64,000 nucleotides of DNA from an uncultured virus (IMG/VR IMGVR_UViG_3300017963_000243). Taxonomy: Duplodnaviria > Heunggongvirae > Uroviricota > Caudoviricetes. This document shows, piece after piece, positions 1-64,000 of the stretch. The stretch covers positions 1 through 64,000 of IMG/VR virus record IMGVR_UViG_3300017963_000243; one strand, given 5' to 3'. The position numbers were made by a program, and so were the translations under genes. The notes below the pieces were generated by a model. The model did no database searches, was not told where the DNA came from, and worked only from the letters and a program-made list of their open reading frames with translations. Position 1 is the first letter of the stretch. The number at the start of each line of letters is the position of its first letter.

Positions 1-7
1 GCCCCTC

Positions 8-883
8 TCAAATTGGTGTCGGAAGCGGCTTGCTGGGCGAATAGCGAAGCCGCGTGACTTCTTCTTTACGGTAGGCGTTCCACGCAATGATGCACTTCGC
101 GAAGATCTCTCTCCGCGTAGCTGCTGACTTGTTGGTGAGGATGTTGGCGCCGGAGTTGAGCGTGGCGGTGAGGAGGAAGTTGTTCAGCTGGCGGTCGGGA
201 AGGTCCGGAGAGATTCCCGTAGCGTCTCGGACAGCGGTCCAGAACCGTCGGCTGAAGTCTTCGCTGATCTTGTAGGTCTCGAAGATGGCGGCTACTACGG
301 CTCCCTTCTTCATGAACTTGAACCCCCCGGAACCCGACGTCTTGGAGAGCTCTTGTACGAAGAGGATGAAGTCCTCATTCTTGGTCAGGAGCTGCGCTCG
401 ATCCTCCCTGCGTTTGGCCATGTACTGCTCACCCCACTTGGCGTAAGCGAGCGCCGTCGTACAGAGATTGACGAGCCACGTGGGCATGTCCATGAGGGAC
501 TCGAGCGTCCCCGCGTAGACGCGGTTGACGTCACCGGCGTTTCGGGAGCTCACTCCAGAATCGAACTTGGAGTAGAGCTCGGCGACCTCCTCCATGTCCT
601 TGCACTCGTAGACCGTCACGTTGACACGCAGGCCCGAGTTGACGAGCTTCGGGTTGGTGTGGAAGAGGTAACTCGTGTGCTGTCCGTTCACGCGGTAGAC
701 GTCGTTGCCCACTTGAGCCGCCGCCCACTGAAAGACGATGGTCTTCTTGGTCTTGACGTCGGCACAGAGTTCTCGGATGCGCTTCTGGCTCAGCGGACGC
801 TCTCGAGGGACGGGCTCCATGGTGGCGTACTTCTTGGCCAGCGCCTTTGTTAACGCGGTCGTTTTGGTGTGCAGAATGCGCAT
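8..883 (-). CDS. ParB-like N-terminal / DGQHR-type domain protein
   Basis: RVNGQHT resembles the (D/N)GQH(R/T) ParB-N core; SD GGGAGG upstream. Confidence 0.55.
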   Translation of the reverse strand: MRILHTKTTALTKALAKKYATMEPVPRERPLSQKRIRELCADVKTKKTIVFQWAAAQVGNDVYRVNGQHTSYLFHTNPKLVNSGLRVNVTVYECKDMEEVAELYSKFDSGVSSRNAGDVNRVYAGTLESLMDMPTWLVNLCTTALAYAKWGEQYMAKRREDRAQLLTKNEDFILFVQELSKTSGSGGFKFMKKGAVVAAIFETYKISEDFSRRFWTAVRDATGISPDLPDRQLNNFLLTATLNSGANILTNKSAATRREIFAKCIIAWNAYRKEEVTRLRYSPSKPLPTPI

Positions 884-958
884 CGGATAGTACCTCCCTC
901 GTAGTTAGCAACCCACATAGGGGACAGATTGATTACTTTTACCACGTAAAAAGGAGTT

Positions 959-1447
959 TTAAGCTTGGCGGTTGAGTAACCGCTCCTTGACGAGTTGCGC
1001 CAAGAAAGAAGTACTCTCTATCTCGTAACCATCCGCGCTTATTGCGATAGCTCCGCCACCGAATTCGTCCGTTCGAGGTTTGCTACAAGAGTCAGCCCAT
1101 TGAAGGAGTACTACGTCTTTTCGATTGTGCTCATGCAAGAACGTAGAGATGAACGAGGCTACTATATCGAGATTAGTCCCTTCCTCTTCGTAGAAGTACG
1201 CCTCGTCCGCATGTTCGTCGATATCCACGGTCCCAGGAGGCCAGCCCCAGTCTAGAACGTCTGGCTTGGCCAACTCAAAAAGTGCGCAGAATTTCTCGAG
1301 CTCTTTCTCTTCTAGCTCCTCGGGATCGATTGACGTGTGGGAGAGAAGCCAAGCACGCTCAGCTCGGTTGTGTATAGAAACGGCGATGCTGTACTGACAG
1401 TAGTTATTAGCCATCGGTTCAATCCTCGTCGTCGAGATAATCGACAT
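959..1447 (-). CDS. hypothetical protein
   Basis: 162-aa acidic ORF on the gene-dense strand. Confidence 0.6.
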   Translation of the reverse strand: MSIISTTRIEPMANNYCQYSIAVSIHNRAERAWLLSHTSIDPEELEEKELEKFCALFELAKPDVLDWGWPPGTVDIDEHADEAYFYEEEGTNLDIVASFISTFLHEHNRKDVVLLQWADSCSKPRTDEFGGGAIAISADGYEIESTSFLAQLVKERLLNRQA

Positions 1448-1619
1448 CTGGTGCCCAGGGGTGCAGGTCCCAGTGCAGGTCCGAGAGCTTGTCAGCTATC
1501 TCGGAGAGTTCCATACGCTCACTGTCTTGAATATCCGCGGTCTCGGAATCCCGAAGATCCCGGATACCGCGGACGCAGATGCCCAGGAGCATCCGCACTT
1601 CTTGGATGTTGACGTTCAT
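1419..1619 (-). CDS. hypothetical protein
   Basis: 66 aa; strong SD AGGAGG directly after tRNA-Lys. Confidence 0.6.
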   Translation of the reverse strand: MNVNIQEVRMLLGICVRGIRDLRDSETADIQDSERMELSEIADKLSDLHWDLHPWAPDVDYLDDED

Positions 1620-1632
1620 ACTGTCCTCCTTG

Positions 1633-1706
<74 letters not shown>

Positions 1707-1712
1707 GGTGTG

Positions 1713-1877
1713 TCGCTGTTTTCGTAACGTCCGCTATTGTACTTCACTGGATGCTAACGATGTCCATTCTGCAACCATGGTGATCCAGGGGTGAATCGTG
1801 ACAACTCTTCAGAGTTGGCGCGATGAACATCACATGGTTGCTTCGTAGTGTGCATCCAGTGATAGCGGACAGAGCGA
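1713..1877 (-). ncRNA. putative rod-shaped structured RNA (~165 nt)
   Basis: Nested inverted repeats 1729-1736/1863-1870, 1744-1754/1852-1862, 1771-1779/1833-1841, 1802-1807/1812-1817; lies between two tRNAs. Confidence 0.65.
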
Positions 1878-1953
1878 ATATGCGTGCACAGAATACACGC
1901 GATTCGAGAAAGTATCTTTCTCTTTGAGCGCTCCGACTCAAACCCACACTTTG

Positions 1954-2038
1954 TACCAGGGACGGGAATCGAACCCGTACGGAGTTACCTCCACAGGATT
2001 TTAAGTCCCGTGCGTCTACCTAGTTCCGCCACCCTGGC
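1954..2038 (-). tRNA. tRNA-Leu(UAA)
   Basis: Class II cloverleaf with long variable arm; loop CT-TAA-AA. Confidence 0.95.
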
Positions 2039-2595
2039 TATTTTTTGGAGATCAAGTCTTCAAGATTGGCAGGTAAGCTGTCAGCATTCTGCTGCACCAT
2101 TGGTTCTACCGGAGGAGGCTCGGGAAGATCAAACTGGTCCTCTTCGGGGAGCTCTTCGATAGCTGCGGAGAGAGGGTCGTCGATTCGGAGAGACTTGGAC
2201 ATCTTGTGCCCTCCGGACCCATAACCCATAGGAGCACCCGAACCGCCTCCACCAATGCCTCCCCCATAAACAGCAGGCTCAGGCCCGGATTCTTCTTCGA
2301 CAGCGCTGTCTACCATGCTGAGCTCGACGCGGAGCTCAGTCACCATGCTGAACAGCTTGGCGTTGATTGAACGTTGGTACTCGAGTTCCCGGGCGAGACG
2401 CTCACGATCCTTCTCAGCGCTCTTGAACTGGTCTCGAATCAGATCAAGAACCATCTCGCTCTTGTCGTCAGCTTTCTGGGCCTTTTCACCTGCGGTATCA
2501 AAAACATTGAATCCCACAGCAGTGATGAGAGCTGCTACCCCCGAGAGGATGCCGCCCCACGTCCCGGTAATCCTTGCCGCGCGTGATTCTGCCAT
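2038..2595 (-). CDS. hypothetical protein with N-terminal TM segment and coiled coil
   Basis: Hydrophobic WGGILSGVAALITAVGF, then a charged helical region; SD AGGAGG. Confidence 0.65.
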   Translation of the reverse strand: MAESRAARITGTWGGILSGVAALITAVGFNVFDTAGEKAQKADDKSEMVLDLIRDQFKSAEKDRERLARELEYQRSINAKLFSMVTELRVELSMVDSAVEEESGPEPAVYGGGIGGGGSGAPMGYGSGGHKMSKSLRIDDPLSAAIEELPEEDQFDLPEPPPVEPMVQQNADSLPANLEDLISKK

Positions 2596-2651
2596 GTCAG
2601 AAAACCTCCTGACTTAAGCATACGACGACTTTTACCAAAAAAGAATTAGGA

Positions 2652-3320
2652 TTAGCGGGTGTTAGGCACGTCAACAGTAGCGACGATTCGAACCCTGTTC
2701 AGATCTTCGTATGTCTGGAATGCGAGGGAAGGGAGGCCCTGAACGGTCACGCGGTCTCTAGCTCTGTCAGGAACAGAGAGGTCGTCTCTGTCGAGCTGGA
2801 TAGAGAAAGGATGGCCGCCCTTAAAGGACTGTGCGAAGACTCCCCCTGCCTGGAGGATGAAGGGGCGAGTCGCCACAGGATCTTCCGCAATGGTCTCGTT
2901 GTAGGGATCAAACGCACCGTAGTAGACTCCCACTGCTCCAACATCACAGCGAACGATCAGGCTCGTGAGCAACAGCTGCCCTCCAAACTTAGGCTGCATT
3001 GCCAGTCTATTCTCTACCGGAAACTGGATAGCGTAGAGCCAACCCGGATCGATGTAGATAGGGATCGACTTCAGGTAATCTGGGAAGTCTGAAAAGTCTT
3101 TAGCGTCGTTTGTAGGCCCCAGATCAAGAGTCGCTACAAGACGAGATTTAAAATCCTCATCGAAGTCGAAGTGGATTACGGGCTTCTTATCCGCAGCGTC
3201 ATTTTCTTGGAGAGGGAAAGTGAGCGCGCCTTCAGTTTTGATGTGCCCAGACCGGTTGTCATACTGGGCTACGAGTGCTGAAGCAGGAAACGCCTGGTTG
3301 GATGTGGGTGCAGATGCCAT
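2652..3320 (-). CDS. hypothetical (probable virion) protein
   Basis: 222 aa, coupled to the upstream gene; last gene of a putative late operon. Confidence 0.6.
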   Translation of the reverse strand: MASAPTSNQAFPASALVAQYDNRSGHIKTEGALTFPLQENDAADKKPVIHFDFDEDFKSRLVATLDLGPTNDAKDFSDFPDYLKSIPIYIDPGWLYAIQFPVENRLAMQPKFGGQLLLTSLIVRCDVGAVGVYYGAFDPYNETIAEDPVATRPFILQAGGVFAQSFKGGHPFSIQLDRDDLSVPDRARDRVTVQGLPSLAFQTYEDLNRVRIVATVDVPNTR

Positions 3321-3946
3321 TAGACGTACTCCACGAATCTGTAGAAGCTCGTCACAGAGAGGCGAACTCCCGTTGTAGTGGTAGCCTGAATCCCCAAGAG
3401 GCCCATGGCAGAGTTAGCGACTCCTGCTTCATCCGTCCCCATGAGGGGAGGGTTGGGGTCAGCCCAAAAAAGGAAATCTCCCTTTTCCATGGGGTATGGG
3501 ACGTACTGGGTAGACCTCACTGAAGGTCCGAGTTGCATCTGGTTATTGAGCATGATGCAGGACCCTTCAGTGCACTCAATGTAGAGTGCGACCAAGTACC
3601 CCCAGAGGCCCGGACCGTACTCGAAAGAGTATGCGGGTTCATATACGGGATACGCGGCGTAGAGCCCGTACTGATCGTCCAACATGTACCCCAAGCCCAC
3701 CGAAGGATCGAACGAGTGTTCAATAGAGTACATGGCGTGGTAGTCCACGTCTGATACTAACTCCTCGAGAACTGCCGATTTGTCGACATCAGGCTTACCC
3801 ATGTCGAACTCACTCGAGAAGTCTACTCCGAGTTTGAATTCGGTCTCAGGAAGCGTAAGAGGATTAGGCAGTAGCCCGAGGATTCCTGAGCCTACCGCGA
3901 AGCCTCCGAAAGCTCCCGAGCCAAATGCGCCTGATCCGAATCCCAT
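3320..3946 (-). CDS. hypothetical virion protein
   Basis: N-terminal GFGSGAFGSGAFGG repeat of the kind seen in phage tail/baseplate proteins. Confidence 0.55.
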   Translation of the reverse strand: MGFGSGAFGSGAFGGFAVGSGILGLLPNPLTLPETEFKLGVDFSSEFDMGKPDVDKSAVLEELVSDVDYHAMYSIEHSFDPSVGLGYMLDDQYGLYAAYPVYEPAYSFEYGPGLWGYLVALYIECTEGSCIMLNNQMQLGPSVRSTQYVPYPMEKGDFLFWADPNPPLMGTDEAGVANSAMGLLGIQATTTTGVRLSVTSFYRFVEYV

Positions 3947-3957
3947 GACTTACTCCG

Positions 3958-4416
3958 TTACTTGGCTGCCGTGGCCTGCTCCAACAAGAAAATTCCGGTG
4001 CCTCCGCTGTTCAAAAAAACAGGGATGTCTGCAACTCCGAACGGCCCAGCTCCTATGCCGGTACTCCCCACTATCCCAGGAGTATTCCACTTGACACCCG
4101 CAGGTCCTGATACGTATAGCGCCTGGCCTGAAGGAATAGCGAAGGGGCCTCCCATTAACCGGATGGACGCGAATCCCCACCGCGGAACGAGCAGGTACAC
4201 GACATCCAATAGCGTCAAGGTCGATGTAGGGCTATCCCAAGACATGTCCCCGTAGGTTTGAGGCCCCAAAATGATGCCGATACGCTGCTGCGTCATCATG
4301 ATCTCGATATCGAGATCCGACATCTGACCTTCGTATTGCTCGTCCCACGGATCGAGATCTGCAGCGGGATACCGAATGTTCAAGTTGGAAGTGTATCTGT
4401 AGTTCGGGTCAGCCAT
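3958..4416 (-). CDS. tail-fiber-like paralog 3
   Basis: Shares the MADP..T.nL.l.YP..dldPwD N-terminus with the two upstream ORFs. Confidence 0.55.
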   Translation of the reverse strand: MADPNYRYTSNLNIRYPAADLDPWDEQYEGQMSDLDIEIMMTQQRIGIILGPQTYGDMSWDSPTSTLTLLDVVYLLVPRWGFASIRLMGGPFAIPSGQALYVSGPAGVKWNTPGIVGSTGIGAGPFGVADIPVFLNSGGTGIFLLEQATAAK

Positions 4417-4427
4417 CTTTCACTCCT

Positions 4428-4901
4428 TTAAAGCGTAGACGGGTATGCGAAATGGTCTTGAATGCCCATGACGAATGCGCCTGCGATGTGAAGACCGAAT
4501 ACTACTTGCCCTCTAACGTAAGCGGCAGGGGCGGTAGGCGTCACAAACAACTCAGCAGCACCTATAGCGTACGTACTGTCCCAAGGGATATCCTCAGGGA
4601 CGTTCATCAACACGTAGTTGTCGGCTGGAACTACAAGAGGAGTGGCCCCGTCACCCCATGTAAAGACACCGCCAAAGATGGGACACAGCATTGTGAACCC
4701 ATTGATGGTGAGCGTGGTCGACGCAGTGTCCCACTCTATCTTGCGCCCAACGAACGCCAATCGTGCCGACTGCATGGCGAAAAGGATGGTCACGTCAAGT
4801 CGGTCCATCTGCTCGATGTACTTGTCATCCCACGGATCGAGATCCTTCGCAGGATACGATAAGTGGAGATTCGAAGTTACTCTGATATCAGGATCAGCCA
4901 T
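4428..4901 (-). CDS. tail-fiber-like paralog 2
   Basis: Begins MADPDIRVTSNLHLSYPAKDLDPWDD. Confidence 0.55.
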   Translation of the reverse strand: MADPDIRVTSNLHLSYPAKDLDPWDDKYIEQMDRLDVTILFAMQSARLAFVGRKIEWDTASTTLTINGFTMLCPIFGGVFTWGDGATPLVVPADNYVLMNVPEDIPWDSTYAIGAAELFVTPTAPAAYVRGQVVFGLHIAGAFVMGIQDHFAYPSTL

Positions 4902-4914
4902 GACTCAGCACTCC

Positions 4915-5409
4915 TTACGGGAACGAAATGGTACGCGATGTCGTCCTGAGGAGGAACGCGATCTCTCCAGGCATGGACCCGTCGTAAACTAATAGCGGGA
5001 TGCGTCTCTCGTTGGGTTCATAAGTAGACATGTCTGCGGTGAATATTCCGTTCGCGGCCCACATACCTGTACCTCTCCACCAAGGGTTAGGCGATGCTGA
5101 ACCGACATCAACATACGCAAGTTGTGAAGGCGATACCGCGAGGCTCGTGGGGCCAAGGGTGATGACTCCCCCGGTAGCAGAGACATACAGACGGATGTTA
5201 CCGTTGACTGTAAGCTGAGAACCATTCCACGTCAGATAAGTGTTTAAATCCCCTGCATCCACCAAAACAGTACCGATATTGACCGAATAGGCCAGCCACT
5301 TTTCAAGATCATTCATCTGCTGGATGATCTGCTTGTCATCAGGTATCAGGCCCGTGTTCGGGTACTTGAGCCTAAGATATTCAGTTTGTCGGGTGCTTGG
5401 ATCGGCCAT
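4915..5409 (-). CDS. tail-fiber-like paralog 1
   Basis: Begins MADPSTRQTEYLRLKYP; preceded by the TATACTT motif and SD AAGGAGG. Confidence 0.55.
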   Translation of the reverse strand: MADPSTRQTEYLRLKYPNTGLIPDDKQIIQQMNDLEKWLAYSVNIGTVLVDAGDLNTYLTWNGSQLTVNGNIRLYVSATGGVITLGPTSLAVSPSQLAYVDVGSASPNPWWRGTGMWAANGIFTADMSTYEPNERRIPLLVYDGSMPGEIAFLLRTTSRTISFP

Positions 5410-5474
5410 GGGAGTGCGCCTCCTTCTAGTGAATTTCAGCTAAAGTATAGGCCGAAAGCCAAAAAAATGCGACT

Positions 5475-5699
5475 TCAGTCTTCGGGGTCAGGTTCGAGTC
5501 GTGCCTCGGACTCTCGGATAGCAGCCAAGCACTTTGGGCAGTTGGAGTACTGCACCTCAGGGGTGTACTTGGTGCCATCCGTAGAGACGTAGACTTCGTC
5601 TAAGGGAGAGTCGTCTTTATCGAAGTCTGGAGACACCCACTTCCCGCTACAGCAGATTCTGTAACGGGGAGGGTCGTATGCGTCTGTGCAGTGAACCAT
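5475..5699 (-). CDS. small Cys-rich hypothetical protein (start revised to ATG 5699)
   Basis: SD GGGAGG precedes MVHCTDAY; contains CxxC. Confidence 0.55.
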   Translation of the reverse strand: MVHCTDAYDPPRYRICCSGKWVSPDFDKDDSPLDEVYVSTDGTKYTPEVQYSNCPKCLAAIRESEARLEPDPED

Positions 5700-5719
5700 G
5701 TCGGCCTCCCTACTACTAG

Positions 5720-5883
5720 AGTAGCACCTTTGGATTCGACATCCAAGGCGCTCCTGGCAGCCTCCTGTAGGCGCCATTCATCAGCTTACCGGGTTAATAT
5801 CTCCGTGTCAGGTACTAGAGATGCATGGCGCCTACAGGGGCAGCCGGAGGTCCTTGGATGTCGGACTCCGAACGTACGCTACT
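5720..5883. ncRNA. putative long rod-shaped RNA hairpin (~164 nt)
   Basis: GACATCCAAGG/CCTTGGATGTC (11 bp) and CCTGTAGGCGCCAT/ATGGCGCCTACAGG (14 bp) nested with further stems; intergenic. Confidence 0.65.
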
Positions 5884-5963
5884 GTGGCGCTAAATTATCC
5901 CGGCGAACAAGGACGTAACGTCCTCTACCCCACTCAGCGGTTTGGGGGTGCTAGTAGAGATTG

Positions 5964-6731
5964 CTATTGGTTTTCGTACAGCCGACCGGCGAGGTGTCCG
6001 TATCCGCGTTCGTAAAGATCGGAGAGGGTGTTTGCACGTTCGCGCGCTTCCCGCATCCCTTCGAGGGTACCTTCGCCTCCACCGAGAGCAGCTCCAGCAA
6101 TCTGGGATTGGAGACGTGAGCTAGTGTCCTCATCCTCACCACCCCCGAGACCACCCAAAGCGGCTCCTGAGAGAGCACCTTCGAGTCCACGCTCCGTCAT
6201 GAGCTCCTTCATGAGCCCTTCACGAATGTCTCCGTACTCTTGGGGTGTGAGCGGCTGCGCCGTCTGCTCTTGGATACCGCGAGCATGCGGTACGAGCCCC
6301 TCATGCGTGCCGTAAGGCATATGACGCGGAACGCGACCTTCCTGAGCAATCTCACCGAGGGTTGTCCCCCAACGCTTTCCGTGACGCTCAGCACCGCTAC
6401 GGCGCGATAAACCGCTCAAGGCACCAAGCCCACCGCCCCCGAGGAGACCCAGGCCGCCTCCGATGAGCGCACCCTTTCCTCCTCCGAGTCCGTATCCGAG
6501 GCCGCCTCCCAAGAGTCCTCCGAGGCCACCCCCGACGATGCCTCCCGTGGTGGGAGCATCACGGTGACGTTCGTAGCCTTCTTGGCCCTTCATCTTGGAA
6601 AACGCCTGGATCTCCTCAGGAGTAATTTCACGCCGCTTATTCCCCGTGAGGGCTGCGGCGATATCTTCTTCCGTGATCTCAGCCAACTTGGTCATCACTT
6701 CGCGGTAACCTTGAACAAATGCGGGATGCAT
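5964..6731 (-). CDS. glycine-zipper protein, probable virion internal protein (start revised to 6731)
   Basis: GGLGGLLGGGLGYGLGG repeats, N-terminal KLA motif, TATACTT motif and SD GAAGGAGG. Confidence 0.7.
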   Translation of the reverse strand: MHPAFVQGYREVMTKLAEITEEDIAAALTGNKRREITPEEIQAFSKMKGQEGYERHRDAPTTGGIVGGGLGGLLGGGLGYGLGGGKGALIGGGLGLLGGGGLGALSGLSRRSGAERHGKRWGTTLGEIAQEGRVPRHMPYGTHEGLVPHARGIQEQTAQPLTPQEYGDIREGLMKELMTERGLEGALSGAALGGLGGGEDEDTSSRLQSQIAGAALGGGEGTLEGMREARERANTLSDLYERGYGHLAGRLYENQ

Positions 6732-6767
6732 GGGGGAACCTCCTTCAAAGTTCCTCACAAGTATAGT

Positions 6768-7550
6768 TCAAGAGACCTCTACAATCCAAGGAGAATATGT
6801 CTTGTTTCTCTGGAAGTAGTAGCCGTGCTGGTTACAGACGAAACGCGTTTCGAAGTACGTAACGTCCACGCGAGGACCGTGGTCATGCCCGTAGACCCAC
6901 AGCTCAGGCTCGTACCGGTCTATGATCCTGGAGAGATCGGATTCGAAGGCTGCACGCGTGAGCGTCTTCAAGAACTTCGGAGGGTGTAGCTGTTTAAGAG
7001 GGGCGCAGTGGGTCACTACGACCGTGGGTCGGCGCTTGTTTCGTGTAGCCAGTGCCTCCTCGAGCCACTCACGACAACGCATATGCTCTCGCGTCCAGAC
7101 GAAGGGAGTCATCGGTCCATAATCCCCGCGAACCTTTATGACGGGTGCTCTCTCCTTCGAATCGATTTTGAAGTCCGTAATGGCCGTCTGAACAGCCAAG
7201 GCATCAAGAGGGTTGCTGATGTCCGACCAGAGAGTCGTACCTAGAAACTGAACACGCGAGATTGTTTGCATGTCCTTTTCTAGGAGGTAGACCGCAGGGA
7301 ACTCGGCGACGACTTTTCGGTATTCGTCCAGTGCGTCCGGGAAGTACCTGCCGTAGTACTCGTGGTTTCCCAAGACGTAGACGATGGGAATGTGCTTCTG
7401 CTTGAGGATCCTACGAAAGACTTTACGCAGACTGGCAGGCTTCTTGTGGATGTCGCCCGCCAAAACCAGCACTTCAGCGTCAGGATGGACTTCGATCTTC
7501 GTCTTCGAGTGGAGCTCCAGATGGAAGTCCGAGGCGATTTGAATTTTCAT
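6768..7550 (-). CDS. calcineurin-like metallophosphoesterase
   Basis: Motifs SDFHLE, LAGDI, LGNHEYY, VTH, YGHDH. Confidence 0.9.
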   Translation of the reverse strand: MKIQIASDFHLELHSKTKIEVHPDAEVLVLAGDIHKKPASLRKVFRRILKQKHIPIVYVLGNHEYYGRYFPDALDEYRKVVAEFPAVYLLEKDMQTISRVQFLGTTLWSDISNPLDALAVQTAITDFKIDSKERAPVIKVRGDYGPMTPFVWTREHMRCREWLEEALATRNKRRPTVVVTHCAPLKQLHPPKFLKTLTRAAFESDLSRIIDRYEPELWVYGHDHGPRVDVTYFETRFVCNQHGYYFQRNKTYSPWIVEVS

Positions 7551-7574
7551 CTTCGAGCTCCTTTGTTTTGAGAT

Positions 7575-7919
7575 TTACCTCGTAAAGTCCAGCTTGGTCT
7601 GGCGCGGGTCGTCTGGTATCGGAGGCCCAAGGTCTTCTTCCTGAGTCTCTGGAGTCCGGAAATCCAGCTCCTCTGGGATCGTCCAGAGTCGAGGCAGCTT
7701 CTCTACTTCAGTTACGCTGTCAATGTCGGGGTGGTCGCTCGCGAAGTCGTCTAGGTCCCAACCCGAGTACGCCTCTACTATGTCTGTTATGTCAGGAGCT
7801 ACGTTGTCTCTAGCTGAATCCTTGGTGTCTGCGTACACGTAGACTTCAGCTACTTCCACCGCCGTGCGTGATACTTTAACTTTGAACATCGGCATCGCCG
7901 TCACCTCCCCTTGCTGCAC
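7575..7919 (-). CDS. hypothetical protein
   Basis: Acidic ORF in operon; start uncertain. Confidence 0.55.
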   Translation of the reverse strand: MQQGEVTAMPMFKVKVSRTAVEVAEVYVYADTKDSARDNVAPDITDIVEAYSGWDLDDFASDHPDIDSVTEVEKLPRLWTIPEELDFRTPETQEEDLGPPIPDDPRQTKLDFTR

Positions 7920-8184
7920 GGGCTTTCTTTAGACGCTCCGCCATGGCTGCTCGTTGCTCTTCCGAAATTTCTCGTTTGGTGTCCTCCTTGAGAACCGCGC
8001 CTTTGGCACGCGGATTATACCTCGACCAGTCGAAGTCAGGCTCTAATTTACGGTACGGCATCCAGCGGTAGAGAGAGCAGCTAGGAACCTCACAATCAAC
8101 CTTGCCATCTTCGTACTGTCCGCAGCACTCGTGGCATTTTTTGAGCATAGCTTCACTGCGTCCTGGTCCTTTAGACTTGGCCAT
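7876..8184 (-). CDS. Cys-rich hypothetical protein
   Basis: CHECCG...CEVPSCSLY pattern; SD AGGAG. Confidence 0.6.
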   Translation of the reverse strand: MAKSKGPGRSEAMLKKCHECCGQYEDGKVDCEVPSCSLYRWMPYRKLEPDFDWSRYNPRAKGAVLKEDTKREISEEQRAAMAERLKKARAARGGDGDADVQS

Positions 8185-8357
8185 GAGGTCACTCCTGTGG
8201 GTTTGTAAAAGTCCTCGTCTTTCCGAGGCGTCACCGGTTCCGTCCCTTGTCTGATAATGCTGTTCGCTCCTCCCACGGGCCCACCAAGACTGGGCCTTCT
8301 ACTCTTGGCCTCAGCCTTCTAGGGAGGGTCAGTCACCGGAAACCATCTCTCAAGCAC

Positions 8358-8562
8358 TCTCACACTACTGTGATGGGAAGTATCCCACCCGTGGTTCTTG
8401 CCAGGGTATTGACTAAGCCTACATTCGTCCACTCGTCCGTAGGCTTAAGAGATACGCTGGCTTGAACCTGGGGTGGGTTCTTGCCGACTGCTAGTGACAT
8501 AATTAGCCACTATGAGAACGTAACGTTCTCTGTCTCGAGATGTAGTAGACACTAGTGTGGGA
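8358..8562 (-). ncRNA. putative multi-stem structured RNA (~205 nt)
   Basis: Closing stem CACACTA/TAGTGTG, three short hairpins and a ~95-nt rod (8384-8477). Confidence 0.6.
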
Positions 8563-8563
8563 T

Positions 8564-9133
8564 CTAGACTTCTGGGTACTCGTACTCGACGAAGCAAAGC
8601 GCGACGTAGACCAGGCCGTACGCAGCGTCAACGATAATGTCCCGAGTGTAGTAGGTCACATCAACGATATCGAAAGTCCTCGGGTCTCCCTTGTACCGTC
8701 TTTCGACGATACCTTCGAGGTCCTTCTTGAGAATGGCCTTAGCTTTCTCTTTCGAACCGTGACCTTCGTACTCGGCGGCGAAACCCCCGAGGTGCTCGCG
8801 ATTACCGTCATCGTCCACGACGTAAACTTGGCACGTACCGATACCGGCACAGAGGTGCTCCCCCTCGACACCCTCCATCTGAGCTTTGATAGTTTCGAGC
8901 ACTGCACCATGGTGGACCAACCCGAGCTTCTTAGCTTGCTCGAGCTTGATCTCCTTGGCTTCCGGCGGAAGAACGCTGGTGTACGTCATCACGTTGAAGT
9001 TTTCGATGCCGCCATCCAGGAGGGCCATATCATATGCGGAAGTCTCGTAGTGGTCAGAGCCCGTCTCAGCACTGGACTGCCCCGCACCGGAGGTTACGAA
9101 GTAGAGTGTAGGAATTCGACATTTGGTTCTCAT
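8564..9133 (-). CDS. pdaD: pyruvoyl-dependent arginine decarboxylase (PdaD family)
   Basis: AYDMALLDGGIENFNVMTYT-SVLPP self-cleavage region; GFAAEYEG. Confidence 0.85.
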   Translation of the reverse strand: MRTKCRIPTLYFVTSGAGQSSAETGSDHYETSAYDMALLDGGIENFNVMTYTSVLPPEAKEIKLEQAKKLGLVHHGAVLETIKAQMEGVEGEHLCAGIGTCQVYVVDDDGNREHLGGFAAEYEGHGSKEKAKAILKKDLEGIVERRYKGDPRTFDIVDVTYYTRDIIVDAAYGLVYVALCFVEYEYPEV

Positions 9134-9438
9134 CTGTGTTTTCTCCCCTTCAGACGTTTCGTATTGATGTTGTTAGCTACCGGAATCATACGATCTCGCG
9201 CCACAGGATTGGCGGTGTGTACCCCTATAAAAGGCGCATAGTTGACGTACTCGTGCGCACGCCGTTCGATGCGATAGAGGATGTCGTACCCAGTCTTGGT
9301 TCCTCCAAGATCGTGATCAAGACTGATAACATCAAAGTCCCAGTCGTTCTGCTCGAGGAGCTTCATCGCAGATTTGTAACTTTTGGCCCAGATCCAACCG
9401 TCGGGAGCGGGACGTACGTCGTCTACCCAGAGTTTCAT
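9130..9438 (-). CDS. cyclic-phosphate-processing receiver domain protein
   Basis: MKLWVDDVRPAP...ISLDHDLG..TGYD...VHTANPVAR signature. Confidence 0.85.
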   Translation of the reverse strand: MKLWVDDVRPAPDGWIWAKSYKSAMKLLEQNDWDFDVISLDHDLGGTKTGYDILYRIERRAHEYVNYAPFIGVHTANPVARDRMIPVANNINTKRLKGRKHR

Positions 9439-10319
9439 CGCTTCTTTTTCTTACCTCGTTTAATCGGCTTCTTGGTGCCAGGGTCGGTTTTGAAGCTCAT
9501 ATCGAAGAAGCCCTTCTCGTCGCGCATGTCCTCGTCGGAGATTTCCAGGGTGTCAGGCTCACCGACACCCAGGACCCCCCCGATATATTGGGAGATCTCC
9601 TGGTAGACCTCGTAAGGATCTGCAACTTTCATGTAACCGACTTTACGTAACGCATCGTTGACGTGGAGGGCCAGACATCCACGACCGTAGGGACCGTCCA
9701 TCCTTCTCAATGTTATGATGGGAGACTTGAAGTGTTGGAAGAGCCGTGAGTCGTCTCTAGGCAGTCGCTTGTTGAAGAATGCCTCGAACTCTTCTCGATG
9801 CAGTTCGTAGATGTCACCGTCTTTTCTGTGTTTACGTTTCCGCTGTTCCTTCTTGGAAAGTTTAGCGTAATACAGTGTCCTGAGGCGCTTAGGGAACTTG
9901 TCTACGATTTTGTCAGCTTGTTGGACGTTGTACGCGAAATCCACAGTGGCGTCGAAGTCGTCTAATGAACAGCTGTACCGTGCTTTATTCCCGTATCGGA
10001 ACCGCAGGCAGGGGCGGATCTTGCCACACACTCCCACCACGAGGATATTGACCGAAAAATGGAAAGAGTCTTCTCTTCCTTCGAGTTCAGCACGCCAACA
10101 GTTTTCCTGAGGTTCCCAGAAGAGGTCCATCCCGGGAGTCTCGACGTCAACTTCCCCGTGGAGTTCTCCCTGGGCGGTTAAGTCGGTGTAGATTTTTCGA
10201 AGGGTGTCTCCCTCGTTGACGCCGTAGCGTGTAACCTTACGGAGATACACGAGAGACAGATCGACACCGTGTGCTTGAACTGAGTCGTAGTAATCACGAA
10301 ACTTCGAAATGATTCTCAT
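9435..10319 (-). CDS. conserved phage hypothetical protein (start revised to 10319)
   Basis: MRIISKFRDYYD start after SD AAGGA; the longer predicted start overlaps tRNA-Asn. Confidence 0.7.
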   Translation of the reverse strand: MRIISKFRDYYDSVQAHGVDLSLVYLRKVTRYGVNEGDTLRKIYTDLTAQGELHGEVDVETPGMDLFWEPQENCWRAELEGREDSFHFSVNILVVGVCGKIRPCLRFRYGNKARYSCSLDDFDATVDFAYNVQQADKIVDKFPKRLRTLYYAKLSKKEQRKRKHRKDGDIYELHREEFEAFFNKRLPRDDSRLFQHFKSPIITLRRMDGPYGRGCLALHVNDALRKVGYMKVADPYEVYQEISQYIGGVLGVGEPDTLEISDEDMRDEKGFFDMSFKTDPGTKKPIKRGKKKKR

Positions 10320-10334
10320 GTCGTTTTCCTTTCG

Positions 10335-10406
10335 AGGCCCGCGTTGGGATCGAACCAACGACCTGGTGGTTAACAGCCACCTGCTCTACCGCTGAGCTAG
10401 CGAGCC
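10335..10406 (-). tRNA. tRNA-Asn(GUU)
   Basis: Cloverleaf; anticodon arm GGTGG-CTGTTAA-CCACC. Confidence 0.93.
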
Positions 10407-10496
10407 AACGCGCGAGTGCTGCCAATGGAGAGTCCTAAACAGTTGTTTTTGGTTACGGCAGCACCCGCGCAACATCCAAGTTTACATAGTAAAGCC

Positions 10497-10850
10497 TTAG
10501 GAGGCGACCTTCAAATCCTTCTCGGACACTCCCCTAATGTAGTCCTTGGCGCTGTCGATCCAGGACTGGATGTACAGCTCCTCACCGTCGAACCTCTTGG
10601 CGATCTTGGCGATCTCCTTGAAGTTGGGGGGACACTCGGTGTGTCTCTCGATGGCCTCGTACGGGACTCTACGCAGAAGCCCGTAGGCAAGTAGGTTGTC
10701 TCTTGCGGCCCAGCGCACAGTAGTAGTGCGATGGTGATTGAGACGCCACTTGGCCATCCCGTTTACCTTCCGGGCTTCTTCCCGGATGGTGCGTGCTTCG
10801 TCTGCGAGGTTTTTGATTTTGACCCGAAGGTGGATTATTCGTTCGTTCAT
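10497..10850 (-). CDS. conserved phage hypothetical protein under leader-peptide control (start revised to 10850)
   Basis: SD AAGGAG before MNERIIHLRVKIKNLADEAR; basic helical protein containing LAYGLLRRVPY. Confidence 0.75.
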   Translation of the reverse strand: MNERIIHLRVKIKNLADEARTIREEARKVNGMAKWRLNHHRTTTVRWAARDNLLAYGLLRRVPYEAIERHTECPPNFKEIAKIAKRFDGEELYIQSWIDSAKDYIRGVSEKDLKVAS

Positions 10851-10957
10851 CGTCTTTCTCCTTGTTGGTGTTGTCTCCACGGGAACAGAGAAAGACGTGA
10901 AGGGGGGCCTCTAGCGGTTTTGTATTCAGGTGAATCTCATGTGCTTATCCTATTCAT
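10847..10957 (-). promoter_or_regulatory. leader ORF with in-frame UGA, RGPP arrest motif and SD-sequestering hairpin
   Basis: Translates MNRIST*DSPEYKTARGPPSRLSLFPWRQHQQGERR*; 10-bp stem 10888-10897/10851-10860. Confidence 0.7.
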
Positions 10958-10978
10958 GGTTGCAGAGGATGTCAACTG

Positions 10979-11051
10979 CGCCCCCACCAGGACTCGAACC
11001 TGGAACGGCGTGGATTGAAAGCCAGCTACTCTGCCATTGAGTTATAGGGGC
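10979..11051 (-). tRNA. atypical tRNA (anticodon UUC or UCA; enlarged anticodon arm)
   Basis: Good acceptor, D and T arms; anticodon/variable region GCTGG-CTTTCAAT-CCACGC-CGTT is 1-2 nt longer than standard. Confidence 0.75.
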
Positions 11052-11057
11052 TATGTG

Positions 11058-11993
11058 TTACAGATTCGGAATGTTGTGCTCGAGGTACGAGGGGATTATC
11101 TCATGACAGTTGCCACACGCTAAGACCTTTTCCTGCGTATGCTTCTGGATGTGCCACCATGGTGCGAGAATCGAGGACCCACACACCATGCACTTTCCAG
11201 GATTTTTGTACTTCACCTTCCTCTCTTCCCAGTGGTAAGTGGGTGTGATCCCTCTGGACCAATGCCAAAGCCCTTCGCTGATGGAAAAAACGTAAGCAAG
11301 GTACTCGTAAGTGTGTAGCGCGTAATGAGGGTCTTCGACAATCTCGATCTCTTCTATCGAGTTCTCTGCGTTACGTGTCCAGTTAGCAGTACCTCGTATA
11401 GCCGCCGTAGGGATGTACTTTCCACCTTTACCCGGCAATAGCCGCACCGCGTGTTTGAGGTGCATTAGTGGACTCGTCTCATTTTCTCTAAGCGGAGCAC
11501 GGCTCCCTCGAAAATCTCCTACAAGACGTACGGCGTCTATCATTCCGTAGTCGTTTTGTCCGTCACGACGACTCAGGTGTGCAAAACAGTTACCCGGTAA
11601 CTGGTTACGTCTCACGTAACAGACGAGATTGTTGTACGCCCGGGCAACGCGTAGTGTAGGGCGGAACTTATCCACAACTACTGCGCAGTTTCCGTGTTCT
11701 AACGCGTTGATGAGGTCTTTGTGTGTCAGGATATTGAGTCCTGCCAGGATCATCCCGTCAGCCCTGTTAGTCTCACGTATAAACTTAATAATTTCGTCCA
11801 TGAAGTTTGCACGGTAACGCGTTACGTTTACGATCTTGGCGTACGTACGTTTTTGCGGGAGTGACGGAGCTCCCCGCGTACCCGCGTAGGTGGCGAGGTC
11901 ACTGTTAAAATTTTGGTCAGGTGCTGGACGACTGCTGGGAGTTGCCTCATACGTTTTCATTTCTAGACCTTTCTCTTGTGTCTCTAGACGCAC
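11058..11993 (-). CDS. phospholipase D-like (HKD/Nuc) domain protein with C-terminal Zn ribbon
   Basis: MHLKH...GTANWTRNA..SIEEI resembles the HxK...G(S/T)xN PLD motif; CMVC and CGNC at the C-terminus. Confidence 0.65.
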   Translation of the reverse strand: MRLETQEKGLEMKTYEATPSSRPAPDQNFNSDLATYAGTRGAPSLPQKRTYAKIVNVTRYRANFMDEIIKFIRETNRADGMILAGLNILTHKDLINALEHGNCAVVVDKFRPTLRVARAYNNLVCYVRRNQLPGNCFAHLSRRDGQNDYGMIDAVRLVGDFRGSRAPLRENETSPLMHLKHAVRLLPGKGGKYIPTAAIRGTANWTRNAENSIEEIEIVEDPHYALHTYEYLAYVFSISEGLWHWSRGITPTYHWEERKVKYKNPGKCMVCGSSILAPWWHIQKHTQEKVLACGNCHEIIPSYLEHNIPNL

Positions 11994-12309
11994 TTTTAAG
12001 GATGTGCGCGTGTAACCTATTGAGTTATAGGGGCGTTTCCGAAGGTGTGCTACTACGCCAAAGACCTGTCTTCTACCCGGCGGCTATCTCCCGCTGTTCT
12101 ACGCGTCGCCTACCGCCGAAAACACCGCGCAGAACACCAGCTGTAGCACGGCTGGAACACGCCCCCTGGACCTCAGACGTTTACCTTGCTCAAGGGCTCA
12201 ATCTATTCGGATCCAGAGAGGGAGTACACTTGCAGCCTCAGGTCCAGTTTTTATTCGGCTAGTAACAAGCCGCCAACTAGCTGCCGGGCCTACGTGCCTC
12301 TGCGAAGAT

Positions 12310-12357
12310 GGCGGGCCACTCTTTAAAGGATGGCTGCCTCTAAGCCAACCTCCCGCC
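12310..12357 (-). ncRNA. small RNA matching 23S rRNA helices 43-44 (uL11-binding site)
   Basis: GGAGGTTGGCTTAGAGGCAGCCATCCTTTAAAGAGTG closed by GGCGGG/CCCGCC. Confidence 0.75.
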
Positions 12358-12367
12358 AGAAACGCTG

Positions 12368-12441
12368 TCGGGGCGATAGGATTCGAACCTACGGCATCCA
12401 GCTCCCAAAGCTGGCGCGCTACCAGACTGCGCCACACCCCG
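12368..12441 (-). tRNA. tRNA-Pro(UGG)
   Basis: 5' end CGGGGTG; anticodon arm CCAGC-TTTGGGA-GCTGG. Confidence 0.95.
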
Positions 12442-12526
12442 TAAAAAAGAGCAGTGAGACGGAGTGGGGATGTGGGGGGAACATCCGGGGATTTCCATCT
12501 CACTGCTCAAGAGAATGATACTGCGA

Positions 12527-12913
12527 TTAGGTGCCGAAGAGAAGGGACGATGCTCGACGCGTAGCGTCTTGTAGCCATTCCTGAAGTTTTTCAGCTGCTT
12601 CCAAGTCGATACCTTCGTCCTTAGCCATCTTGGCAACCTCTTCCTGGATCTCTGCAACCTTGAGGAGGTTCTCTGCGTAGGTTCCATCCTGATCCTTCTC
12701 TAGCGGAGTAACCATGAAGTCCGGAACGACGGTAGGCGCATCTTGGTCCCTTCGGAGCATCCAAAGCTTCTCAGGATCGAGGGATATGGTTATACCCCGG
12801 TAGTGTACTTGATCTGTGTGCGTCTCCCTCACGGGGAACCTGACAGAGATGCGGCACTGTCGTCCCGAGCTCGGGATGATGTTGATGATAGGTTCCCCTA
12901 TGATGTACGCCAT
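12527..12913 (-). CDS. hypothetical protein (start revised to 12913)
   Basis: SD AGGAGG directly after the tRNA-Gln CCA; begins MAYIIGEP. Confidence 0.65.
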   Translation of the reverse strand: MAYIIGEPIINIIPSSGRQCRISVRFPVRETHTDQVHYRGITISLDPEKLWMLRRDQDAPTVVPDFMVTPLEKDQDGTYAENLLKVAEIQEEVAKMAKDEGIDLEAAEKLQEWLQDATRRASSLLFGT

Positions 12914-12922
12914 GGTTCCTCC

Positions 12923-12998
12923 TGGATGGGGCAGAGGGACTCGAACCCCCAACACTCGGCACCAAAAGCCGATGATCTACCAGTTGATCTATGCCCCA
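12923..12998 (-). tRNA. tRNA-Gln(UUG)
   Basis: Acceptor TGGGGCA/TGCCCCA; arm TCGGC-TTTTGGT-GCCGA; encoded CCA. Confidence 0.95.
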
Positions 12999-13009
12999 AG
13001 AAAAAAAGG

Positions 13010-13352
13010 GGACAGGCGCCCCAGAGCTTGGATAGTCGGATATCGGGTAATCGCAGCCGCGCTTCTTCCAGCTTCATAACTTCCACTGAAAGCTAGATCG
13101 CGGCGTTTCGGTTGTTCGTGCAGTCGGTACAGTCGGACGTTCGGAGTTCGGCTGTTCACACAGTCGGAGTTCCTGGTCCATGAGACACGCCGTGTGAGGG
13201 CGCGTACCGTGTGGGGTGAGGCTTAAAAGGCCAATCCACATGGGCTGTACTTCATCTTTTTTCAAATGATGATATCGATCCGCAACGATGTCACCGGCGA
13301 CACCTACGGCTTAGGGTGCCGTGCAAACCCTTGCTCTGCGCTACGCCTGTCC
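13010..13352 (-). ncRNA. putative ~345-nt structured RNA with internal ~8-nt periodic repeats
   Basis: Terminal stem GGACAGGCG/CGCCTGTCC plus CAGAGC/GCTCTG followed by a U-tract; internal hairpins; nine CCGA(A/C)Y-like units at 13106-13174. Confidence 0.7.
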
Positions 13353-13376
13353 TATGTAGTACGCTCTAGGAGCGTT

Positions 13377-14015
13377 CTACACCGAGAAGTTGTCGAGAAC
13401 CGTCTTGGACACCTCGACCTGGGTGTCCCAGTTGGTCTTCTGGATGCACGCGTCCACCTCCCGCAGCTTGCGCTGCAGCGTGTCGACGACCTGGAAGGGC
13501 TTGAGCTCCGAGGGAGCCTTGCGCTTGACCTTGGTCACCAGGTCCCCCAGACCGTCGGCGATGGGGACGCGCTCGGAGATCTCCTGGAAGAGCTCCTCCG
13601 CCGAGACGCGGAAGTTGTGGGGGGCCGGGGCGCGGCGGATGCGATCCTCGAGCTCCTTGCGCCGGACGAGCAGCTCGGCCAGCTTGACGGTGGCGGGTCC
13701 CGTGGACGCGACCTCCTCGTCCGACATCAGGTCGTGGGTGACCTCGACGTCCGTGACCCAGTTGGCCTGCTGCACGACGCTGTCCGCGAGGCGCCGCTGG
13801 TGCGCGTAGTAGTTGGTCTCCTTCTCCAGGAGGCCCTTGTCCACCAGGCTGACGTGACCGACCACCTGGTCGATCTCGTCGTTGACCTTGCGCCGCTGGA
13901 CGCTGTCACGGGTGATACCCGCCTCCTGCGCTCCCAAGCGTCCGCTGAAGAGGGCGTTGAGCTCCTTACGACGCAGGAGCAGCTCAGCCAAGGCGATTTT
14001 CTTCTTGTCGGTCAT
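13377..14015 (-). CDS. DIP1984-like protein with two tandem repeats (start revised to 14015)
   Basis: LAELLxRRKEL...NWxTxVEV occurs twice; SD AAGGAGGT; very strong GC3 codon bias. Confidence 0.7.
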   Translation of the reverse strand: MTDKKKIALAELLLRRKELNALFSGRLGAQEAGITRDSVQRRKVNDEIDQVVGHVSLVDKGLLEKETNYYAHQRRLADSVVQQANWVTDVEVTHDLMSDEEVASTGPATVKLAELLVRRKELEDRIRRAPAPHNFRVSAEELFQEISERVPIADGLGDLVTKVKRKAPSELKPFQVVDTLQRKLREVDACIQKTNWDTQVEVSKTVLDNFSV

Positions 14016-14096
14016 GATCCGTACCTCCTTCGTAGTTCTGAGACGCGAAAGCGTCCGATAGGGGAAAGTACGGACTTGTACCTCCTTTGAGACTTG

Positions 14097-14110
14097 TTTT
14101 TCAAAGAGCA
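14097..14110 (-). promoter_or_regulatory. boxA-like antitermination site
   Basis: TGCTCTTTGAAAAA matches the rrn boxA consensus. Confidence 0.65.
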
Positions 14111-14243
14111 CTCTGTAGGAAGCAAGGCTCCCATTACACCTTATTACAGACTATTGCGCGCCCACCTGTGGTCTGAACATGAGTACCACATGCCCGTCAG
14201 ACCCTACCGTGCAGGTACTTGGTCTAGTCTCGCGCACCGATAG

Positions 14244-14317
14244 TGACCCCGGCGGGGCTCGAACCCGCAATCTTCGGCGTGAAAGGCCGATGTCCTAAAC
14301 CATTAGACGACGGGGCC
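14244..14317 (-). tRNA. tRNA-Glu(UUC)
   Basis: 5' end GGCCCCGTCGTCTAATGGTTTAGGAC; arm TCGGC-CTTTCAC-GCCGA. Confidence 0.95.
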
Positions 14318-14546
14318 AAAATAAGGAGAAGGCTGCCCGGGACTTCGTGAAGTAACCAGACCGAAGACATCGACCATCCGGACCTTCTCCTGACTACGTT
14401 AACAAAGGGGGAGTACTTATAGCCTGCGCCCTCCCCAGGCGCATGCGTCTTTTGCTTCTCGGACTCAACGCAACTTGTCCCGGTATTGTACCTTATTTTG
14501 TATAGCGACAAAGAAGCCCATCGCTTTTTCACAGCTGCCAACTGTG

Positions 14547-14932
14547 TGGTGGAGCCGCCGGGAGTCGAACCCGGGTCCGCCTACGGGTCATGTACTGATC
14601 TTCACGTGTGTGGTCTCCCTTTTCGTTTCAGACGGTGACTTCCGAGAGACGAGTCATCACGGTCTTACTGCGCTTTCGTTTACCCGGCGTCATCGCGCAG
14701 AACTCAGCCTGGGTTTGCCCGTGTAATTACGCCCCCTGGGTTACTCGAGCTCCTCACTCAGGGCACGCCCGCGCCGTTTAAGCGGCCACGGCGAGCGGAC
14801 TCGCCATGGGGGTCGGGAAGGGAACTACGTTGTCGGCAGTTCGAGTTGAGTGTCCTTTTTAACCCGCCGAACACACAAGGCGGAACACGCACAGTACACT
14901 TCCATCGCACACGTCGAAACCGTGTCGGCCCC
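14547..14932 (-). ncRNA. ssrA: tmRNA
   Basis: 5' GGGGCCGACACGGTTTCGAC, 3' GGTTCGACTCCCGGCGGCTCCACCA (G3-U70); tag ORF 14837-14778 ADNVVPFPTPMASPLAVAA*. Confidence 0.95.
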
Positions 14933-15075
14933 ATGAGAAGGATCTAAGTTGCCATGGTGTCCTCCAATCTGTTGGTCCCTACCAGGGGTGCGTGCTCTTG
15001 CCATCAGTCCGAGAAGGTTATCCGAGGGTTATGAGCCCCCCGACTCCCTCAAGGTCCGGACTCGAGCGCGGGTTT

Positions 15076-15211
15076 ATTGGTCTTTCCTAGTAGCTCCTCG
15101 AGGCAGCGGGAGTCGGTCCGAGTTTACGGACTCACAACTTCCATCACCAAGGCGCTTCCCGTTTCCTTGGTTGCTGAGGAGCCCTACAAGGAGCTACTAG
15201 GAAAGACCAAT
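15076..15211 (-). ncRNA. structured RNA enclosed by a perfect 23-bp inverted repeat
   Basis: ATTGGTCTTTCCTAGTAGCTCCT (15076-15098) pairs with 15189-15211; the 90-nt interior forms a two-hairpin junction. Confidence 0.65.
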
Positions 15212-15224
15212 TTTTCAAAGAGTA
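15211..15224 (-). promoter_or_regulatory. boxA-like antitermination site
   Basis: TACTCTTTGAAAAA. Confidence 0.55.
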
Positions 15225-15305
15225 CGCCTCCTACCTTACTCCTCCAGAGGACCTAGGAATCTGGAGTTTCATCCATGCCTCCACTCCAATACCTCGGAGA
15301 CGTGA

Positions 15306-15378
15306 TAGCGGGGACCGGATTCGAACCGGCGTGACGGGATTATGAGTCCCGCGACTGAAACCACTCGTCTACCCCGCA
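15306..15378 (-). tRNA. tRNA-Met(CAU), initiator-like
   Basis: Loop CT-CAT-AA; mismatched 1:72 pair (U.U) and A11-U24. Confidence 0.9.
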
Positions 15379-15381
15379 TCA

Positions 15382-15551
15382 ATGCCCGTCTTTCCGGGCT
15401 GTCCGCTCTAACCAGGACCTCCCCTTATCCGGCCTTACAGTAGCATGCCCGACCGGCATTTGGGTATTCGACCTGGACGTCAGCGACCCGCTAACACGAA
15501 CCCACTGACAGCTGCGATGACCTACGAGCAGCGTCCTGTAGGTCAGGGCAT
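15382..15551 (-). ncRNA. putative structured leader RNA (~170 nt)
   Basis: ATGCCC/GGGCAT ends, TGACCTAC/GTAGGTCA, GTCAGTG/CGCTGAC and a GAAAGA-loop hairpin; starts just after the TGGTAAAAG motif. Confidence 0.55.
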
Positions 15552-15715
15552 CAGCTTCTTTTACCAGGTAATGTGAGGCTTTTCAATTCTTGCGGGGGAG
15601 GGGATCTGTGACAGGCTTGCCCTTGCGCGCACGGTGACGGCGCCACTTTTCGAGGTCTCTCTTCTTGGGAGGCTTCGCAGGAAGGTTAACCGTCGGTCGA
15701 CGGTAGATGGTGGGT

Positions 15716-16660
15716 TCACCCATAATAGAAGCCCGCATACGGATCATTGACGTAACGTCGGTCATGGGGACTGAAGCCTTCACGCTCAGGGCCGCCCATG
15801 GCCTCAACACGCTCCATGGTTTCACGCTCCTTCTGCTTCGCCTTCTTGGCGGCGATAGCAGCGAGAAGGATCGCACCCACGGTTGCTCCGGCGAACGGGG
15901 CCACTTTCTTGCCCTTCTCAAGACCCTCAATGATCTTCTCAGTGATGTGGATCTTACGCCGCAGACTCTCTTGGCCAATATCTAGGATAGGGTCGATGAC
16001 TTTCTTACCTGCGTAATACCCACCGAGGCCCCCCGCGGCACCGGCGACCCAGGGCATCGCACCACTCTCGAGAAACGCGACTTTATGCAGAAGGGTAGCG
16101 ACTTTCATCTCGGCAGATTCTCCCGTATACGCTTGAGTCTTGGCGCTGTTCTTCGGAGGCTTGGGCACGTCAGGCATCCCCCCGCTGGTGCTCATGGGGG
16201 CGGGCATCTTCGGAAACTTGGCGGGTTTCGGCGTCACGGGTGCGTTTGGGGTATAGTCGAAGTTTGCTCCAAACTTGTACGCTTCGAGCTGAGCTGCTTG
16301 CTCTTTCAGCGCCTTGTCGTTCTTCGCAGAATCGATCCACGCTTTCCCTAGGAGTCCTGCACCCACAGCGCCTCCAAGAAGGCCCGCACGTCGCAGCCAG
16401 CGATACTTGCCTGGTTGGGACCAAAGACGACGAACCTTGCCTACCGTGTGGTGCTTGACCTTCTGCGCCGTACTCGGACCCGTACCCTTGATGACTTCTT
16501 TCTCCATCGCAGGGTGGGGTCCGGGGGTACTTCCTGACATCCGCATGCCAGGAGTGAAGTCCGAGATGCCTCGAGCTTGAGCCAACTCTTTCTCTCGCTG
16601 CAGCAGGCGCTCGTACAGCTCGTCATGGCCGCCCAACGCTAGTTTCTCGAGTGTACGCAT
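15716..16660 (-). CDS. probable virion internal protein (Gly-rich hydrophobic segments)
   Basis: KLA and KVA motifs, glycine-zipper segments. Confidence 0.65.
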   Translation of the reverse strand: MRTLEKLALGGHDELYERLLQREKELAQARGISDFTPGMRMSGSTPGPHPAMEKEVIKGTGPSTAQKVKHHTVGKVRRLWSQPGKYRWLRRAGLLGGAVGAGLLGKAWIDSAKNDKALKEQAAQLEAYKFGANFDYTPNAPVTPKPAKFPKMPAPMSTSGGMPDVPKPPKNSAKTQAYTGESAEMKVATLLHKVAFLESGAMPWVAGAAGGLGGYYAGKKVIDPILDIGQESLRRKIHITEKIIEGLEKGKKVAPFAGATVGAILLAAIAAKKAKQKERETMERVEAMGGPEREGFSPHDRRYVNDPYAGFYYG

Positions 16661-16665
16661 TTATC

Positions 16666-17301
16666 CTACATCCCCGTGTTACTCAGTGTCACCGCGTAGG
16701 GAGTCTGTGCCGAGGCGCTCGTGAGAGGTACTCCCTGGAGGAGGGGCCGGTTGTACGGCTGCTCGCTTTTCAGGGCCTCTTTTAGTGCATTTCTCTGTAA
16801 AACGCGCTCAGCAAGCAGCCCCCGCGATACCTGGCGTGCCTGGCGCTCTCGTTGGTCTCCTTTGGCGCCCCAGAGAGCGCTCCCAGTCAGTAACCCAGCC
16901 CCGGCACCGAGCAGTGGGAGGAGTTTCACTGAGAGCGGAAGGTTCTTGAGACCTTTGAGACTTCGGTTCTTCAACAGCCCCTGTTCCAGCATCTCTTTGA
17001 AGGGGGCCGTAGTAGCCTTCCCGCCGAGACCACGAGCCAGGACACCTCCTCCGATACCTCCAGCGAGGGCGCCTCCCGCAGCTGGGCGCAATAACCCACG
17101 AGACCTCTCGGACTTAGCGAGGTCGTCTACAGTTTGCCCCTCGTGGAGTCCCCGAGCCATGCGCTCGACCATGGAACGGGGAGCCCACTCGGACATTCCG
17201 GTGAGCCTCTCCTGGTAATTCGGAGTACCCGCAAAGGTGAACGGGATTCCAGAAGGCCGGAACCAGATACCACCTGCGTGTTTCAGTAGTCCTTCACTCA
17301 T
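16666..17301 (-). CDS. glycine-zipper probable virion internal protein
   Basis: AAGGALAGGIGGGVLA segment; TATAATT motif upstream. Confidence 0.65.
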   Translation of the reverse strand: MSEGLLKHAGGIWFRPSGIPFTFAGTPNYQERLTGMSEWAPRSMVERMARGLHEGQTVDDLAKSERSRGLLRPAAGGALAGGIGGGVLARGLGGKATTAPFKEMLEQGLLKNRSLKGLKNLPLSVKLLPLLGAGAGLLTGSALWGAKGDQRERQARQVSRGLLAERVLQRNALKEALKSEQPYNRPLLQGVPLTSASAQTPYAVTLSNTGM

Positions 17302-17381
17302 GACACCACGAATTATACGGCAAAATCCTTGGTAAAAGAAGGGGGACCCATTGGCTTTGGAAACTAGTGGCTATCCCACGT

Positions 17382-17406
17382 AGAGGGACCTCGGGGTCCC
17401 TCTTTT
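17382..17406 (+). terminator. intrinsic terminator (possibly bidirectional)
   Basis: AGAGGGACC-TCGG-GGTCCCTCT-TTT. Confidence 0.75.
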
Positions 17407-17671
17407 AGCTTCTAGGTCCTTGAGCCCCTCCGTAACCGGACTGGATCTTGGTTGCGGGACGCTTTGGACTGTGCGTATGGACGTACCCGGCCTTGTTCCC
17501 TTTGCAGCCTGGATACGAAGGAATGACGGTATTCATAGTGACAGGACCGCTGCGCCATACTCGAGATAGGATGTTCCCGCAGTCCGGACAAGGCACCTCT
17601 TCTTTGGCGTCGCTGACCACTTCTTCGGTTTCGAGTTTGCAGCGTTCACAAATGTAATCGAACATGGGCAT
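17405..17671 (-). CDS. FmdB-family zinc-ribbon protein
   Basis: MPMFDYICERC...CPDCG signature. Confidence 0.8.
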   Translation of the reverse strand: MPMFDYICERCKLETEEVVSDAKEEVPCPDCGNILSRVWRSGPVTMNTVIPSYPGCKGNKAGYVHTHSPKRPATKIQSGYGGAQGPRS

Positions 17672-19489
17672 TTAGGACTCCGTCGTCTCGGATACAATAG
17701 ACATGTTAGCATCGAACTCCACTGAAGGAGCCGGAGAAATCTCTTCACAAAGATTGAGTTGAACCTCAGACTCCACCGGCGCAACACCAACGCTCATATC
17801 GTCATTAAAGTATTGGTTCTCCAGGTCCTCCACAGCGCTATCGAGACCCTCGAGAACAGGGGTAAGTCCGCTAGAGCTCCCTCCGAAGATCCAGCCGATG
17901 AGTCGCATGAAACTTTCGACTATCTGCTTACCGCTCTGAGCCCCCACGTCAGCTGCTGCGCTGGGGGACGGTCCCCCTGCCATCAAAATGACACCCGTAA
18001 CGTACTCATCCCCCTTATGGAATGGAGGAGAAGACGCGTAGCTGGAACGAAGAGACAGCGCTAAATCCTGTATGAAGAACGTGTTGCCACCTTCCCCCTC
18101 AAAGGTACGGTAATAGACCCCCGCAGTCGGAAGTTGGAACTTGAAGGTGAGCTGCTCTAAGGCATCCAAGATCTTGTTGACGAGCTCTTCATATCGCTGG
18201 ATCTCTGACTTCAAGAACTCGACGTACTCAGTGATGAAGTCCAGAGCCCCGACGAGCTTACCTGCCATCTTCTCGAGCTCCGCTACCAACAAGCGCAAGA
18301 GGTAGGCAAACTCCGGAAACAAGGAAGAGACAGAGGGAGTGCGTCTCCAGTCGGGAGGGGTACTCCCAGGAACAGTAGGGTAGGGGACAACACGAACAAC
18401 ATTAGAGGTGTACCAGTACTCGTAAGCGGTACCGTCGGACGTGGTGCGATCTTCGTCAGCACCGTACGCCCGGAGTTTCCACGCGATAGTGTAGTAGAAC
18501 GAGTCGTCGGGTTCGGATTCGATGTTCTCATCGATGTAGGTAACGTCTGTAGGGTCGTACGGGCCTTCAAAGACTACCTCACTGGGTCCAAAGGTAGAGC
18601 CATTAGACAACGTCCGAGTACCCATCAAGTCAACAACACTGTTAGCACTGAGTGCGTTGACATTGTTCTTGGAGCGAATGATAGCGTACCGCTCCGGGAA
18701 GAGGATGATTCCTCCGAGGTCAGTCAACTTGGTGATAGGAACTTCGACGGGGTCCCACTCAAGGAAGGTGCTGAACTTTCCTCCCGTGTCGTTTACTGCG
18801 GACTTTACGATGGGGGTCATGGCCCGACCCTGTAAGTTCTGAGGCCGGGGAGCTTTGGGGACACCGTCCAGATCAAAGTCGAAGAGTCCGAAGAGTTTCC
18901 AGATGTCATCCAAGAAACCTAAAGCATCGAATCCTCCGACGCCCATGACCAAGACCACACCGCCAACGTAATCGTCCTCATCATAGAACTGCGGGCGGTT
19001 AGTATCGCCCTCGTCTCTAAGGGATTCGATGACAGTCTTGAAGAACCCGTAGTTGCCTCCGTTGTAGCGGTTGGCTTCGACCAAGAAGTCGTTGAGGTTG
19101 TCGTCTTTCCAAGGAGGAAGGATCTGTCCGAGATTTCCAGGCTGGTCGGTATCCGCGACACCTTCTCCGAAGATGCCAAGGCTGCCTGCCCAATCTGGAG
19201 TGATGTCCCCCAAGTTCAAGAAGTTGGTAGCGAATCGTTTCCGGATAGGGACTCCCAAGATGTAGACCCCAACATCTTCGAGGAACCCCTCCACGACTTC
19301 CTTGATCTTATCGATAATGGCTTTGATGGCTGCGGCTAAGGGGTCGGTGAACGCAGTAATGAAGTTGAGGATGCTCTCGAGAATCCCAACGATGATCTCT
19401 AAGAACTCACGAATCTTGTCGATGATCTCCGATAAGTCAGCTACGGCCCCGAGATCCGGAAGATCGAGTTCCCATTTCTGCCAACCCAT
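17672..19489 (-). CDS. virion structural protein (probable baseplate/tail)
   Basis: 605-aa acidic ORF with a beta-rich centre and helical flanks, in the tail region. Confidence 0.6.
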   Translation of the reverse strand: MGWQKWELDLPDLGAVADLSEIIDKIREFLEIIVGILESILNFITAFTDPLAAAIKAIIDKIKEVVEGFLEDVGVYILGVPIRKRFATNFLNLGDITPDWAGSLGIFGEGVADTDQPGNLGQILPPWKDDNLNDFLVEANRYNGGNYGFFKTVIESLRDEGDTNRPQFYDEDDYVGGVVLVMGVGGFDALGFLDDIWKLFGLFDFDLDGVPKAPRPQNLQGRAMTPIVKSAVNDTGGKFSTFLEWDPVEVPITKLTDLGGIILFPERYAIIRSKNNVNALSANSVVDLMGTRTLSNGSTFGPSEVVFEGPYDPTDVTYIDENIESEPDDSFYYTIAWKLRAYGADEDRTTSDGTAYEYWYTSNVVRVVPYPTVPGSTPPDWRRTPSVSSLFPEFAYLLRLLVAELEKMAGKLVGALDFITEYVEFLKSEIQRYEELVNKILDALEQLTFKFQLPTAGVYYRTFEGEGGNTFFIQDLALSLRSSYASSPPFHKGDEYVTGVILMAGGPSPSAAADVGAQSGKQIVESFMRLIGWIFGGSSSGLTPVLEGLDSAVEDLENQYFNDDMSVGVAPVESEVQLNLCEEISPAPSVEFDANMSIVSETTES

Positions 19490-20245
19490 CTACTTCACCC
19501 GATTCATAATAGTGCGCATCTGGGAATTCTGGAGCACTGGAAGAGTCCCGAAACCCTCCAACCGGCTTGCTCCGTACCTACGCCAGAGCGCGTACACGTA
19601 CTCACAGTCCAGGAGGACAAGCCGCTTGAACGGTTCGAGTCTCCAACCCGGAGGAGCAGACGTGAGGTTATTTACGACGTAAAGCAGGTCGTCATACGCC
19701 TTGTTCGTGGAGTCTGAGGACGTGGTGCTCTCAATCTCCCAGTTGAACCTGCCACGACCTGCAGGAACCTGAATCGGTTTAACCGTCGAGACTACCCCTG
19801 GAGACGCGGCGTTCCAGAGCTCTGTAAAGAGAGCCGAACCCAAGGTGGTGTAGAGGTACGCGCATTTCCAAAAGTTCTCGTCGGCTTCCGTAAACAGCGA
19901 GGTGTACGTGGTATAAACACTTAAAGCTGCCCGGTTGATTTCACGACCATATACGAACGCACACGTCTCCATTTCCTGCAGCTGTTCAGTTCGGATGTTC
20001 ACGGTGCGCGCCTCGTTTACTGAGGCTTTCATGAAACCCACACGCCGATCTTTTTGGACTGGAGGGGACAACGAGAGGGAAGGGTCCACACGTAAAACGT
20101 GCCCCAAAAGTAGACCAACTGGAGCATCCCCACGCATGGCACCGACGGCACCTCCAAACTGCTGACGTGCTGTAGCGTAGAGACTAGCGTCCCGGACGGC
20201 TTTTTCGTCCGCTGCTCTCTGACCGCTCTGAAGATCCAGGCTCAT
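19490..20245 (-). CDS. hypothetical protein
   Basis: 251 aa, abuts the downstream gene. Confidence 0.65.
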   Translation of the reverse strand: MSLDLQSGQRAADEKAVRDASLYATARQQFGGAVGAMRGDAPVGLLLGHVLRVDPSLSLSPPVQKDRRVGFMKASVNEARTVNIRTEQLQEMETCAFVYGREINRAALSVYTTYTSLFTEADENFWKCAYLYTTLGSALFTELWNAASPGVVSTVKPIQVPAGRGRFNWEIESTTSSDSTNKAYDDLLYVVNNLTSAPPGWRLEPFKRLVLLDCEYVYALWRRYGASRLEGFGTLPVLQNSQMRTIMNRVK

Positions 20246-20473
20246 GTTCCCTCAGCATGTCCAAATCCGCGGCGGCGTGTTTTCGAAACTCGGAGAGGAA
20301 GTTCGTCTTCACTCCATGGGCACGAAATTGAGCCTGCGCCCGAGCTAGCTTCTCGTACGTCATCACGCGGATTAGACGCACAGTAAGCTTACCCAATTTT
20401 TCGAGTTCAGACGACTCCGGTCGCTGACGCCAAGTCATAGAGAAAACGATAACAGAGAAAGGAGCCTGCAACA

Positions 20474-20665
20474 ATGGGTAAACGAGGAGGCGGTACGTGG
20501 AAGCTCGTCTTAGTAGAGGTGGGGGTGGCACTCCTTGCGGTACTCGGTAAGGAGATCGCCAACCGAGCCTCCGAGTACATGGACGAGCGGGCCGAAAAGC
20601 GGAAAGAGAAGGCCAAGGAAGAAGATAAAGAGTCAAAAAGTGAGGGGGAAAACGGTACAAGTTAG
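20474..20665 (+). CDS. small protein with hydrophobic N-terminus and charged tail
   Basis: SD AAGGAG; 63 aa. Confidence 0.6.
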   Translation: MGKRGGGTWKLVLVEVGVALLAVLGKEIANRASEYMDERAEKRKEKAKEEDKESKSEGENGTS

Positions 20666-20715
20666 TGTACTCAGAACAGGCCGATAGACCGGTCGAACAA
20701 CTAAGGAGGAGAGAG

Positions 20716-20853
20716 ATGAAGTCGTTCTTCAAGGCGATCCTGATCCCGCTCGGAACCTACGCCGTCCTGCGCGGTGGCGAAGCCGTCGCCAGCGCCGTCG
20801 CCAAGCGCCACTCCCGCAAGAAGCGCGAGAGCGAGCAGAGCAGCGAGAACTAG
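20716..20853 (+). CDS. small protein (MKSFFKAILIPLG...)
   Basis: Strong SD AAGGAGG; followed by a terminator. Confidence 0.6.
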   Translation: MKSFFKAILIPLGTYAVLRGGEAVASAVAKRHSRKKRESEQSSEN

Positions 20854-20889
20854 CGACACCTCCCCGGCGACGATCCCACCGGATACTAC

Positions 20890-20919
20890 AAGACACGGAA
20901 TCCCCTCCGTGTCTTTTTT
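20890..20919 (+). terminator. intrinsic terminator
   Basis: AAGACACGGA/TCCGTGTCTT followed by a T-run. Confidence 0.8.
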
Positions 20920-20934
20920 GGTAGGAGGTTCCGT

Positions 20935-21561
20935 ATGGGTAAGTACTTAAGAGCGCGGCAATCTAATTACATTGGGTGTGCTGTTACGGGTTGTTCGAAA
21001 GACTGCTGTGTGGAGTTAGTGGCGATGCGAAAAGATGGGAGTAGGATCTACATTCCTGCCTGTCAGAAGCATATCTCCCAAGCTCACACAGCCAAGAGAG
21101 ATCTAGAAAGTGGAAAAGAGCCACGAGAGGTTAGGGTCCAGGTCCAGGTGAAGGGCGAGAAGGTACTCAAACCGTTAAGCCTTTGCGAGCTGTTCTACCG
21201 GGCCCCTGGAGAGCAAATCAAACATCGGTCTGAAGAAGAGCAAGAGATACTAGACAAAGCCAGAGTCGTCAAAAAATGGAAATGGGTAGAAGATTTCGAC
21301 ATGTGGATGAACGCAGCCGGTAAGACCGTCCCTCTCAAGGACCTCGAGTATAAAGAGCTCGAAGATTCGGCGTTGCTTATTCGACGTGTCAATATACAGA
21401 GACGCACCAAGAAGATTCAATGGATAACCGAGCTGGAGAAGATCGCGCCACCCATTCAATACGCTTACCCCGAGGACGAGCTCGAAGTAGGTATGGAAAT
21501 GGCGTACGCAAAACTCGACGAATTCTACGAGGAATACAGATCGAGAGGGGTCCTTCCATGA
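20935..21561 (+). CDS. hypothetical protein with Cys-rich N-terminus
   Basis: SD AGGAGG; 208 aa. Confidence 0.65.
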   Translation: MGKYLRARQSNYIGCAVTGCSKDCCVELVAMRKDGSRIYIPACQKHISQAHTAKRDLESGKEPREVRVQVQVKGEKVLKPLSLCELFYRAPGEQIKHRSEEEQEILDKARVVKKWKWVEDFDMWMNAAGKTVPLKDLEYKELEDSALLIRRVNIQRRTKKIQWITELEKIAPPIQYAYPEDELEVGMEMAYAKLDEFYEEYRSRGVLP

Positions 21562-21574
21562 AAGGGAGCGTTTC

Positions 21575-21925
21575 ATGGGAGATTGGTGGACAGACGTCAC
21601 GCGTCTGTGGGCTCAGGTTAGAGGGCACTACGTCCTTACAGACCAAGACGTAGAGCTTTACTTCTACAAAGACCAGAGGGTCTGGGACAGCCGACATTCT
21701 GGTAAAGTAGCATTCGCTTTGGGGCCTGTGGCTATGTTCCGGTCAGAAGAAGATATGACCCCAGAGAACATCCGGCACGAGCTGAAGCACTGCGAGCAAA
21801 TCCAGAAAGCAGGAGGGTTCCGAAAGTTCTTTTTGAAGTACCGTTACGGACAGCTCAAGGCGTTGATCCTCACGGGGGACATAGACATGAATCCCCTGGA
21901 ACAAGAGGCACTGGCGGCTGAGTAA
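21575..21925 (+). CDS. HExxH zinc metallopeptidase-like protein
   Basis: IRHELKHCEQ...NPLEQEA motif. Confidence 0.7.
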   Translation: MGDWWTDVTRLWAQVRGHYVLTDQDVELYFYKDQRVWDSRHSGKVAFALGPVAMFRSEEDMTPENIRHELKHCEQIQKAGGFRKFFLKYRYGQLKALILTGDIDMNPLEQEALAAE

Positions 21926-21930
21926 GGTAG

Positions 21931-21965
21931 AAGAGGCACAGGAGAAATCCCGTGCCTCTTTTTTT
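21931..21965 (+). terminator. intrinsic terminator at a convergent junction
   Basis: AAGAGGCAC/GTGCCTCTT followed by a T-run. Confidence 0.8.
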
Positions 21966-21969
21966 GGTT

Positions 21970-22881
21970 CTAGGCAGCGAGGATGGCGCTGATCTGAGCC
22001 AGCTTGTTGTTGGTCCGCAGATCAATTTGCGCGAAATCACCAGCCGCGCCGACGATGGGGGCCGCGATGGAGTAGTCCACCGTGGTGTCGTCGATGAAGT
22101 TGATGGTCGCAGCAGCGCCGCCGACAGTCAGGCTGTGGCCCGCACCGTTCAAGAGGCCCGAGGAACGCTCCGAGGCATGCGCAGCTACGATCTGATCACT
22201 ACCGACATCCCACACAGCGCGGGCAACCGCTGCGAAACCCGCATCGAGATTGGCGATAGCACCCAGCGTCGCCCAGGTATGCGCAGCGTTCGCGAAGTCG
22301 CTCACGAGAGCAACGTTAGCGGGAACGAAACCCGCCGCGTAAGGATTGGCACCCGTGGCTGCCGTGAACGTGATCGCCTGAGGATTACCGACACCGGCGT
22401 CAGCCAGAGACACCGTCATGTAACCACCCGTATTAGCGTCACCACTGAGAGTGGGGTCTGCGGTAAGTAGGTCAATGCGCAGGAAATTATTAGGATCTGC
22501 CGCGTCACCAAGAGTGACATGGTCCTTCACTTGGCCGCCCAGGAGGTTGACTCCCGTGATGATCCCGTTGGCGACACCACCACCGACAGACAACGGGCTC
22601 GTAGCGGTATCGATGAAGCTCAGCATCGGAACGCCTTCGTACCCGAATTCGTCGACACGCTCGTCTCCGTCAGAAGACTCCACGCTCCAGCGGAGGAGCC
22701 CCGAAGCTTCGAGACCCACCATCTGTTCACGGAGGCGCTCGAGCTGACCACGCGTGACATCCGTTTCGACATCGGTGGTCGGAGTCGTAGCGGGAAGAAG
22801 GATGACGAGCTTGTCATCCGTGGGGAACGGATCCTGAAGCGTCACGTCATTGACCAGGGCCGTAGCGATTAGTTTGGGCAT
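21970..22881 (-). CDS. virion structural protein
   Basis: 303 aa, Ala/Gly/Asp-rich, strong codon bias, TATACTT motif upstream. Confidence 0.6.
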   Translation of the reverse strand: MPKLIATALVNDVTLQDPFPTDDKLVILLPATTPTTDVETDVTRGQLERLREQMVGLEASGLLRWSVESSDGDERVDEFGYEGVPMLSFIDTATSPLSVGGGVANGIITGVNLLGGQVKDHVTLGDAADPNNFLRIDLLTADPTLSGDANTGGYMTVSLADAGVGNPQAITFTAATGANPYAAGFVPANVALVSDFANAAHTWATLGAIANLDAGFAAVARAVWDVGSDQIVAAHASERSSGLLNGAGHSLTVGGAAATINFIDDTTVDYSIAAPIVGAAGDFAQIDLRTNNKLAQISAILAA

Positions 22882-22976
22882 CTTTCAAACCCTCCGTTGT
22901 AGGGAGTAGAAACTCTCCTTCAATTTCGTTGAACCAAGTATAGGGCGTCTGTTGGTCTTATACAAGACGAAGATTC

Positions 22977-24533
22977 CTACGCTCCAATGAGAACTCGGAT
23001 ACTCGAAATGTTAGGCACCATGGACGAGATGGCGCTCGCGAATCCTCCAGGTTGGGGAGCCATGGCGGGGCTGGAGGGGCCCCAGGCGGTGGAATGAGTG
23101 TGCGTGTCCAGGAGACCAATAAGTGTAGACATCATGGACGAGAACGGCTCAAAGAGCATGGCGTGCATAGTGGCGATAGAGGGGCCAGGGCCTACGGTTC
23201 CTCCAAGAGCCACAGAACTGGGCTGTGTCGTATTGAGATTAACGTGAGCTTTCGTGGCGGGGATTCCGAGAGGATTCTCTCCGAATGTGATTGTCCCGTT
23301 GTTCACGAAAACGTTATATCCTGCCATCGCCGCAGGGCTAGCACCTGCTGTGGGATTGCCCAGCTCCAGGTAGTAACTTCCGTTCAGGATTTGACGATCC
23401 ACAGCGACATTCGTGGGGGCTGCCGTGAGAGGGTCACCCCCGGTGATAGTCTCCTGGAAGTTTCCTCCAACTTGTGTGACCTTGTTGCGGTTTATGGTCC
23501 GGACTTGATCGTTTCCGATAACCTTCTTGTCACTCTCAGAGGTGTTGGTAACTTTCTCACCTTGGATAGTAGTATTCGAAGACCCGGAGACCTTATCTAC
23601 GGTGTTTCCAAGAACCCTACGGTAATGGTTTCCGCCGATCTCTTCGCTTCGAGGAGCGCCGTCAGCATTGACGAGCTCGATGCCTTTGACTGCCATGATT
23701 TTTATTTGGCCGTCAGGAGTCATTTTGAGCTGCGAAAGAGTCTTTCCGGTTAGCGTCGTGATCCGCATATCGAAGAACTCACCGGAGTCTCCGATGTCTA
23801 AGCGGAAGGTCCACTGCTCTTCGTCTCCCCCCGTCTCGTTCAGTTGGTCGGCGCCTCCACGAATCTCGATGTTCCCGCGACCTTCCGCGTTACTGATTCT
23901 GAATGTTCCAAAACCGTTGTAATGCTCAAGGTCCTCGCAGATGGTCCGGATGAGATCGTTGTACCCGATGACTTGTATCTGGGCTTTTTCACTGCCGAAG
24001 ACTCGAGTCTCTTTACCCCGTAAAACAGCAACGTAGTTACCGTCGGGAGACATACGCACAAAGTCCCCCGGAACTACGTCATCAGGAGTTTGGATGTTTT
24101 TGTAGTAACCGGGGAGGCCCTGTCCTGTCATGGCCTCGGTGACTAGTTCGCCTTCGGACCCTGCCAGGGAAGGAGGCTTAGGAGCACGCTCTCGTTTCTC
24201 ACTGGACGCATTGATGTTCAAGACGCCATCGATGTAGGGGAATCCGAGAGAGGTGTCCACTACCACTACGGTTCCAGTCTCTAGAGGCGCGATAGTTCCG
24301 GGGTCCTCTACGCGCCGAGGGACTCCTGGAAGACTGCGTCCTCCTGCTTGCCCCGCTACGCCTCCCAGTCCCCGAGTTACCAAGAGGTAGGTGTCGGATT
24401 TGGCGTCGTAGTTCTGAACTTCTGCAAGGACTTTCGAACCTGGACCGAAGAGGTTATTTCGCATGGGCTGCTCGCCCAGCGCAGTACGCCTGGTCTCTTC
24501 AGAGGAGTCTAGATGGGGGGGTCTCCGTGGCAT
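22977..24533 (-). CDS. baseplate central spike (gp5/gp138-like)
   Basis: Beta-helix-like I/V.G.. repeats and C-terminal LDTHTH (HxH) tip motif; follows the tube gene. Confidence 0.7.
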   Translation of the reverse strand: MPRRPPHLDSSEETRRTALGEQPMRNNLFGPGSKVLAEVQNYDAKSDTYLLVTRGLGGVAGQAGGRSLPGVPRRVEDPGTIAPLETGTVVVVDTSLGFPYIDGVLNINASSEKRERAPKPPSLAGSEGELVTEAMTGQGLPGYYKNIQTPDDVVPGDFVRMSPDGNYVAVLRGKETRVFGSEKAQIQVIGYNDLIRTICEDLEHYNGFGTFRISNAEGRGNIEIRGGADQLNETGGDEEQWTFRLDIGDSGEFFDMRITTLTGKTLSQLKMTPDGQIKIMAVKGIELVNADGAPRSEEIGGNHYRRVLGNTVDKVSGSSNTTIQGEKVTNTSESDKKVIGNDQVRTINRNKVTQVGGNFQETITGGDPLTAAPTNVAVDRQILNGSYYLELGNPTAGASPAAMAGYNVFVNNGTITFGENPLGIPATKAHVNLNTTQPSSVALGGTVGPGPSIATMHAMLFEPFSSMMSTLIGLLDTHTHSTAWGPSSPAMAPQPGGFASAISSMVPNISSIRVLIGA

Positions 24534-24554
24534 CGTACGGAGACTATATCAGGA

Positions 24555-25328
24555 TCACGGATATTCGTCACTAGCGTCCAGCTGGTCGTCATTCAGTCCG
24601 GTGTTCTTGACGAGTGTGTCTGGATCGCTGTGGACGAAGCCGATGACTTGATCGATAGTAGACCGCGGCACGTTTTGCATCTGCGCCACCGAGGTCGGAC
24701 GGAATGGCAGGAGCCTGTCGCACATGCCACCCACATCTTCCATGACCATGTTCTGACCCGCAGTGAACCCGACCGTGTAGCTGTTGATCATGGCCAGCTC
24801 GGCGTAGAAACCGCCGATGAGGTCGTGCACCTTGTCCTTGAAGATCGCGCCGAGGCCGAATGGAACGTAGTAGAGTTCGGAGTCCAGGTTCGTGAACATG
24901 TTATCAAACTGGTTCTCGGCTGCAGGGTCATCCAGTTTCTGGACTTCCACTCCCCCAGCGACGGCGTTGTGGTAGAGCGCCCGCAGGAGATTACGGCCAT
25001 TGGCGAAAAGGCGGCCAATGCGCCACGTGGTCTGGCTCTTACCGCTGACGTAGAACGTGCGGCCAGAACCAATAGCCATCAGCGGCTGGGTCGGCTTCTG
25101 AGACGTAATCTGGAACGTCTGCATCATCCCGATAGCCAGCAGGCTCTGCCACCCGGAGGTGGACTGTTCCTGCACACTCAGCTTCCGTGGAGGACCCGCC
25201 AGTACCAGCGTATCATCGGGGTGAGCCGACGTGTACGCTGCGTTATCGGTGACGCGCTCAACAGAGTGCTGTTGGGAAAACCAGTTCCCAATACCCTTCG
25301 TGATTCCCAGTGGTACGTTACCTGGCAT
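24555..25328 (-). CDS. tail tube protein (putative)
   Basis: IGMMQTFQITSQKPTQPLMAIGSGRTFYVSG tube-like pattern; downstream of the sheath. Confidence 0.7.
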   Translation of the reverse strand: MPGNVPLGITKGIGNWFSQQHSVERVTDNAAYTSAHPDDTLVLAGPPRKLSVQEQSTSGWQSLLAIGMMQTFQITSQKPTQPLMAIGSGRTFYVSGKSQTTWRIGRLFANGRNLLRALYHNAVAGGVEVQKLDDPAAENQFDNMFTNLDSELYYVPFGLGAIFKDKVHDLIGGFYAELAMINSYTVGFTAGQNMVMEDVGGMCDRLLPFRPTSVAQMQNVPRSTIDQVIGFVHSDPDTLVKNTGLNDDQLDASDEYP

Positions 25329-25330
25329 GA

Positions 25331-26002
25331 TTATCCTCCGTACATCCGCTGTTGCGGGTACATCTGCTGCATCTGTTGAGCTGGCTGTGCGCCTCCGCGC
25401 ATCATTCCAAGAGCTCCGGCACCCATACCGGCGTAGCCAACCCCCCTACCTATGGCACCGCCTGTACCTTTTCCGCCGAAAAAGAGCGCACCTTTACCTG
25501 CGTTGTAAGCACCGGAACCGAGGAGCTTGGCTTTGCCACCGATCCCTTGAGCGCCTTCCCAAGAACGTCCTGCCTGTCGAAGACCGGCAGTGCCCTTGAG
25601 AGTAGCCTTGTGCATACCCTTCATGACCTTGCCCGCACCTTGACCCGCAGCGCCCACAGCTCCTCCAGCCATCTGAGAGAAGTTGCCACCACGCATTAAC
25701 TTGCCCTTGGTTTTACCGGCAAATCGCCCGATAGCCTTGGCTCCTCTAGCTAGCCATGGGGCGACTTTAGCCCCCACCGAAGCAATCCCTGCAATGATCG
25801 CGGGAGCGATGGCTTCCTTGGTGAGGTCAGTCTCTGAAGCAGCTTTTACAAAGACCCCGGCCACGTCTTCAGGAAAAAGATCGGCTTGGACAAATGCCAG
25901 CTTGACCCCTTCCTGAGAATACCCTCGGTCAAACATCGCCTGCGCTACACCCATCAGGTGTGCCGTTTTGACGATGATGTCTTCACTTACCTTCTCCATC
26001 AT
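25331..26002 (-). CDS. Gly-rich probable internal protein
   Basis: KTA, KAA and KEA motifs followed by a basic Gly-rich tail. Confidence 0.6.
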   Translation of the reverse strand: MMEKVSEDIIVKTAHLMGVAQAMFDRGYSQEGVKLAFVQADLFPEDVAGVFVKAASETDLTKEAIAPAIIAGIASVGAKVAPWLARGAKAIGRFAGKTKGKLMRGGNFSQMAGGAVGAAGQGAGKVMKGMHKATLKGTAGLRQAGRSWEGAQGIGGKAKLLGSGAYNAGKGALFFGGKGTGGAIGRGVGYAGMGAGALGMMRGGAQPAQQMQQMYPQQRMYGG

Positions 26003-28878
26003 GCCACCAGGTGCAGGCCAATCGTATTGAGGACCATCGGGAGATCGACGCTGACGTACGCCTCGATCCGGTCCGTGCTCAAGTCTGATTCTTCCACACC
26101 ATCGATGACCGCGTCAATGAGAGGCGGCCCAATACGCGTAACATAGCGCGCCTTGAGGTTATCGATGGTCGTCCGGATAGCCTGCCGGATGAACTCGATA
26201 GCCTCGGGCGTCACGTTCCAGATCCCCAAGAAGGGGAGGAGCGTGTCGAGGAACGTCCAGGAGATGAAGTCGAAGTTCTTCACCACCATGTACTCACCCG
26301 TTTCGAGCGCGGTAGTGTCGGTCGTGACCTCGTGGACGCTGTAAGGAAGCGCCGTCGGGTTATCCTGGATGAATACGTAGACTCCGCCGTTGGACAGGTC
26401 GGTGATCTGCTGCTCGTTGAAGTACTCGCTCGAGTTGTAGAGCTTGGTGATCCCAGCAATGCCCAGGTTCGTGAAGCCTTGTTGTGAAGGCTGACCGGCA
26501 GTCTGCCCACCGACGGCGCAAGCCAGGTAGTAACCCGGCTGCGGATCCGCTTCTGCCGGAGTGCTTGCACCGTAGCGCGGCTTGCTTCCGTCCACGAGAC
26601 CTGAGACGTCTACTTCATCCGGGTAGGCCAGAAGCAAGCGCTTACTAGCGAAGCTCGAAGCCGTAGAGACCATGGTCGTGACCTGTTCAGTCTTGTCCAT
26701 GTCTCGCATGATCCGGAAGAAGATTTCTCCGTTGGTGACGTCCTCGAGCTGACCACTAACGAGGGTCCTCTTGAACAGGTGCGGAAGCTCATTGGCTACC
26801 GTCGAGGTATTCGAACCTTCGTTTCGGACTTCAATCCGTTCCTGACTGAGAACGGCGTTCACCTCCCAAGTCTGAGACGTGGCGAGATCTCCCCAGTCCC
26901 CAGGATCGGATTCACAGTCCACCGGCATCTCCAAGATGTCTCCAGGGATAACGCCATCGGTGATGAACGTCGCGCCCGGGGACTGGAGAATGAGATAGTA
27001 GTTGTCCAAGTTTTTGGCTTCGACAACGATGTCCGCCGCTCCCGCAGCGACCGTGATTGCCCCACCGATCTTGGAAGCACCAGTGCTGTCCTGGATATCG
27101 ATCTGCTGGACGTTGGGGCCAGGAACACCCGTGTTGTCCATGTCGTAGCCGCCTGCCAACCAGTTGTCCCAAGTGTTGGGTCCCGCACCCCACACGGGGA
27201 GACCCTGTTGCGTCACAGGTTGAGCGGTGCGCAGATCCACCTCGAAAGACTCAGCAGGTCCAGCTACTGTTCCGTTGTAATGGGCCACATCCCAGGTCAT
27301 TTCGTGGTTAGCGACACCGTCCCAGAGCTTGACCCAAAGCTTATCACCAGGAACCAACTTCGCACCGGCATTACCGAGGGTCGGCAGAGATGCCCCGGAG
27401 ATTTCTACAGTGCGGTAGTCATCGTTAACCGGCACGACAGGAGCAGTCCCCGACTTTTGCAAAGTCGAGGCTCCCCCCGTCACGTCCTTGACGATCTTCT
27501 GAGTCTCGAGTTCGACCGCCCCCAGAATCACGCGGAACTTCTGTTTGATTCCGTTGGTGAGCACGTAGTTCGGGTCGGACAGGTTCTCGACCGTCGACTT
27601 CAGGGTCGCCAAGACCGTGGTGTTGTAGGTCAAGGGGACGATGGCGTAGATATCACGTTCCGCGCTGACACGGTCGATGAAGTCGAGATACGCCAGTTCC
27701 TCCGTGGCGAAGTTGCCGAGGCCGTAAACCTTGACCGGAGTCGTGGTGTTGAGGGCAGCCACATACGCACCTACGTACAGAGGGTTACGTGCGTCGAGCT
27801 TACCCAGCGTAGTGGTCATCTCAGCAGTCGAAGTCAGCGTGTTGATCTCTTGCAGATCCGTACGCTGCGCCATGTACTCCACGTAGATCTCCGCGTAGGT
27901 GATAGGGAGCCCCGTGAGGGTCCCTACATCCACGGTGATACCTGCGTCGATGGTGATGGAGTTACCGCTCACACTGAAATCGGTGCTGTCCAGCTCGACG
28001 TCGCTGAGCTCACGCTCGAAGCGCCACTTCTCCGTTGAGGCTCCTGGAGGGGGACCGATATAGTCCGTTGCGAAGTCGGAATTCATCCGAGCGTTGCACC
28101 AGTCGTACATCGACCCGGTCGCGGTGTCCTGGCATCGAATTGTCCCACTGGGAGATTGGACAACAACCTGGCATACAGGGGCGGCGAGAAGGTTACCTGG
28201 TCCGGGGATAACCTCTTCCACTTCGAGAACTTTCTGGCTGATAACACGCTTGACAGTGTACGAACCGTCCCGTGACGTACCGCCTGCGTCTGCGCTAATT
28301 GTCAGAGTGTCTCCAGGGGCAACCCCATTGGTTTGGAAGTTCAGGGCGGCACCTGAGTTGTCATAGAACGTGTAGCACAACTCGCGGACCGTCTTCTTGT
28401 AATCCGCCGAAACACCGGCGTTGTACTGAGTAAAGAGCAGATCCCCGGGAGCCACATTCGCCTGACCGAGGTGCTGACCTCCACCACCAGGACCGGTGTT
28501 GGCCTCGAACAAATTGTCGTTCTGGTAGTAGCGACCATACGCCGGAGCCGAACCATCATGCTCCGCTACGACCGCCCTGGCCTCGTCAAAGAAAATCCGG
28601 ACACTGTCGGCATCCAGGATCGCCCCCGACTCAACATTCGGCGGATCCGACAACGTCACAGCCGTGGGTGCCGTGTAGTTATCACTTCCCGGCACAGGAA
28701 TGGCGCCATCTTCAACGCCGTAGTCGGAACTCGCTTGGCAATCGGACTTGTCATCCAGGTAGTCCAGAATCTGATACGCGTAGCCCACTACGATGACGTT
28801 CAGGTCCGGAATGTCAGGGGCTACCGTGATGCTTTCGTACTCCTGAAAAACAATCACGTTAGGTCGTTGCATAGCCAT
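25999..28878 (-). CDS. contractile tail sheath protein (start revised to 28878)
   Basis: N-terminal RPNVIVFQE and C-terminal sheath-like domain (QQGFTN...IEAYVSVDLPMVLNTIGLHL); SD GGAGG. Confidence 0.8.
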   Translation of the reverse strand: MAMQRPNVIVFQEYESITVAPDIPDLNVIVVGYAYQILDYLDDKSDCQASSDYGVEDGAIPVPGSDNYTAPTAVTLSDPPNVESGAILDADSVRIFFDEARAVVAEHDGSAPAYGRYYQNDNLFEANTGPGGGGQHLGQANVAPGDLLFTQYNAGVSADYKKTVRELCYTFYDNSGAALNFQTNGVAPGDTLTISADAGGTSRDGSYTVKRVISQKVLEVEEVIPGPGNLLAAPVCQVVVQSPSGTIRCQDTATGSMYDWCNARMNSDFATDYIGPPPGASTEKWRFERELSDVELDSTDFSVSGNSITIDAGITVDVGTLTGLPITYAEIYVEYMAQRTDLQEINTLTSTAEMTTTLGKLDARNPLYVGAYVAALNTTTPVKVYGLGNFATEELAYLDFIDRVSAERDIYAIVPLTYNTTVLATLKSTVENLSDPNYVLTNGIKQKFRVILGAVELETQKIVKDVTGGASTLQKSGTAPVVPVNDDYRTVEISGASLPTLGNAGAKLVPGDKLWVKLWDGVANHEMTWDVAHYNGTVAGPAESFEVDLRTAQPVTQQGLPVWGAGPNTWDNWLAGGYDMDNTGVPGPNVQQIDIQDSTGASKIGGAITVAAGAADIVVEAKNLDNYYLILQSPGATFITDGVIPGDILEMPVDCESDPGDWGDLATSQTWEVNAVLSQERIEVRNEGSNTSTVANELPHLFKRTLVSGQLEDVTNGEIFFRIMRDMDKTEQVTTMVSTASSFASKRLLLAYPDEVDVSGLVDGSKPRYGASTPAEADPQPGYYLACAVGGQTAGQPSQQGFTNLGIAGITKLYNSSEYFNEQQITDLSNGGVYVFIQDNPTALPYSVHEVTTDTTALETGEYMVVKNFDFISWTFLDTLLPFLGIWNVTPEAIEFIRQAIRTTIDNLKARYVTRIGPPLIDAVIDGVEESDLSTDRIEAYVSVDLPMVLNTIGLHLVA

Positions 28879-28928
28879 GGGGTCTCCTCCACGTCTGTAC
28901 GCGTCTATGTGCTCGTCCAATTATACGG

Positions 28929-29657
28929 TCAACCACTGTGATCGCGTAGTGCAATTTCGTGGTAGACCAATTGAGCATTCTGCGCATCTTGAATCTGCAG
29001 CGCGATTTCTCGCAAGAACGGAGCGATGGGACGCGTGGTCCAACGCAAATCAAACTGCACGTTGAACTCAATAGTCGTTTGCCAGATGGTCTTGTCTTGC
29101 ATCGTCTGGGGCTGCGTAGGACCCAGGACGGGGTTTGAGATTTCGTGGAACCCGAAGTCTTTCCGAAAGAGATCTCGAGTTGCGAGCACAAAGAACCAAG
29201 CCGTGTCTGCTAGAACACTGCACTCCCCTGCTGACTCCGACTCCACCAGAAACGACATGGGCATGTTCGCCATGGCGTGATGGGCCTTGAGTCCGGAAGG
29301 GATGTACTTCCCAACGAAGTTGTCCACGTGGTGTTTCATAGGCGTCAACGCGCCGCGGTCTACGTAGATTGCGGGACGGTAATTTCGTACCTGCTTCTCA
29401 ACGTTAAATGCCGCCTCAATGAGCAGCTTTCTAGGGACCCCGTCTTCACTACGTGGCTGCCCGTCCTCGTCGTCATCGGGTTTTAAATCAGGGTCCCACA
29501 CCCAAGGAAGTGGCTCTCCAGGGTTGTCATTGAAGCGGTATCGAAGCGCTGCTATCCAGCACCCGATCACGGCGAGGGGCGTCCCCGGCATGATATCTTG
29601 GTGCTCCCCCTCCAAACGAGGCTGGTTAGGAGGCTGCGTTACTACCACTCCACCCAT
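28929..29657 (-). CDS. tail completion / neck protein (start revised to 29657)
   Basis: Lies between neck and sheath genes; RPAIYVDRG motif. Confidence 0.55.
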   Translation of the reverse strand: MGGVVVTQPPNQPRLEGEHQDIMPGTPLAVIGCWIAALRYRFNDNPGEPLPWVWDPDLKPDDDEDGQPRSEDGVPRKLLIEAAFNVEKQVRNYRPAIYVDRGALTPMKHHVDNFVGKYIPSGLKAHHAMANMPMSFLVESESAGECSVLADTAWFFVLATRDLFRKDFGFHEISNPVLGPTQPQTMQDKTIWQTTIEFNVQFDLRWTTRPIAPFLREIALQIQDAQNAQLVYHEIALRDHSG

Positions 29658-29664
29658 TACATCC

Positions 29665-30549
29665 TCAGAACCAGAGGGGGTCGTGCCAAGGATCAACTTC
29701 AGGTCCGTACTCTCTCGAAGATCTGGAGAGTTCGGAAACCTGAAGTTCCTGATGCACGTCCACCGACTGTAGTTGTGTTGGGTTTGACATCTCAACAATG
29801 TAACGCGTGTCGTCACGCAAAAAGACGAGAATATCGTCTTTCTCCACACGCGGAATGTTGAGCATAATGACCGAAACCTTGTTCACATCTACGTTCCCTT
29901 CAGGCGCTATCTGCGTCTGTACTGGAGAACGTTGACGTTGTGCGTATCCGTAAACAGGGTCCCAATACCCTCCCAAGAATCCGGTACCCCAACAGTACTT
30001 ACAGTGAGCACGAACTACCTGCGTGGTTCCTTTCGAAACACAACGGTTACACTTTACACCCCATCGACGCTGTTTGAGCACTGCGACTTCGGTCCCTACA
30101 ACTAACTTCAAAGCCTTCGCAGCATCGCGAATGAGTTTTCGCTGAATACCCTTGCGCCTTCGGTCCAGACCCGGCTCTAATTGCGCTACCGTTTCCACAG
30201 TTTGCGCGCCAAACCGACACACCACTTTGTAATAGATGACGCGGGTGAGAGAGAACAGATTGAGATCCCGGCGTTCACCACCCACCACAGTGGGCTGATT
30301 GAAGTTTTCATCTACGTAAAAGAAGGTGTCTTGGAGGTCAGTAGTTAACTCTTCCCAGGGGCCTTCTGAAGATCCTGCCCGGTAAACATCAAAAAAGAAA
30401 CCCTCACCGGCGGGAGGCTTTCTGAGAGTCCACTGGATGAATACTCGGCGAGGGAAAGACGCAACGGTCCGGGTCACCTCTACGCTGAACTCTGACGGTA
30501 GCGGAGAGGTCTTTTGCTTACCATAGGTCTGCGAGTAGGGCGTTCCCAT
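29665..30549 (-). CDS. head closure / neck protein with Zn finger
   Basis: CNRC...CKYCWGTGFLGGY motif; genomic position. Confidence 0.6.
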   Translation of the reverse strand: MGTPYSQTYGKQKTSPLPSEFSVEVTRTVASFPRRVFIQWTLRKPPAGEGFFFDVYRAGSSEGPWEELTTDLQDTFFYVDENFNQPTVVGGERRDLNLFSLTRVIYYKVVCRFGAQTVETVAQLEPGLDRRRKGIQRKLIRDAAKALKLVVGTEVAVLKQRRWGVKCNRCVSKGTTQVVRAHCKYCWGTGFLGGYWDPVYGYAQRQRSPVQTQIAPEGNVDVNKVSVIMLNIPRVEKDDILVFLRDDTRYIVEMSNPTQLQSVDVHQELQVSELSRSSREYGPEVDPWHDPLWF

Positions 30550-30552
30550 ATC

Positions 30553-30900
30553 CTAGTACTGCGGATACCCCATCAAACGAGGGTCCGGTTCAGGCTGGTA
30601 TGGCGCCTGTGGGGTCTGGTAAAGCAGCTCCGGATACGCTTCAAGAAGCTGATTCAGCTCTTCAGCTTCCTGCTGAGCCTTCTGCTCCCCCTTACCCATA
30701 GCCGTGGCGATACCGCCCACACCTGCTGCCCCAAGACCGACGCCAAGCTTTCCGCGGTGAGCCATGAGGAGATTCTTGAGCTTCGTACCGCCGCCCCGGA
30801 ACACCTCTCCCATAGGCGGAACAGGCCCGGCAGCAGACTTTTCGAAGACTTTTTGCTGGTCCAAGAACTCGGCAATTTTTTCACGCAGAGCTGGGCTCAT
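30553..30900 (-). CDS. small Gly-rich probable internal protein
   Basis: KIA and KSAA motifs; GVGLGAAGVGG. Confidence 0.6.
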   Translation of the reverse strand: MSPALREKIAEFLDQQKVFEKSAAGPVPPMGEVFRGGGTKLKNLLMAHRGKLGVGLGAAGVGGIATAMGKGEQKAQQEAEELNQLLEAYPELLYQTPQAPYQPEPDPRLMGYPQY

Positions 30901-30910
30901 GTTCTTCCTC

Positions 30911-31414
30911 CTAGATCTTCCGATACCAGCGGCCTACCCACTTGTATCCAGAAGAGATACCACCGTACGCGCCGCCGCCCCCACTCGTCAAGCCGCCCCA
31001 CCCACCTTCCATGTTGGCTTGCGTCTTAACAGCGCGGGCAATTTTCTCGAACTCTGCGCAGAACCAATCCGCCCAACGCATGTAGAGAGATTCTTTCTCA
31101 TCAAGCCCGACTGGGGCTATCCCACCGTCTTGAGCTTGGACCTGATTGCGCAGTTGTCGCGCACCTTCAGAGCGGAACAGGATACAACACACACCGGTCA
31201 GGAGCATCCACGCATTCATCTGCTCAGCGTAGATATTCGTGATAGGTGTCATCACATTGTACTTAGAGACAGCCAAGTCAATGGCGTTGTTGATCTCGGT
31301 GTCGTCCCACTCAACGTCCTCGAGAAGAGGGTTCTTCTCAGGCTGGTCCCTCAAGAACATCCGGATAATATCCATTGTGAGAGGGGCAGCGTTGGAGTTA
31401 AGCGCAACAACCAC
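30911..31414 (-). CDS. head-tail adaptor (putative)
   Basis: IRMFLRD...WDDTEINNAI helical adaptor-like pattern; genomic position. Confidence 0.6.
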   Translation of the reverse strand: MVVALNSNAAPLTMDIIRMFLRDQPEKNPLLEDVEWDDTEINNAIDLAVSKYNVMTPITNIYAEQMNAWMLLTGVCCILFRSEGARQLRNQVQAQDGGIAPVGLDEKESLYMRWADWFCAEFEKIARAVKTQANMEGGWGGLTSGGGGAYGGISSGYKWVGRWYRKI

Positions 31415-32211
31415 TAGAGCACCTGTTCTTTTACGAGGTAAAGCGTCACATATTTATCGGAACCCACAGGAACTCCCGAAGCCGTTTCCTGGACCATAAC
31501 TTCTTCCGTCGCCAAGAAAGGAACATCCACGGCATGTTCATCAGCGGCACCACTCACTGCGGCTAGGATCTTCCGGGGGTTCGCACCACCCTTGTCTTGC
31601 AGGTACACATCAACGGTAGACCCGGCCCCGCAAACGAGGCTCACAGACTTGAGAGTTACGTTTCGAGGCCCAGGAGTAAACGCAAAGACGCCCCCGTCAT
31701 CTTGTACGGCTTGAGCAACCGTCGGCTGTACGAACTTAGGGGTTCCTGCAGCAACGAAAGGAGCCCCAGTACCGGGCAGCGTCACGGAGAAAGCAGCAGC
31801 GACGTTTGCGTCAGCGGCAAGCGCGGCTTGAAGGAGCGCGTAAGTCGTGGTGCCCGGGACGTACTCGATGAAAATCGTCCAGGGGGCACCTACACGCACG
31901 GTTAGCGCAGCACCTTCAGACATCACTACCTTAGTTCCGAGGCCGTCTACGGTAGTATTCAACGCTTTCAGGACCACCTGCGCGTTAACGTCAGCAGGGT
32001 CTCCGATAAGACATTCAGGTTGGATGTCGGAGTACATGTAAACGCCGTCAGCGTAGTAGGCACCGTCCAGGGGATCAATCTGCGGGGGGCCAGTAATCAC
32101 CGGCGCAACACCATTGAATTGGGCTGCCAACTTCACACGTTGACGCACCGCAACCAGTTCGTTTCCGATAATCGTCTTCGACTCCACAGTCCGGGTCGGA
32201 ATGCCTGCCAT
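31414..32211 (-). CDS. virion structural protein
   Basis: 265 aa, beta-rich; TATACTT motif upstream. Confidence 0.55.
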   Translation of the reverse strand: MAGIPTRTVESKTIIGNELVAVRQRVKLAAQFNGVAPVITGPPQIDPLDGAYYADGVYMYSDIQPECLIGDPADVNAQVVLKALNTTVDGLGTKVVMSEGAALTVRVGAPWTIFIEYVPGTTTYALLQAALAADANVAAAFSVTLPGTGAPFVAAGTPKFVQPTVAQAVQDDGGVFAFTPGPRNVTLKSVSLVCGAGSTVDVYLQDKGGANPRKILAAVSGAADEHAVDVPFLATEEVMVQETASGVPVGSDKYVTLYLVKEQVL

Positions 32212-32255
32212 GACGTAGCCTCCTAACCAAAAGCTGCACTAAGTATAGCGCAGAT

Positions 32256-32897
32256 CTACTTGTTTTTCTTGTCCAATACGTCTTCTAGGACTTCCCGTAG
32301 GGCGTCCTCGACGGTAGCGGTATCTACGGAGGTGGTTTCGGTCTCGATGCGGTTTAGCGTCTGGCGTTGTGACTGCTGTTCTTCTCGCACTTGGCCCACT
32401 GCGACCTTGAGCTCTTCTACAGCCTTACTGGACTGTTTCGCAGTCTCTTCTAAACGTACATGGGAGTACACCCATCCCCCACCCGCAGTAATGAGGAGGA
32501 GGATCATACCGACTAGCCCGCGAAGAAACCATGTGCCCCAGAAGTTTACCGTTTTCTCCACGAGATCGATCCTTTCCTCAGACGTGCACACGTGGTGCCC
32601 TGCAGCATCTTTAGCACTTGATGCTACGTCCTGCACGCCCGTGATGTCTTTTCCAAGATCACGGCGCACATCTGTGATGTCCTCGATAAACTCGGAACGC
32701 AGCTTATCGAGCTGGGTTTGGAGGTCTTTAAATTTCTCTTTAACGCTTTCGAGCGCGGGTTTGTAGTGCGCCTTGTCGACTTTGCCGTGCTCGAGTCGGC
32801 TGAGTTCCCGCTCGATCCATTTGAGTCCATTGCCGTTACTTGTCGAAAACGAACTCCGGGGGGTGGCCGGAGGTCGGGAATCCATCGAGTCGCCCAT
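32256..32897 (-). CDS. single-TM coiled-coil protein (holin-like?)
   Basis: Central TM segment GLVGMILLLITAGGGWV. Confidence 0.5.
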   Translation of the reverse strand: MGDSMDSRPPATPRSSFSTSNGNGLKWIERELSRLEHGKVDKAHYKPALESVKEKFKDLQTQLDKLRSEFIEDITDVRRDLGKDITGVQDVASSAKDAAGHHVCTSEERIDLVEKTVNFWGTWFLRGLVGMILLLITAGGGWVYSHVRLEETAKQSSKAVEELKVAVGQVREEQQSQRQTLNRIETETTSVDTATVEDALREVLEDVLDKKNK

Positions 32898-32913
32898 GAC
32901 AGTACCTCAAGTC

Positions 32914-33183
32914 TCACGTCGTGATCTCCCGATGCTCGGGGCCAAATTCATTTAACTTCTGAAAATGTACAGCCCAGCTTCGCCCATCATCGAGATCGAA
33001 GGTATCCACCCATTCTCCGTTGGCATCCGTAGTCGTGTGCGCAACCCACGTACTGGTGTCCCCCGCCAAGAACTTCTCGAGTTCAAAAATCCGAATCTCC
33101 ACTCCTTCGACAGCTACTCCTGAAGGAGACACTACCGCCATATCCCCGACATGCGGGTAATCGTGGTTTACAGAGACCGTCAT
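32914..33183 (-). CDS. small beta-sandwich protein, paralog B
   Basis: VNHDYP...TTTDANGEW; paralogous to the adjacent ORF. Confidence 0.6.
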   Translation of the reverse strand: MTVSVNHDYPHVGDMAVVSPSGVAVEGVEIRIFELEKFLAGDTSTWVAHTTTDANGEWVDTFDLDDGRSWAVHFQKLNEFGPEHREITT

Positions 33184-33461
33184 GTACTGATCTCCACGGT
33201 TTTTTCAGCGTACGTGAGGTTCCTGTTGAAGCTGACTACCCAGTCAGTACCGTCTGGTAGGTAGAGAGGGTCGAGCCACTTACCTTCACTGTCCGTAACG
33301 GTCGCGCCAGTCCAAGAGTATTCGTCACCAGCAGGAGGATAGGAAGCGGCAGCGTAAACTCTGATACGGACGTTCTTTATAGGTAGGCCTGTATCCTCGT
33401 CGGTCACGGAGAGGTTACCGGGCGTAGGATAGTCATGATCCACCTTCGTAGTCATACCCAA
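33180..33461 (-). CDS. small beta-sandwich protein, paralog A
   Basis: VDHDYP...TVTDSEGKW. Confidence 0.6.
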   Translation of the reverse strand: MGMTTKVDHDYPTPGNLSVTDEDTGLPIKNVRIRVYAAASYPPAGDEYSWTGATVTDSEGKWLDPLYLPDGTDWVVSFNRNLTYAEKTVEIST

Positions 33462-33518
33462 AAGAATACGACGTGGAACGTCGAATCACAACAACGATGT
33501 GGAAGGAAGAGGGGAGGT

Positions 33519-34016
33519 TTAGAGGTTCTCGATAGCCCACTCGAGGACCCGACCGGCGAAGGACTTGCTCACGCCTGCTTCGACAAGAGCATCTTCGTCG
33601 GCGTCGGCGAGCTCCTGGATAGTCGTGAAGGAGTCCAGCACCGAGTCGACGTTCTTCTCAGTGATACCTGGAGCATCGAGGAAGAGCTCGCGCAGTTCGG
33701 AATCCGAGTCCTGGGAGTCATCCGCGGGAGGTTCCTCTGGGGGCGGCTCCACCGGAGGAGCAATCGGCTCCTTGGGAGGCTCAGCCGGAGGCGCAGGAGC
33801 AGGCGCGGGAACGGGGGCCTTCTCCTTGACAGTCGGCGTCGTCATCTCGAGTTCGCCGTTCTGGACGCCTTCCATGATCCGAGGATGGCGTGCAAGGGAC
33901 GGGTGCACAGGCTTGGTCTGCCCAGCATCCAGCACCAATGGCCTCCCCGTCCCATCACGAAGGCCCGAATAGGCCCTACGTGCTTGGGTCGTATTCGTCA
34001 ACTTCGCGTACTTCAT
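33519..34016 (-). CDS. Pro-rich linker plus helix-hairpin-helix domain protein
   Basis: APGIT..VDSVLDSFTTIQELADA HhH-like segment; SD GGAGGAG; follows the capsid gene. Confidence 0.6.
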   Translation of the reverse strand: MKYAKLTNTTQARRAYSGLRDGTGRPLVLDAGQTKPVHPSLARHPRIMEGVQNGELEMTTPTVKEKAPVPAPAPAPPAEPPKEPIAPPVEPPPEEPPADDSQDSDSELRELFLDAPGITEKNVDSVLDSFTTIQELADADEDALVEAGVSKSFAGRVLEWAIENL

Positions 34017-34080
34017 TTTTGACTCCTCCAGTAGGAAGGGTAGGAAAGCCACTGGCTACTCCGTCACAAGACCAGTTCGA

Positions 34081-34992
34081 TTAGAACTGGATCTCTTGCA
34101 TCGACAGCCGGTTACCCACTCCGATGCCCAGAGCCTCGTAGCTCCAGAACATGATGACGTCGGCTTCCTGCTTGATGAACAGGGTGGCGTCCTGCAGGAG
34201 ATAGAAGTTCCCGAGGAAGTTGTTGGGCTTCTGTGGCGAGAAGATCCACGCCTTGTCCTGGTCGTAGATGTCACCCTTGATCGTGGTGACGACCGGGATG
34301 CCCCACAGCCGCTCGGTAGCCTCGATGCCCTGATCGAAGTGGCGGGTGGCGATGTCATCACCGACCGTCACGGCGGGCAGGTCCAGCGCGTCGAAGTAGC
34401 GGTACTTCGTCATCAGCATCTTGCCGATGGGACGCCGACGACCAATCATCTTCTGCATCGCACGCTTGAACGTGGAGCTCTGGAAACCACCACCGGTACG
34501 CTGCTCGACCGGGTTGGCGTTGATGATGTCCGTAACCAGCTCGTTCCACTTGCTGTCTTCCTCATCGGCCATGTCCTTGACCGAGTTGTCCGACAGGATC
34601 TTGCGGATGTCGCTGGTGTAGGTCATCAGCTCCCACTTGTTCTTCGTGAAGCGCTGAGACTCGATCTTCCCGAAGTAGATCGCATACCGCGGACCCTTGA
34701 ACCAGGTGCGCGGACCAACGCCCTGGAACTGGACGAAGGTAGCGTAGGAGTCAGGCTCCTTATCGATGATCTTCTTCGGCTGATCCGTATCTTCGTCCCG
34801 GTCGATCTCTTCTTCAGAAATACCTTCCGGGGCGAGGATCTCACGCACTGCCGCTTCTTGGCGCAGCTTCTCGCGGATGAACGCGGTGCTTTCCTCTGCG
34901 GCTTCCTTGACGCGCCCGTCCTCGATCTTCCGCACAAAGCTGGAGTTCACGAGCTGAGCGGTCACTTCCGGAGTTTCAACGTTGTAATCCAT
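34081..34992 (-). CDS. major capsid protein (putative, HK97 fold)
   Basis: 303 aa, extreme codon bias, C-terminal WSYEALGIGVGN; follows scaffold and decoration genes. Confidence 0.75.
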   Translation of the reverse strand: MDYNVETPEVTAQLVNSSFVRKIEDGRVKEAAEESTAFIREKLRQEAAVREILAPEGISEEEIDRDEDTDQPKKIIDKEPDSYATFVQFQGVGPRTWFKGPRYAIYFGKIESQRFTKNKWELMTYTSDIRKILSDNSVKDMADEEDSKWNELVTDIINANPVEQRTGGGFQSSTFKRAMQKMIGRRRPIGKMLMTKYRYFDALDLPAVTVGDDIATRHFDQGIEATERLWGIPVVTTIKGDIYDQDKAWIFSPQKPNNFLGNFYLLQDATLFIKQEADVIMFWSYEALGIGVGNRLSMQEIQF

Positions 34993-35006
34993 GACGCGCC
35001 CTCCTA

Positions 35007-35513
35007 TTAGCGACCGTTGCTCTGCGGCATGATCACGTCGAGCGTGCCGTCAGAGTTCACACCGTTGGGGCCCACGAAACCGATGAGCGGCTCACCGGCG
35101 CCAGCGCCGACCGTCATCCTCTCGATCAAACCCGCGTCACCCACCGTCCCCACCGTGAGGGGCTCGCCGGGATTGTACACGCCTGCCACGTACTGTTCGG
35201 TCTTCATCTCAAGACCGCCTTCGAGGCAGGTAATACGGTGCAGGAACGCACCGTCGTAATCCATGTCACCGTCGACCGCAACAGCGAACATGAACGGGTC
35301 GTTGGCCGTCCAAGTTGCGCGGTCTCCCAGGACGGCTTCACCGGCGGCGTCCATCATGACGATGGTGCCGGGGCGAATCGTACCTGGAGTCGGCGTGCCA
35401 CCGGTCCCCGGACCCGGGGCACCAGAGACGTCCAGGATGACCATAAGACTCGCAAGCGCGTTGGGGTGCGGGTCCCGGGTCACAATGTCGAAAAGAGAGT
35501 TCAGATTGCTCAT
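35007..35513 (-). CDS. capsid decoration/cement protein (putative)
   Basis: Immediately upstream of the capsid gene; beta-rich; strong codon bias. Confidence 0.6.
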   Translation of the reverse strand: MSNLNSLFDIVTRDPHPNALASLMVILDVSGAPGPGTGGTPTPGTIRPGTIVMMDAAGEAVLGDRATWTANDPFMFAVAVDGDMDYDGAFLHRITCLEGGLEMKTEQYVAGVYNPGEPLTVGTVGDAGLIERMTVGAGAGEPLIGFVGPNGVNSDGTLDVIMPQSNGR

Positions 35514-35525
35514 CGCATCCTCCGT

Positions 35526-35879
35526 TTAAGGTCCAGTGACCCAACTGATGAAACGCGCGTCAGCGGACTCTCCTGCGGACGCCGTCTTTTCCGTGTCTCG
35601 TTCTTCTGGACCGCCCATGGAATCCACGCCGGTAGACTCACCGGCGAACTTTCCGATCATCTCAGCCACTTCGGGGTCGAGTCCCGCGAGCTTCTCGACA
35701 ACTTTCTCATCCGGGTTCTCACCGGTGATCATGCCGATCTTTTCCGCGAGGTTCTTGGCAGCCGTCGCTCGCTTCGTCTGTTCCTCGTTCTGCTTACCGG
35801 ACTCGATCTGCTCAACATAGTCCGCTAGCTTCTCGAGGACCGTAGCGATCTTCGGCAGCATTTCGGCGTCGATTTTCAT
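35526..35879 (-). CDS. head scaffold-like protein
   Basis: Helical, multiple K-x-A motifs. Confidence 0.55.
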   Translation of the reverse strand: MKIDAEMLPKIATVLEKLADYVEQIESGKQNEEQTKRATAAKNLAEKIGMITGENPDEKVVEKLAGLDPEVAEMIGKFAGESTGVDSMGGPEERDTEKTASAGESADARFISWVTGP

Positions 35880-36034
35880 CGCTTATCCTCTCCTACAAGT
35901 CGCCGACGAAGCGCGTTCAGTCCTTGGACCGCAACCAGCACCTGCGCACACTTCTGCGTACGTTCCTGCTGCACCTGCTCCGAGGCCTTGCGAAGATCGC
36001 TGGCGAGCTTCCGTAGTTGCTCAGCAGTGGTCAT
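35876..36034 (-). CDS. small protein missing from the ORF track (52 aa, MTTAEQLRKLASD...)
   Basis: ATGA overlaps at both ends; fills the gap. Confidence 0.7.
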   Translation of the reverse strand: MTTAEQLRKLASDLRKASEQVQQERTQKCAQVLVAVQGLNALRRRLVGEDKR

Positions 36035-36261
36035 TTCGAAACCGCCTCTTTCACTTGCGACCCAAAATTCATGACCTCATTATAGGTCACGGGAGCAAAA
36101 CTCCCATCCCTAATTTCACGAGCTACCTTAATGAGGTCCTTCGCTACCTCCGCGGACATCGAAGCTTCGGGGAGTGCCGCCGCTTGCTTCTCCAGTCGCG
36201 AAGGTTCCACAGCCGACTTCACAGCCGACATGACTTCACGGACGTTGGGCAGACGCTTCAT
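36031..36261 (-). CDS. small head-associated protein
   Basis: KQAA and KVA motifs; translationally coupled. Confidence 0.6.
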   Translation of the reverse strand: MKRLPNVREVMSAVKSAVEPSRLEKQAAALPEASMSAEVAKDLIKVAREIRDGSFAPVTYNEVMNFGSQVKEAVSK

Positions 36262-36356
36262 GCCGTCGCTCCTTCAACACCATAACGCTTCACCATGACC
36301 TCGTAGGCCATCTTATAAAGCTCAGCGTAGGTGCGGATGGTGTCGTGTCCGTACAT
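36258..36356 (-). CDS. small protein missing from the ORF track (32 aa, MYGHDTIRTY...)
   Basis: Starts 1 nt after the upstream stop and ends in an ATGA overlap. Confidence 0.55.
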   Translation of the reverse strand: MYGHDTIRTYAELYKMAYEVMVKRYGVEGATA

Positions 36357-36357
36357 C

Positions 36358-36981
36358 TTACTCTTGAGCTTGAGCGAGCGTCAGGAGAGCCTGAACTTCG
36401 CCAGCGCCTTTGAGGAACTCGACCGACGCGGTCTTGTGGACCTCTTCCAGAGCAGCCTGCTGCCCAGCTTCGTACTCTTCAGCAGCCAGCTTCTGCAGGA
36501 ACTCTTGAGCTTCCGCGTCACCGGCCTCTGCCAGCTTCACGATCTGCTGGAACTGCTCTTCCTGCGAAGCTTCTTTCTGCTGACCTTGAAGAGCCTCGGT
36601 GGCATCTGCGTGTCCCTGCTGGGCAGCTAGCTTCACCGCGTCAGCGAGAGGGCTCGTATCGATAACCGACCCGACCTTCTCGTTGAGCTCGTTCCACCGG
36701 CGATGAGCGGAGTCCGCAAACGCAATCGCGAGGTTGCGCACGTGCGACTCTTCCGCTTCCTTGTCCAGCTCGGTGAGCTCTTCGGCCATCTTCACGAGAC
36801 CGTCGATGGGGTTGCCCTCGGCAACGGCAGCTTCTTTTTGCTGACCTTCCTCGAGCAGATCACCCAAAGCCCCCTTCAGCTCGTCCGTGTTAACGGGCGC
36901 AGCAGCGTCGCCTTCGCTGGCGGTTTTCTCGCTGCCAGAACCCTCAGGATTGAATTGCTCGATCAGCTGTTGCAACTCCAT
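36358..36981 (-). CDS. capsid scaffolding protein (putative)
   Basis: Acidic, helical, nine K-x-A motifs; lies between protease and capsid genes. Confidence 0.65.
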   Translation of the reverse strand: MELQQLIEQFNPEGSGSEKTASEGDAAAPVNTDELKGALGDLLEEGQQKEAAVAEGNPIDGLVKMAEELTELDKEAEESHVRNLAIAFADSAHRRWNELNEKVGSVIDTSPLADAVKLAAQQGHADATEALQGQQKEASQEEQFQQIVKLAEAGDAEAQEFLQKLAAEEYEAGQQAALEEVHKTASVEFLKGAGEVQALLTLAQAQE

Positions 36982-37048
36982 TTTTTACCTCGCTTCAAGT
37001 TACGCACCCAATGATAGGATGCACAACGAAGTTTTACAAGAGAGGTTT

Positions 37049-39136
37049 TCACCCCTCCCAGATCAACACTCCGATTTTCGTTGCTACCTTATCCAAGTCC
37101 ACATCAGGAAGCTCGACAGTACCGGATGGTGTCGGCATGTCAGGTTCCAGTAGCTCAGACATCTTTACTTGCTCGGCAGCCAAGTCCCGCATCGCGTCCT
37201 TGACCTTTTCGGATGCGGCTCTTGCCTTATCTTTTACGAATTTTCCGGCACGAGAGGCATGCCCTACGCCCTTCTGTACAACAGGAAGACGTCCCAGCCC
37301 TTTGAGAGCCATCGTGCCACCTACAGCGGTGATGATCGGATGCTCATGTGCGAAGCCCTCCACTCGGTCCAGTAGTCTACGAGACAACGGAAGTGCCGGG
37401 TGGCCAACGGGCTCACCACGCCGGAGGCGTGATTGGTAATCCAATCCCAGCGCGGACATAGCTGCCAGCGTACCTAACGCAGGCAACGCAAGAGACTTGG
37501 TAACGTTACCCACGGACGCCTGCTTCGGAACCATCTCGGTGAGCGTGGGGATAGGCACCCCCTGATCAGTCATGTAGTGCGGACCCATCTTCGGGAACTG
37601 CGTCACTCCGAGTGTCCCTAACGAAAGAGCCAGCAGGGGTTTAAGCTTCCCGTGCCCTAAACGTTCAAGACCGCTCCCCAGAAGCTTATACGACCCCCCG
37701 AGAAGCGCTGCTCCTCCAAGGGCTTTCAGCAAGTTCTTCTTGGCGATCTCATCATGCGCGGAGATAGCTGCGCCTCTCGTAGTCCCGTACACCGTCCCTG
37801 TCGCGGGGTCCGTGACCGTGAGGGGAGACGTACGAGGGTCGGGAGTGTCTCTCAAAGAGGTCGGGGTGAGTTGTCGTTTCAGGTACTGGGGAATACCCGA
37901 GCGTTTCTCGAAGTAAGCGTCCACTTCTTCGGCGATCTTCGGATCTACATGTTCGACCCCCAGGTCTAACATTCCAGACTTTACCATCTGGTCCAGAACC
38001 TGCGGGCAGTCCCCCAAGAAATCCATAATGGGACGCTGGATAGCTACGCACTTGTCTAGTACGTCGTCGCCCAGCTGCGCCTTGGGGAAGGACTTGTAGA
38101 CCACGATCTTGGTAATTTCCGGCGTCGAAAGCGACATCCCACCCGCCATCAATGTGGAAAGCACCTTGTTAATTGGGTGAGCTGAGAGATTCCGCAGTGT
38201 GTCGTCTGGGAGTTCAGGAGCACACTGGGCTGAGGAGAGGATGGTCTCGCGCATGGCCTTCAAGTTGTGCACATCCGCGACATCAAAACCCTCAGTCTTA
38301 GCATCGACAGGATACCCTTGCACAATCTTGTCGATGACCGCTAGCTTACGCGCTGCAAGCTTCCGCTCCGCCATCTTATCCAGGTACTCCCCGGCGTTTG
38401 CGCCTGAAATTTCGTAGGGAGCTTCCGCGACCTTCTTCATCATGTAGGCGGTCGGGTCGGCGGGTTTGAACACCCACGAGATATCAAAGAACTTGGGCTT
38501 AGGGTTCAGAGCGCAGACGGTGCGCCCATCCGGCAACGTCTGCTTCATCTGAAACTTCAGGTGGTCGCAGTACTGCGCACGAGTAGGCGCACGGTTCCCG
38601 CAGATGTTGCACACATCGTACTTCACCCTGGTCCCCATGCTCACAGGAGGGAATTCCCCGGCTTCTATGCGCTGGGCCAGGTCAGGAGCCTTGGCGTTGT
38701 CCAAGTCAATCAGGAGCTCTACACGGTGCATCGCCGGATTCCAGAACGCCTTCATGACCTTTCCGACGGCCTTCTTCGGATCTTTGTTTACGTGGTGTCG
38801 GTAGTTGTAACCGAACTGCTCGAAAGTCTTGTAGTGGAGCGGAAGGGTATCGTCGGGAGCAATCCATGGAGGAGACATGTCCTCTTTGAAAGGATGCTCA
38901 GGGAAGCCGTCTCCGTTCCGGTTCTCTCCGTACGTCTCCCAAGCACTGACTGCCAAGACGTATACGATAGAGTGTCCTGGGATCGGCTCAATCGTACGGA
39001 AGTAGTCGGACCCTACGCTGGCGTACTTTGTCACCTCTTCCTGACAGACGCGCCCGTTGGCCCAGAGCTTAACAGGTTGAACAGTGAGCTCCCCGGTGGG
39101 GAAATACGGATCCAGGTGTAAGACTTTTGAAAGCAC
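37049..39136 (-). CDS. prohead maturation protease with C-terminal extension
   Basis: NRNGDGF, YRHHVN, PVSMGTRVKYDVCNICG, FFDISWVFKPAD motifs. Confidence 0.75.
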   Translation of the reverse strand: MLSKVLHLDPYFPTGELTVQPVKLWANGRVCQEEVTKYASVGSDYFRTIEPIPGHSIVYVLAVSAWETYGENRNGDGFPEHPFKEDMSPPWIAPDDTLPLHYKTFEQFGYNYRHHVNKDPKKAVGKVMKAFWNPAMHRVELLIDLDNAKAPDLAQRIEAGEFPPVSMGTRVKYDVCNICGNRAPTRAQYCDHLKFQMKQTLPDGRTVCALNPKPKFFDISWVFKPADPTAYMMKKVAEAPYEISGANAGEYLDKMAERKLAARKLAVIDKIVQGYPVDAKTEGFDVADVHNLKAMRETILSSAQCAPELPDDTLRNLSAHPINKVLSTLMAGGMSLSTPEITKIVVYKSFPKAQLGDDVLDKCVAIQRPIMDFLGDCPQVLDQMVKSGMLDLGVEHVDPKIAEEVDAYFEKRSGIPQYLKRQLTPTSLRDTPDPRTSPLTVTDPATGTVYGTTRGAAISAHDEIAKKNLLKALGGAALLGGSYKLLGSGLERLGHGKLKPLLALSLGTLGVTQFPKMGPHYMTDQGVPIPTLTEMVPKQASVGNVTKSLALPALGTLAAMSALGLDYQSRLRRGEPVGHPALPLSRRLLDRVEGFAHEHPIITAVGGTMALKGLGRLPVVQKGVGHASRAGKFVKDKARAASEKVKDAMRDLAAEQVKMSELLEPDMPTPSGTVELPDVDLDKVATKIGVLIWEG

Positions 39137-39507
39137 TACAGCACTTCCCTCAACAACTCTGAGATATACTCACGACCGAAGAGACGCACAGCTGCTGTCT
39201 TCTCGGTCTTCAGTGCACGGTCCAAAGACGCGTCCACAGCTACCGCTGCTGCGATCTTAGCTTTCATCTCATTGGGGATCTCAGGCATTTCCAAAGATGC
39301 AGCCATTTTCACGACTAGCTCGCAGACATCCCCCTCACTGTCGGAGGCGGCTTTCTCTAGGATTACGTCGTAAAGCCCGCTCGCTACCTTGGCGCAAGTT
39401 GCTTGGGTCTGCGCACTTGCGACTTCGGACGCGACTTTCACTGCGAGGACATCCATCTTACCGATGCTGTGTGCGATGCGAGAAACCTCTTCCGCAAACT
39501 TCCGCAT
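39136..39507 (-). CDS. K-x-A-rich head protein
   Basis: Seven K-x-A motifs in 123 aa. Confidence 0.6.
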   Translation of the reverse strand: MRKFAEEVSRIAHSIGKMDVLAVKVASEVASAQTQATCAKVASGLYDVILEKAASDSEGDVCELVVKMAASLEMPEIPNEMKAKIAAAVAVDASLDRALKTEKTAAVRLFGREYISELLREVL

Positions 39508-39512
39508 GACTC

Positions 39513-39731
39513 TTAACCTTTCAGGTTAGCCAGCGCCAAGAGTCCGCGCGCAACTTTCCGGTTACTCAAGTGGCGAGATGCGATCTTCTCGCCCACAGAA
39601 AGAGCGATATCGCCGAACTCGAACCGTGACATCCCAGTCTGAGCTGTAGTGATCGCATCCGCGTTCCCGGTAGCCATCGCCACTTTCAGGTTTTCCGGAA
39701 GCAGTTGATCCAGGATTTCGAATTCGGTCAT
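39513..39731 (-). CDS. small head protein
   Basis: Translationally coupled; KVA and KIA motifs. Confidence 0.55.
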   Translation of the reverse strand: MTEFEILDQLLPENLKVAMATGNADAITTAQTGMSRFEFGDIALSVGEKIASRHLSNRKVARGLLALANLKG

Positions 39732-40435
39732 TGCATCCTCCCTAGAGCCTTGTTAATCGATTCTTCCGTTTTTGCCAACTGTTGAACAGTCAGAGGGTTG
39801 ATGCCACCTTCCGACTGGGACGCCTCACGGAGAAACGACGTGACAACGTTGGGATCAGTGCTGAGCGTTGGAGCAAACTTCACCATCGTAGAGTACGCCT
39901 GGATAGTGGATCCGGGATTGACGCGCTCTTGAACGGATACGATAGGGTCGTAACTCATGATGTGATCAACGATCCCTTCTCGTTTTTTGTCCAGGACCAT
40001 GCGCTCTTTAACGCTTCGTGCAGTTCCCCGAATGAGCTTCCCAAGCGCTTCCAAGCCGGATTGTGCGACGCCCTTTCCAAGGGCGGACGCAAATCCTGTC
40101 TCGGCACCTCCCACTAGATCCGCATAACCGGGCAAACCCTCAGACGCTGTTTTGTTGAGGGCTATCTTTTCTCCAAGATAGCGTTTGCGGGTGCTGAACG
40201 CTTCGAGCTCAGCGTAGACAAACTTCCCCCCGGGGGCCCCCGTGTAGTTCTGCATGATCTCTGCCTCCAGCTTACGGCCTTCTCTACCTGCTCGAGGGAC
40301 AGCTGCGGCGGTACCCAACACTCCCGCGGTACCCGCGGCAATGCCGGTAGATTTCTTGGGGTTGTCCTTGATCCACTGCAGCACTTTTTTAAAAGCGCCT
40401 GGTGCAGTTTTACCTGGTAATGCTTTCGGCATCAA
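39728..40435 (-). CDS. probable internal head protein
   Basis: KTAS motif; Gly/Ala hydrophobic segments. Confidence 0.6.
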   Translation of the reverse strand: MMPKALPGKTAPGAFKKVLQWIKDNPKKSTGIAAGTAGVLGTAAAVPRAGREGRKLEAEIMQNYTGAPGGKFVYAELEAFSTRKRYLGEKIALNKTASEGLPGYADLVGGAETGFASALGKGVAQSGLEALGKLIRGTARSVKERMVLDKKREGIVDHIMSYDPIVSVQERVNPGSTIQAYSTMVKFAPTLSTDPNVVTSFLREASQSEGGINPLTVQQLAKTEESINKALGRMQ

Positions 40436-41241
40436 AGATCTCCCAAACTTTCCGCGATTTTCTTTTCGCAGAGGTCACACTCCTCGTACACCAGCCGTGC
40501 AGCGGCAGCAGTCTTGACGTATTTGAAAATCTCTTGGGTGTCTTGGTCCATCACTGCCACATGTCGGTCTTGGATTTCGGACAGTTGAGTATCCGGGTAC
40601 GCCGCGACCTTGTCACCTGTCACCATAGCCCGCAAAGCCTGCACTTCAGGGGCCACATCCGTATTTGCGGACAGTGCATCCTTCTCGAAAGAAGGAAACG
40701 CTTCTGCTATCTTCAAACCGTGCGCTTTTCGATAGCAGGAAACCGCCGTCTCCATAGCCATCTTCCAACGCTGGCTAGCCTGGCGTCCTTCCATTCGGAA
40801 ACGGTCAGAAGCTCTCTTGAGCTGCATCGCTAACTCGGGTTTGGAATAGCGAGGCTTTTCCGGCTGAGGTTCTGCTGATGCGACTTTCACCTGTTCGATG
40901 GTGTACAGATCACTGTAGTAATCGGAAGTGCGGCTGTACCCTGCGGTCTTCTCCGAACCCACTTTCAGAGACTTAGCGTCGTCGTACAGCGCTTCGATAA
41001 CAACCTCGGCGTCGCCTGGATCGAAGGTGATATTCCGATCCGAGCCTTCCTTCTGCTGAAAGACCTTTCCGAAAACTTGCACGTTCGCGACCCTCACCAG
41101 TGTGCGAATCTGCTCCGGGTTGAGGTTGTTATCAGCCGCGACCTTCTGCGAGAGTTGATTGATAGTCTGGTCGCAGTCCGGAGAAATAAACTGGGACGCA
41201 ATCTTCTCAGCGGCTTTTTCGAAATCGGTCTTGACTAACAT
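40432..41241 (-). CDS. probable internal head protein
   Basis: Many K-x-A motifs; LNPEQIRTLVRVAN. Confidence 0.65.
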   Translation of the reverse strand: MLVKTDFEKAAEKIASQFISPDCDQTINQLSQKVAADNNLNPEQIRTLVRVANVQVFGKVFQQKEGSDRNITFDPGDAEVVIEALYDDAKSLKVGSEKTAGYSRTSDYYSDLYTIEQVKVASAEPQPEKPRYSKPELAMQLKRASDRFRMEGRQASQRWKMAMETAVSCYRKAHGLKIAEAFPSFEKDALSANTDVAPEVQALRAMVTGDKVAAYPDTQLSEIQDRHVAVMDQDTQEIFKYVKTAAAARLVYEECDLCEKKIAESLGDL

Positions 41242-41253
41242 ATCGCCCTCGCC

Positions 41254-41967
41254 TCAGTGGTAGATGTCACTGGGATCTATGCCCAGGTCTTCGGCGCTGA
41301 TGGTTGCTTGACGTTCTTCGATAGCCATCATGGCTTCGCTATCCGCGTCGATACCACCCTCAGCATCCTTACGCGCTTCCAGATACTTGATGCTGTCTTG
41401 CATCCATAAACGCGACTGTTTTGTTACATCCGCAGTAATAGAGTTACCTCTCGCGTTCGCACTTAAATAATACGCAGTTACTATGAAGTGCTCTATCATT
41501 TTTTTGGGATCGATCTTAATGTCTTCATTCCCCATCCGGAAATGGTGTGACAAAATTTCCGGCCCGTGGGTAAGCCCCATTTGAACGCACTCGCGCCCGT
41601 GGTCAGACAAAGCCTTGTCGTTATGCAGCAGCTTGCGTACGTAGGTAAGGCGCTCCAGCTTGTTTCTGAACTGCGACGAATCCATCACCAACTTCTCAAC
41701 GTGTTCCAGAACCCGCAGATCAATCTCTAGAACTTCGCTGATACGCTCAAGGGTGGATTCACAGTAGAGGAATGCTTGGATAACTTCCCGGTGTTCACGT
41801 ACGCGCACAATGTCCAAAGCGTATTCGATATCTGTGTCTTGGGCTTTTCCGACTACCACATTGTAGACATCTAAGAGATACGACCCCTTTTTAGGAGGTT
41901 TCCCCTTGTCTACTGCCTTAAGCAGAGCGTGCCATCGCCGCTCCGGGTTGATGTCCCGTGCAGGCAT
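41254..41967 (-). CDS. hypothetical protein
   Basis: 237 aa, translationally coupled. Confidence 0.65.
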   Translation of the reverse strand: MPARDINPERRWHALLKAVDKGKPPKKGSYLLDVYNVVVGKAQDTDIEYALDIVRVREHREVIQAFLYCESTLERISEVLEIDLRVLEHVEKLVMDSSQFRNKLERLTYVRKLLHNDKALSDHGRECVQMGLTHGPEILSHHFRMGNEDIKIDPKKMIEHFIVTAYYLSANARGNSITADVTKQSRLWMQDSIKYLEARKDAEGGIDADSEAMMAIEERQATISAEDLGIDPSDIYH

Positions 41968-44579
41968 TAAATCTCCGCGGCAGGCCCTTGCTGTGCTTGT
42001 GCGTCAGGAAGTGTGCTCACTGCATTTTGGCTCAAGTTAATGACCACATCCCCAAGAGACTTGAAAACTGTCCGGAGTTTGTCTTCCAAGACAACAAAGG
42101 CTTCGTCGCCTATTGATTTCTTCGTGTCTCCTTCGGTCATCCACAGAGTCAGCAGTACCCGGCCCACATTATCGAGGCATTTCTCCATGTTTGGGACGTA
42201 TGTCGAAACTACGTCTTGGAGAACGGGGGCTGCTGCCATCATAGAAATTGCGGCGGTATCGAAAACGCCCTCATCTTGCAAGCCCTCTGCTTGGTCGATG
42301 AGCTCCGGATTGATCTGATCAGCTACTATGTCAGGGGTCAAATTTTCACCCTGGTCCATGACTGGCATGGGGGGAGGTGGCTCTTCCATGGGCGGCTGAG
42401 GAGCAAGCATCTCTGCCGCTGCCGCGGGTGCCCCAGTAGCCTCAGGAGGGACCATCCCTCCCGCTGATTGTCCGATCTCCGAGGAGCGCTGTTGGATACC
42501 TTGGAGCAACCCAACGAGCTGCTGCGTCTGCTGTGCCTGTTGCTGCATCGCTTGCTGTGTTTGTTCAGCCTGCGACTGCATCTGCTGCATCTCCATCTCA
42601 CTCTGTTGTTGGAGTTGCTGCACTGCTTCAGTGATCGCCAAGTCTGTGGGGCTCAGTGACGGTTGCTGTGGGGGCATCTGCCCCATCGACGGATCCATTT
42701 GCCCCATCGACGGATCCATAGCGCCCTGCGGCGGCATCTGACCCGCTGGCATCTGAGCAGTCTGCTGCATGTCCATGGGAGACTGCGCCTCTTTGTACAG
42801 ACCGGACAAGAAGTCCCCAATCGCATCCCCGCCCTTAACAATTCGGATATTCGCCTTACCGTGGTCCTGCGCCTCTTTGAGGATCCCCGCCGCCTCTGTT
42901 GCTGGGATGTGGTAGTGCGTGGCAACCTTTTCCAAGGCGTCTACGAAATTGTAGGAACGCTCCCCATTTTCTACACGCCAGAAGCCCGCACCATCGCTAC
43001 GCACTGTCGCGACTTTCGCCCCACCTTCCTGCATTTTTCCGTCGAGCCAACGAGTAATGAGCTTAGGGTCGCGCATGACCGAATTGCGCTTCATACGCTG
43101 ACGAGCCTCACTATCGTAATTGGTGGGGGAATTCTTGTCCGTGGCATTCGACATGAGATTGACCCATGTCGTGTTTTTCGGCAAGAACACCACCTGACCC
43201 TTCACCGCTGCCTCCATGTACTTACGGGAGGGGTCATCATCAATAACGTAACGACAATCACTGTACTCCCGAACGTACTTCTCTTTCCCACCATCGCTAA
43301 TAGCGAACTGGATACGCATGGGCTCCGTCGCTTGCGGGTTCTTAGAATCCGGAACCAAGAAGAACCCGTAGGAATTAGCCTTGGGGCGTGTGCTCCCCGT
43401 CCCCTTCTCCAGAAGCTTGAACAAAGCGCTGCCCTGAACGTCCTTGTCAAAATTGACAGGCTCCCCCATCAAACCCTCACACACGAATGCTTCTTTCATG
43501 TCCTTGCTAATAGCCAAGAACTTCTTGGGGACACGGTGACGTTGCGGTCCGTAGTAGGAACGAATACGGTTATCTCCGTACCTGCTCACAGGCCACGGAA
43601 CTACAAAATAGACGTCAGGATTTCCGTCTACAAAATAAAGGCGGTACCACCCCCCATTAGCGTCGGGCTCTTGAAGAAAGCGCTCACCCTCCACCTTGAT
43701 AGCGCGGTTGAGGGTGTTGCCTTCCCGGTTATCCGCCACGTCATAGCCCTGCTTCATGATCGTAGCGAAGGCCTCTTTAGCGCGGTCACCAAAAATTTCC
43801 CTGATCTCCTGGGGGGACGCACTTTTCGTGACCACGCGCACACGCGAGGGAGCACTTGCGACTTTCACGCTCTCCGCAACCTTAGTGTATCCCGAGACCA
43901 TCGCTTCTTTGAGAGGCTTTACCCCGTAAACTTTAGCGATCTTCTGGAGGAGGGGCGGGTGCTTCTCAAAAGCAACCTTTACGCTGTCCAGCAGTAGCTG
44001 GTTACCGGAACTCAACATGTTGAGAAACTGCGGGTGAATCTCAAGAGTATGATCTTGTGCGGCTTTCACCATTGCCGCAACTCCGCTGTCCACAACCTCC
44101 GCAGGAACGTCTTCAGCACTAGCGTAACCGTAGCGCCCGGTAGTGTAGGGTGGAAGCACGAGGTTACGCACGCTGACATCTCGCGGAACTGTCTGCGGCG
44201 CGTTTTCGGCACCTCCCATCTCGTCAAGAGACATCTTGGTAATTTCCTCGAGCCACGCGTTGTCGAGCGGGAGGAAGATATTCAGCTTCTTGTAGTAGAA
44301 CATCTCTACGGGTTTGAGCTGTCCATCCACAAGCACCACCGGAATGTAGATGGGGAGCTGGTTGTGGAGCACGACAAATGCCCCCACTCCGTTTCCTGCT
44401 TCCGCATCCACCTCCAAGATCTTGAACGTCACAACACTCTGCGCAAGTTCCGGGAACTTAGCAAAGAGAACGCTGTAAGCCATTTGCGAGAACCGTTCCT
44501 TGAACGACTGTTCGGCTTGTTCAGCCGGAGGCGGTCCTTGCATTCCCTTTTGAACTTGCGGGGACATCGACATAGGCAT
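41967..44579 (-). CDS. large virion internal protein with Gln/Met/Pro-rich region
   Basis: 870 aa; K-x-A motifs; TATAATT motif and SD upstream. Confidence 0.7.
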   Translation of the reverse strand: MPMSMSPQVQKGMQGPPPAEQAEQSFKERFSQMAYSVLFAKFPELAQSVVTFKILEVDAEAGNGVGAFVVLHNQLPIYIPVVLVDGQLKPVEMFYYKKLNIFLPLDNAWLEEITKMSLDEMGGAENAPQTVPRDVSVRNLVLPPYTTGRYGYASAEDVPAEVVDSGVAAMVKAAQDHTLEIHPQFLNMLSSGNQLLLDSVKVAFEKHPPLLQKIAKVYGVKPLKEAMVSGYTKVAESVKVASAPSRVRVVTKSASPQEIREIFGDRAKEAFATIMKQGYDVADNREGNTLNRAIKVEGERFLQEPDANGGWYRLYFVDGNPDVYFVVPWPVSRYGDNRIRSYYGPQRHRVPKKFLAISKDMKEAFVCEGLMGEPVNFDKDVQGSALFKLLEKGTGSTRPKANSYGFFLVPDSKNPQATEPMRIQFAISDGGKEKYVREYSDCRYVIDDDPSRKYMEAAVKGQVVFLPKNTTWVNLMSNATDKNSPTNYDSEARQRMKRNSVMRDPKLITRWLDGKMQEGGAKVATVRSDGAGFWRVENGERSYNFVDALEKVATHYHIPATEAAGILKEAQDHGKANIRIVKGGDAIGDFLSGLYKEAQSPMDMQQTAQMPAGQMPPQGAMDPSMGQMDPSMGQMPPQQPSLSPTDLAITEAVQQLQQQSEMEMQQMQSQAEQTQQAMQQQAQQTQQLVGLLQGIQQRSSEIGQSAGGMVPPEATGAPAAAAEMLAPQPPMEEPPPPMPVMDQGENLTPDIVADQINPELIDQAEGLQDEGVFDTAAISMMAAAPVLQDVVSTYVPNMEKCLDNVGRVLLTLWMTEGDTKKSIGDEAFVVLEDKLRTVFKSLGDVVINLSQNAVSTLPDAQAQQGPAAEI

Positions 44580-44647
44580 ACGTATTCCTCCCTTAGTGAG
44601 GGTCGTCGTGAAGAATTATACTGTTGAAATTGTAAGGAGGAAAGGGG

Positions 44648-45640
44648 TTACTGCGCGGAAGAGACGTACTCAGTCAGGGTCTGGAGAGCGTTGGCGAGTT
44701 CCGCCTTCTTCTCATCGTCGCCCTTCTCGTCATCCTTCTTCTCTTCCCCATCGTCGTCGTCGCTCTTCTCTTCCTTCTTCTCTTCCATCTTCTCCTTCAG
44801 CTCGGGAGGCAGTTCCCCTCCGAGCTTAGAGATGGCTTCTTGAAGAAGAGACGAGAGCTTCGAGACTTCGCCGCTAGTAGGGACAGAATCCGTACGTGGT
44901 TGCGGCTTCTGCTCACCCATCAGGGGACCCTTGGGCTGCGTAGTTTTGCCTTGGGCAGGGGCGACACCGGACATCGCCTGGTTGTCCGGGGGCTCCGTGT
45001 GCCCAGGAGCGCCAGTGTCTCCCGAACCCGGATCAGTGCTCGACTTTTTCTGGAGACGCAGCAGCTCATCGACCTGAGCTGAGAGCTTCGCAACCTCGCT
45101 GGGGGTAGCCGCGCTAGCACCTGGAGGCGGGTTCTGCGGCTCTTGAGCGCCGACTTCACCGGGGGAGGTGTCTAGAGTGGTGGTACCCTGCGGACCGACC
45201 TTCTCAGACGACGGATCCTTCTTGGCATCGAGGGGGCCCATGCCTCCTTCCATCATGTCTTCTTGAAAGCGGCCATCACCGGTCACGTCCGTACCCGCAC
45301 CTTCTTCCGCTGCCTTGTGCATCAGGGCAGTAGCGTGAACGGTAGCTGCGGTCTCGTAGTCCACCGAAGCGGCGAGCTTCGGAAACTCTTCATCCTTGTA
45401 GTGGCTAGTCTTCTCGGCAATCTCTTCGGCGACATCAACGAGCTTGTCGATGACACCCGCGGCCTCCTCAGCCGAGAGACCTTCTTCACCGCTGATCTCC
45501 GGCATCTCCTCTTCGGGGAGCTCATCCGCCACGGCATCAGCAGCTTCTTCCGCGATCTTCTCGGTAGGCCAGCTGATCAAGCCCTGACGCACGAGCTCAT
45601 GGTTGATGCCCCTGACGTGTGCGCGTTTGAACAGTCCCAT
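44648..45640 (-). CDS. acidic, largely low-complexity head protein
   Basis: 330 aa; internal imperfect duplication ending EVAKLSA/EVSKLSS. Confidence 0.65.
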   Translation of the reverse strand: MGLFKRAHVRGINHELVRQGLISWPTEKIAEEAADAVADELPEEEMPEISGEEGLSAEEAAGVIDKLVDVAEEIAEKTSHYKDEEFPKLAASVDYETAATVHATALMHKAAEEGAGTDVTGDGRFQEDMMEGGMGPLDAKKDPSSEKVGPQGTTTLDTSPGEVGAQEPQNPPPGASAATPSEVAKLSAQVDELLRLQKKSSTDPGSGDTGAPGHTEPPDNQAMSGVAPAQGKTTQPKGPLMGEQKPQPRTDSVPTSGEVSKLSSLLQEAISKLGGELPPELKEKMEEKKEEKSDDDDGEEKKDDEKGDDEKKAELANALQTLTEYVSSAQ

Positions 45641-45678
45641 GATATTTCTCTCCTAGTCGGTTAGGGCCTACTGGCCGC

Positions 45679-45855
45679 CTACTTCTGGGTCCCTTGTTGG
45701 AGTAGGGAGGTAATGTCCTCAACCGTGGCGAGTTTCTCTTCTGTGTACGCAGCACTCTGTTGCACTGCCGTTGCTTCGTCCACTCCATGTTCCAGAAGCG
45801 CACGCTTTACGCCTTCAGCGTAAGCAACTTTCAAAAGGGTAGCGGTAGAGTCCAT
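45679..45855 (-). CDS. small protein (start revised to 45855)
   Basis: SD GGAGG and TATACTT motif before MDSTATLLKVAY. Confidence 0.6.
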   Translation of the reverse strand: MDSTATLLKVAYAEGVKRALLEHGVDEATAVQQSAAYTEEKLATVEDITSLLQQGTQK

Positions 45856-45871
45856 CCGTCTCCTCCAGTAA

Positions 45872-46411
45872 TCAACGCCAAGTATATGGCGATTCGTTGT
45901 TATATCCAAGAGGCAAATTGCGCAACTGTTCATCCGCTCGGGGTGAAACGCGTGTGACGTACTTGGCTGTGCGGCCTAACCCGCGCCCCAAACGTTCCCC
46001 TAAAGTTCCCGCAACCATCGAGCCAAGCATTCCAGTGGGTCCCCAAGCGGCTAATCCTAGGGCAGTTCCCCCTAGCAACCCTCCGATACGTTCCGCACGC
46101 TCACCAGGATCTCCTCGTACGATGTTGGCAGCCTCTATTGCGGGGAATCCATACAGTAACGCTTTGTTGAACGCCCCCGGTGCCTCGAATCCCTCCCGGA
46201 ATACGCTGCCCGGTTTGAGCGATTGCTTCATCCGCCACTCATGAGCGAAACGACGAGGTCGACCGATCATGAATCGCTTCACACCCTCTCGGGTGGGGAG
46301 CTTCTTAGCGAGGTACTTCCCTAATCGGGAAAGAGCCCTCGGCATAGCCGCCTCTTTAGTAAGGCCCATCTCGGAATACACGGCGTACTTACCAAGATCG
46401 TAGGGAGTCAT
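45872..46411 (-). CDS. glycine-zipper probable internal protein
   Basis: KEAA motif; GGLLGGTALGLAAWG. Confidence 0.65.
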   Translation of the reverse strand: MTPYDLGKYAVYSEMGLTKEAAMPRALSRLGKYLAKKLPTREGVKRFMIGRPRRFAHEWRMKQSLKPGSVFREGFEAPGAFNKALLYGFPAIEAANIVRGDPGERAERIGGLLGGTALGLAAWGPTGMLGSMVAGTLGERLGRGLGRTAKYVTRVSPRADEQLRNLPLGYNNESPYTWR

Positions 46412-48210
46412 CAGTACCGCCCCTTCTCTCCTCGACCAAAGTCTACGCCATATGCGTACGCAGGAACAGGGTGTGTTCCGTGCAGATTCGAAATATCCCC
46501 AAAATGTGCCGCTTCTTGGAGTGTGCTTTTCAAGTTACGATGACCGAGGCGCGCAAGCCAATCCGGATGGAGTAGCGGGGCACGCGAAGCAGGTTTCATG
46601 ATGAACTCTACCTCTGGAGCACGCGGGGCAATCGCAATGGTCTTTAACCCCTCCTTCTTAAGGTAATGTAATACAGAGGGGGTGACTCTCTGCCCTACAG
46701 AGAAGTGAAAGTAGGGCTTTCCTAAAGTTTGTCCGAGAGTCTCGTTGACGGGGACCTCCTTAGTTCCCGAAGCCAAAGAAGAGCGCAACTTGTTATACGA
46801 AACCACGTCCCCCTTGATGAACTTATTAGTCGGGTCATCGAGAACGCGAACATGGTTCAGTTCGTTCTTTGCAAGCAACTCAAAATGTCGTTGATCCAGA
46901 GTCTTCCCCTGGTTCTCATACAAATCTCGCAGGGTATTTACGAGGTAAAGCCTCCCTGCGGCCAGCCCCTTGTGGCGCACGATTTCATCTGGCTTAGGGA
47001 TACCTTCGCTAAGGCGGTCGCCCCTTTCCACGGCGTCACCCTTCTTCACGACTACTCCCAAATTAGGAGCTACGAAGTGTTGTGTGTTACCTATGTGTAC
47101 GTAGGAGCCTCCCTGGGGAGCTTTCTCTATTTTTGATACCTTACCGTCAATGTCCGCTAGCGTAGCTTTATTCATGAACTGCTTGGGAGACTCGATGATC
47201 TGTCGGAATCCCGCAACACCCTGCAGGCGCATTCGGTCACCTTTGGCTGTGCGAACTCCGTGCTTGGCATCTAAAGCGAACTGACTGAGCGGTTCCCCCA
47301 TTGCAGAAGCGGAACGTACTCCTACATTAACCCCTAATTCGTGTACGTTTCCCTTTTCGTTCAGCCCCTGGCACTTTTGACAGACACCATCATCTGCCTC
47401 ACAAGTCATAGGGGAGCGCACCAACACCCTGGAAGCCCCACTCTTTCGAAGCTTCGTCTGCATATCGGAAGTAACTAAAGAGTTCCTGCGGAACTTTCCA
47501 GTATCCCGTGCCAGATAACGATCTACGATGTTCGGGTCGGTAACCTCCATCGTAATGCCGTTGTGCGTTCCGCAGTCCACTTCCGTTACCAGAGCATCCG
47601 CCATGTTGGCCATTAGTATCTTGGTCAACTCGCCAGGCTCCGAAACAGAGACGGTACTCTTGATAGTGTCTAGAATGGCCTCGTTACCTGCGACCCAATA
47701 GTCCGAAGGTTTGAGCCCCTCACTGTAAGACTTTCGAATTAGCCAAGGTTCAGTAAAACCGTAAGGGTCACGGGCCGCAGCAGGGGAGCCCACGATCTTC
47801 GAAAACTGCACAGGCTTTCCTCGTGCCCCGCTCCGAACTTGCTGAGTCATCGTCCCAGGGTGTGAGGTCGAAATTCCCACCATCTTCTCCTGGGCATCTT
47901 CTGCGATCCTGCTGCGTTGTTTATCCGTAGTAGCTTTGTCAAAAGCTGTGACGTAAGGTTTCAGGACTTTATTGCGATTCCTATAGTCAGGAGCGATGTC
48001 GTCTAGTCCAATAGAAAGGCCCTCCATCGTAGCTAACGCGTCACCTTCCCGCTTGAGGTCAGTGATCGTTTTGACGTAAGCTACGGGATCTTTATGCGCG
48101 AGCTCATTCATCTTCTTTTTGAGCTCACCCTTCCCCGACTCTCCTGACAGCCGATATTGCTCGGGAATATGCTGATTTAGCAGAAGCTGTCCTAGTGTTT
48201 GCGTCGACAT
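46411..48210 (-). CDS. phage RNA polymerase beta'-like subunit, C-terminal part
   Basis: SGARG, SYSEGL, DCGT, VRSPMTC...VCQKCQG and GEPLSQFAL (trigger-loop region) as in RpoC. Confidence 0.9.
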   Translation of the reverse strand: MSTQTLGQLLLNQHIPEQYRLSGESGKGELKKKMNELAHKDPVAYVKTITDLKREGDALATMEGLSIGLDDIAPDYRNRNKVLKPYVTAFDKATTDKQRSRIAEDAQEKMVGISTSHPGTMTQQVRSGARGKPVQFSKIVGSPAAARDPYGFTEPWLIRKSYSEGLKPSDYWVAGNEAILDTIKSTVSVSEPGELTKILMANMADALVTEVDCGTHNGITMEVTDPNIVDRYLARDTGKFRRNSLVTSDMQTKLRKSGASRVLVRSPMTCEADDGVCQKCQGLNEKGNVHELGVNVGVRSASAMGEPLSQFALDAKHGVRTAKGDRMRLQGVAGFRQIIESPKQFMNKATLADIDGKVSKIEKAPQGGSYVHIGNTQHFVAPNLGVVVKKGDAVERGDRLSEGIPKPDEIVRHKGLAAGRLYLVNTLRDLYENQGKTLDQRHFELLAKNELNHVRVLDDPTNKFIKGDVVSYNKLRSSLASGTKEVPVNETLGQTLGKPYFHFSVGQRVTPSVLHYLKKEGLKTIAIAPRAPEVEFIMKPASRAPLLHPDWLARLGHRNLKSTLQEAAHFGDISNLHGTHPVPAYAYGVDFGRGEKGRY

Positions 48211-49797
48211 CTAAAATCCCAACCCAATAGGCGAGGGTCCTGTGGCCGTCTCGTGCGAAATCTCCTCCTTGGGACCCCAAGAAGTCGGACGGTTAAGCCG
48301 GTCCTCTACCCGGTCATCCGCCTTGTTACCACCCTGTCGCTCTGGAACTCTCAAGGTGTTGAGGAGACCCGCCAACTCCGATGCGGGCATCCCCTCATCC
48401 GCGTTCTCCATAGGTTGTTGAGCCTCACTTGTACTGAGACGTTTTTGTTTTAAGCGTGACCGGATCTCCCGCGTAGCCCCCAACTTCTGGAGCACACGGT
48501 CAAACCCTTCCCAGAAAGCCGACATTTTTTGTAGGGCTGTCTTTCTCATATCCGTCACATTCCTCAATAACCACGCATCTTCCTTGGTTCGGAATAACAC
48601 GTAGTCCTCCTCAGTACCACCTACACGTCTCTTGAATTTTACCTTATCCGGAGAGGCGGCGGTAACCTGAACCGGTTCCTTATGCTTAATCTCAACAGAT
48701 CCCTTCCCATAGCCTTTCATGATGGGTTGCGGACCTGATGCTCCGAACCCTAGAGCGTAGTCGGCTGTATGGGTAGGGGTTTGAATCGCCAACACGTTCT
48801 CTCGAGTAGATGGTAATTTCGCCTTCGGGAGAGCCCAAGAATGGGCGTGCCCTGTCCAGGGATCGACGAGACGGAGATCGTAGTGCTTACCTGCACGCTC
48901 AGCCTTGTGTTCCTGTACAGCTAACATCCAAGACTTGGGTTGCCGGAATGTAGGAATTTTTTCTACGGGTTTCCCCGCGGGAATCCCCGGAGCGAACTCC
49001 TTAGGTTTCTTCTTAGTGCGGAGACGTGTGACGACTTCAAGAGGGTTGGCATGGGTTGCCGGGTCGAATCTCTTAAGCTCATTATCCCTTACAGGTACGG
49101 AGACCAGGCCCGTCTCACTATTCAATGAGTAGGGCGCTCGGATAGACCCCTGGTCGTGGAAAGTGGAAACGTCCAGACGGATTTGGTCTTTTTCCGGAGG
49201 CGTTACCGTGTAAGGATTCTTACGGCGAGCCAACCTCGACATGATGCGCTTGACCGTGCGTTCGAGCTTGTTGGTGTCGCGTTCAGCATCCAGCTGACCC
49301 CGAACATAAAACCCCGTACCGCCAGAGAAAGAGACATCAGTCTTATTGACTCCGGGGATCTTCTGGACTTCACGTTGAACCGCGCGGACCGCAGGCTTCA
49401 GCTCTTCGATCCCCACGTCCTTGCCCGCATCGATGTCCACCCACACCTGGTTCGTAGTCTTCCCGATGGTTGGGTGGAACTCCGTGTAACGTCTCGATGT
49501 GTACCAGTCGATGTCCTTCCCTGTAGGGATTCGGATAGGTTCATCCTTCTTACGGTAACGTCGAACAATAGGAGTATTCGGCTCCCGGTTCATAACCGTA
49601 AGCAGATCCTTGTCCTTAAGCTCACGGAAAAGGCGGCGACGTACCTCGGGAGTAGAATAGTAATCCAGCACATCCTTCTTGGTCATCTTGATGCCAGTAG
49701 AAGGACTATCGATCACGACCGCGTCCAGGTTCTCTACATCCTGGTACTTCCGGTTAGCCCAGACTGCGGCGCGTTGAGCTGGTGAGGAGTAGGGCAT
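48211..49797 (-). CDS. LigD-like primase-polymerase (AEP) plus 3'-phosphoesterase protein
   Basis: WVDID, FSGGTGFYV, IRAPYSL (AEP); VQEH..HYDLRL..HSWALPK..GYGKG (LigD PE domain). Confidence 0.85.
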   Translation of the reverse strand: MPYSSPAQRAAVWANRKYQDVENLDAVVIDSPSTGIKMTKKDVLDYYSTPEVRRRLFRELKDKDLLTVMNREPNTPIVRRYRKKDEPIRIPTGKDIDWYTSRRYTEFHPTIGKTTNQVWVDIDAGKDVGIEELKPAVRAVQREVQKIPGVNKTDVSFSGGTGFYVRGQLDAERDTNKLERTVKRIMSRLARRKNPYTVTPPEKDQIRLDVSTFHDQGSIRAPYSLNSETGLVSVPVRDNELKRFDPATHANPLEVVTRLRTKKKPKEFAPGIPAGKPVEKIPTFRQPKSWMLAVQEHKAERAGKHYDLRLVDPWTGHAHSWALPKAKLPSTRENVLAIQTPTHTADYALGFGASGPQPIMKGYGKGSVEIKHKEPVQVTAASPDKVKFKRRVGGTEEDYVLFRTKEDAWLLRNVTDMRKTALQKMSAFWEGFDRVLQKLGATREIRSRLKQKRLSTSEAQQPMENADEGMPASELAGLLNTLRVPERQGGNKADDRVEDRLNRPTSWGPKEEISHETATGPSPIGLGF

Positions 49798-52700
49798 TAA
49801 CCGATACTCACACGCGTCCCAAGACCAATCTCACCACGCTTATACGCAGCCATGGCGTCAGCCTTAGTCTTGAACTTCTTGGGCGTCTTATTCTTGTCAT
49901 CCACACGAGACGCGTGGTGGATACCCATGATCGCCTCATGCTGCGGAAACACCAGTAGGTCACTTTTGGACTTGTCCCCAAAAAGAAGATTCGAGAGGGT
50001 GATATTCTTCGCGTCCTCGACCGCTTTAGGACCTACAGGAACATGGAGCATCATTGTGTCCCCATCGTAGTCGGCGTTCATACCTTCTTCCACGAACGGG
50101 TTAACTCGGAGGGTGCGCCCAGGGACAGGTACCGGCTTAGCGGCAACAACATTGTAACGATGCAACGTTGGAGCACGATTCATGAGGACAGGACGCTCCT
50201 GGACTTCTCGTCGAAGTGCTTCTTCCGCGGCGGGGTGGCGCTTCTCTACCATCTGCTTAGCCTGAACAGCTGGGAAACCCTGTTGGACAAGTCGGCGAAT
50301 GAGAAACTTGTCGTACATCCCCCAAAGCATGTCCTTGGGAACTCCAACTTCGTCTACTCCAAGGGTGCTATCTGGAACGATAGTCCCGCGGCCAGCCACG
50401 TCTTGAGTTCGGGACATAAGCTTCGAGTGGAAGAAACCATGCTTGGGACCTCCAACACCGGAGATGTACGTCAAGAAACCCTTGTGGTTACGTGCTTTGG
50501 ACTTCGCCGTAGCGGGTTCGTCAGTCCCGTACACCGCGCCTACTGCTTGCTGTAAGGCTGGGCGCAATTTCTTTTCCTCGCCGGGAGGGGTGGGCGTCTT
50601 GGGGTTCTTAACCTCTTTCATCTGGTTGTTGATGTAGATGAGGTCTTGGTAGAGAGGGTTAGTATCCCCGTAGATGATCTGCGTTCCACCCTTACCGGGC
50701 ATGATCGGGCGCATCACCGGAGGTAGTACCGGAACTTTACTAACAACGTACGCTTTATCAGGTGTGAGACCCACGTTACGAAGAGCGTTGATGTACTTGA
50801 GCTGCTTAACCTCGTTGTCAAGCTGATCAGCCTTACGCCCCTTCATCTGTTTGCGTATGTCTTTCTCTTTCTGGTCAAGATCGAGCCTGCCCAACTCACG
50901 CTTGATGTGCGCTCCGCCCTTCTCCTGCAGCGTCTGGGAGAGTTGCGCGTTCGTCATACCGAGAAGGCGGCGAACTGGCTCTTTGAATACAGGATTTACA
51001 ATGGGCTCAGCCAAGTCAATATGTGACCATCGCGTCCCTCGAAGACCGCCAGTTACTCCCGGGTCGAACAGGCCCCCCGCTTCGGGACGTAGGTCTTTCG
51101 CACGAACGATCTTAGCGTCCTTCACCTCTCCCGAAGACATCTCCTTGACGTCGTCATCAGTAAGAGGTCCAAGAGCTACCCTACTACCGTCGCGGCGGAC
51201 ACGCACACCAGCTCCGGTGAGCATCCCGACGAACTTGTCATACGCGAAAGTCGATTTCGGTTCTGGAGGAGTCATGCCCAGCTGTACACCGCGCCAAAAC
51301 TCGTCATTCTTCTGACTCTTCACCGTCGCAACTTCCCGGAGGATGTTGCGGGCGTTGTGTCCGAGAAGAGCGTCGAACTCCATCTTGCCGATGGCCTTCG
51401 CACCTTGAACGCCGCCCTTAGTAGGCTGCAAGTTCATGTCGTAGGTGCCCGTGCTACGTGCGCTGTAGTTGTTATCAGTAGTCTTGAATAACTTATAGAG
51501 ATACTGGCGCCCTACGAAGACCTTCGGAATCTTCTTCCCCGAACGTGGGTCATAGACCGTTTCCTTGTCTTTGACTCCGTGTTTACGTAGTAAATCTTTT
51601 GCCCACTTTACGTTGTCTTCGTTTGTGAAGTTGTCCACTACGATAGGCTTACCGGTCTTCTCTACCACTTTACCTACAGCGGTCTCGATGATCTGACTTG
51701 GGTTGATACGCGACACCACCCCTGCCGACGTCATAAGAACATCGACGGGTTTGCCTGCCTCGTCCTGAATCATTTGGCCATCAGGAACGATCTCTGAAAT
51801 GACACCTTTGTTGCCGTAGCGACCCGCAATTTTGTCCCCGATCCCCGCAGGCTCTCGAGTCTTCACGGTGAGGGTGACGCGCTTCGGGGTCTTCACTACG
51901 TCAATAACCTCACCCTCGTGATCGTGGTCCCATCCCTGTGTGAACTCACGGTGAGGATGGGCCAATGACTTGTGAAGCTTCCCGAGAATGAGGTCATCAG
52001 GGGAGAGCTCCGTCTTGCGTACGCCTACGACTACAGGATCCCCGGGGAGCAGTTTAGTCCCCGGAGCGACTACACCGTCTGTGTCTATAGGCTTGTACTG
52101 GTCTTTGGTGTAGTTGTGTCCGTAGTAGGACTTGTGCTTGTTCGCGCTGAATGTCAGATCGGGATCTTTAGGGATGACAATCTTGTACATGCGCTCAGAC
52201 GTAAGTTTCTTCGCCGCGGCTTCACTTACGACTACTGCGTCATTGGAGTTTGCCCCGTAGTAGGGCATGAACGCTACGCTCATGTTCTTACCAAGCGCCA
52301 GGGTGCCGTTGCGTGTGAAGTTGGAGTCCCCTAATCGCTGCCCCGCTTTGACTTCGTCTCCAGGCTTAACCGAAAGGTCATGGTTCAAATAAGTCTTGGC
52401 CGCTAGCGGGAAATTTTTATCGTACGGAACCTTCACGAGAGCCGGACCTCGAGCGGCTGTTTTTTCATGAGGGCGGATGTAGATGAAATCATCATCCACC
52501 TTCTTAACAACTCCGCTAACGGGTGCGTAAGGGTTGATGATCTTACCGATCATGTTCTCAAACGACTTACCTGAGGGAGTAGCCACTTGTACAAATGGTT
52601 CCTCGCGGTCGACGAGCGACAGTGCTTGAACCTGCATCTTGGATCCCATCACCGCACGGTTACCCTGTGCGGACTCCAAGAATGGGATGAGATTTGTCGT

Positions 52701-54155
52701 CGGACTGTACATGCGGGATTGATGCGGGACCTGGTAGTTCACCTTCCGAGCAGGAACACGGCGAACAACACCGCGGTCTACCGCGTCCACAGTGCCCCGA
52801 ATTTCCTGATTCGGAAACGCCAACACTGATTCTTGAAGGTCCCCCGCTTTGACGTACTTTTCTCGCTTGGACTTTACGTCGTAAACTGGGACGTAGATAT
52901 CGCCATTCTCGTCCTTCTGCGCGGTCACTGCGGCACGAATGTCGATTCCAGCGCGCATGGACTCCGGAGTACGGATAGGGTCAAGGGCCCCCATCTGGGT
53001 CACGTGTGTCTGGCGTGCCTCAATAGGAATAGCCCGCTCCGTAGAAATGCCACCCTCACCCAAAGAAGTGACCCGCATCGCAGAGTCGATGAGGTCTACT
53101 GGGTTAGTCTGGTCCGGAATCGAAGACAGCGTAGTCGTCGATAGGAACTTGAGGAGGTCTTTCGTAAAGGGCCCGGAAGGGATCGCCTTCTTCAAGTTGG
53201 GCGTCGCTTCCATCTTAATAGATGCCTTCTTCGCCACCTCTCTGGCGTGGAGCTTGATCCTTTCTTTGAAGAAGTCGTCCACGGACATGATGGTCTTGAA
53301 CCCTAGGTTATCTTGGTCGTCGACCTCAGCCTGGTTATTAAAGATCTTGAGGACCTTAGTCGAGGCATCCAAGAGGCTTTGAGGCGACACATGGTCGTGC
53401 GGTTTACCAATGGTCTGTCGATTAACGTTAGGGTCCATTTTAGCGTTTCGATAACGCTCCAGAACCTCACGCATCTTAGTCACGGAATCCTGTTCCGACT
53501 TCTGCGCGTAAGTGGGGACCTCTTTCTTGTACAGTTTGTCGACATACTTGTCGGCCTTTGGCTCCAATACTTTCGCGTTAGCGTCGGCAAGCTTCGGACC
53601 CCAAGATTTAGAAATCTCATCGTGAGAAACGCCCGACTTCCTGAGAATAGGATAGAGCGGGATCTTAGTCGAACTGTACTCGAGTTGAGGCTGCCCCTTC
53701 GCAGGGTCCATACTGATACGGAAGTTCGCACCGCCCAACGTGTTGAATCCTGCTTCGAGAATACCGTTAGCCCGTTTACGCGAGTACACTCCCGGCTTAC
53801 GGCGAACCATGTTCGACACCGAATGCTCGTTGCCTCCGATGATGAATGTGTGCCGTGGGGTGAAATATGGCACTCTGACGAGGGTGAAGTTCTTCATCTC
53901 GTCAATGGTTTTTCCGTCCTTGTCCTTCATCCGCACTGTACCCTTCACGGACTCGAACAAGGAGTCGCCCGTGAGGATCGCTTTCTTCTGTTCAGAGGGG
54001 CTGTAGTCTTTCCCGACCACCTCAACATCATCAACTTCGATAGTCTTGTTCCGAGAAAGTATCGGAAAGGACTCCTTCAGCCCCTCAACAACCTTCTGGC
54101 GGATGAGTTCTCGGCGCTGATCAGGCCCGACCATTAGGGGAGTCAGATTAGGCAT
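49797..54155 (-). CDS. phage RNA polymerase: beta-like subunit fused to catalytic beta' N-terminal part
   Basis: TPES, NRAVMGSKMQ, GDKIAGRYGNKGVIS (RpoB); GGLFDP, LMNRAPTLHR, NADYDGD (RpoC). Confidence 0.92.
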   Translation of the reverse strand: MPNLTPLMVGPDQRRELIRQKVVEGLKESFPILSRNKTIEVDDVEVVGKDYSPSEQKKAILTGDSLFESVKGTVRMKDKDGKTIDEMKNFTLVRVPYFTPRHTFIIGGNEHSVSNMVRRKPGVYSRKRANGILEAGFNTLGGANFRISMDPAKGQPQLEYSSTKIPLYPILRKSGVSHDEISKSWGPKLADANAKVLEPKADKYVDKLYKKEVPTYAQKSEQDSVTKMREVLERYRNAKMDPNVNRQTIGKPHDHVSPQSLLDASTKVLKIFNNQAEVDDQDNLGFKTIMSVDDFFKERIKLHAREVAKKASIKMEATPNLKKAIPSGPFTKDLLKFLSTTTLSSIPDQTNPVDLIDSAMRVTSLGEGGISTERAIPIEARQTHVTQMGALDPIRTPESMRAGIDIRAAVTAQKDENGDIYVPVYDVKSKREKYVKAGDLQESVLAFPNQEIRGTVDAVDRGVVRRVPARKVNYQVPHQSRMYSPTTNLIPFLESAQGNRAVMGSKMQVQALSLVDREEPFVQVATPSGKSFENMIGKIINPYAPVSGVVKKVDDDFIYIRPHEKTAARGPALVKVPYDKNFPLAAKTYLNHDLSVKPGDEVKAGQRLGDSNFTRNGTLALGKNMSVAFMPYYGANSNDAVVVSEAAAKKLTSERMYKIVIPKDPDLTFSANKHKSYYGHNYTKDQYKPIDTDGVVAPGTKLLPGDPVVVGVRKTELSPDDLILGKLHKSLAHPHREFTQGWDHDHEGEVIDVVKTPKRVTLTVKTREPAGIGDKIAGRYGNKGVISEIVPDGQMIQDEAGKPVDVLMTSAGVVSRINPSQIIETAVGKVVEKTGKPIVVDNFTNEDNVKWAKDLLRKHGVKDKETVYDPRSGKKIPKVFVGRQYLYKLFKTTDNNYSARSTGTYDMNLQPTKGGVQGAKAIGKMEFDALLGHNARNILREVATVKSQKNDEFWRGVQLGMTPPEPKSTFAYDKFVGMLTGAGVRVRRDGSRVALGPLTDDDVKEMSSGEVKDAKIVRAKDLRPEAGGLFDPGVTGGLRGTRWSHIDLAEPIVNPVFKEPVRRLLGMTNAQLSQTLQEKGGAHIKRELGRLDLDQKEKDIRKQMKGRKADQLDNEVKQLKYINALRNVGLTPDKAYVVSKVPVLPPVMRPIMPGKGGTQIIYGDTNPLYQDLIYINNQMKEVKNPKTPTPPGEEKKLRPALQQAVGAVYGTDEPATAKSKARNHKGFLTYISGVGGPKHGFFHSKLMSRTQDVAGRGTIVPDSTLGVDEVGVPKDMLWGMYDKFLIRRLVQQGFPAVQAKQMVEKRHPAAEEALRREVQERPVLMNRAPTLHRYNVVAAKPVPVPGRTLRVNPFVEEGMNADYDGDTMMLHVPVGPKAVEDAKNITLSNLLFGDKSKSDLLVFPQHEAIMGIHHASRVDDKNKTPKKFKTKADAMAAYKRGEIGLGTRVSIG

Positions 54156-54381
54156 ACGTCCTCCAACGTTTTCTAAGTATAGAACACGTTCTCAGAATCC
54201 CGAATCCCATTTTGGTAAAAGAATATGTGGACGACAAGAGGATTCTTTCCAAGGAGGTGACAATGAAGTCCCACATGTACCAGGTGAGCAGCTCGGGGTG
54301 ATCATCGAACTTCTCTGGGAGTTCTTCAAGGCTCTCAAGAAGTAGTTCGACACGATCAACCCGAACCGTCTCCACAGACGT

Positions 54382-54417
54382 GAGACGTCACTCTTCCGAG
54401 GGTGGCGTCTCTTTTTT
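54382..54417 (+). terminator. intrinsic terminator on the + strand
   Basis: GAGACGTCACTCT/AGGGTGGCGTCTC followed by TTTTTT. Confidence 0.75.
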
Positions 54418-54933
54418 GGCGAAAGCTGCTTCAGGGTTGGGAGGATAGACAGATTTTTCCGCGGCTTCTTCCGCCTTGCGTTTTTCCTCTTCCAGGAACA
54501 CAGGGTCGGTCTCGAGCCACGCGAGTTCTACACAACGAGTACCGTCATGGAGTTGAAAGTGCTCTTCGAACTCCTTCACACCCTTACCTGACAGGAGCTT
54601 ATCCTTGACTTCTTTGTAGTCGACTACCTGCACGTGAGGACACGTGTAGTCTCCGACGTCGGGGAGCTCCACTTCATCCTTGGCAATCATGGCCTTGCAA
54701 CGATCACACTTACTCCAGGGCCTCCAAACCACGAATGTGCGCAAATAGCTCACCATGCGCACTTGACGGGCGGGTTGCAGCTTATCGATCTCTTTTGCTA
54801 CGAGAGGGATGTTGTCTTTGGGAGGTCCGAATAGAGTGGGGAGCTCCACTTCGGCAGACATCCGAGGTACTTCTCCTCGGGCACTTGACAAGAGATCTAC
54901 AAACGAATCTGGTTGTCCAGGTTGTTGCGCCAT
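54388..54933 (-). CDS. hypothetical protein
   Basis: 181 aa, coupled to the portal gene. Confidence 0.65.
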   Translation of the reverse strand: MAQQPGQPDSFVDLLSSARGEVPRMSAEVELPTLFGPPKDNIPLVAKEIDKLQPARQVRMVSYLRTFVVWRPWSKCDRCKAMIAKDEVELPDVGDYTCPHVQVVDYKEVKDKLLSGKGVKEFEEHFQLHDGTRCVELAWLETDPVFLEEEKRKAEEAAEKSVYPPNPEAAFAKKETPPSEE

Positions 54934-56678
54934 TACAGCATCCCCCCTTGAGCCTCCTGGCCCTTACCGCGAGTCATCTGTTCCCACCTCTGAATCGCGA
55001 CAGAGTACAAGACAAAGTCCTCTTTCATGAGAGAATCCATGGCGCTCTTACGTCCCCCGTCATCCATGCTCATCCACTCTTGCACCAACATATCCGCCTG
55101 ACCGATGAGTTGCTGCTGGTCGTAACCCATCCCACCAGACTGCGCTTGTTGCGCCTCCATCTGTGCTTGTTGCGCCATATTGTTCTGGAGCTTTCGGATT
55201 TCAAGTTGGAGTTCAGTCTCCCTACGAACGTTGTCCAGCTCTTCCTGTCGGATACGGTCCTCTTCCTGGTCCAAATCGATACTGTTCTGCTCCGCCATGG
55301 TCTTGTCCGAAATGATCTTTCGACCCATCTGGATACCCGACTGGTAAAGCTGCATCGTGATTTGCTTCTGGTACTGATCATCGATCATCCGGAACGGTGC
55401 AAGTTCCACGGGGATCTTTTCGAACCCCAGGAACTTCGCACAACTGTCGTCAATCCACTGGAGACAATCATTAAGGTCATTAACGTGTGTCTCTAGCTGA
55501 TTTTCGATAAGTCGCAGCGTAGCTTCCATCCCGCTCTTGGTGAGGCCACCATACAGGAACTCAATGGGGATCCCGAGAGCGGCAACGATGTTCTTCTCTG
55601 CTTCTTGTACCTCACCTAACGTCAGAAGCGCGCGTCCCTGTCCCCCGATTTGCGTCATCCCAATTGGGATAGGCGCGAACATCATATGGAGGGGGTCTAC
55701 GCGCCACTGCTTGAAGTGATCTTTCAGTTTGGTCTTCCACTCTTCGAGGCTAATGGTCGTGACAGGGTCCGCGTTCCCACTTGACTGTGCGGGATGCACA
55801 ATCCGGAAGGGTGTCAGGTGGTCAAGAGCGATAGCCTCATTAGCTTTACGCAAAATTGCTGCGTAGTGGAACAACTGCAGTGTCGAGAGCAGCGGTGGAA
55901 GGCCCCATTGCGGGTTGATCCCGGCAGGTCCCCCCACTTTCATGTGGAAGATGTATCCTGGAGCAAACTTGAACTGCTTCTTCTTCTGGATCGCCTTCAA
56001 GAACCCTACGGGCATACTGTCGATAACGAACTTGTGGCCCTTCTGTACGCTATCCACCATCGAACGTGGAATGGTGTGGTAGTACACCGACGCCCCTGTC
56101 AGGGGGTTGAAGTCCACGTCCATGTGCTTGGGGTCCCATCGAATAAAATTGATTCTCCGACTTACCGCGAGTTTGCGGTCCTCGATCTCTCTCTCGGTGG
56201 CGATAACCTCGTTGTCACATGCGGGACACCTATAAGTGAACCGCAGTGACGAGTAGCTGTATTTATAGTCCAAGTTCTGGATGTTGGTGAGTGTCTTGCA
56301 CTTAGGACACTTAAGATACCGGATGAAGGGTTGGTACATGGAGAGAAAGGCATTTCCGTACACGTACTTATCCAGGGTCATCTGAATGAGTATCTCCCGG
56401 ACGTGAAGAACCTTCTCTAACAAATTTTTGTGTCGAAGTTTGAGCGCCTCATTCTCGGTGTCGTAAAGGAGTTCTGTGATGGGATACTCACCAAACTTCC
56501 GCAACGCCGAGTAGATGTGAGCCGAGTTAAAAAACAAGTACTCGCACCACTTAAAGAGTTCTTTGAGCCTTCGCGGACTGTAAACCTGGCTATAGGTGTG
56601 GTAAGGATTGGTGTGGGGGGCGGTATCTCGCGTCCCACTGAGCATGTAGGGGTCAGATACGTTGAAATCATTCGTCAT
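54933..56678 (-). CDS. portal protein (putative) with Zn-ribbon insertion
   Basis: DKYVYGNAF, IFHMK..WGLPPL, ALGIPIEFLYG portal-like motifs; CPKC...CPAC. Confidence 0.7.
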   Translation of the reverse strand: MTNDFNVSDPYMLSGTRDTAPHTNPYHTYSQVYSPRRLKELFKWCEYLFFNSAHIYSALRKFGEYPITELLYDTENEALKLRHKNLLEKVLHVREILIQMTLDKYVYGNAFLSMYQPFIRYLKCPKCKTLTNIQNLDYKYSYSSLRFTYRCPACDNEVIATEREIEDRKLAVSRRINFIRWDPKHMDVDFNPLTGASVYYHTIPRSMVDSVQKGHKFVIDSMPVGFLKAIQKKKQFKFAPGYIFHMKVGGPAGINPQWGLPPLLSTLQLFHYAAILRKANEAIALDHLTPFRIVHPAQSSGNADPVTTISLEEWKTKLKDHFKQWRVDPLHMMFAPIPIGMTQIGGQGRALLTLGEVQEAEKNIVAALGIPIEFLYGGLTKSGMEATLRLIENQLETHVNDLNDCLQWIDDSCAKFLGFEKIPVELAPFRMIDDQYQKQITMQLYQSGIQMGRKIISDKTMAEQNSIDLDQEEDRIRQEELDNVRRETELQLEIRKLQNNMAQQAQMEAQQAQSGGMGYDQQQLIGQADMLVQEWMSMDDGGRKSAMDSLMKEDFVLYSVAIQRWEQMTRGKGQEAQGGML

Positions 56679-56738
56679 GACGTGCTCTCCTACTTCGATC
56701 CAGCTATCGAATCATAGCTCAAAACCGGAGTAAACACT

Positions 56739-58793
56739 ATGGAAGTCGGACTAACGGCTATTAACGAGACCCCTGTACTCACCGTAAATGACCCCACATC
56801 AAGTGGAAGTCGCGTATTCGGTGCCTCCATGGATCGAGGCAAGACACACTGGCGTTTTCCGGCATTCCCTCCATTTGTCGAGAGAGTACTACACGACCTC
56901 GGTAAAGTCTACGCGTCATTAACCTTTAGCCCACAAGCGGACACGTGGCTCTCAACGCTAAAAAAAGAGGAGGAGTGGGTAGACTTTGCAAGTAACACAA
57001 AACTCCCGGGGCCCTTTGGAAACTACGAACATCAGAACATCGGCCTAGGGAAACTCCTTCACAATTATCGCTACATTCTGCAGTGGGAGATGGGGACAGG
57101 GAAGACAAAGCCCATCATCGACATGACGTACCTCCTCGGGGAAAAGGTCCTGGTCTTATGCCCTCTAGTAGCGGCCAAGAACTGGGCTAAAGAGGTCAAG
57201 AAACACAGTGGAGGGGCCCTAAAACCTCTAGCAATGCTTGGTACACGGGGCAAAAAATTGCAGCTTCTCAACGATGCTGAGGACGCTGACGTTTTTATCA
57301 CCACGTACGATACGGCACGTTTACACGGAGTCCCTTCTGTATCCCCAAAAGTCGTCAAGGCTGTCATGGACTCCCGAGGATACTATTCAATAACGGAGGC
57401 GTTAAAACGTGCCCTGATGAACATCAACGATCCTGCAACGCAACTCAGATTCGCAGAGGAGTGGATCAGAGGGCGCTCTGTTCGCGAGATCGGACAGGAA
57501 TCTCGAGAGTTGGCCAAAGGCACGCTACAGTGGATAACTCAACTACCGTGCACCACCGTCGTAGCAGACGAGTCTCACCGTATTAAACACATCCGTAGCC
57601 AGCGTACGAAGGTGTGTATGCGGTTAGCTTCTAAATTTCCACGCCGATACTTACTTAGCGGAACCCTGAGCTTGGGAGATCCTCGGGATCTCTACCCACA
57701 GCTCAAGTTCCTAGCCCCGTACGCTCTCTCAGAGGACTATCGGGCGTTCTGTGACAAGTACGTAGTCTACTCCCAATGGAATAAACACGTAGTTGTGGGG
57801 TATAAGAAATTAGACTCATTGAACAAAGTGGTTACGGGAATTTCCGACAGGCGTGAACTAGAGGAGTGTGTGGACCTCCCTGAGCGCACAACTGAAACGC
57901 TTTATTTTGACCTCACCCGTGAACAGCTCCGAGACTACAACGGAGCCATCGAAAACATGCTCATTGACCGCCCGAACGCCGAGCCCCTCGAACTTCAGAA
58001 CGGTGCCATTCGCCTTAATAAGCTTTTGCAAATATGTAGCGGCTTCGTCTACTCCCCGAAGGCTACTGAGAGTCCGTGTGACGAGTGTTCGGACCTGCGT
58101 AGGTGTGTCGTTAACGGAATACATCCCGGGTCCCCCCGCTGCACCCAAGTAGCAGAGGCACCTGAGAGGGAGACACTCCGATACTCGAAGAATCCTAAGC
58201 TAGAGCGCATAAGCGAATTCCTCGACGATCTCTTGGATAATAAGGTGACTAAGGTCATCATATGGGCCAATTTCGAAGCGGAATTGGATGACCTCGAAGA
58301 GCTTATCTCCAAAAAGCAGTTGGGGTACGTACGCGTCGATGGGAGCAACTCCAACAAGATGTCCGAGATGGAGGAGGTCTTTCAGAACGACGCGAACTGT
58401 CGAGTCTTTTTGGGTCAGATCAAAACAGGTATCGCAGTTACGCTTACTGCTGCCAAGTACACGGTTTACTATTCCCGAAGTTGGTCGCTAGAAGACTGGT
58501 TGCAATCGCGTAATCGAAATTTTCGAATCGGACAGACGAAGAAGACTGTTATCTATCATTTGTGCGGGAAGAAAACCGTAGAGGCTCAGCAAATAGCCGC
58601 ACTGAAGTCGAAGCAAGATATCTCTTCTTCTCTTACGAAACACATCAACTGTATGGTGTGCGCGCAGTACCCCACCTGTGCCAAGGACAAAGTAGATCCG
58701 TGGACGGACGGCTGCATCTTAGGGCGCGAGGTTAAAAAGAAGATCACCCGGGTAGGTGTAATCCACCTAGGAGAGGACACGGAGGAAGCGTAA
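56739..58793 (+). CDS. SNF2-family helicase
   Basis: EMGTGKT, ADESH, LLSGT, QSRNRNFRIGQ. Confidence 0.9.
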   Translation: MEVGLTAINETPVLTVNDPTSSGSRVFGASMDRGKTHWRFPAFPPFVERVLHDLGKVYASLTFSPQADTWLSTLKKEEEWVDFASNTKLPGPFGNYEHQNIGLGKLLHNYRYILQWEMGTGKTKPIIDMTYLLGEKVLVLCPLVAAKNWAKEVKKHSGGALKPLAMLGTRGKKLQLLNDAEDADVFITTYDTARLHGVPSVSPKVVKAVMDSRGYYSITEALKRALMNINDPATQLRFAEEWIRGRSVREIGQESRELAKGTLQWITQLPCTTVVADESHRIKHIRSQRTKVCMRLASKFPRRYLLSGTLSLGDPRDLYPQLKFLAPYALSEDYRAFCDKYVVYSQWNKHVVVGYKKLDSLNKVVTGISDRRELEECVDLPERTTETLYFDLTREQLRDYNGAIENMLIDRPNAEPLELQNGAIRLNKLLQICSGFVYSPKATESPCDECSDLRRCVVNGIHPGSPRCTQVAEAPERETLRYSKNPKLERISEFLDDLLDNKVTKVIIWANFEAELDDLEELISKKQLGYVRVDGSNSNKMSEMEEVFQNDANCRVFLGQIKTGIAVTLTAAKYTVYYSRSWSLEDWLQSRNRNFRIGQTKKTVIYHLCGKKTVEAQQIAALKSKQDISSSLTKHINCMVCAQYPTCAKDKVDPWTDGCILGREVKKKITRVGVIHLGEDTEEA

Positions 58794-59185
58794 TGGACAT
58801 CGTACTACGAGAACACGACGTTAAAAGAATGATAGGAGAAGCCCTGGGAGTAAAGATCCCTCCTGACGATTTGATGGTCGAGCAGGACCCCCTGAGTGTG
58901 ACTATCGTAAATGCGGAAAAATACCTCTACAAAAAGAAACCAGTTTTACGAGGTAAACCTGACGAAGCACCGTCGCAACCTCCAGATGCCTCTGAAGACT
59001 CCGAGCCCCCGCCAAGCGCGGACGCCTCACCCCTCATGTCCATGGACGACTTGAAACGGGAGAGCGCGGGCCTGGCAGCGGCTCCTCCACAAACGGGGAA
59101 TTCTGAAAACTCTCCCCGAGCGCTGGGAGCCAACGAACGCACTGAAGTGCCGCCCCCAACCGAACACGGCAAGGAGAAATTGTAA
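58793..59185 (+). CDS. hypothetical protein
   Basis: 130 aa, translationally coupled. Confidence 0.65.
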   Translation: MDIVLREHDVKRMIGEALGVKIPPDDLMVEQDPLSVTIVNAEKYLYKKKPVLRGKPDEAPSQPPDASEDSEPPPSADASPLMSMDDLKRESAGLAAAPPQTGNSENSPRALGANERTEVPPPTEHGKEKL

Positions 59186-60043
59186 ATGCCCGAACTCAAT
59201 ATACATGGAAAGATCGTGGAGGTTCCCGCGGGATTCGGAGATTCCGGACTCCCTAATAAGGAATACTTCTCACACTCCCAGTTCTCAATGTATCGGAGGT
59301 GCCCCCGGCAGTTCGAATACCGCTACGTACTCGGTATGCGCCAACCGCCGGGTATCGCCATGACACAGGGGACGGTCATCCATGCCGGAGCAGAGGCCAC
59401 ACACCGCGCCACTATCGAAAACGGTAGGCCCCTATCACTAGAGCACGCAGAGGCTATAGTGTCGGACAAGTTCGATTCTGTGAAGGAGTACATCGAAGAC
59501 TGGGGAGACGCGAAGCCAGGAAAGGTCAAAGAACTGACGCTTCACCACTTCCGAGTCTACCATAAACAGTCGATACCCCTGGTACGCCCCAAAGCGGTGG
59601 AGGAGCCGTTTGCGGTTAAAGTCGGGACAGTACCCATCGTCGGCTTTATCGACCTCATTGACGAGGTGATGTTGGATCGCGAAAATGATACCCTGGCCAA
59701 AGGGGAAGGTCCGCTAGTCACGGAAGTCGTCACGGACTTGAAGTTCACGGGTCGTAAATGGCAGGCGGCTAAGTTGAGACATGACACCCAGCTGACTCTT
59801 TATGCGCACGTTAAGGGGATTCCACGTGTTCGCATCGACTTTCTGCTTGACCAGAAGAGCGGCACTCGTTACGTTCAGGAAAGATCGTTAAGGACACCGC
59901 GGGATGCTAAGAACTTCGAAGAAGACCTGGAAGAATGTGTGGACCTCATCAAGAAAGGCATCTTCCCGCGTTGTGACCCGACGACCTGGGCCTGTACTCC
60001 GCGCTTCTGCGGCTACTACGAAAGATGTCGAGGACCCCAATGA
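59186..60043 (+). CDS. PD-(D/E)xK RecB/Cas4-like exonuclease
   Basis: SHSQF..CPRQ, GTVIH, GFIDLID, TDLKF, QLTLYA, C-terminal Cys cluster. Confidence 0.88.
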   Translation: MPELNIHGKIVEVPAGFGDSGLPNKEYFSHSQFSMYRRCPRQFEYRYVLGMRQPPGIAMTQGTVIHAGAEATHRATIENGRPLSLEHAEAIVSDKFDSVKEYIEDWGDAKPGKVKELTLHHFRVYHKQSIPLVRPKAVEEPFAVKVGTVPIVGFIDLIDEVMLDRENDTLAKGEGPLVTEVVTDLKFTGRKWQAAKLRHDTQLTLYAHVKGIPRVRIDFLLDQKSGTRYVQERSLRTPRDAKNFEEDLEECVDLIKKGIFPRCDPTTWACTPRFCGYYERCRGPQ

Positions 60044-61230
60044 CTGAGGAACTGAAACTCCGCGACTTCACCGAACTGTCTCCCAAAGAGTTTTGGAAAC
60101 TCGTTGATGCCGAAGCAGGAGCTGCGCAGACAAAAGTACAGGAGATCTTTGAGAAGGCTAACCGCCAAGTACTCAACCAGAAAGAAGCGATTGAGGGGTT
60201 GGATGCGCTTTTCATTGATTCGCACCGGCGAATCAAGGAGCACAGCTCTGCGCTCGCTAAACACTACCCTACCAAACAGCTGACCAAAAATAAGCTAGAG
60301 GACTTGGAGCATATGTGGTGGGTCGACCACTACACCTCGGGGGTCTCTCGGTGGTCGACTCTCAGCTGGTTCAGCTCCAAGAAGAATGCGAATAAGAAAG
60401 GGAAGATGCGGTATAACGGAGCTTCGACGCATTTTGTCCTCGGCTACGAGGGCTACCCTTTCTATATTATCCCGCTCATGCACGGAGCGTGGCATGAACC
60501 GAAGCGTAACAGAGACTCCATCAGCATCGAGATGGTAAACTGCGGCGCTATCAAGGAACATAAGGGTAAGTACTGCTACTGGCCCAAGGGATACACGCAA
60601 GAAATCCCGGCACAACTCGTAGCCGAACTTCCTCCGACGAGGCTCCCTTTCAATTTCCGAGGAGCTAAGATCCTCCAGCCGTTTACGGCGTCCCAGATAA
60701 AGTACAATGTTCTCCTCAAGCGCATTATCCTCGCAGCTTTACCCGGTAAATTGGACCGTTCACGCTTCAGTCAGCACCAGGAATGGCGCAGTACCAAGCT
60801 GGACATGGGACCTCTGTGGCCTTTCAAGGACGTCAACGATGCTGCGCATGATGCATTCCCGATCTCGCAGTACTCCTTCCTCTCCAAATTTGAATTAGCA
60901 GTCAAAGACGGCACGATCACCGAAGCTGAAGCTGCCGAACTGGAGATGGAAGGACACAGCCCTGAGTATGGAGACGAGACTCCTACTCACGATGATGACC
61001 TGGACGACGACAACGAAAGCGTAATGTCGATCTCTGAGGTCCAAGAATATCTTAACCTTTACGGATTCCGTGTGGAAGTCGATGGTAAGTTCGGTCCCCA
61101 GACCAAGAAAGCTGTCGGCAAATTCCAGACCGTCTATAACATGAAGTATCCGAGTACGGACGCCCTGGCTGTCGACGGCATACCAGGCCCCCGTACGTGT
61201 GCAGCTCTCAAACGGTATGAGAAGGAGTGA
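60040..61230 (+). CDS. N-acetylmuramoyl-L-alanine amidase with C-terminal peptidoglycan-binding domain
   Basis: DHYT, ASTHFV, AWH..N..SISIEMVN, KLDMG; VDGKFGPQT and VDGIPGPRT. Confidence 0.85.
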   Translation: MTEELKLRDFTELSPKEFWKLVDAEAGAAQTKVQEIFEKANRQVLNQKEAIEGLDALFIDSHRRIKEHSSALAKHYPTKQLTKNKLEDLEHMWWVDHYTSGVSRWSTLSWFSSKKNANKKGKMRYNGASTHFVLGYEGYPFYIIPLMHGAWHEPKRNRDSISIEMVNCGAIKEHKGKYCYWPKGYTQEIPAQLVAELPPTRLPFNFRGAKILQPFTASQIKYNVLLKRIILAALPGKLDRSRFSQHQEWRSTKLDMGPLWPFKDVNDAAHDAFPISQYSFLSKFELAVKDGTITEAEAAELEMEGHSPEYGDETPTHDDDLDDDNESVMSISEVQEYLNLYGFRVEVDGKFGPQTKKAVGKFQTVYNMKYPSTDALAVDGIPGPRTCAALKRYEKE

Positions 61231-61580
61231 CCGCCATGGAACTGAACGAAGTCTGCAGCAGGTGTGGGAAGTCCGTTAAGGTTCCCGCTGACCCCGAGTT
61301 GATGAAACTCAAGATCGAGGAGGAAGCCTCTGTCAATGAGATCATCGAGAAGTTTCGGCAATTCGCCGATAACCTCGAGGACCCTCTCCCCGAAATCATC
61401 ACGCTCGTCCGTGTGCAAGACGACAACGGAGAGTACCGCTTCGATGTCAAGGCGCTCACCAAGCTGTGCGGCCCTGATGAGACCAAGAAGCGGAACAAGA
61501 GCGGCTGCTTGAAGCGCGTCCAGGCTCTGGTAGATGACATCTACCGACAGGCTAAGGGCCCTTCTAAGAGTAAGGAATGA
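61227..61580 (+). CDS. hypothetical protein with CxxC
   Basis: GTGA-coupled; 117 aa. Confidence 0.6.
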   Translation: MTAMELNEVCSRCGKSVKVPADPELMKLKIEEEASVNEIIEKFRQFADNLEDPLPEIITLVRVQDDNGEYRFDVKALTKLCGPDETKKRNKSGCLKRVQALVDDIYRQAKGPSKSKE

Positions 61581-61756
61581 TGGAGAAATACGGAGTAGAC
61601 CAGGAGCCCGAGCAAAAAACCGCTAACGAAATCGAGTCCAAATGCCCTCAGTGCGGAAAACGACTTCGAGACAGAAGCGAAACCGGCGTGCTGGTCTGTC
61701 CGCAGTGCGGAAGTCGACCCTTCGAGTCGACCGAACCTCCGTCGCCCAAAAGCTGA
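61577..61756 (+). CDS. zinc-ribbon small protein missing from the ORF track (59 aa)
   Basis: MMEKYGVDQEPEQKTA...CPQCG...CPQCG; ATGA overlap. Confidence 0.7.
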   Translation: MMEKYGVDQEPEQKTANEIESKCPQCGKRLRDRSETGVLVCPQCGSRPFESTEPPSPKS

Positions 61757-61929
61757 GGATCATTCGGGCCCTTTACTTCGTCGCGTACAACAGTGACGAG
61801 AGCCTCTTTCCACAATCAGTAGAGCTCTTCCACACCCTTGGTGAGGTGCTGGAGGGCGTACCCCCCGACGAACTGAGCCTGCGTAACATCAGCAAGCAGG
61901 CCCTTCTCGAGGAGCTAGCGTTCGATTAG
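61642..61929 (+). CDS. hypothetical protein (true start probably later)
   Basis: 3' part fills the gap before ParB. Confidence 0.45.
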   Translation: MPSVRKTTSRQKRNRRAGLSAVRKSTLRVDRTSVAQKLRIIRALYFVAYNSDESLFPQSVELFHTLGEVLEGVPPDELSLRNISKQALLEELAFD

Positions 61930-61955
61930 TCTCTAGCTCCACGGAGTGACCGCCA

Positions 61956-63032
61956 ATGACCGAAAAACAAGAGAACAAAGACACCCCGGTGTCTGCCGAC
62001 ACCCAAGAGTCAAAAAACCAGAAGGAGAAAAACGTGACTGACGCCAAGGCACCAGAGAAGACTGAGCGTAAAGCTCCGAAGAAGAAAGCCCCTGTCAAGA
62101 AGGAAGAGCCGGTAGCGGAGAACAACTTCGTTGTGAAGCTCACTGACATCGAGCTCCCGGACAAGTGGAACCGGGACAAGCCCGGTAACCTCGGGTCATT
62201 GACCACGTCGCTCAAGACCATCGGGCAAATCGTCGCCATGGTCGTGCAGCCTCACCCCACCAAGAAGGGGAAATATGTCCTCGTGGATGGGCGGCGGCGT
62301 TACATGGCGCTCCAAGACGCGAAAATCAAAAATGCGTTCGTTACGTTCACCGCGGGCGATGAGACCGAAGCCTACACCAAGTCCCTGGTGGCAAACATCA
62401 ACCGGGAAGGTCACAACCCTATGGAGATCGCCAACGCGTTCTCTGAGTTGATCGAAGGAGGTATGAATAACCGCAAGATCGCCCGGGCAGGTGGCGTCTC
62501 CGAGGGGTTCGTTTCGCAACACTTGTCGCTCCTCGACCTCGACAGTGCGGTACAGAAAGCTATCGCGAAGGACGTCATCTCGATGTCCCAGGCGCGCATC
62601 CTCTGCCGCGTCAATGTGGAAGAACATTCCACTTTCTTCTTCCGCCTGTTCGAACAGATGGTAACCAAGGGTCTCAGCGCCCCCGAAGCGGACGAGAAGA
62701 CGAAAGCGTATCTCGACCGTTACAAGCAGCGCCAAAAGGAGAAGGAAGAGGCGCAGAAGGCCAAGGACAAAGCCGCTGGGAAGGACACTTCCAGCAAGAA
62801 GGGCGCAGGGAAGAAGCCGGAAGAGCCCAAGAAGGGCCCCGGACGTCCAGAAGCCGAGGTTCCGACCTATGATGACCGTAAGGCTGACATCCGCCCCTCG
62901 AACAAGACGGAGCTCCTTGCCTACCTCAACGGTCACTCCGAGCGCATGGCGCGCGCCACGTCAGAGAAGACCAAGCAGTTCTTGAAGGGTGTGCTCCACG
63001 GTCTGGAGCTGGCTTCCGGTCTGAAGGAATAG
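61956..63032 (+). CDS. ParB/RepB/Spo0J family protein
   Basis: LVDGRRRYMA, ANINRE, HTH IARAGGVSEGFVSQHLSLL. Confidence 0.88.
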   Translation: MTEKQENKDTPVSADTQESKNQKEKNVTDAKAPEKTERKAPKKKAPVKKEEPVAENNFVVKLTDIELPDKWNRDKPGNLGSLTTSLKTIGQIVAMVVQPHPTKKGKYVLVDGRRRYMALQDAKIKNAFVTFTAGDETEAYTKSLVANINREGHNPMEIANAFSELIEGGMNNRKIARAGGVSEGFVSQHLSLLDLDSAVQKAIAKDVISMSQARILCRVNVEEHSTFFFRLFEQMVTKGLSAPEADEKTKAYLDRYKQRQKEKEEAQKAKDKAAGKDTSSKKGAGKKPEEPKKGPGRPEAEVPTYDDRKADIRPSNKTELLAYLNGHSERMARATSEKTKQFLKGVLHGLELASGLKE

Positions 63033-63034
63033 CG

Positions 63035-64000
63035 TTATTCCGCGCAGAGATCGCTCAAATCATTCACTGACAATCTTCGGAACTCTAACTTCACCTCTTG
63101 CAGTAGTCGCTGCTTGATCTGCCGGACACGTTCCGGAGTCAGGTCGGCGAGTACTGCAAGTTGGTGAAGACTCTTCGAAGAAGTTCGGCGCGTTTTTTCA
63201 GGGATGTTGTAGTACTGGAGTAAGATAAACTTGTCACGCGCACGCATTGGGATCTTGGAAAGCACGTCGCGAATCATCTTTGCGACAGTAGCGTCAATGA
63301 CTTCTTCCTCCATATCGGAGTCACTCGTAAGAGGTATCGGACGACCCTGGGCGTTCTCGAGAGGGACCATGATGTTGAGAGCTTCCTGGTCAACCACTGG
63401 CAGGAAGTCGTGAGCCTCACCTGAAGGGCATGGCGGTAGGCTTCTAGGGGTAATATCGCCATCTACTCGATAGTCGCAATGGCGGCACATAAACGACGTG
63501 GTACGTTGCGCTCTGCGGTGCGACTTATGTTTGTGGGAGGGGACGTGCACAATACTGCTACTTTGGATCTCATCAAACATCTCTTTTCGGATCCAATGTG
63601 CAGCGTAGGTCAAGAAGCGCGTCCCCTGAGTGATATCGAACTTGTCGATTGCAATGAGCAGCCCGACGTTTCCCGCTGACGTGAGTTGTTGTATTCGGTA
63701 CGGGTCTTTAGTAATGGACTTCGCCATGCGTACAACGAATCGCAAATTACCGTTTACAATACGTTCACGAGCATCGAGATCTCGCCCTCTACCGCACCTC
63801 AAGCAATAAGGTGGAGCATAGTAAGTTTCAAATTTGTCCCCGCACGCGGTACAAAGAGTTAAGTAGTATTCCGTGGCGTTTTCGTCACCCTCTACGGGAG
63901 CGTTGGCGCCACACTCAGTGCAGTAAGGTCTGCGAACTTTGTGAGGGATTAGCTCGTCGCAATGAGGGCACGTGTTGTAACGCTTAAGAAGCGCGCGCTC
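63035..64000 (-). CDS. sigma70-family RNA polymerase sigma factor with Zn-ribbon insertions (5'-partial)
   Basis: NLRFVV, GNVGLLIAIDKFD..GTRFLTYAAHWIR, LTPERVRQI; frame stays open to the window edge. Confidence 0.9.
   Translation of the reverse strand, partial: ERALLKRYNTCPHCDELIPHKVRRPYCTECGANAPVEGDENATEYYLTLCTACGDKFETYYAPPYCLRCGRGRDLDARERIVNGNLRFVVRMAKSITKDPYRIQQLTSAGNVGLLIAIDKFDITQGTRFLTYAAHWIRKEMFDEIQSSSIVHVPSHKHKSHRRAQRTTSFMCRHCDYRVDGDITPRSLPPCPSGEAHDFLPVVDQEALNIMVPLENAQGRPIPLTSDSDMEEEVIDATVAKMIRDVLSKIPMRARDKFILLQYYNIPEKTRRTSSKSLHQLAVLADLTPERVRQIKQRLLQEVKLEFRRLSVNDLSDLCAE

Follow-up and report, generated by a model that had tools for sequence, protein, structure and literature searches.

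Genes for tRNAs, tmRNAs, ribosomal proteins and translation factors are known from viral genomes, and phages also encode RNAs that imitate a host RNA to divert a protein, pseudo-ToxI repeats and RNA anti-CRISPRs being examples. These decoys copy antitoxin or CRISPR repeat RNAs, and to our knowledge none of them imitates a ribosomal functional centre. In tmRNA, the paired ends of the molecule build a domain that imitates tRNA. Paired ends forming a mimic of a translation RNA around a variable interior are common to tmRNA and Y RNA (YrlA; PMC4201824), and in phages these RNAs are found beside tRNA and RNA-repair genes. Ribosomal protein sites of rRNA are imitated off the ribosome by leaders of r-protein mRNAs (PMC7247131, citing Meyer, 2018; L11 is not mentioned in the accessible part of this article). 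Such leaders act in cis, being 5' UTRs of r-protein operons, and what they copy is usually limited to a few key nucleotides. The GTPase-associated centre (GAC) of bacterial 23S rRNA, comprising the top of H42, H43, and H44, is the uL11- and thiostrepton-binding domain of approximately 58–60 nt, and L11 binding needs its tertiary fold (PMC6239185, accessible part).

The RNA considered here, further referred to as split-GAC RNA, is encoded in a 64,000-nt stretch of DNA (the window), which comes from a 78.6-kb IMG/VR virus record judged 44% complete. It has in common with the bacterial GAC the H43 stem-loop, the 1082:1086 turn and GAGU, the H44 stem with its hexaloop, and the closing helix, and the positions conserved in its family match those that should build the tertiary fold (judging by the accessible part of PMC6239185). 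Unlike the GAC, which is a three-way junction within the 2.9-kb rRNA, split-GAC RNA is free-standing in a phage tRNA array, is a four-way junction with an arm of tens to hundreds of nucleotides and a UUUG linker, has A1101 instead of U, and its closing helix is free in sequence; it matches only 52 positions of the 23S rRNA model, with 24.3 bits compared to the gathering cut-off of 50.

Split-GAC RNA resembles r-protein leaders as an off-ribosome imitation of an r-protein's rRNA site. Still, it is viral, copies a nearly complete domain, has no r-protein gene nearby and is proposed to act in trans; it does not qualify as a leader, as the downstream ORF 11058–11993 is without an r-protein domain and the 78.6-kb record contains no L11 or L12 domain. 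The layout and the surroundings recall those of tmRNA and Y RNA, but split-GAC RNA imitates rRNA, not tRNA, and neither YrlA (RF02553) nor tmRNA (RF00023) matches over 11980–12370. Rfam 15 has no family for the element, with LSU rRNA below the cut-off being the only match either at gathering thresholds or at E up to 10, and no phage mimic of the GAC or of the uL11 site is described in the full-text literature searched, including the accessible parts of PMC8040213, PMC7247131, and PMC11109978. Hence, the split-GAC family is apparently undescribed in Rfam 15 and the searchable literature, and, as far as these sources show, a rebuilt piece of rRNA is not known in viruses.

Parts of the split-GAC RNA

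The earlier note on this DNA described a 48-nt hairpin, in which 37 nt resembling 23S rRNA are clamped by a GGCGGG/CCCGCC stem, and interpreted it as a copy of H43 with the start of H44. The letters of the 37 nt (minus-strand 12353–12317, GGAGGTTGGCTTAGAGGCAGCCATCCTTTAAAGAGTG) are as reported, and so is their likeness to 23S rRNA, since 36 of 37 coincide with the RF02541 consensus in the cmscan alignment (12354–12310 vs model positions 1095–1146, E 1.1e-5 for the stretch searched). The single mismatch is G for A at the position numbered 1070. Here and below we use the E. coli GAC numbering, which we take to be the standard one, anchored on the RF02541 alignment. The presence of tRNA-Pro upstream on the same strand is also confirmed. 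On the contrary, the hairpin anatomy gives way to a far longer element of approximately 333–335 nt (12365–12033, minus strand), a four-way junction with H44 rebuilt. The features of the locus are as follows.

1632–15378, minus strand: eight tRNA genes (ARAGORN)
14547–14932, minus strand: tmRNA, a separate gene (Rfam, 110.5 bits)
12367–12441, minus strand: tRNA-Pro, anticodon TGG (ARAGORN; Rfam tRNA, 67.2 bits at 12368–12441)
12033–12365, minus strand: whole split-GAC RNA (R1 match, model positions 1–169 of 169)
12353–12365, minus strand: 5' strand of the closing helix, GCGUUUCUGGCGG, an H42-like stem; pairs at 12 of 13 positions with 12045–12033 and is formed in the MFE fold
12318–12352, minus strand: copy of 23S positions 1056–1090, i.e., H43 with its loop, the 1082:1086 turn and GAGU (cmscan, RF02541)
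12063–12317, minus strand: variable arm of 255 nt, inserted at 1090/1091, with a base stem that covaries in relatives
12310–12316, minus strand: GCCCGCC, the 3' half of the local clamp, inside the 5' strand of the arm; alternative partner of GGCGGG (12357–12352)
12059–12062, minus strand: UUUG linker joining the arm to the H44 copy, conserved in relatives
12047–12058, minus strand: H44 copy, GCGUAGUAGCAC, 23S positions 1091–1102 (sequence; R1 alignment)
12033–12045, minus strand: 3' strand of the closing helix, CCUUCGGAAACGC, complementary to 12365–12353 (R1; MFE fold)

The 3' end of tRNA-Pro is followed, after 2 nt and on the same strand, by the closing strand of the split-GAC RNA. The nearest long ORF downstream is 11058–11993, and, as it starts only at 11993, the split-GAC stretch is non-coding. 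The covariance model R1, built from relatives as described below, matches the window at 12366–12032(-) with 79.1 bits (E 1.9e-23), and this is the sole match within the 64 kb. The H43 copy corresponds to the previously noted 37 nt minus the first and the last G. The H44 copy starts approximately 259–288 nt past the H43 module; it is followed by AC and then by the 3' closing strand, with the A at 12046 being the unpaired equivalent of position 1103. At the base of the arm, GGCC (12317–12314) pairs with GGUC (12066–12063).

All secondary-structure elements of the GAC are present in the window copy (H43, the 1082:1086 pair, H44, and the closing helix), not as a continuous three-way junction of approximately 58 nt, since the 255-nt arm and the 4-nt linker break the 5' strand of H44. 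Together, both RNA ends, the H43 copy, the arm with its linker, and the H44 copy form a four-way junction that rebuilds the whole uL11-binding GAC domain. The window copy also has the features that define the family described below, that is, the closing helix, the 4-bp arm base stem, UUUG, and an H44 copy ending with AGCAC-AC. The MFE fold of 12366–12029 contains the long-range closing helix and H43, while the energy of the full-length fold is not unusual compared to shuffled sequences (z = –1.1).

The local clamp, in which GGCGGG immediately precedes A1057 and GCCCGCC directly follows the 37 nt, competes with the pairings of the closing helix and of the arm base stem. It is absent from the MFE fold, and both the family model and the covariation in relatives favor other partners for these bases. 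The flanks, earlier described as non-rRNA, indeed consist of tRNA-Pro and unique sequence immediately next to the H43 copy, but further downstream they contain the copy of H44, which is complete and not limited to its start. With these flanks and a score below the gathering cut-off, the locus is not a 23S gene.

Public sequencing runs were used for verification of the assembly. Seven DNA runs contain at least half of the sampled words of the stretch, including two from which this DNA possibly originates. In four other runs from three studies, we observe contigs with zero differences that extend from 11800 or 12054 up to 12351–12353: the run X4 has 11800–12353 in one contig, and X3, X5, and X7 have overlapping contigs 11800–12082 and 12054–12351/12353. 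These identical contigs show that the H43 copy is joined to unique phage DNA and is not a chimeric rRNA insertion, the outcome that the earlier note had named as speaking against its interpretation. None of the listed contigs spans 12353–12367, as the assembly graph breaks at rRNA-like and tRNA words; the evidence for this junction is that the two closing strands are complementary. Depth is very high at 12296–12357, and loose ends lead into true 23S, both of which are explained by rRNA of other organisms. Three DNA runs each contain one contig with a 12092/12313 joint, which skips 220 nt of the arm (12093–12312). The evidence for this joint is weak (85% likeness, 39 letters on the shorter side), and it may represent a related short-armed phage from the same habitats. 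No RNA run is listed among the 13 runs matching the stretch.

A family of split-GAC RNAs in phages

Relatives of the window element were identified via blastn, pattern searches and scanning with the covariance model, the first and the last being of the kind proposed in the earlier note as a check of conservation. These searches demonstrate that the conserved unit exceeds the H43 module. The family comprises at least 124 distinct full-length members of 105–389 nt (median 215.5), nearly all of them in phage contigs, and the carriers are phages of many host phyla. A blastn search with 67 nt yields an unannotated H43-like module in complete genomes of cultured large phages infecting Pseudomonas (pf16, Milchi, Astolliot, UNO-G1W1), Xanthomonas (XacN1, XaC1, XbC2), Aeromonas (4_4572), Erwinia (Kaldavass and the pEa_SNUABM series), Serratia (BF), and Cronobacter (GAP32); the remaining matches are records with true 23S. 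Out of 13 inspected loci, 12 are mimics and one is genuine 23S. The latter, from Paenibacillus phage Pd_22F (L007, 83376–84612), is situated at the genome end, with a continuous GAC and rRNA flanks, and is probably host DNA or contamination of the record. Megablast of 24 kb of the window against the phage collection yields no close relative.

A degenerate pattern of the 5' module is found in at least 117 stretches of IMG/VR. In 85 out of 104 non-redundant loci among the matches listed it is accompanied by the 3' motif GCGUA(A/G)NAGCAC, which is located 74–367 nt downstream in the 83 true elements; the other two loci are genuine 23S, where this distance is 29 nt, and were left out. The 19 loci that fail the strict 3' expression mostly have single-base variants of the motif. 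The 3' motif alone occurs in at least 119 viral stretches; all 80 of those fetched match R1, and 76 are complete elements ending at the motif. Among 80 stretches from bacterial genomes and MAGs with the same motif, there are just seven strong and four weak R1 matches, so the family is essentially viral, and in bacterial genomes the motif is mostly a chance match. Each of five complete phages tested (5/5) has a single R1 copy.

The R1 model is based on 31 short-armed relatives, aligned with MAFFT, with the structure specified by hand. In these relatives, 93.5% of 713 cells are standard pairs, compared to 69.1% in shuffled alignments, none of 500 shuffles reaching 93.5%; controls with slid registers are 32–54% paired. 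Changes on both sides are observed at 15 out of 23 pairs, and the covariation score is 0.637 vs 0.155. The same is true for the larger sample of 83 members. The eight base pairs of the closing helix are standard in 81–100% of members, compared to 39–45% for shifted registers, with AU, UA, GC, and CG all common; in the 31 relatives, nine of nine pairs of the homologous helix change on both sides. The four pairs of the arm base stem are standard in 77–100% of the 83 members, and all four change on both sides in the 31 relatives. The linker is TTTG in 70 out of 83 members, each position being conserved at 92–98% in 77 rows chosen regardless of the linker. The pairs 1058:1080 and 1082:1086 are also among those covarying in the family, and these are the two GAC pairs able to vary without breaking the fold. 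Such conservation with compensatory changes, seen in more than a hundred phage contigs, bears out the interpretation of the locus as a free-standing phage imitation of the uL11-binding GAC and not a fragment of an rRNA gene.

To analyze conservation of single positions, each module was scored only in rows selected via the other module, yielding 76 rows for the 5' module and 77 rows for the 3' module. In the 5' module, G1059, U1060, G1063, G1087, A1088, and G1089 are invariant, G1055, G1062, U1066, C1075, A1077, C1079, A1084, A1085, and U1090 are conserved in at least 96%, and G1071 and C1072, in 97–98% of rows. Looser positions are 1061, which is free, A1067 (86%), and A1070 (77%), the latter being G in the window. 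In the 3' module, positions 1091–1095 and 1098–1103 are conserved at 92–100%: G1093, A1098, and A1103 are invariant, and G1091, C1092, G1099, and C1100 are conserved at 98%, with the exceptions being compensated. In the H44 loop, U1094 is present in 98% and A1095, in 92%, while 1096 and 1097 vary. A1101 is found in 97% of the family, while the Rfam bacterial consensus has U at this position.

In the accessible part of PMC6239185, A1061, A1067, and A1069 are described as making no hydrogen bonds to the GAC fold, and A1070 and A1095, as invariant in rRNA yet lacking tertiary contacts. As the fold-building positions are tight and several non-contact positions are relaxed, the observed pattern favors selection for the tertiary fold recognized by uL11, although this is an argument from conservation only. 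At the same time, A1067 and A1095, dispensable for the fold, are kept in 86–92%, and hence contacts beyond the C-terminal domain of uL11 may matter.

The arms, on the contrary, are not conserved in sequence across the family. The smallest member (L347, 105 nt) has a plain 6-bp hairpin as its arm. A sub-motif CACCCC-(5–7 nt)-GGUAAGG, absent from the window, occurs in the arms of 25 out of 124 collected members (e.g., L022, L087, L107). It folds into a small hairpin located towards the arm's 3' side and capped by a GNRA-like loop, and its closing pair covaries by eye. The window arm shares helices with two relatives, L077 and L023, and a search with the arm pattern GAATAAAAACNNGACCTGAG recovered only two contigs, both already known.

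Several members have unusual organization. The whole element of L107 (approximately 281–487) resides within the enlarged P6 of a group I intron (154–582; RF00028, 64.8 bits), as a 192-nt insert where the model has 30. In L062, a second R1 match (456–781(-), 52.2 bits) is located directly upstream of the main copy (244–447(-), 110.9 bits), and the pair may be a tandem duplicate. The element of L387 (438–574(-)) has an extra hairpin in the 3' strand of the H43 copy, implying that a second site tolerates expansion.

Genomic neighborhood

All eight tRNAs and the tmRNA of the window are on the minus strand, the same as the split-GAC RNA, and are interleaved with ORFs. The neighborhoods of relatives were analyzed in 72 non-redundant 10-kb loci, which include the window and one contig with true 23S. 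We observe tRNAs within 5 kb in 53 loci, all but one of these tRNAs being on the strand of the element; the remaining 19 loci have none. In 18 out of 72 loci, a tRNA ends 6–15 nt upstream of the core. This places it at the foot of the closing helix, an arrangement shared by the window.

Protein neighbors differ between loci: clustering of 1,922 ORFs yields no family shared by more than seven out of 72 loci. The recurrent ones are metallophosphoesterase-like proteins (seven loci), a PNK-phosphatase–RNA ligase fusion (five), a family with one GIY-YIG endonuclease member (five), and, more rarely, a CCA-adding enzyme (four) and a DUF2828+DUF7788+VWA protein (four), which we take to be Ro60-like. 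Genes for RNA repair and tRNA maturation, including 2'-5' RNA ligase, lie beside the members at L006 (XacN1), L263/L268, L328/L291, and L305/L266. Thus the neighborhood consists of tRNA and RNA-repair genes and not of a dedicated partner.

The L11 domain is absent from the 78.6-kb record and from all five complete carrier phages tested (5/5), and no L12 domain scores above the cut-off in the same genomes, the match in Milchi having 16.4 bits with the cut-off of 25.9. As the carriers have no L11 gene and no recurrent neighbor family, the partner of the RNA must be host-encoded. The window also contains a metallophosphoesterase gene (6768–7550) and an ORF for pyruvoyl-dependent arginine decarboxylase (8564–9133(-), PF01862, E 1.4e-25), which is an auxiliary gene of a kind unusual in phages; other neighbors of the element are uninformative.

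Possible functions and implications

Three of the readings considered are highly improbable. The small RNA of approximately 48 nt, with H43 closed by the local GGCGGG/CCCGCC stem and no H44, draws on the six-base complementarity, which does exist, and on the local cmscan alignment, which closes with part of the clamp; yet it ignores the H44 copy and the 13-nt complementary closing strand downstream, the family model spanning 12366–12032, the full-length fold without the clamp, and the fact that in relatives the equivalent bases have their partners in the distal 3' strand and on the arm's 3' side. Just as improbable is an interrupted mini-exon, in which an intron at 1090/1091 would be spliced out to produce a 58-nt GAC copy. 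The arm does occupy the precise U1090/G1091 boundary and has G as its last letter, removal of the arm and the linker restores the consensus GAGUGCGUA, and L107 is situated in a group I intron. However, the group I intron model (RF00028) and other intron families yield no match at gathering cut-offs over the 64 kb or at E up to 10 over 11980–12520, arms that are 25-nt hairpins are too short for self-splicing introns, the arm base stem and the UUUG linker are conserved as structure, and the L107 intron encloses the whole element and does not split it; on these grounds we reject the intron. Even less credible is a functionless origin as a captured scrap of rRNA, host contamination or an assembly chimera. 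True 23S does occur in public phage records (e.g., L007 from Pd_22F and L059), and Logan contigs do break at rRNA-like words, but this reading is already contradicted by the identical contigs from four runs of three studies joining the H43 copy to unique phage DNA, by compensatory changes that keep every helix, and by A1101, the UUUG linker and the arm, which are absent from the Rfam bacterial consensus.

The split-GAC RNA probably imitates the uL11 site away from the ribosome, as judged from its sequence and conservation, and the remaining question is what reads it. We place capture of a host factor first, with uL11 as the most likely one, while regarding this as a tentative assignment that could well prove wrong. 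The ranking of uL11 follows from its fold-dependent binding, the best conservation at the fold positions, the host-encoded partner, and a universal target matching the wide host range. Still, for a uL11 decoy a plain 58-nt GAC would suffice, while all of at least 124 collected members carry the arm and the UUUG linker, and ribosome-bound uL11 may not be titratable within the time of infection. An unlikely but coherent alternative is a decoy substrate that spares ribosomes from an abortive-infection or competitor toxin modifying or cutting the GAC. We know of no anti-phage system targeting the GAC, which weakens this alternative, as does the need to compete with tens of thousands of ribosomes; positions 1096 and 1097 of the H44 loop vary freely. 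A GAC-directed toxin does exist, as Tre23 ADP-ribosylates 23S H44 at 1095–1098 and blocks the GTPase of EF-G (PMC8661411, accessible part), and the two freely varying positions are inside its target. The rest of the H44 loop is copied faithfully (G1093 100%, U1094 98%, A1095 92%, A1098 100%), and the RNA is found among tRNAs, tmRNA and, in some relatives, RNA-repair genes (PNK-phosphatase–RNA ligase in 5/72 loci, CCA-adding enzyme in 4/72), which form islands that may counter attacks on the translation apparatus; the many host phyla of the carriers also fit a universal target. Somewhat less probable than the toxin decoy is that the GAC fold serves only as a handle, recruiting uL11 or providing a nuclease-resistant cap that stabilizes or localizes the RNA, with the arm as the effector. 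The layout would then be that of tmRNA or Y RNA, where paired ends form the mimic domain and the interior works, and this agrees with the arm always being present and often large (255 nt here, in elements of 105–389 nt), with recurrent arm sub-motifs such as CACCCC..GGUAAGG (25/124), with the helices shared by the window arm with L077 and L023, and with the presumably Ro60-like protein near 4/72 loci. It is difficult to reconcile with the plain 6-bp hairpin of the smallest member (L347) and with arms being unconserved across the family while the GAC core is conserved; moreover, Rfam yields no matches in the arms of 20 loci, apart from the group I intron around the L107 copy. The obligatory arm with the fixed UUUG linker is explained by none of these three, be it the uL11 decoy, the toxin decoy or the scaffold.

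The mechanism may be as follows. The split-GAC RNA would be co-transcribed with the tRNAs and released from the transcript by the enzymes of tRNA processing; once folded, it would act off the ribosome, capturing a host factor that reads the GAC fold, with uL11 as the first candidate. As for the benefit to the phage, one may speculate that an excess of phage tRNAs remains uncharged and creates a risk of uL11-dependent RelA activation, which a decoy made alongside the tRNAs would blunt. This RelA and uncharged-tRNA rationale is one that we infer, and the 19 out of 72 loci without a tRNA within 5 kb do not fit it easily. In a broader form, with phages of many host phyla making a free-standing GAC copy from their tRNA operons and diverting either uL11 or another GAC reader, the proposal is a little more secure, and we consider it nearly as likely to be right as wrong.

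The finding is real, and it is larger and better supported than first noted, while its function is something we infer from sequence comparison. The idea is directly testable, as there are cultured carriers (pf16, BF, 4_4572, and XacN1) and standard assays of uL11–GAC binding exist. The family also represents a natural series of GAC variants with arms at one position, useful for RNA-folding studies. Should the broader proposal hold, split-GAC RNA would be the first case of a virus encoding an imitation of an rRNA domain, and it would represent a new class of counter-measures at the level of translation control, with uL11-dependent stringent signaling switched off, or GAC-directed immunity disarmed. 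Conserved, self-closing GAC copies in more than a hundred phages point to an unrecognized contact between phage and host in the control of translation, which could involve the stringent response, the base of the stalk or toxins directed at rRNA.

Follow-up and report, generated by a model that had tools for sequence, protein, structure and literature searches.

A protein gene followed by a structured RNA

The window analyzed here is a stretch of 64,000 nucleotides (positions 1 to 64,000 of the IMG/VR record IMGVR_UViG_3300017963_000243). On its minus strand, the gene for a 212-aa protein is followed by an RNA of ~345 nt (13010-13352; Table 1). The preliminary description of this locus, which had read it as a tandem-repeat protein paired with a closed repeat RNA, is confirmed, and every item it described was found where it had been placed. 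This applies to the pairing of the RNA ends through the two closing helices P1 and P2, to the U7 tract that follows, to the hairpin closed by GCCGCG/CGCGGC, to the repeat array, and to the Shine-Dalgarno sequence ahead of the protein gene. The pseudoknot, the palindromic helix P3 and the tRNA-shaped module of the relatives are features beyond this single-sequence reading.

Table 1. Features of the gene-RNA locus in the window, ordered from 5' to 3'
Feature	Position	Strand	Evidence or remark
Gene for 212-aa protein	13377-14015	minus	ORF and Shine-Dalgarno AAGGAGG before start
Small hairpin ACGCUC-CUA-GAGCGU between stop codon and RNA	13361-13375	minus	sequence and MFE fold
P1 5' strand, GGACAGGCG (outer closing helix)	13344-13352	minus	pairs with 13010-13018
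P2 5' strand, CAGAGC (inner closing helix)	13333-13338	minus	pairs with 13022-13027
H-type pseudoknot	13306-13330	minus	covariation in relatives
Pseudoknot S1, GGGU with ACCC	13327-13330 with 13314-13317	minus	L1 = UUGC
Pseudoknot S2, ACGGC with GCCGU	13318-13322 with 13306-13310	minus	L3 = UAA
P3, GGUGUCGCCGGUGACAUC, self-complementary through centre CCGG	13287-13304	minus	candidate RNA-RNA dimerisation duplex
Conserved GUUGC after P3	13282-13286	minus	nearly invariant alignment columns
Variable middle domain, three hairpins, no tRNA-like part	13175-13281	minus	MFE fold
Array of nine ~8-nt units: AGGAACU CCGACUGU GUGAACAG CCGAACU CCGAACGU CCGACUGUA CCGACUGC ACGAACAA CCGAAACG	13104-13174	minus	sequence, CCGA enrichment
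Hairpin closed by GCCGCG/CGCGGC, interrupting the array	13056-13104	minus	sequence and MFE fold
Last repeat units, AUUACCCGAUAUCCGACUAUCCAA, ending in conserved (A)CCAY junction	13028-13051	minus	kept in L003 and L004
P2 3' strand, GCUCUG	13022-13027	minus	pairs with 13333-13338
P1 3' strand, CGCCUGUCC	13010-13018	minus	pairs with 13344-13352
U7 tract, probably the tail of an intrinsic terminator or the 3' end	13001-13007	minus	terminator-like site at 13022-13009
tRNA-Gln(UUG), starting just past the U tract	12923-12998	minus	ARAGORN and Rfam

U tracts are also present in two relatives of the window locus, L003 and L004, and are absent from the version found in Vibrio phages, in which the RNA runs directly into the ribosome-binding site of the next gene. 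At the position of the hairpin that interrupts the array, a different hairpin is found in L003 and none in L004. No pairing partner was found for the conserved GUUGC. Inspection by eye also revealed a hairpin between gene and RNA in L003 and L004, and the sequence ACCAYGC ahead of the P2 3' strand in relatives. A 63-aa ORF inside the RNA (13074-13265) is, again by eye, not conserved in L003.

The protein is a tandem of two DIP1984-like units

The 212-aa product consists of two DIP1984/DUF6847-like units in tandem, at about residues 1-100 and 105-212. The two copies of LAELLxRRKEL...NWxTxVEV that had been read from the window sequence fall one in each protein half, and the motif columns are invariant in an alignment of 12 homologues. 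A profile of the single-unit form of the protein matches both halves of the two-unit proteins in L003, L004 and L006, and the window protein is a fusion of two units of this single-unit type. The family assignment in the preliminary description was roughly right: Pfam DUF6847 (PF20935) matches the 212-aa protein in two stretches, with 33.9 bits (E 3.7e-8) against a gathering score of 27, whereas the NCBIfam model DIP1984_fam (NF038048) reaches 35.5 bits, below its cut-off of 70.

With the predicted model of the window protein (pLDDT 87.6), Foldseek retrieved only PDB entry 3kdq (E 6.7e-4, probability 1.00, TM by target 0.70). Comparison of the predicted fold with 3kdq by VIA gave a Z of 11.8 with 151/152 residues aligned, the next-best Z being 7.8. 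By sequence, 3kdq was the only PDB match (E 0.35). Searches with the protein in PHROGs returned only families of unknown function (E 0.003 or weaker), the ESM Atlas only hypothetical and DUF6847 clusters (scores at most 0.88), and PADLOC no match. No TROVE (Ro60/Rsr) domain was matched among the eight window neighbours scanned, the adjoining gene being DUF6847-like. A literature search on DIP1984, DUF6847 and PF20935 gave no match, 'septicolysin' occurring only as an annotation, and we know of no function for the family.

The single-unit protein is predicted to form a homodimer (ipSAE 0.49, versus 0.00 for the best control), with at least 81% of contacts shared between runs and a pLDDT of at least 74. 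Of 30 proteins solved as pairs, 20 attained the mark used for calling a dimer, as did 1 of 23 solved as single chains; these counts are only rough because a custom alignment was used for the prediction. The strongest conservation, in LAEALLRRKEL near the N-terminus and IQQANW near the C-terminus, maps to the predicted dimer interface, so these residues need not be an RNA site. With a median pI of about 6.0 and a net charge of about -1 to -3, the phage proteins are close to neutral, unlike typical RNA binders.

Gene and RNA are linked across distant phages

The clade of two-unit proteins comprises three distinct loci (the window, L003 and L004), and the RNA lies after the gene in each of them. 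The single-unit form (~100 aa) was found in at least 119 IMG/VR contigs and, together with the RNA, in 13 cultured Vibrio podophages, which were the only records with the single-unit gene among 50,697 phage records. Of the 80 IMG/VR loci kept, 71 gave a match next to the gene with a covariance model of the RNA's 5' domain, in every case on the same strand as the gene; the other 9 gave none. The gap between gene and RNA has a median of 39 nt; exceptions are two loci with the RNA upstream of the gene and six with the RNA 222-998 nt downstream. Neighbouring genes vary by locus and include those for a primase-helicase, a clamp loader, SSB and exonucleases, as well as head and tail genes. The order of gene and then RNA is thus conserved across very distant phages with changing neighbours, which supports the proposed pairing of protein and RNA.

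Cellular DIP1984 genes were not accompanied by the RNA at any of 17 loci (12 from Actinomycetes, 5 from Planctomycetota); a scan of 401 Planctomycetota genomes gave five weak protein matches, all without the RNA. The idea that homologous genes should have such an RNA downstream, on which the preliminary description had made its reading depend, therefore holds for the phage subfamily but fails for the cellular genes. No match to the protein was found in plasmids, and a scan of IMG/VR with one subset alignment of the wider protein relatives likewise gave none.

The fold of the RNA is conserved

The minimum free energy of the 377-nt stretch (-141.6 kcal/mol) was well below that of shuffled sequences (-115.7 +/- 5.8; z -4.49), none of 100 shuffles folding as well. 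In L003 and L004, with proteins 60% and 52% identical to that of the window, P1 and P2 stay paired despite two-sided changes, and long duplexes of the 5' and 3' ends reached z below -3 in 25 of 51 relatives. A counterpart of P2, UUGAGC/GCUCAA, was seen by eye in L180.

The covariance model was built on a 61-position 5' domain. In this domain, 93.3% of the cells are paired, versus 53.0% in shuffles (93.3% was reached by none of 500), and two-sided changes occur at all 11 pairs. The covariation score was 0.956, versus 0.202 in shuffles and at most 0.10 with the partners slid. In pseudoknot stem S2, two-sided changes are seen at all five pairs over a set of 62 distinct sequences. A second covariance model, built to fix the register of S1, left this register unmoved, and S1 was therefore scored by script, with an L1 of 2-5 nt permitted. 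A perfect S1 (4/4 Watson-Crick pairs) was found in 58 of the 62 sequences, compared with 22.9 +/- 2.9 (maximum 31) when the partner strands were shuffled.

The P3 helix covaries as well, with 98.9% of cells paired. A Watson-Crick palindrome occupies the central 4 nt in 52 of 57 distinct even-length P3 segments, where 1 in 16 would be expected (P about 7e-57), and 44 of the 57 are complementary right up to the centre. Because it is palindromic, the centre of P3 would imply dimerisation of the RNA. P3 could be a duplex joining two RNAs, and could also be a plain hairpin in vivo.

The RNA family is absent from Rfam 15. At gathering scores, the whole window matched only the flanking tRNAs and chance-level entries, and the same was true of positions 12900-14300 at E-values up to 10. 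No description of such an RNA was found in a full-text literature search. A scan with the pattern GGGTTTGCACRGCACCC returned 12 viral and 116 genome stretches, among which nhmmer showed only the already known loci to be real; a 3' pattern also recovered known loci only. No RNA run was recorded as containing the stretch, and four DNA sequencing runs yielded near-identical contigs only; one 96.7-kb relative matched at 13303-13364 only. Four further loci picked up with a second 5' pattern were unrelated.

Most relatives carry a tRNA or tRNA mimic

In most relatives the variable middle domain contains a tRNA or a tRNA mimic. A T-loop motif was present in 46 of 65 relatives, and an embedded tRNA, with many different anticodons, was detected by ARAGORN in 22. 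The parts of the tRNA shape follow the standard order in 19 relatives and a permuted order in 12, the latter called by motif order only. Neither ARAGORN nor Rfam matched a tRNA or other entry within the middle domain of the window RNA, and the tRNA-shaped domain is missing from the window RNA and from its two closest relatives, so it cannot be essential.

The window module sits in a cluster of tRNA and tmRNA genes, with tRNA-Gln abutting the 3' end of the RNA. In L004, tRNA-Gln also follows directly after the RNA, and in L194, L223, L214 and L174 it is embedded in the RNA. The tmRNA of the window is a separate gene (14547-14932), and tmRNA searches (RF00023, ARAGORN) gave no match in the RNA studied here.

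The octamer array is periodic throughout the family

The tetramer CCGA occurs eight times in the window RNA, versus 1.9 times in mononucleotide shuffles, none of 2000 of which reached eight. The array is the densest CCGA cluster on its strand in the whole window (6 per 120 nt versus an average of 0.56). Across the family, the units conform to YCCGAHU and recur about every 7.7 nt. CCGAHU shows a 27-fold enrichment, and the RNAs contain a median of 5 exact CCGA copies (range 1-10). Spacings between CCGA copies cluster at 8, 15-16, 22-24, 30-31 and 38 nt. The ~8-nt periodicity proposed from the single sequence is therefore real and family-wide.

A proposed phage ribonucleoprotein module and its alternatives

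The reading we prefer, with somewhat better than even confidence, is that the window locus is one copy of a widespread, self-contained phage ribonucleoprotein module; the binding of protein to RNA, the stoichiometry and the function are what we infer. The module would consist of a small dimeric DIP1984-fold protein and a structured non-coding RNA of about 300-380 nt encoded directly after it. As shown by comparative sequence analysis, the RNA family is characterized by ends closed by P1 and P2, an H-type pseudoknot, a palindromic P3, mostly a tRNA-shaped domain, and a single-stranded YCCGAHU array. Two RNAs might pair via P3 to give a two-fold symmetric dimer. The protein, as a homodimer or, in the window, as a fused pseudo-dimer, would load onto the RNA in a TRAP-like manner, most likely with each domain occupying one unit of the octamer array. 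The resulting particle may be a scaffold of the Y-RNA type that presents a tRNA-like elbow, a multivalent RNA surface or both during infection, perhaps to defences directed at tRNAs or to the host machinery that processes tRNA or RNA, a target guessed from the anatomy of the RNA. The original interpretation as a protein-RNA assembly is partly supported.

A more elaborate version of this model is put forward tentatively, and we hold it to be somewhat doubtful. It envisages a new class of phage ribonucleoprotein, in which two ~340-nt RNAs would be zipped together by P3, each with a tRNA-shaped elbow and 8-12 octamer sites on which the DIP1984-fold protein polymerises. The result would be a symmetric particle of defined size, with which phages of many lineages seize or inactivate the host machinery that handles tRNA or RNA.

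The RNA might instead work alone, titrating a host factor (an RNA-binding regulator, a ribonuclease or a tRNA-targeting defence nuclease) as a multivalent sponge or decoy through the CCGAHU array, with or without the tRNA mimic, the protein being a helper (chaperone or stabiliser) or simply co-expressed. Sponges of the CsrB/RsmZ and CrcZ types carry multicopy single-stranded motifs on a structured scaffold, a build which the RNA resembles. The non-basic protein, tRNA mimicry in two topologies, and conserved residues that map to the modelled dimer interface with no obvious RNA site would also fit. However, the very tight and ancient adjacency of gene and RNA in changing contexts speaks for a direct partnership, and we know of no host factor that recognises CCGAHU; we consider a stand-alone sponge rather unlikely. 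A cis-acting role appears improbable to us. The element would then be a structured 3' UTR or processing cassette that stabilises or autoregulates the mRNA of the gene, or punctuates a polycistronic or tRNA-containing transcript. In favour of this, the element never lies on the strand opposite the gene and is mostly no more than about 40 nt away from the stop codon, the Vibrio-phage version abuts the next ribosome-binding site with no U tract, and embedded tRNAs would draw RNase P and RNase Z. But some 340 nt with a pseudoknot, palindromic and closing helices and a periodic array exceed what stabilisation or punctuation needs, the loci with the RNA before the gene or far downstream do not fit, and the window copy ends in its own terminator-like site.

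Two further explanations have very little to recommend them. Covariation of the pseudoknot, and of helices whose strands are about 300 nt apart, argues against an element acting as DNA, such as a replication origin with 8-bp iterons and a palindrome and with the adjacent protein as its initiator, as do the fixed orientation relative to the gene, a 7.7 repeat period that does not match the DNA helical repeat, and the tRNA genes embedded in the element. Replication genes are often neighbours, and short direct repeats next to a perfect palindrome are what an origin might contain, but we regard this as highly improbable. Still harder to credit is neutralisation of a protein toxin by the repeat RNA, as in a type III-like toxin-antitoxin or abortive-infection pair. 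The pairing of a protein gene with a repetitive RNA, and the mobility of the module among phages, would fit. In ToxIN-like systems, however, repeats of about 36 nt lie upstream of an endoribonuclease toxin; here, the units measure about 8 nt and come after the gene, within a large folded RNA, the fold of the protein is DIP1984-like and not ToxN-like, and PADLOC found no such system.

Comparison with known RNAs and proteins

YrlA (RF02553), the RNA partner of Ro60, shares several features with the phage RNA: a closing stem joins its 5' and 3' ends, and it is encoded beside a dedicated protein partner. Its circularly permuted order (T arm, closed acceptor-like hairpin, D arm) may, judged by motif order, be that of the 12 permuted relatives. 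The protein partner differs, having a DIP1984 fold of about 100 aa per unit in place of a TROVE-domain Ro protein, and the phage RNA is about three times longer, adding the pseudoknot, the palindromic helix and the octamer array. The YrlA model gave weak matches in L161 (32.4 bits) and L186 (29.7 bits), compared with a gathering score of 69, and no match in the window RNA at E-values up to 10.

Phages often encode ROOL and GOLLD, both of which are also common near tRNAs; GOLLD can hold a nested tRNA, and RNAs of this type are among the least understood molecules in microbiology. We know of no dedicated protein partner on record for large structured phage RNAs such as these. Like ROOL, GOLLD and OLE, the phage RNA is a large structured RNA of unknown function, and its palindromic P3 likewise predicts self-association; homo-oligomers of all three are described in PMC12286853. 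It differs from them in being smaller (about 340 nt), in having a periodic single-stranded array and in being tied to a specific protein gene, and their Rfam models did not match the window or 20 relative loci at E-values up to 0.1.

In phi29, the phage-encoded, structured pRNA self-associates through base pairs between molecules and acts together with a phage protein assembly. The present RNA is also a structured phage RNA alongside a phage protein, with self-association predicted from its palindrome, but it has no sequence or structure similarity to pRNA, and its neighbours are mostly replication and not packaging genes. In TRAP on (G/U)AG repeats, in CsrB/RsmZ and in CrcZ, each motif copy is bound by one subunit of an oligomer. 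The array is similar in presenting many short single-stranded motif copies at regular spacing, and differs in its motif (YCCGAHU, with a period of about 7.7 nt), in the fold of the candidate binder and in lying inside a large closed RNA.

The RNA family is previously undescribed; it combines a gene partner, a dimer-predicting signature, tRNA mimicry in two topologies and a periodic array, and suggests a new kind of viral RNA-protein particle. If the model is true, this would be the first time that a protein partner is known for an 'ornate' phage RNA, and the module would supply a natural RNA scaffold of defined valency. Since cultured Vibrio phages carry the module, every step of the model is testable at the bench. 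For the protein, DIP1984/DUF6847 (3kdq) is the only clear fold match, with a Pfam match above cut-off. The phage unit is shorter (about 100 aa) and single or tandem-fused, and cellular members go without the RNA. A role in the proposed particle would, if true, be the first functional context for this superfamily, whose members are currently mislabelled 'septicolysin' in many genomes.

Gene relatives and linkage of the RNA to the gene

A word-index search identified 11 two-unit proteins (46-96% identity). Sequence beyond the gene was available for three distinct loci, namely the window (equal to L006), L003 (60% identity) and L004 (52%), and in all three the RNA comes right after the gene. A three-way alignment of these RNAs predicts 59 pairs, 19 of which, including most of the outer closing helix P1, stay paired despite changes on both sides.

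Using tblastn against 50,697 GenBank phage records, we found homologues in 13 Vibrio podophages (Zobellviridae). The protein is a single-unit form of 99 aa, encoded after an SF4 helicase and before two small sigma-like genes. The same RNA occupies the unannotated 300-370 nt downstream of this gene, with closing helices, the palindromic helix P3, GUUAC, an array of CAUCCGAAUU-type units, and the GGGUUUG...ACCC element, whose partner stem has changes in both strands. A U tract is missing from this version. When 1.84 billion representative proteins were searched exhaustively with a profile, 123 relatives had an E of 1e-3 or lower; these relatives fall into two length classes, two-unit (~205-230 aa) and single-unit (~100 aa). 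Scanning IMG/VR with the single-unit alignment gave 119 relatives, and 80 of their loci were retained for analysis.

The covariance model R1, built on the 61-position 5' domain of the RNA, matched 74 of 85 sources (71 of the 80 IMG/VR loci, the window, L003 and L004), always on the same strand as the gene. There was no R1 match in nine IMG/VR loci (L153, L164, L175, L176, L182, L196, L197, L203, L212). Despite this miss, nhmmer recovered an RNA of the Vibrio type in L153, and L203, L175 and L196 matched a second covariance model weakly. Single-unit loci have exactly one gene copy each (82/85 loci), and in the three two-unit loci two domains are seen. The median gap from gene to RNA is 39 nt; exceptionally, the RNA precedes the gene (2 loci) or lies 222-998 nt downstream (6 loci). 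Flanking genes include primase-helicase, clamp loader, SSB, Gp2.5-like, exonuclease, RuvC and Sak4 genes, as well as minor head, scaffold, tail chaperone and endolysin genes. Since the neighbours differ from locus to locus, the gene and RNA travel as a unit. We judge it highly probable that the RNA family is real and that it is linked to the gene.

Of 301 Actinomycetes genomes sampled, 11 carried canonical cellular DIP1984 (DUF6847) genes, and 401 Planctomycetota genomes gave five weak matches. In 17 loci from these two groups, the RNA had no match at E up to 1. The RNA is restricted to the phage subfamily of DIP1984-like genes.

Canonical DUF6847 genes are at L233-L245; among the 14 control genomes, only Deinococcus radiodurans carries one. 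One genome (G656) has an intact DUF6847 copy and a second one broken by two TGA codons. A 96.7-kb contig from another sample matches only window positions 13303-13364, in the 5' domain of the RNA (62 nt, 8 differences, divergent on both flanks); it is a further relative.

Architecture of the RNA

The preliminary description of the window had listed an ORF with a ribosome-binding site, a duplicated LAELLxRRKEL...NWxTxVEV pattern in its 212-aa product, and an RNA with closed ends, and all of these are present; the ribosome-binding site reads AAGGAGG. The outer helix P1 pairs 13344-13352 exactly with 13010-13018, the inner helix P2 pairs 13333-13338 exactly with 13022-13027, and the U7 tract, the GCCGCG/CGCGGC hairpin and the nine ~8-nt units are likewise found in the sequence. 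The fold energy is -141.6 kcal/mol versus -115.7 +/- 5.8 in shuffles (z -4.49), and none of 100 shuffles folded as well. No Rfam family matched the window RNA, even at E up to 10.

An elaborately folded RNA family is conserved, with a pseudoknot, a palindromic P3, a periodic motif array and, frequently, a tRNA module. For the pseudoknot stem S2 together with P3, the helix 3' of the pseudoknot, 93.3% of cells are paired in 62 distinct sequences, versus 53.0% in column shuffles (reached by 0 of 500); the alignment was fitted to the tested structure and so favours it, but the margin is nevertheless very large. The covariation score is 0.956, versus 0.202 in shuffles and at most 0.10 with partners slid, and 11 of 11 pairs vary on both sides. 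With the loop L1 allowed 2-5 nt, the crossing stem S1 forms a perfect 4/4 Watson-Crick helix in 58 of 62 sequences, as against 22.9 +/- 2.9 (maximum 31) with shuffled partners. L1 is 3 or 4 nt long in 61 of 62, and the pair types alternate (AGGC/GCCU, AGGU/ACCU, AAGC/GCUU, GGGU/ACCC, GAGU/ACUC).

The central four bases of P3 are a Watson-Crick palindrome in 52 of 57 distinct even-length segments (1/16 expected, P ~7e-57), and in 57 of 57 if G-U pairs are allowed; in 44 of 57 the complementarity extends from the ends all the way in. The centres are diverse (GGCC 16, GCGC 12, CCGG 12, and also UGCA, ACGU, GUAC, AGCU, GAUC and others). The palindrome rule holds for P3 of the window, GGUGUCGCCGGUGACAUC, and for P3 of L003, L004 and the Vibrio phages. 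An ordinary hairpin does not describe P3: loops need no self-complementarity, and four bases are unable to pair with one another inside a single hairpin. Read most simply, P3 would form a 16-18 bp duplex between two molecules, making the RNA a homodimer.

P1 is often very long in relatives. Compared with shuffled flanks, the 5'/3' duplex has z below -3 in 25 of 51 and below -2 in 30 of 51, and the duplexes imply a median RNA length of 337 nt. By eye, many relatives have a small hairpin with a conserved ACNGUAAA loop after GUUGC, ~5-25 nt past the 5' domain in L223, L226, L210, L219 and L194; in the window, the equivalent place is occupied by a hairpin with an A-rich loop, CAUC-AUUUGAAAAAA-GAUG.

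Repeat array and tRNA-shaped module

The array was analyzed in the 300 nt downstream of the 5' domain in 65 distinct RNAs. The top enriched words, chosen without a prior, were CCGA (5.5-fold) and UCCGA (14.7-fold), and CCGAUU, CCGAAU and CCGACU were enriched 27-28-fold. An RNA contains a median of 5 exact CCGA (range 1-10). Distances between neighbouring CCGA cluster at 7-9, 14-16, 22-24, 30-31 and 38 nt, so the lattice is ~7.7 nt, with degenerate units (e.g., NNGAAC) in between. The nine window units fit this lattice. The window RNA has 8 CCGA versus 1.9 expected (reached by 0 of 2000 shuffles) and is the densest CCGA cluster on its strand across the window. A second local cluster, with 6 CCGA per 120 nt, is on the plus strand at 6400-6540 and may be coding.

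In many relatives a tRNA-shaped module separates the 5' domain from the array; this module is absent from the RNAs of the window, L003 and L004. A T-loop motif was found in 46 of 65 RNAs, and 22 of 65 contain a tRNA callable by ARAGORN, with varied anticodons that include Ile (nine), Gln (four), Ser, Thr, Asn, Arg and Leu. Several score 50-61 bits against the Rfam tRNA model. By crude motif patterns, 19 of 65 have the standard order (D arm before T arm), 12 a circularly permuted order (T arm, closed acceptor-like hairpin, D arm) as in YrlA, 15 the T loop alone and 19 neither arm. Two permuted mimics matched YrlA in Rfam at sub-threshold level (L161 1148-1255, E 0.004; L186 1913-2018, E 0.026). 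As two topologies present one shape, this suggests that the tRNA elbow may be selected for shape and not for decoding. Another permuted mimic, L167 1899-1968, weakly matches tmRNA (E 2e-4).

The protein

The proposed DIP1984-type family membership held for Pfam DUF6847 (33.9 versus a cut-off of 27 bits) and failed for NCBIfam DIP1984_fam (35.5 versus 70). AlphaFold2, using 12 homologues, models the 212-aa protein with pLDDT 87.6 and pTM 0.71; each half is predicted to have beta-alpha-beta-beta-alpha-beta order with two long helices. The sole clear structural match was 3kdq, a Corynebacterium diphtheriae protein of unknown function (Foldseek E 6.7e-4; VIA Z 11.8, 151/152 residues aligned), and subsequent VIA rows were generic helical hairpins at Z 7.8 or less. 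PHROGs, PADLOC and the ESM Atlas added nothing on function. In the full-text literature searched, DIP1984, DUF6847 and PF20935 were not mentioned, and 'Septicolysin' occurs only as an annotation label.

Two copies of the single-unit protein are predicted to pair (ipSAE 0.49 versus 0.00 for the best control). Among proteins of solved structure, 20 of 30 pairs and 1 of 23 single chains reached the mark; a custom alignment was used, so these counts apply only roughly. At least 81% of contacts are common between runs, with pLDDT at least 74. The predicted pairing fits the tandem fusion seen in the window. Its interface draws on the N-terminal strand and on the IQQANW region at the C-terminus, where conservation across the family is highest, so these residues do not on their own mark an RNA site. 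Family proteins are near neutral (median pI ~6).

Possible function of the module

The most likely reading of the module is a self-contained RNP. Two RNA copies would dimerise via P3, and a dimeric or pseudo-dimeric protein would load onto the RNA, most plausibly at the octamer lattice; the particle could serve as a scaffold or decoy, similar to a Y RNA, that engages tRNA or RNA machinery of the host. We lean towards direct binding of the RNA by the protein, and more tentatively regard the array as a possible binding platform; any specific target of the particle deserves much less confidence.

The location of conserved residues in the interface, together with near-neutral charge, counts against a simple RNA-binder picture, and a rival explanation has the RNA acting as a sponge independent of the protein. 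Other rivals would make the RNA a cis-acting UTR or processing cassette, the element a DNA-level origin, or the gene and RNA a type III-like toxin-antitoxin pair. The self-contained RNP is preferred over these, and the presence of the module in cultured Vibrio phages makes its predictions directly testable.

The nearest analogues are YrlA-Ro, ROOL/GOLLD and TRAP-type repeat binding, with one feature in common each; membership in each was ruled out by test. Rfam 15 has no family for the RNA of the window and its relatives, and no paper on this RNA-protein module was found in the full-text literature searched.

Genomic setting

The source virus record is 78.6 kb long and 44% complete (CheckV), and a copy of the 212-aa gene with 100% identity lies on a 179-kb metagenome contig. 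The module sits in a cluster of RNA genes.

Features around the module in the window, in listed order
Feature	Position	Strand	Remarks
tRNA-Met	15306-15378	minus	first of the RNA-gene cluster
tmRNA	14547-14932	minus	Rfam 110.5 bits, ARAGORN; phage-encoded
tRNA-Glu	14243-14317	minus	between tmRNA and 212-aa gene
212-aa gene	13377-14015	minus	between tRNA-Glu and structured RNA
structured RNA	13010-13352	minus	between 212-aa gene and tRNA-Gln
tRNA-Gln	12923-12998	minus	after structured RNA; tRNA-Pro and further tRNAs next

The tRNA-Gln gene abuts the 3' end of the RNA in the window and in L004. Within 1632-15378 the minus strand carries eight tRNA genes (Lys, Leu, Asn, Glu x2, Pro, Gln, Met), and small ORFs without a family match are interspersed among them. 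The tag predicted by ARAGORN for the tmRNA, GQTQAEFCAMTPGKRKRSKTVMTRLSEVTV, is unusually long, and the tmRNA of L003 (2141-2526) gives a near-identical reading. L003 also has an ORF between the RNA and tRNA-Gln (4085-4300, plus strand), with a product that begins MDKHILEKLVEQRK and has Cys pairs; because the window has no counterpart at the same place, this ORF may be an inserted mobile gene.
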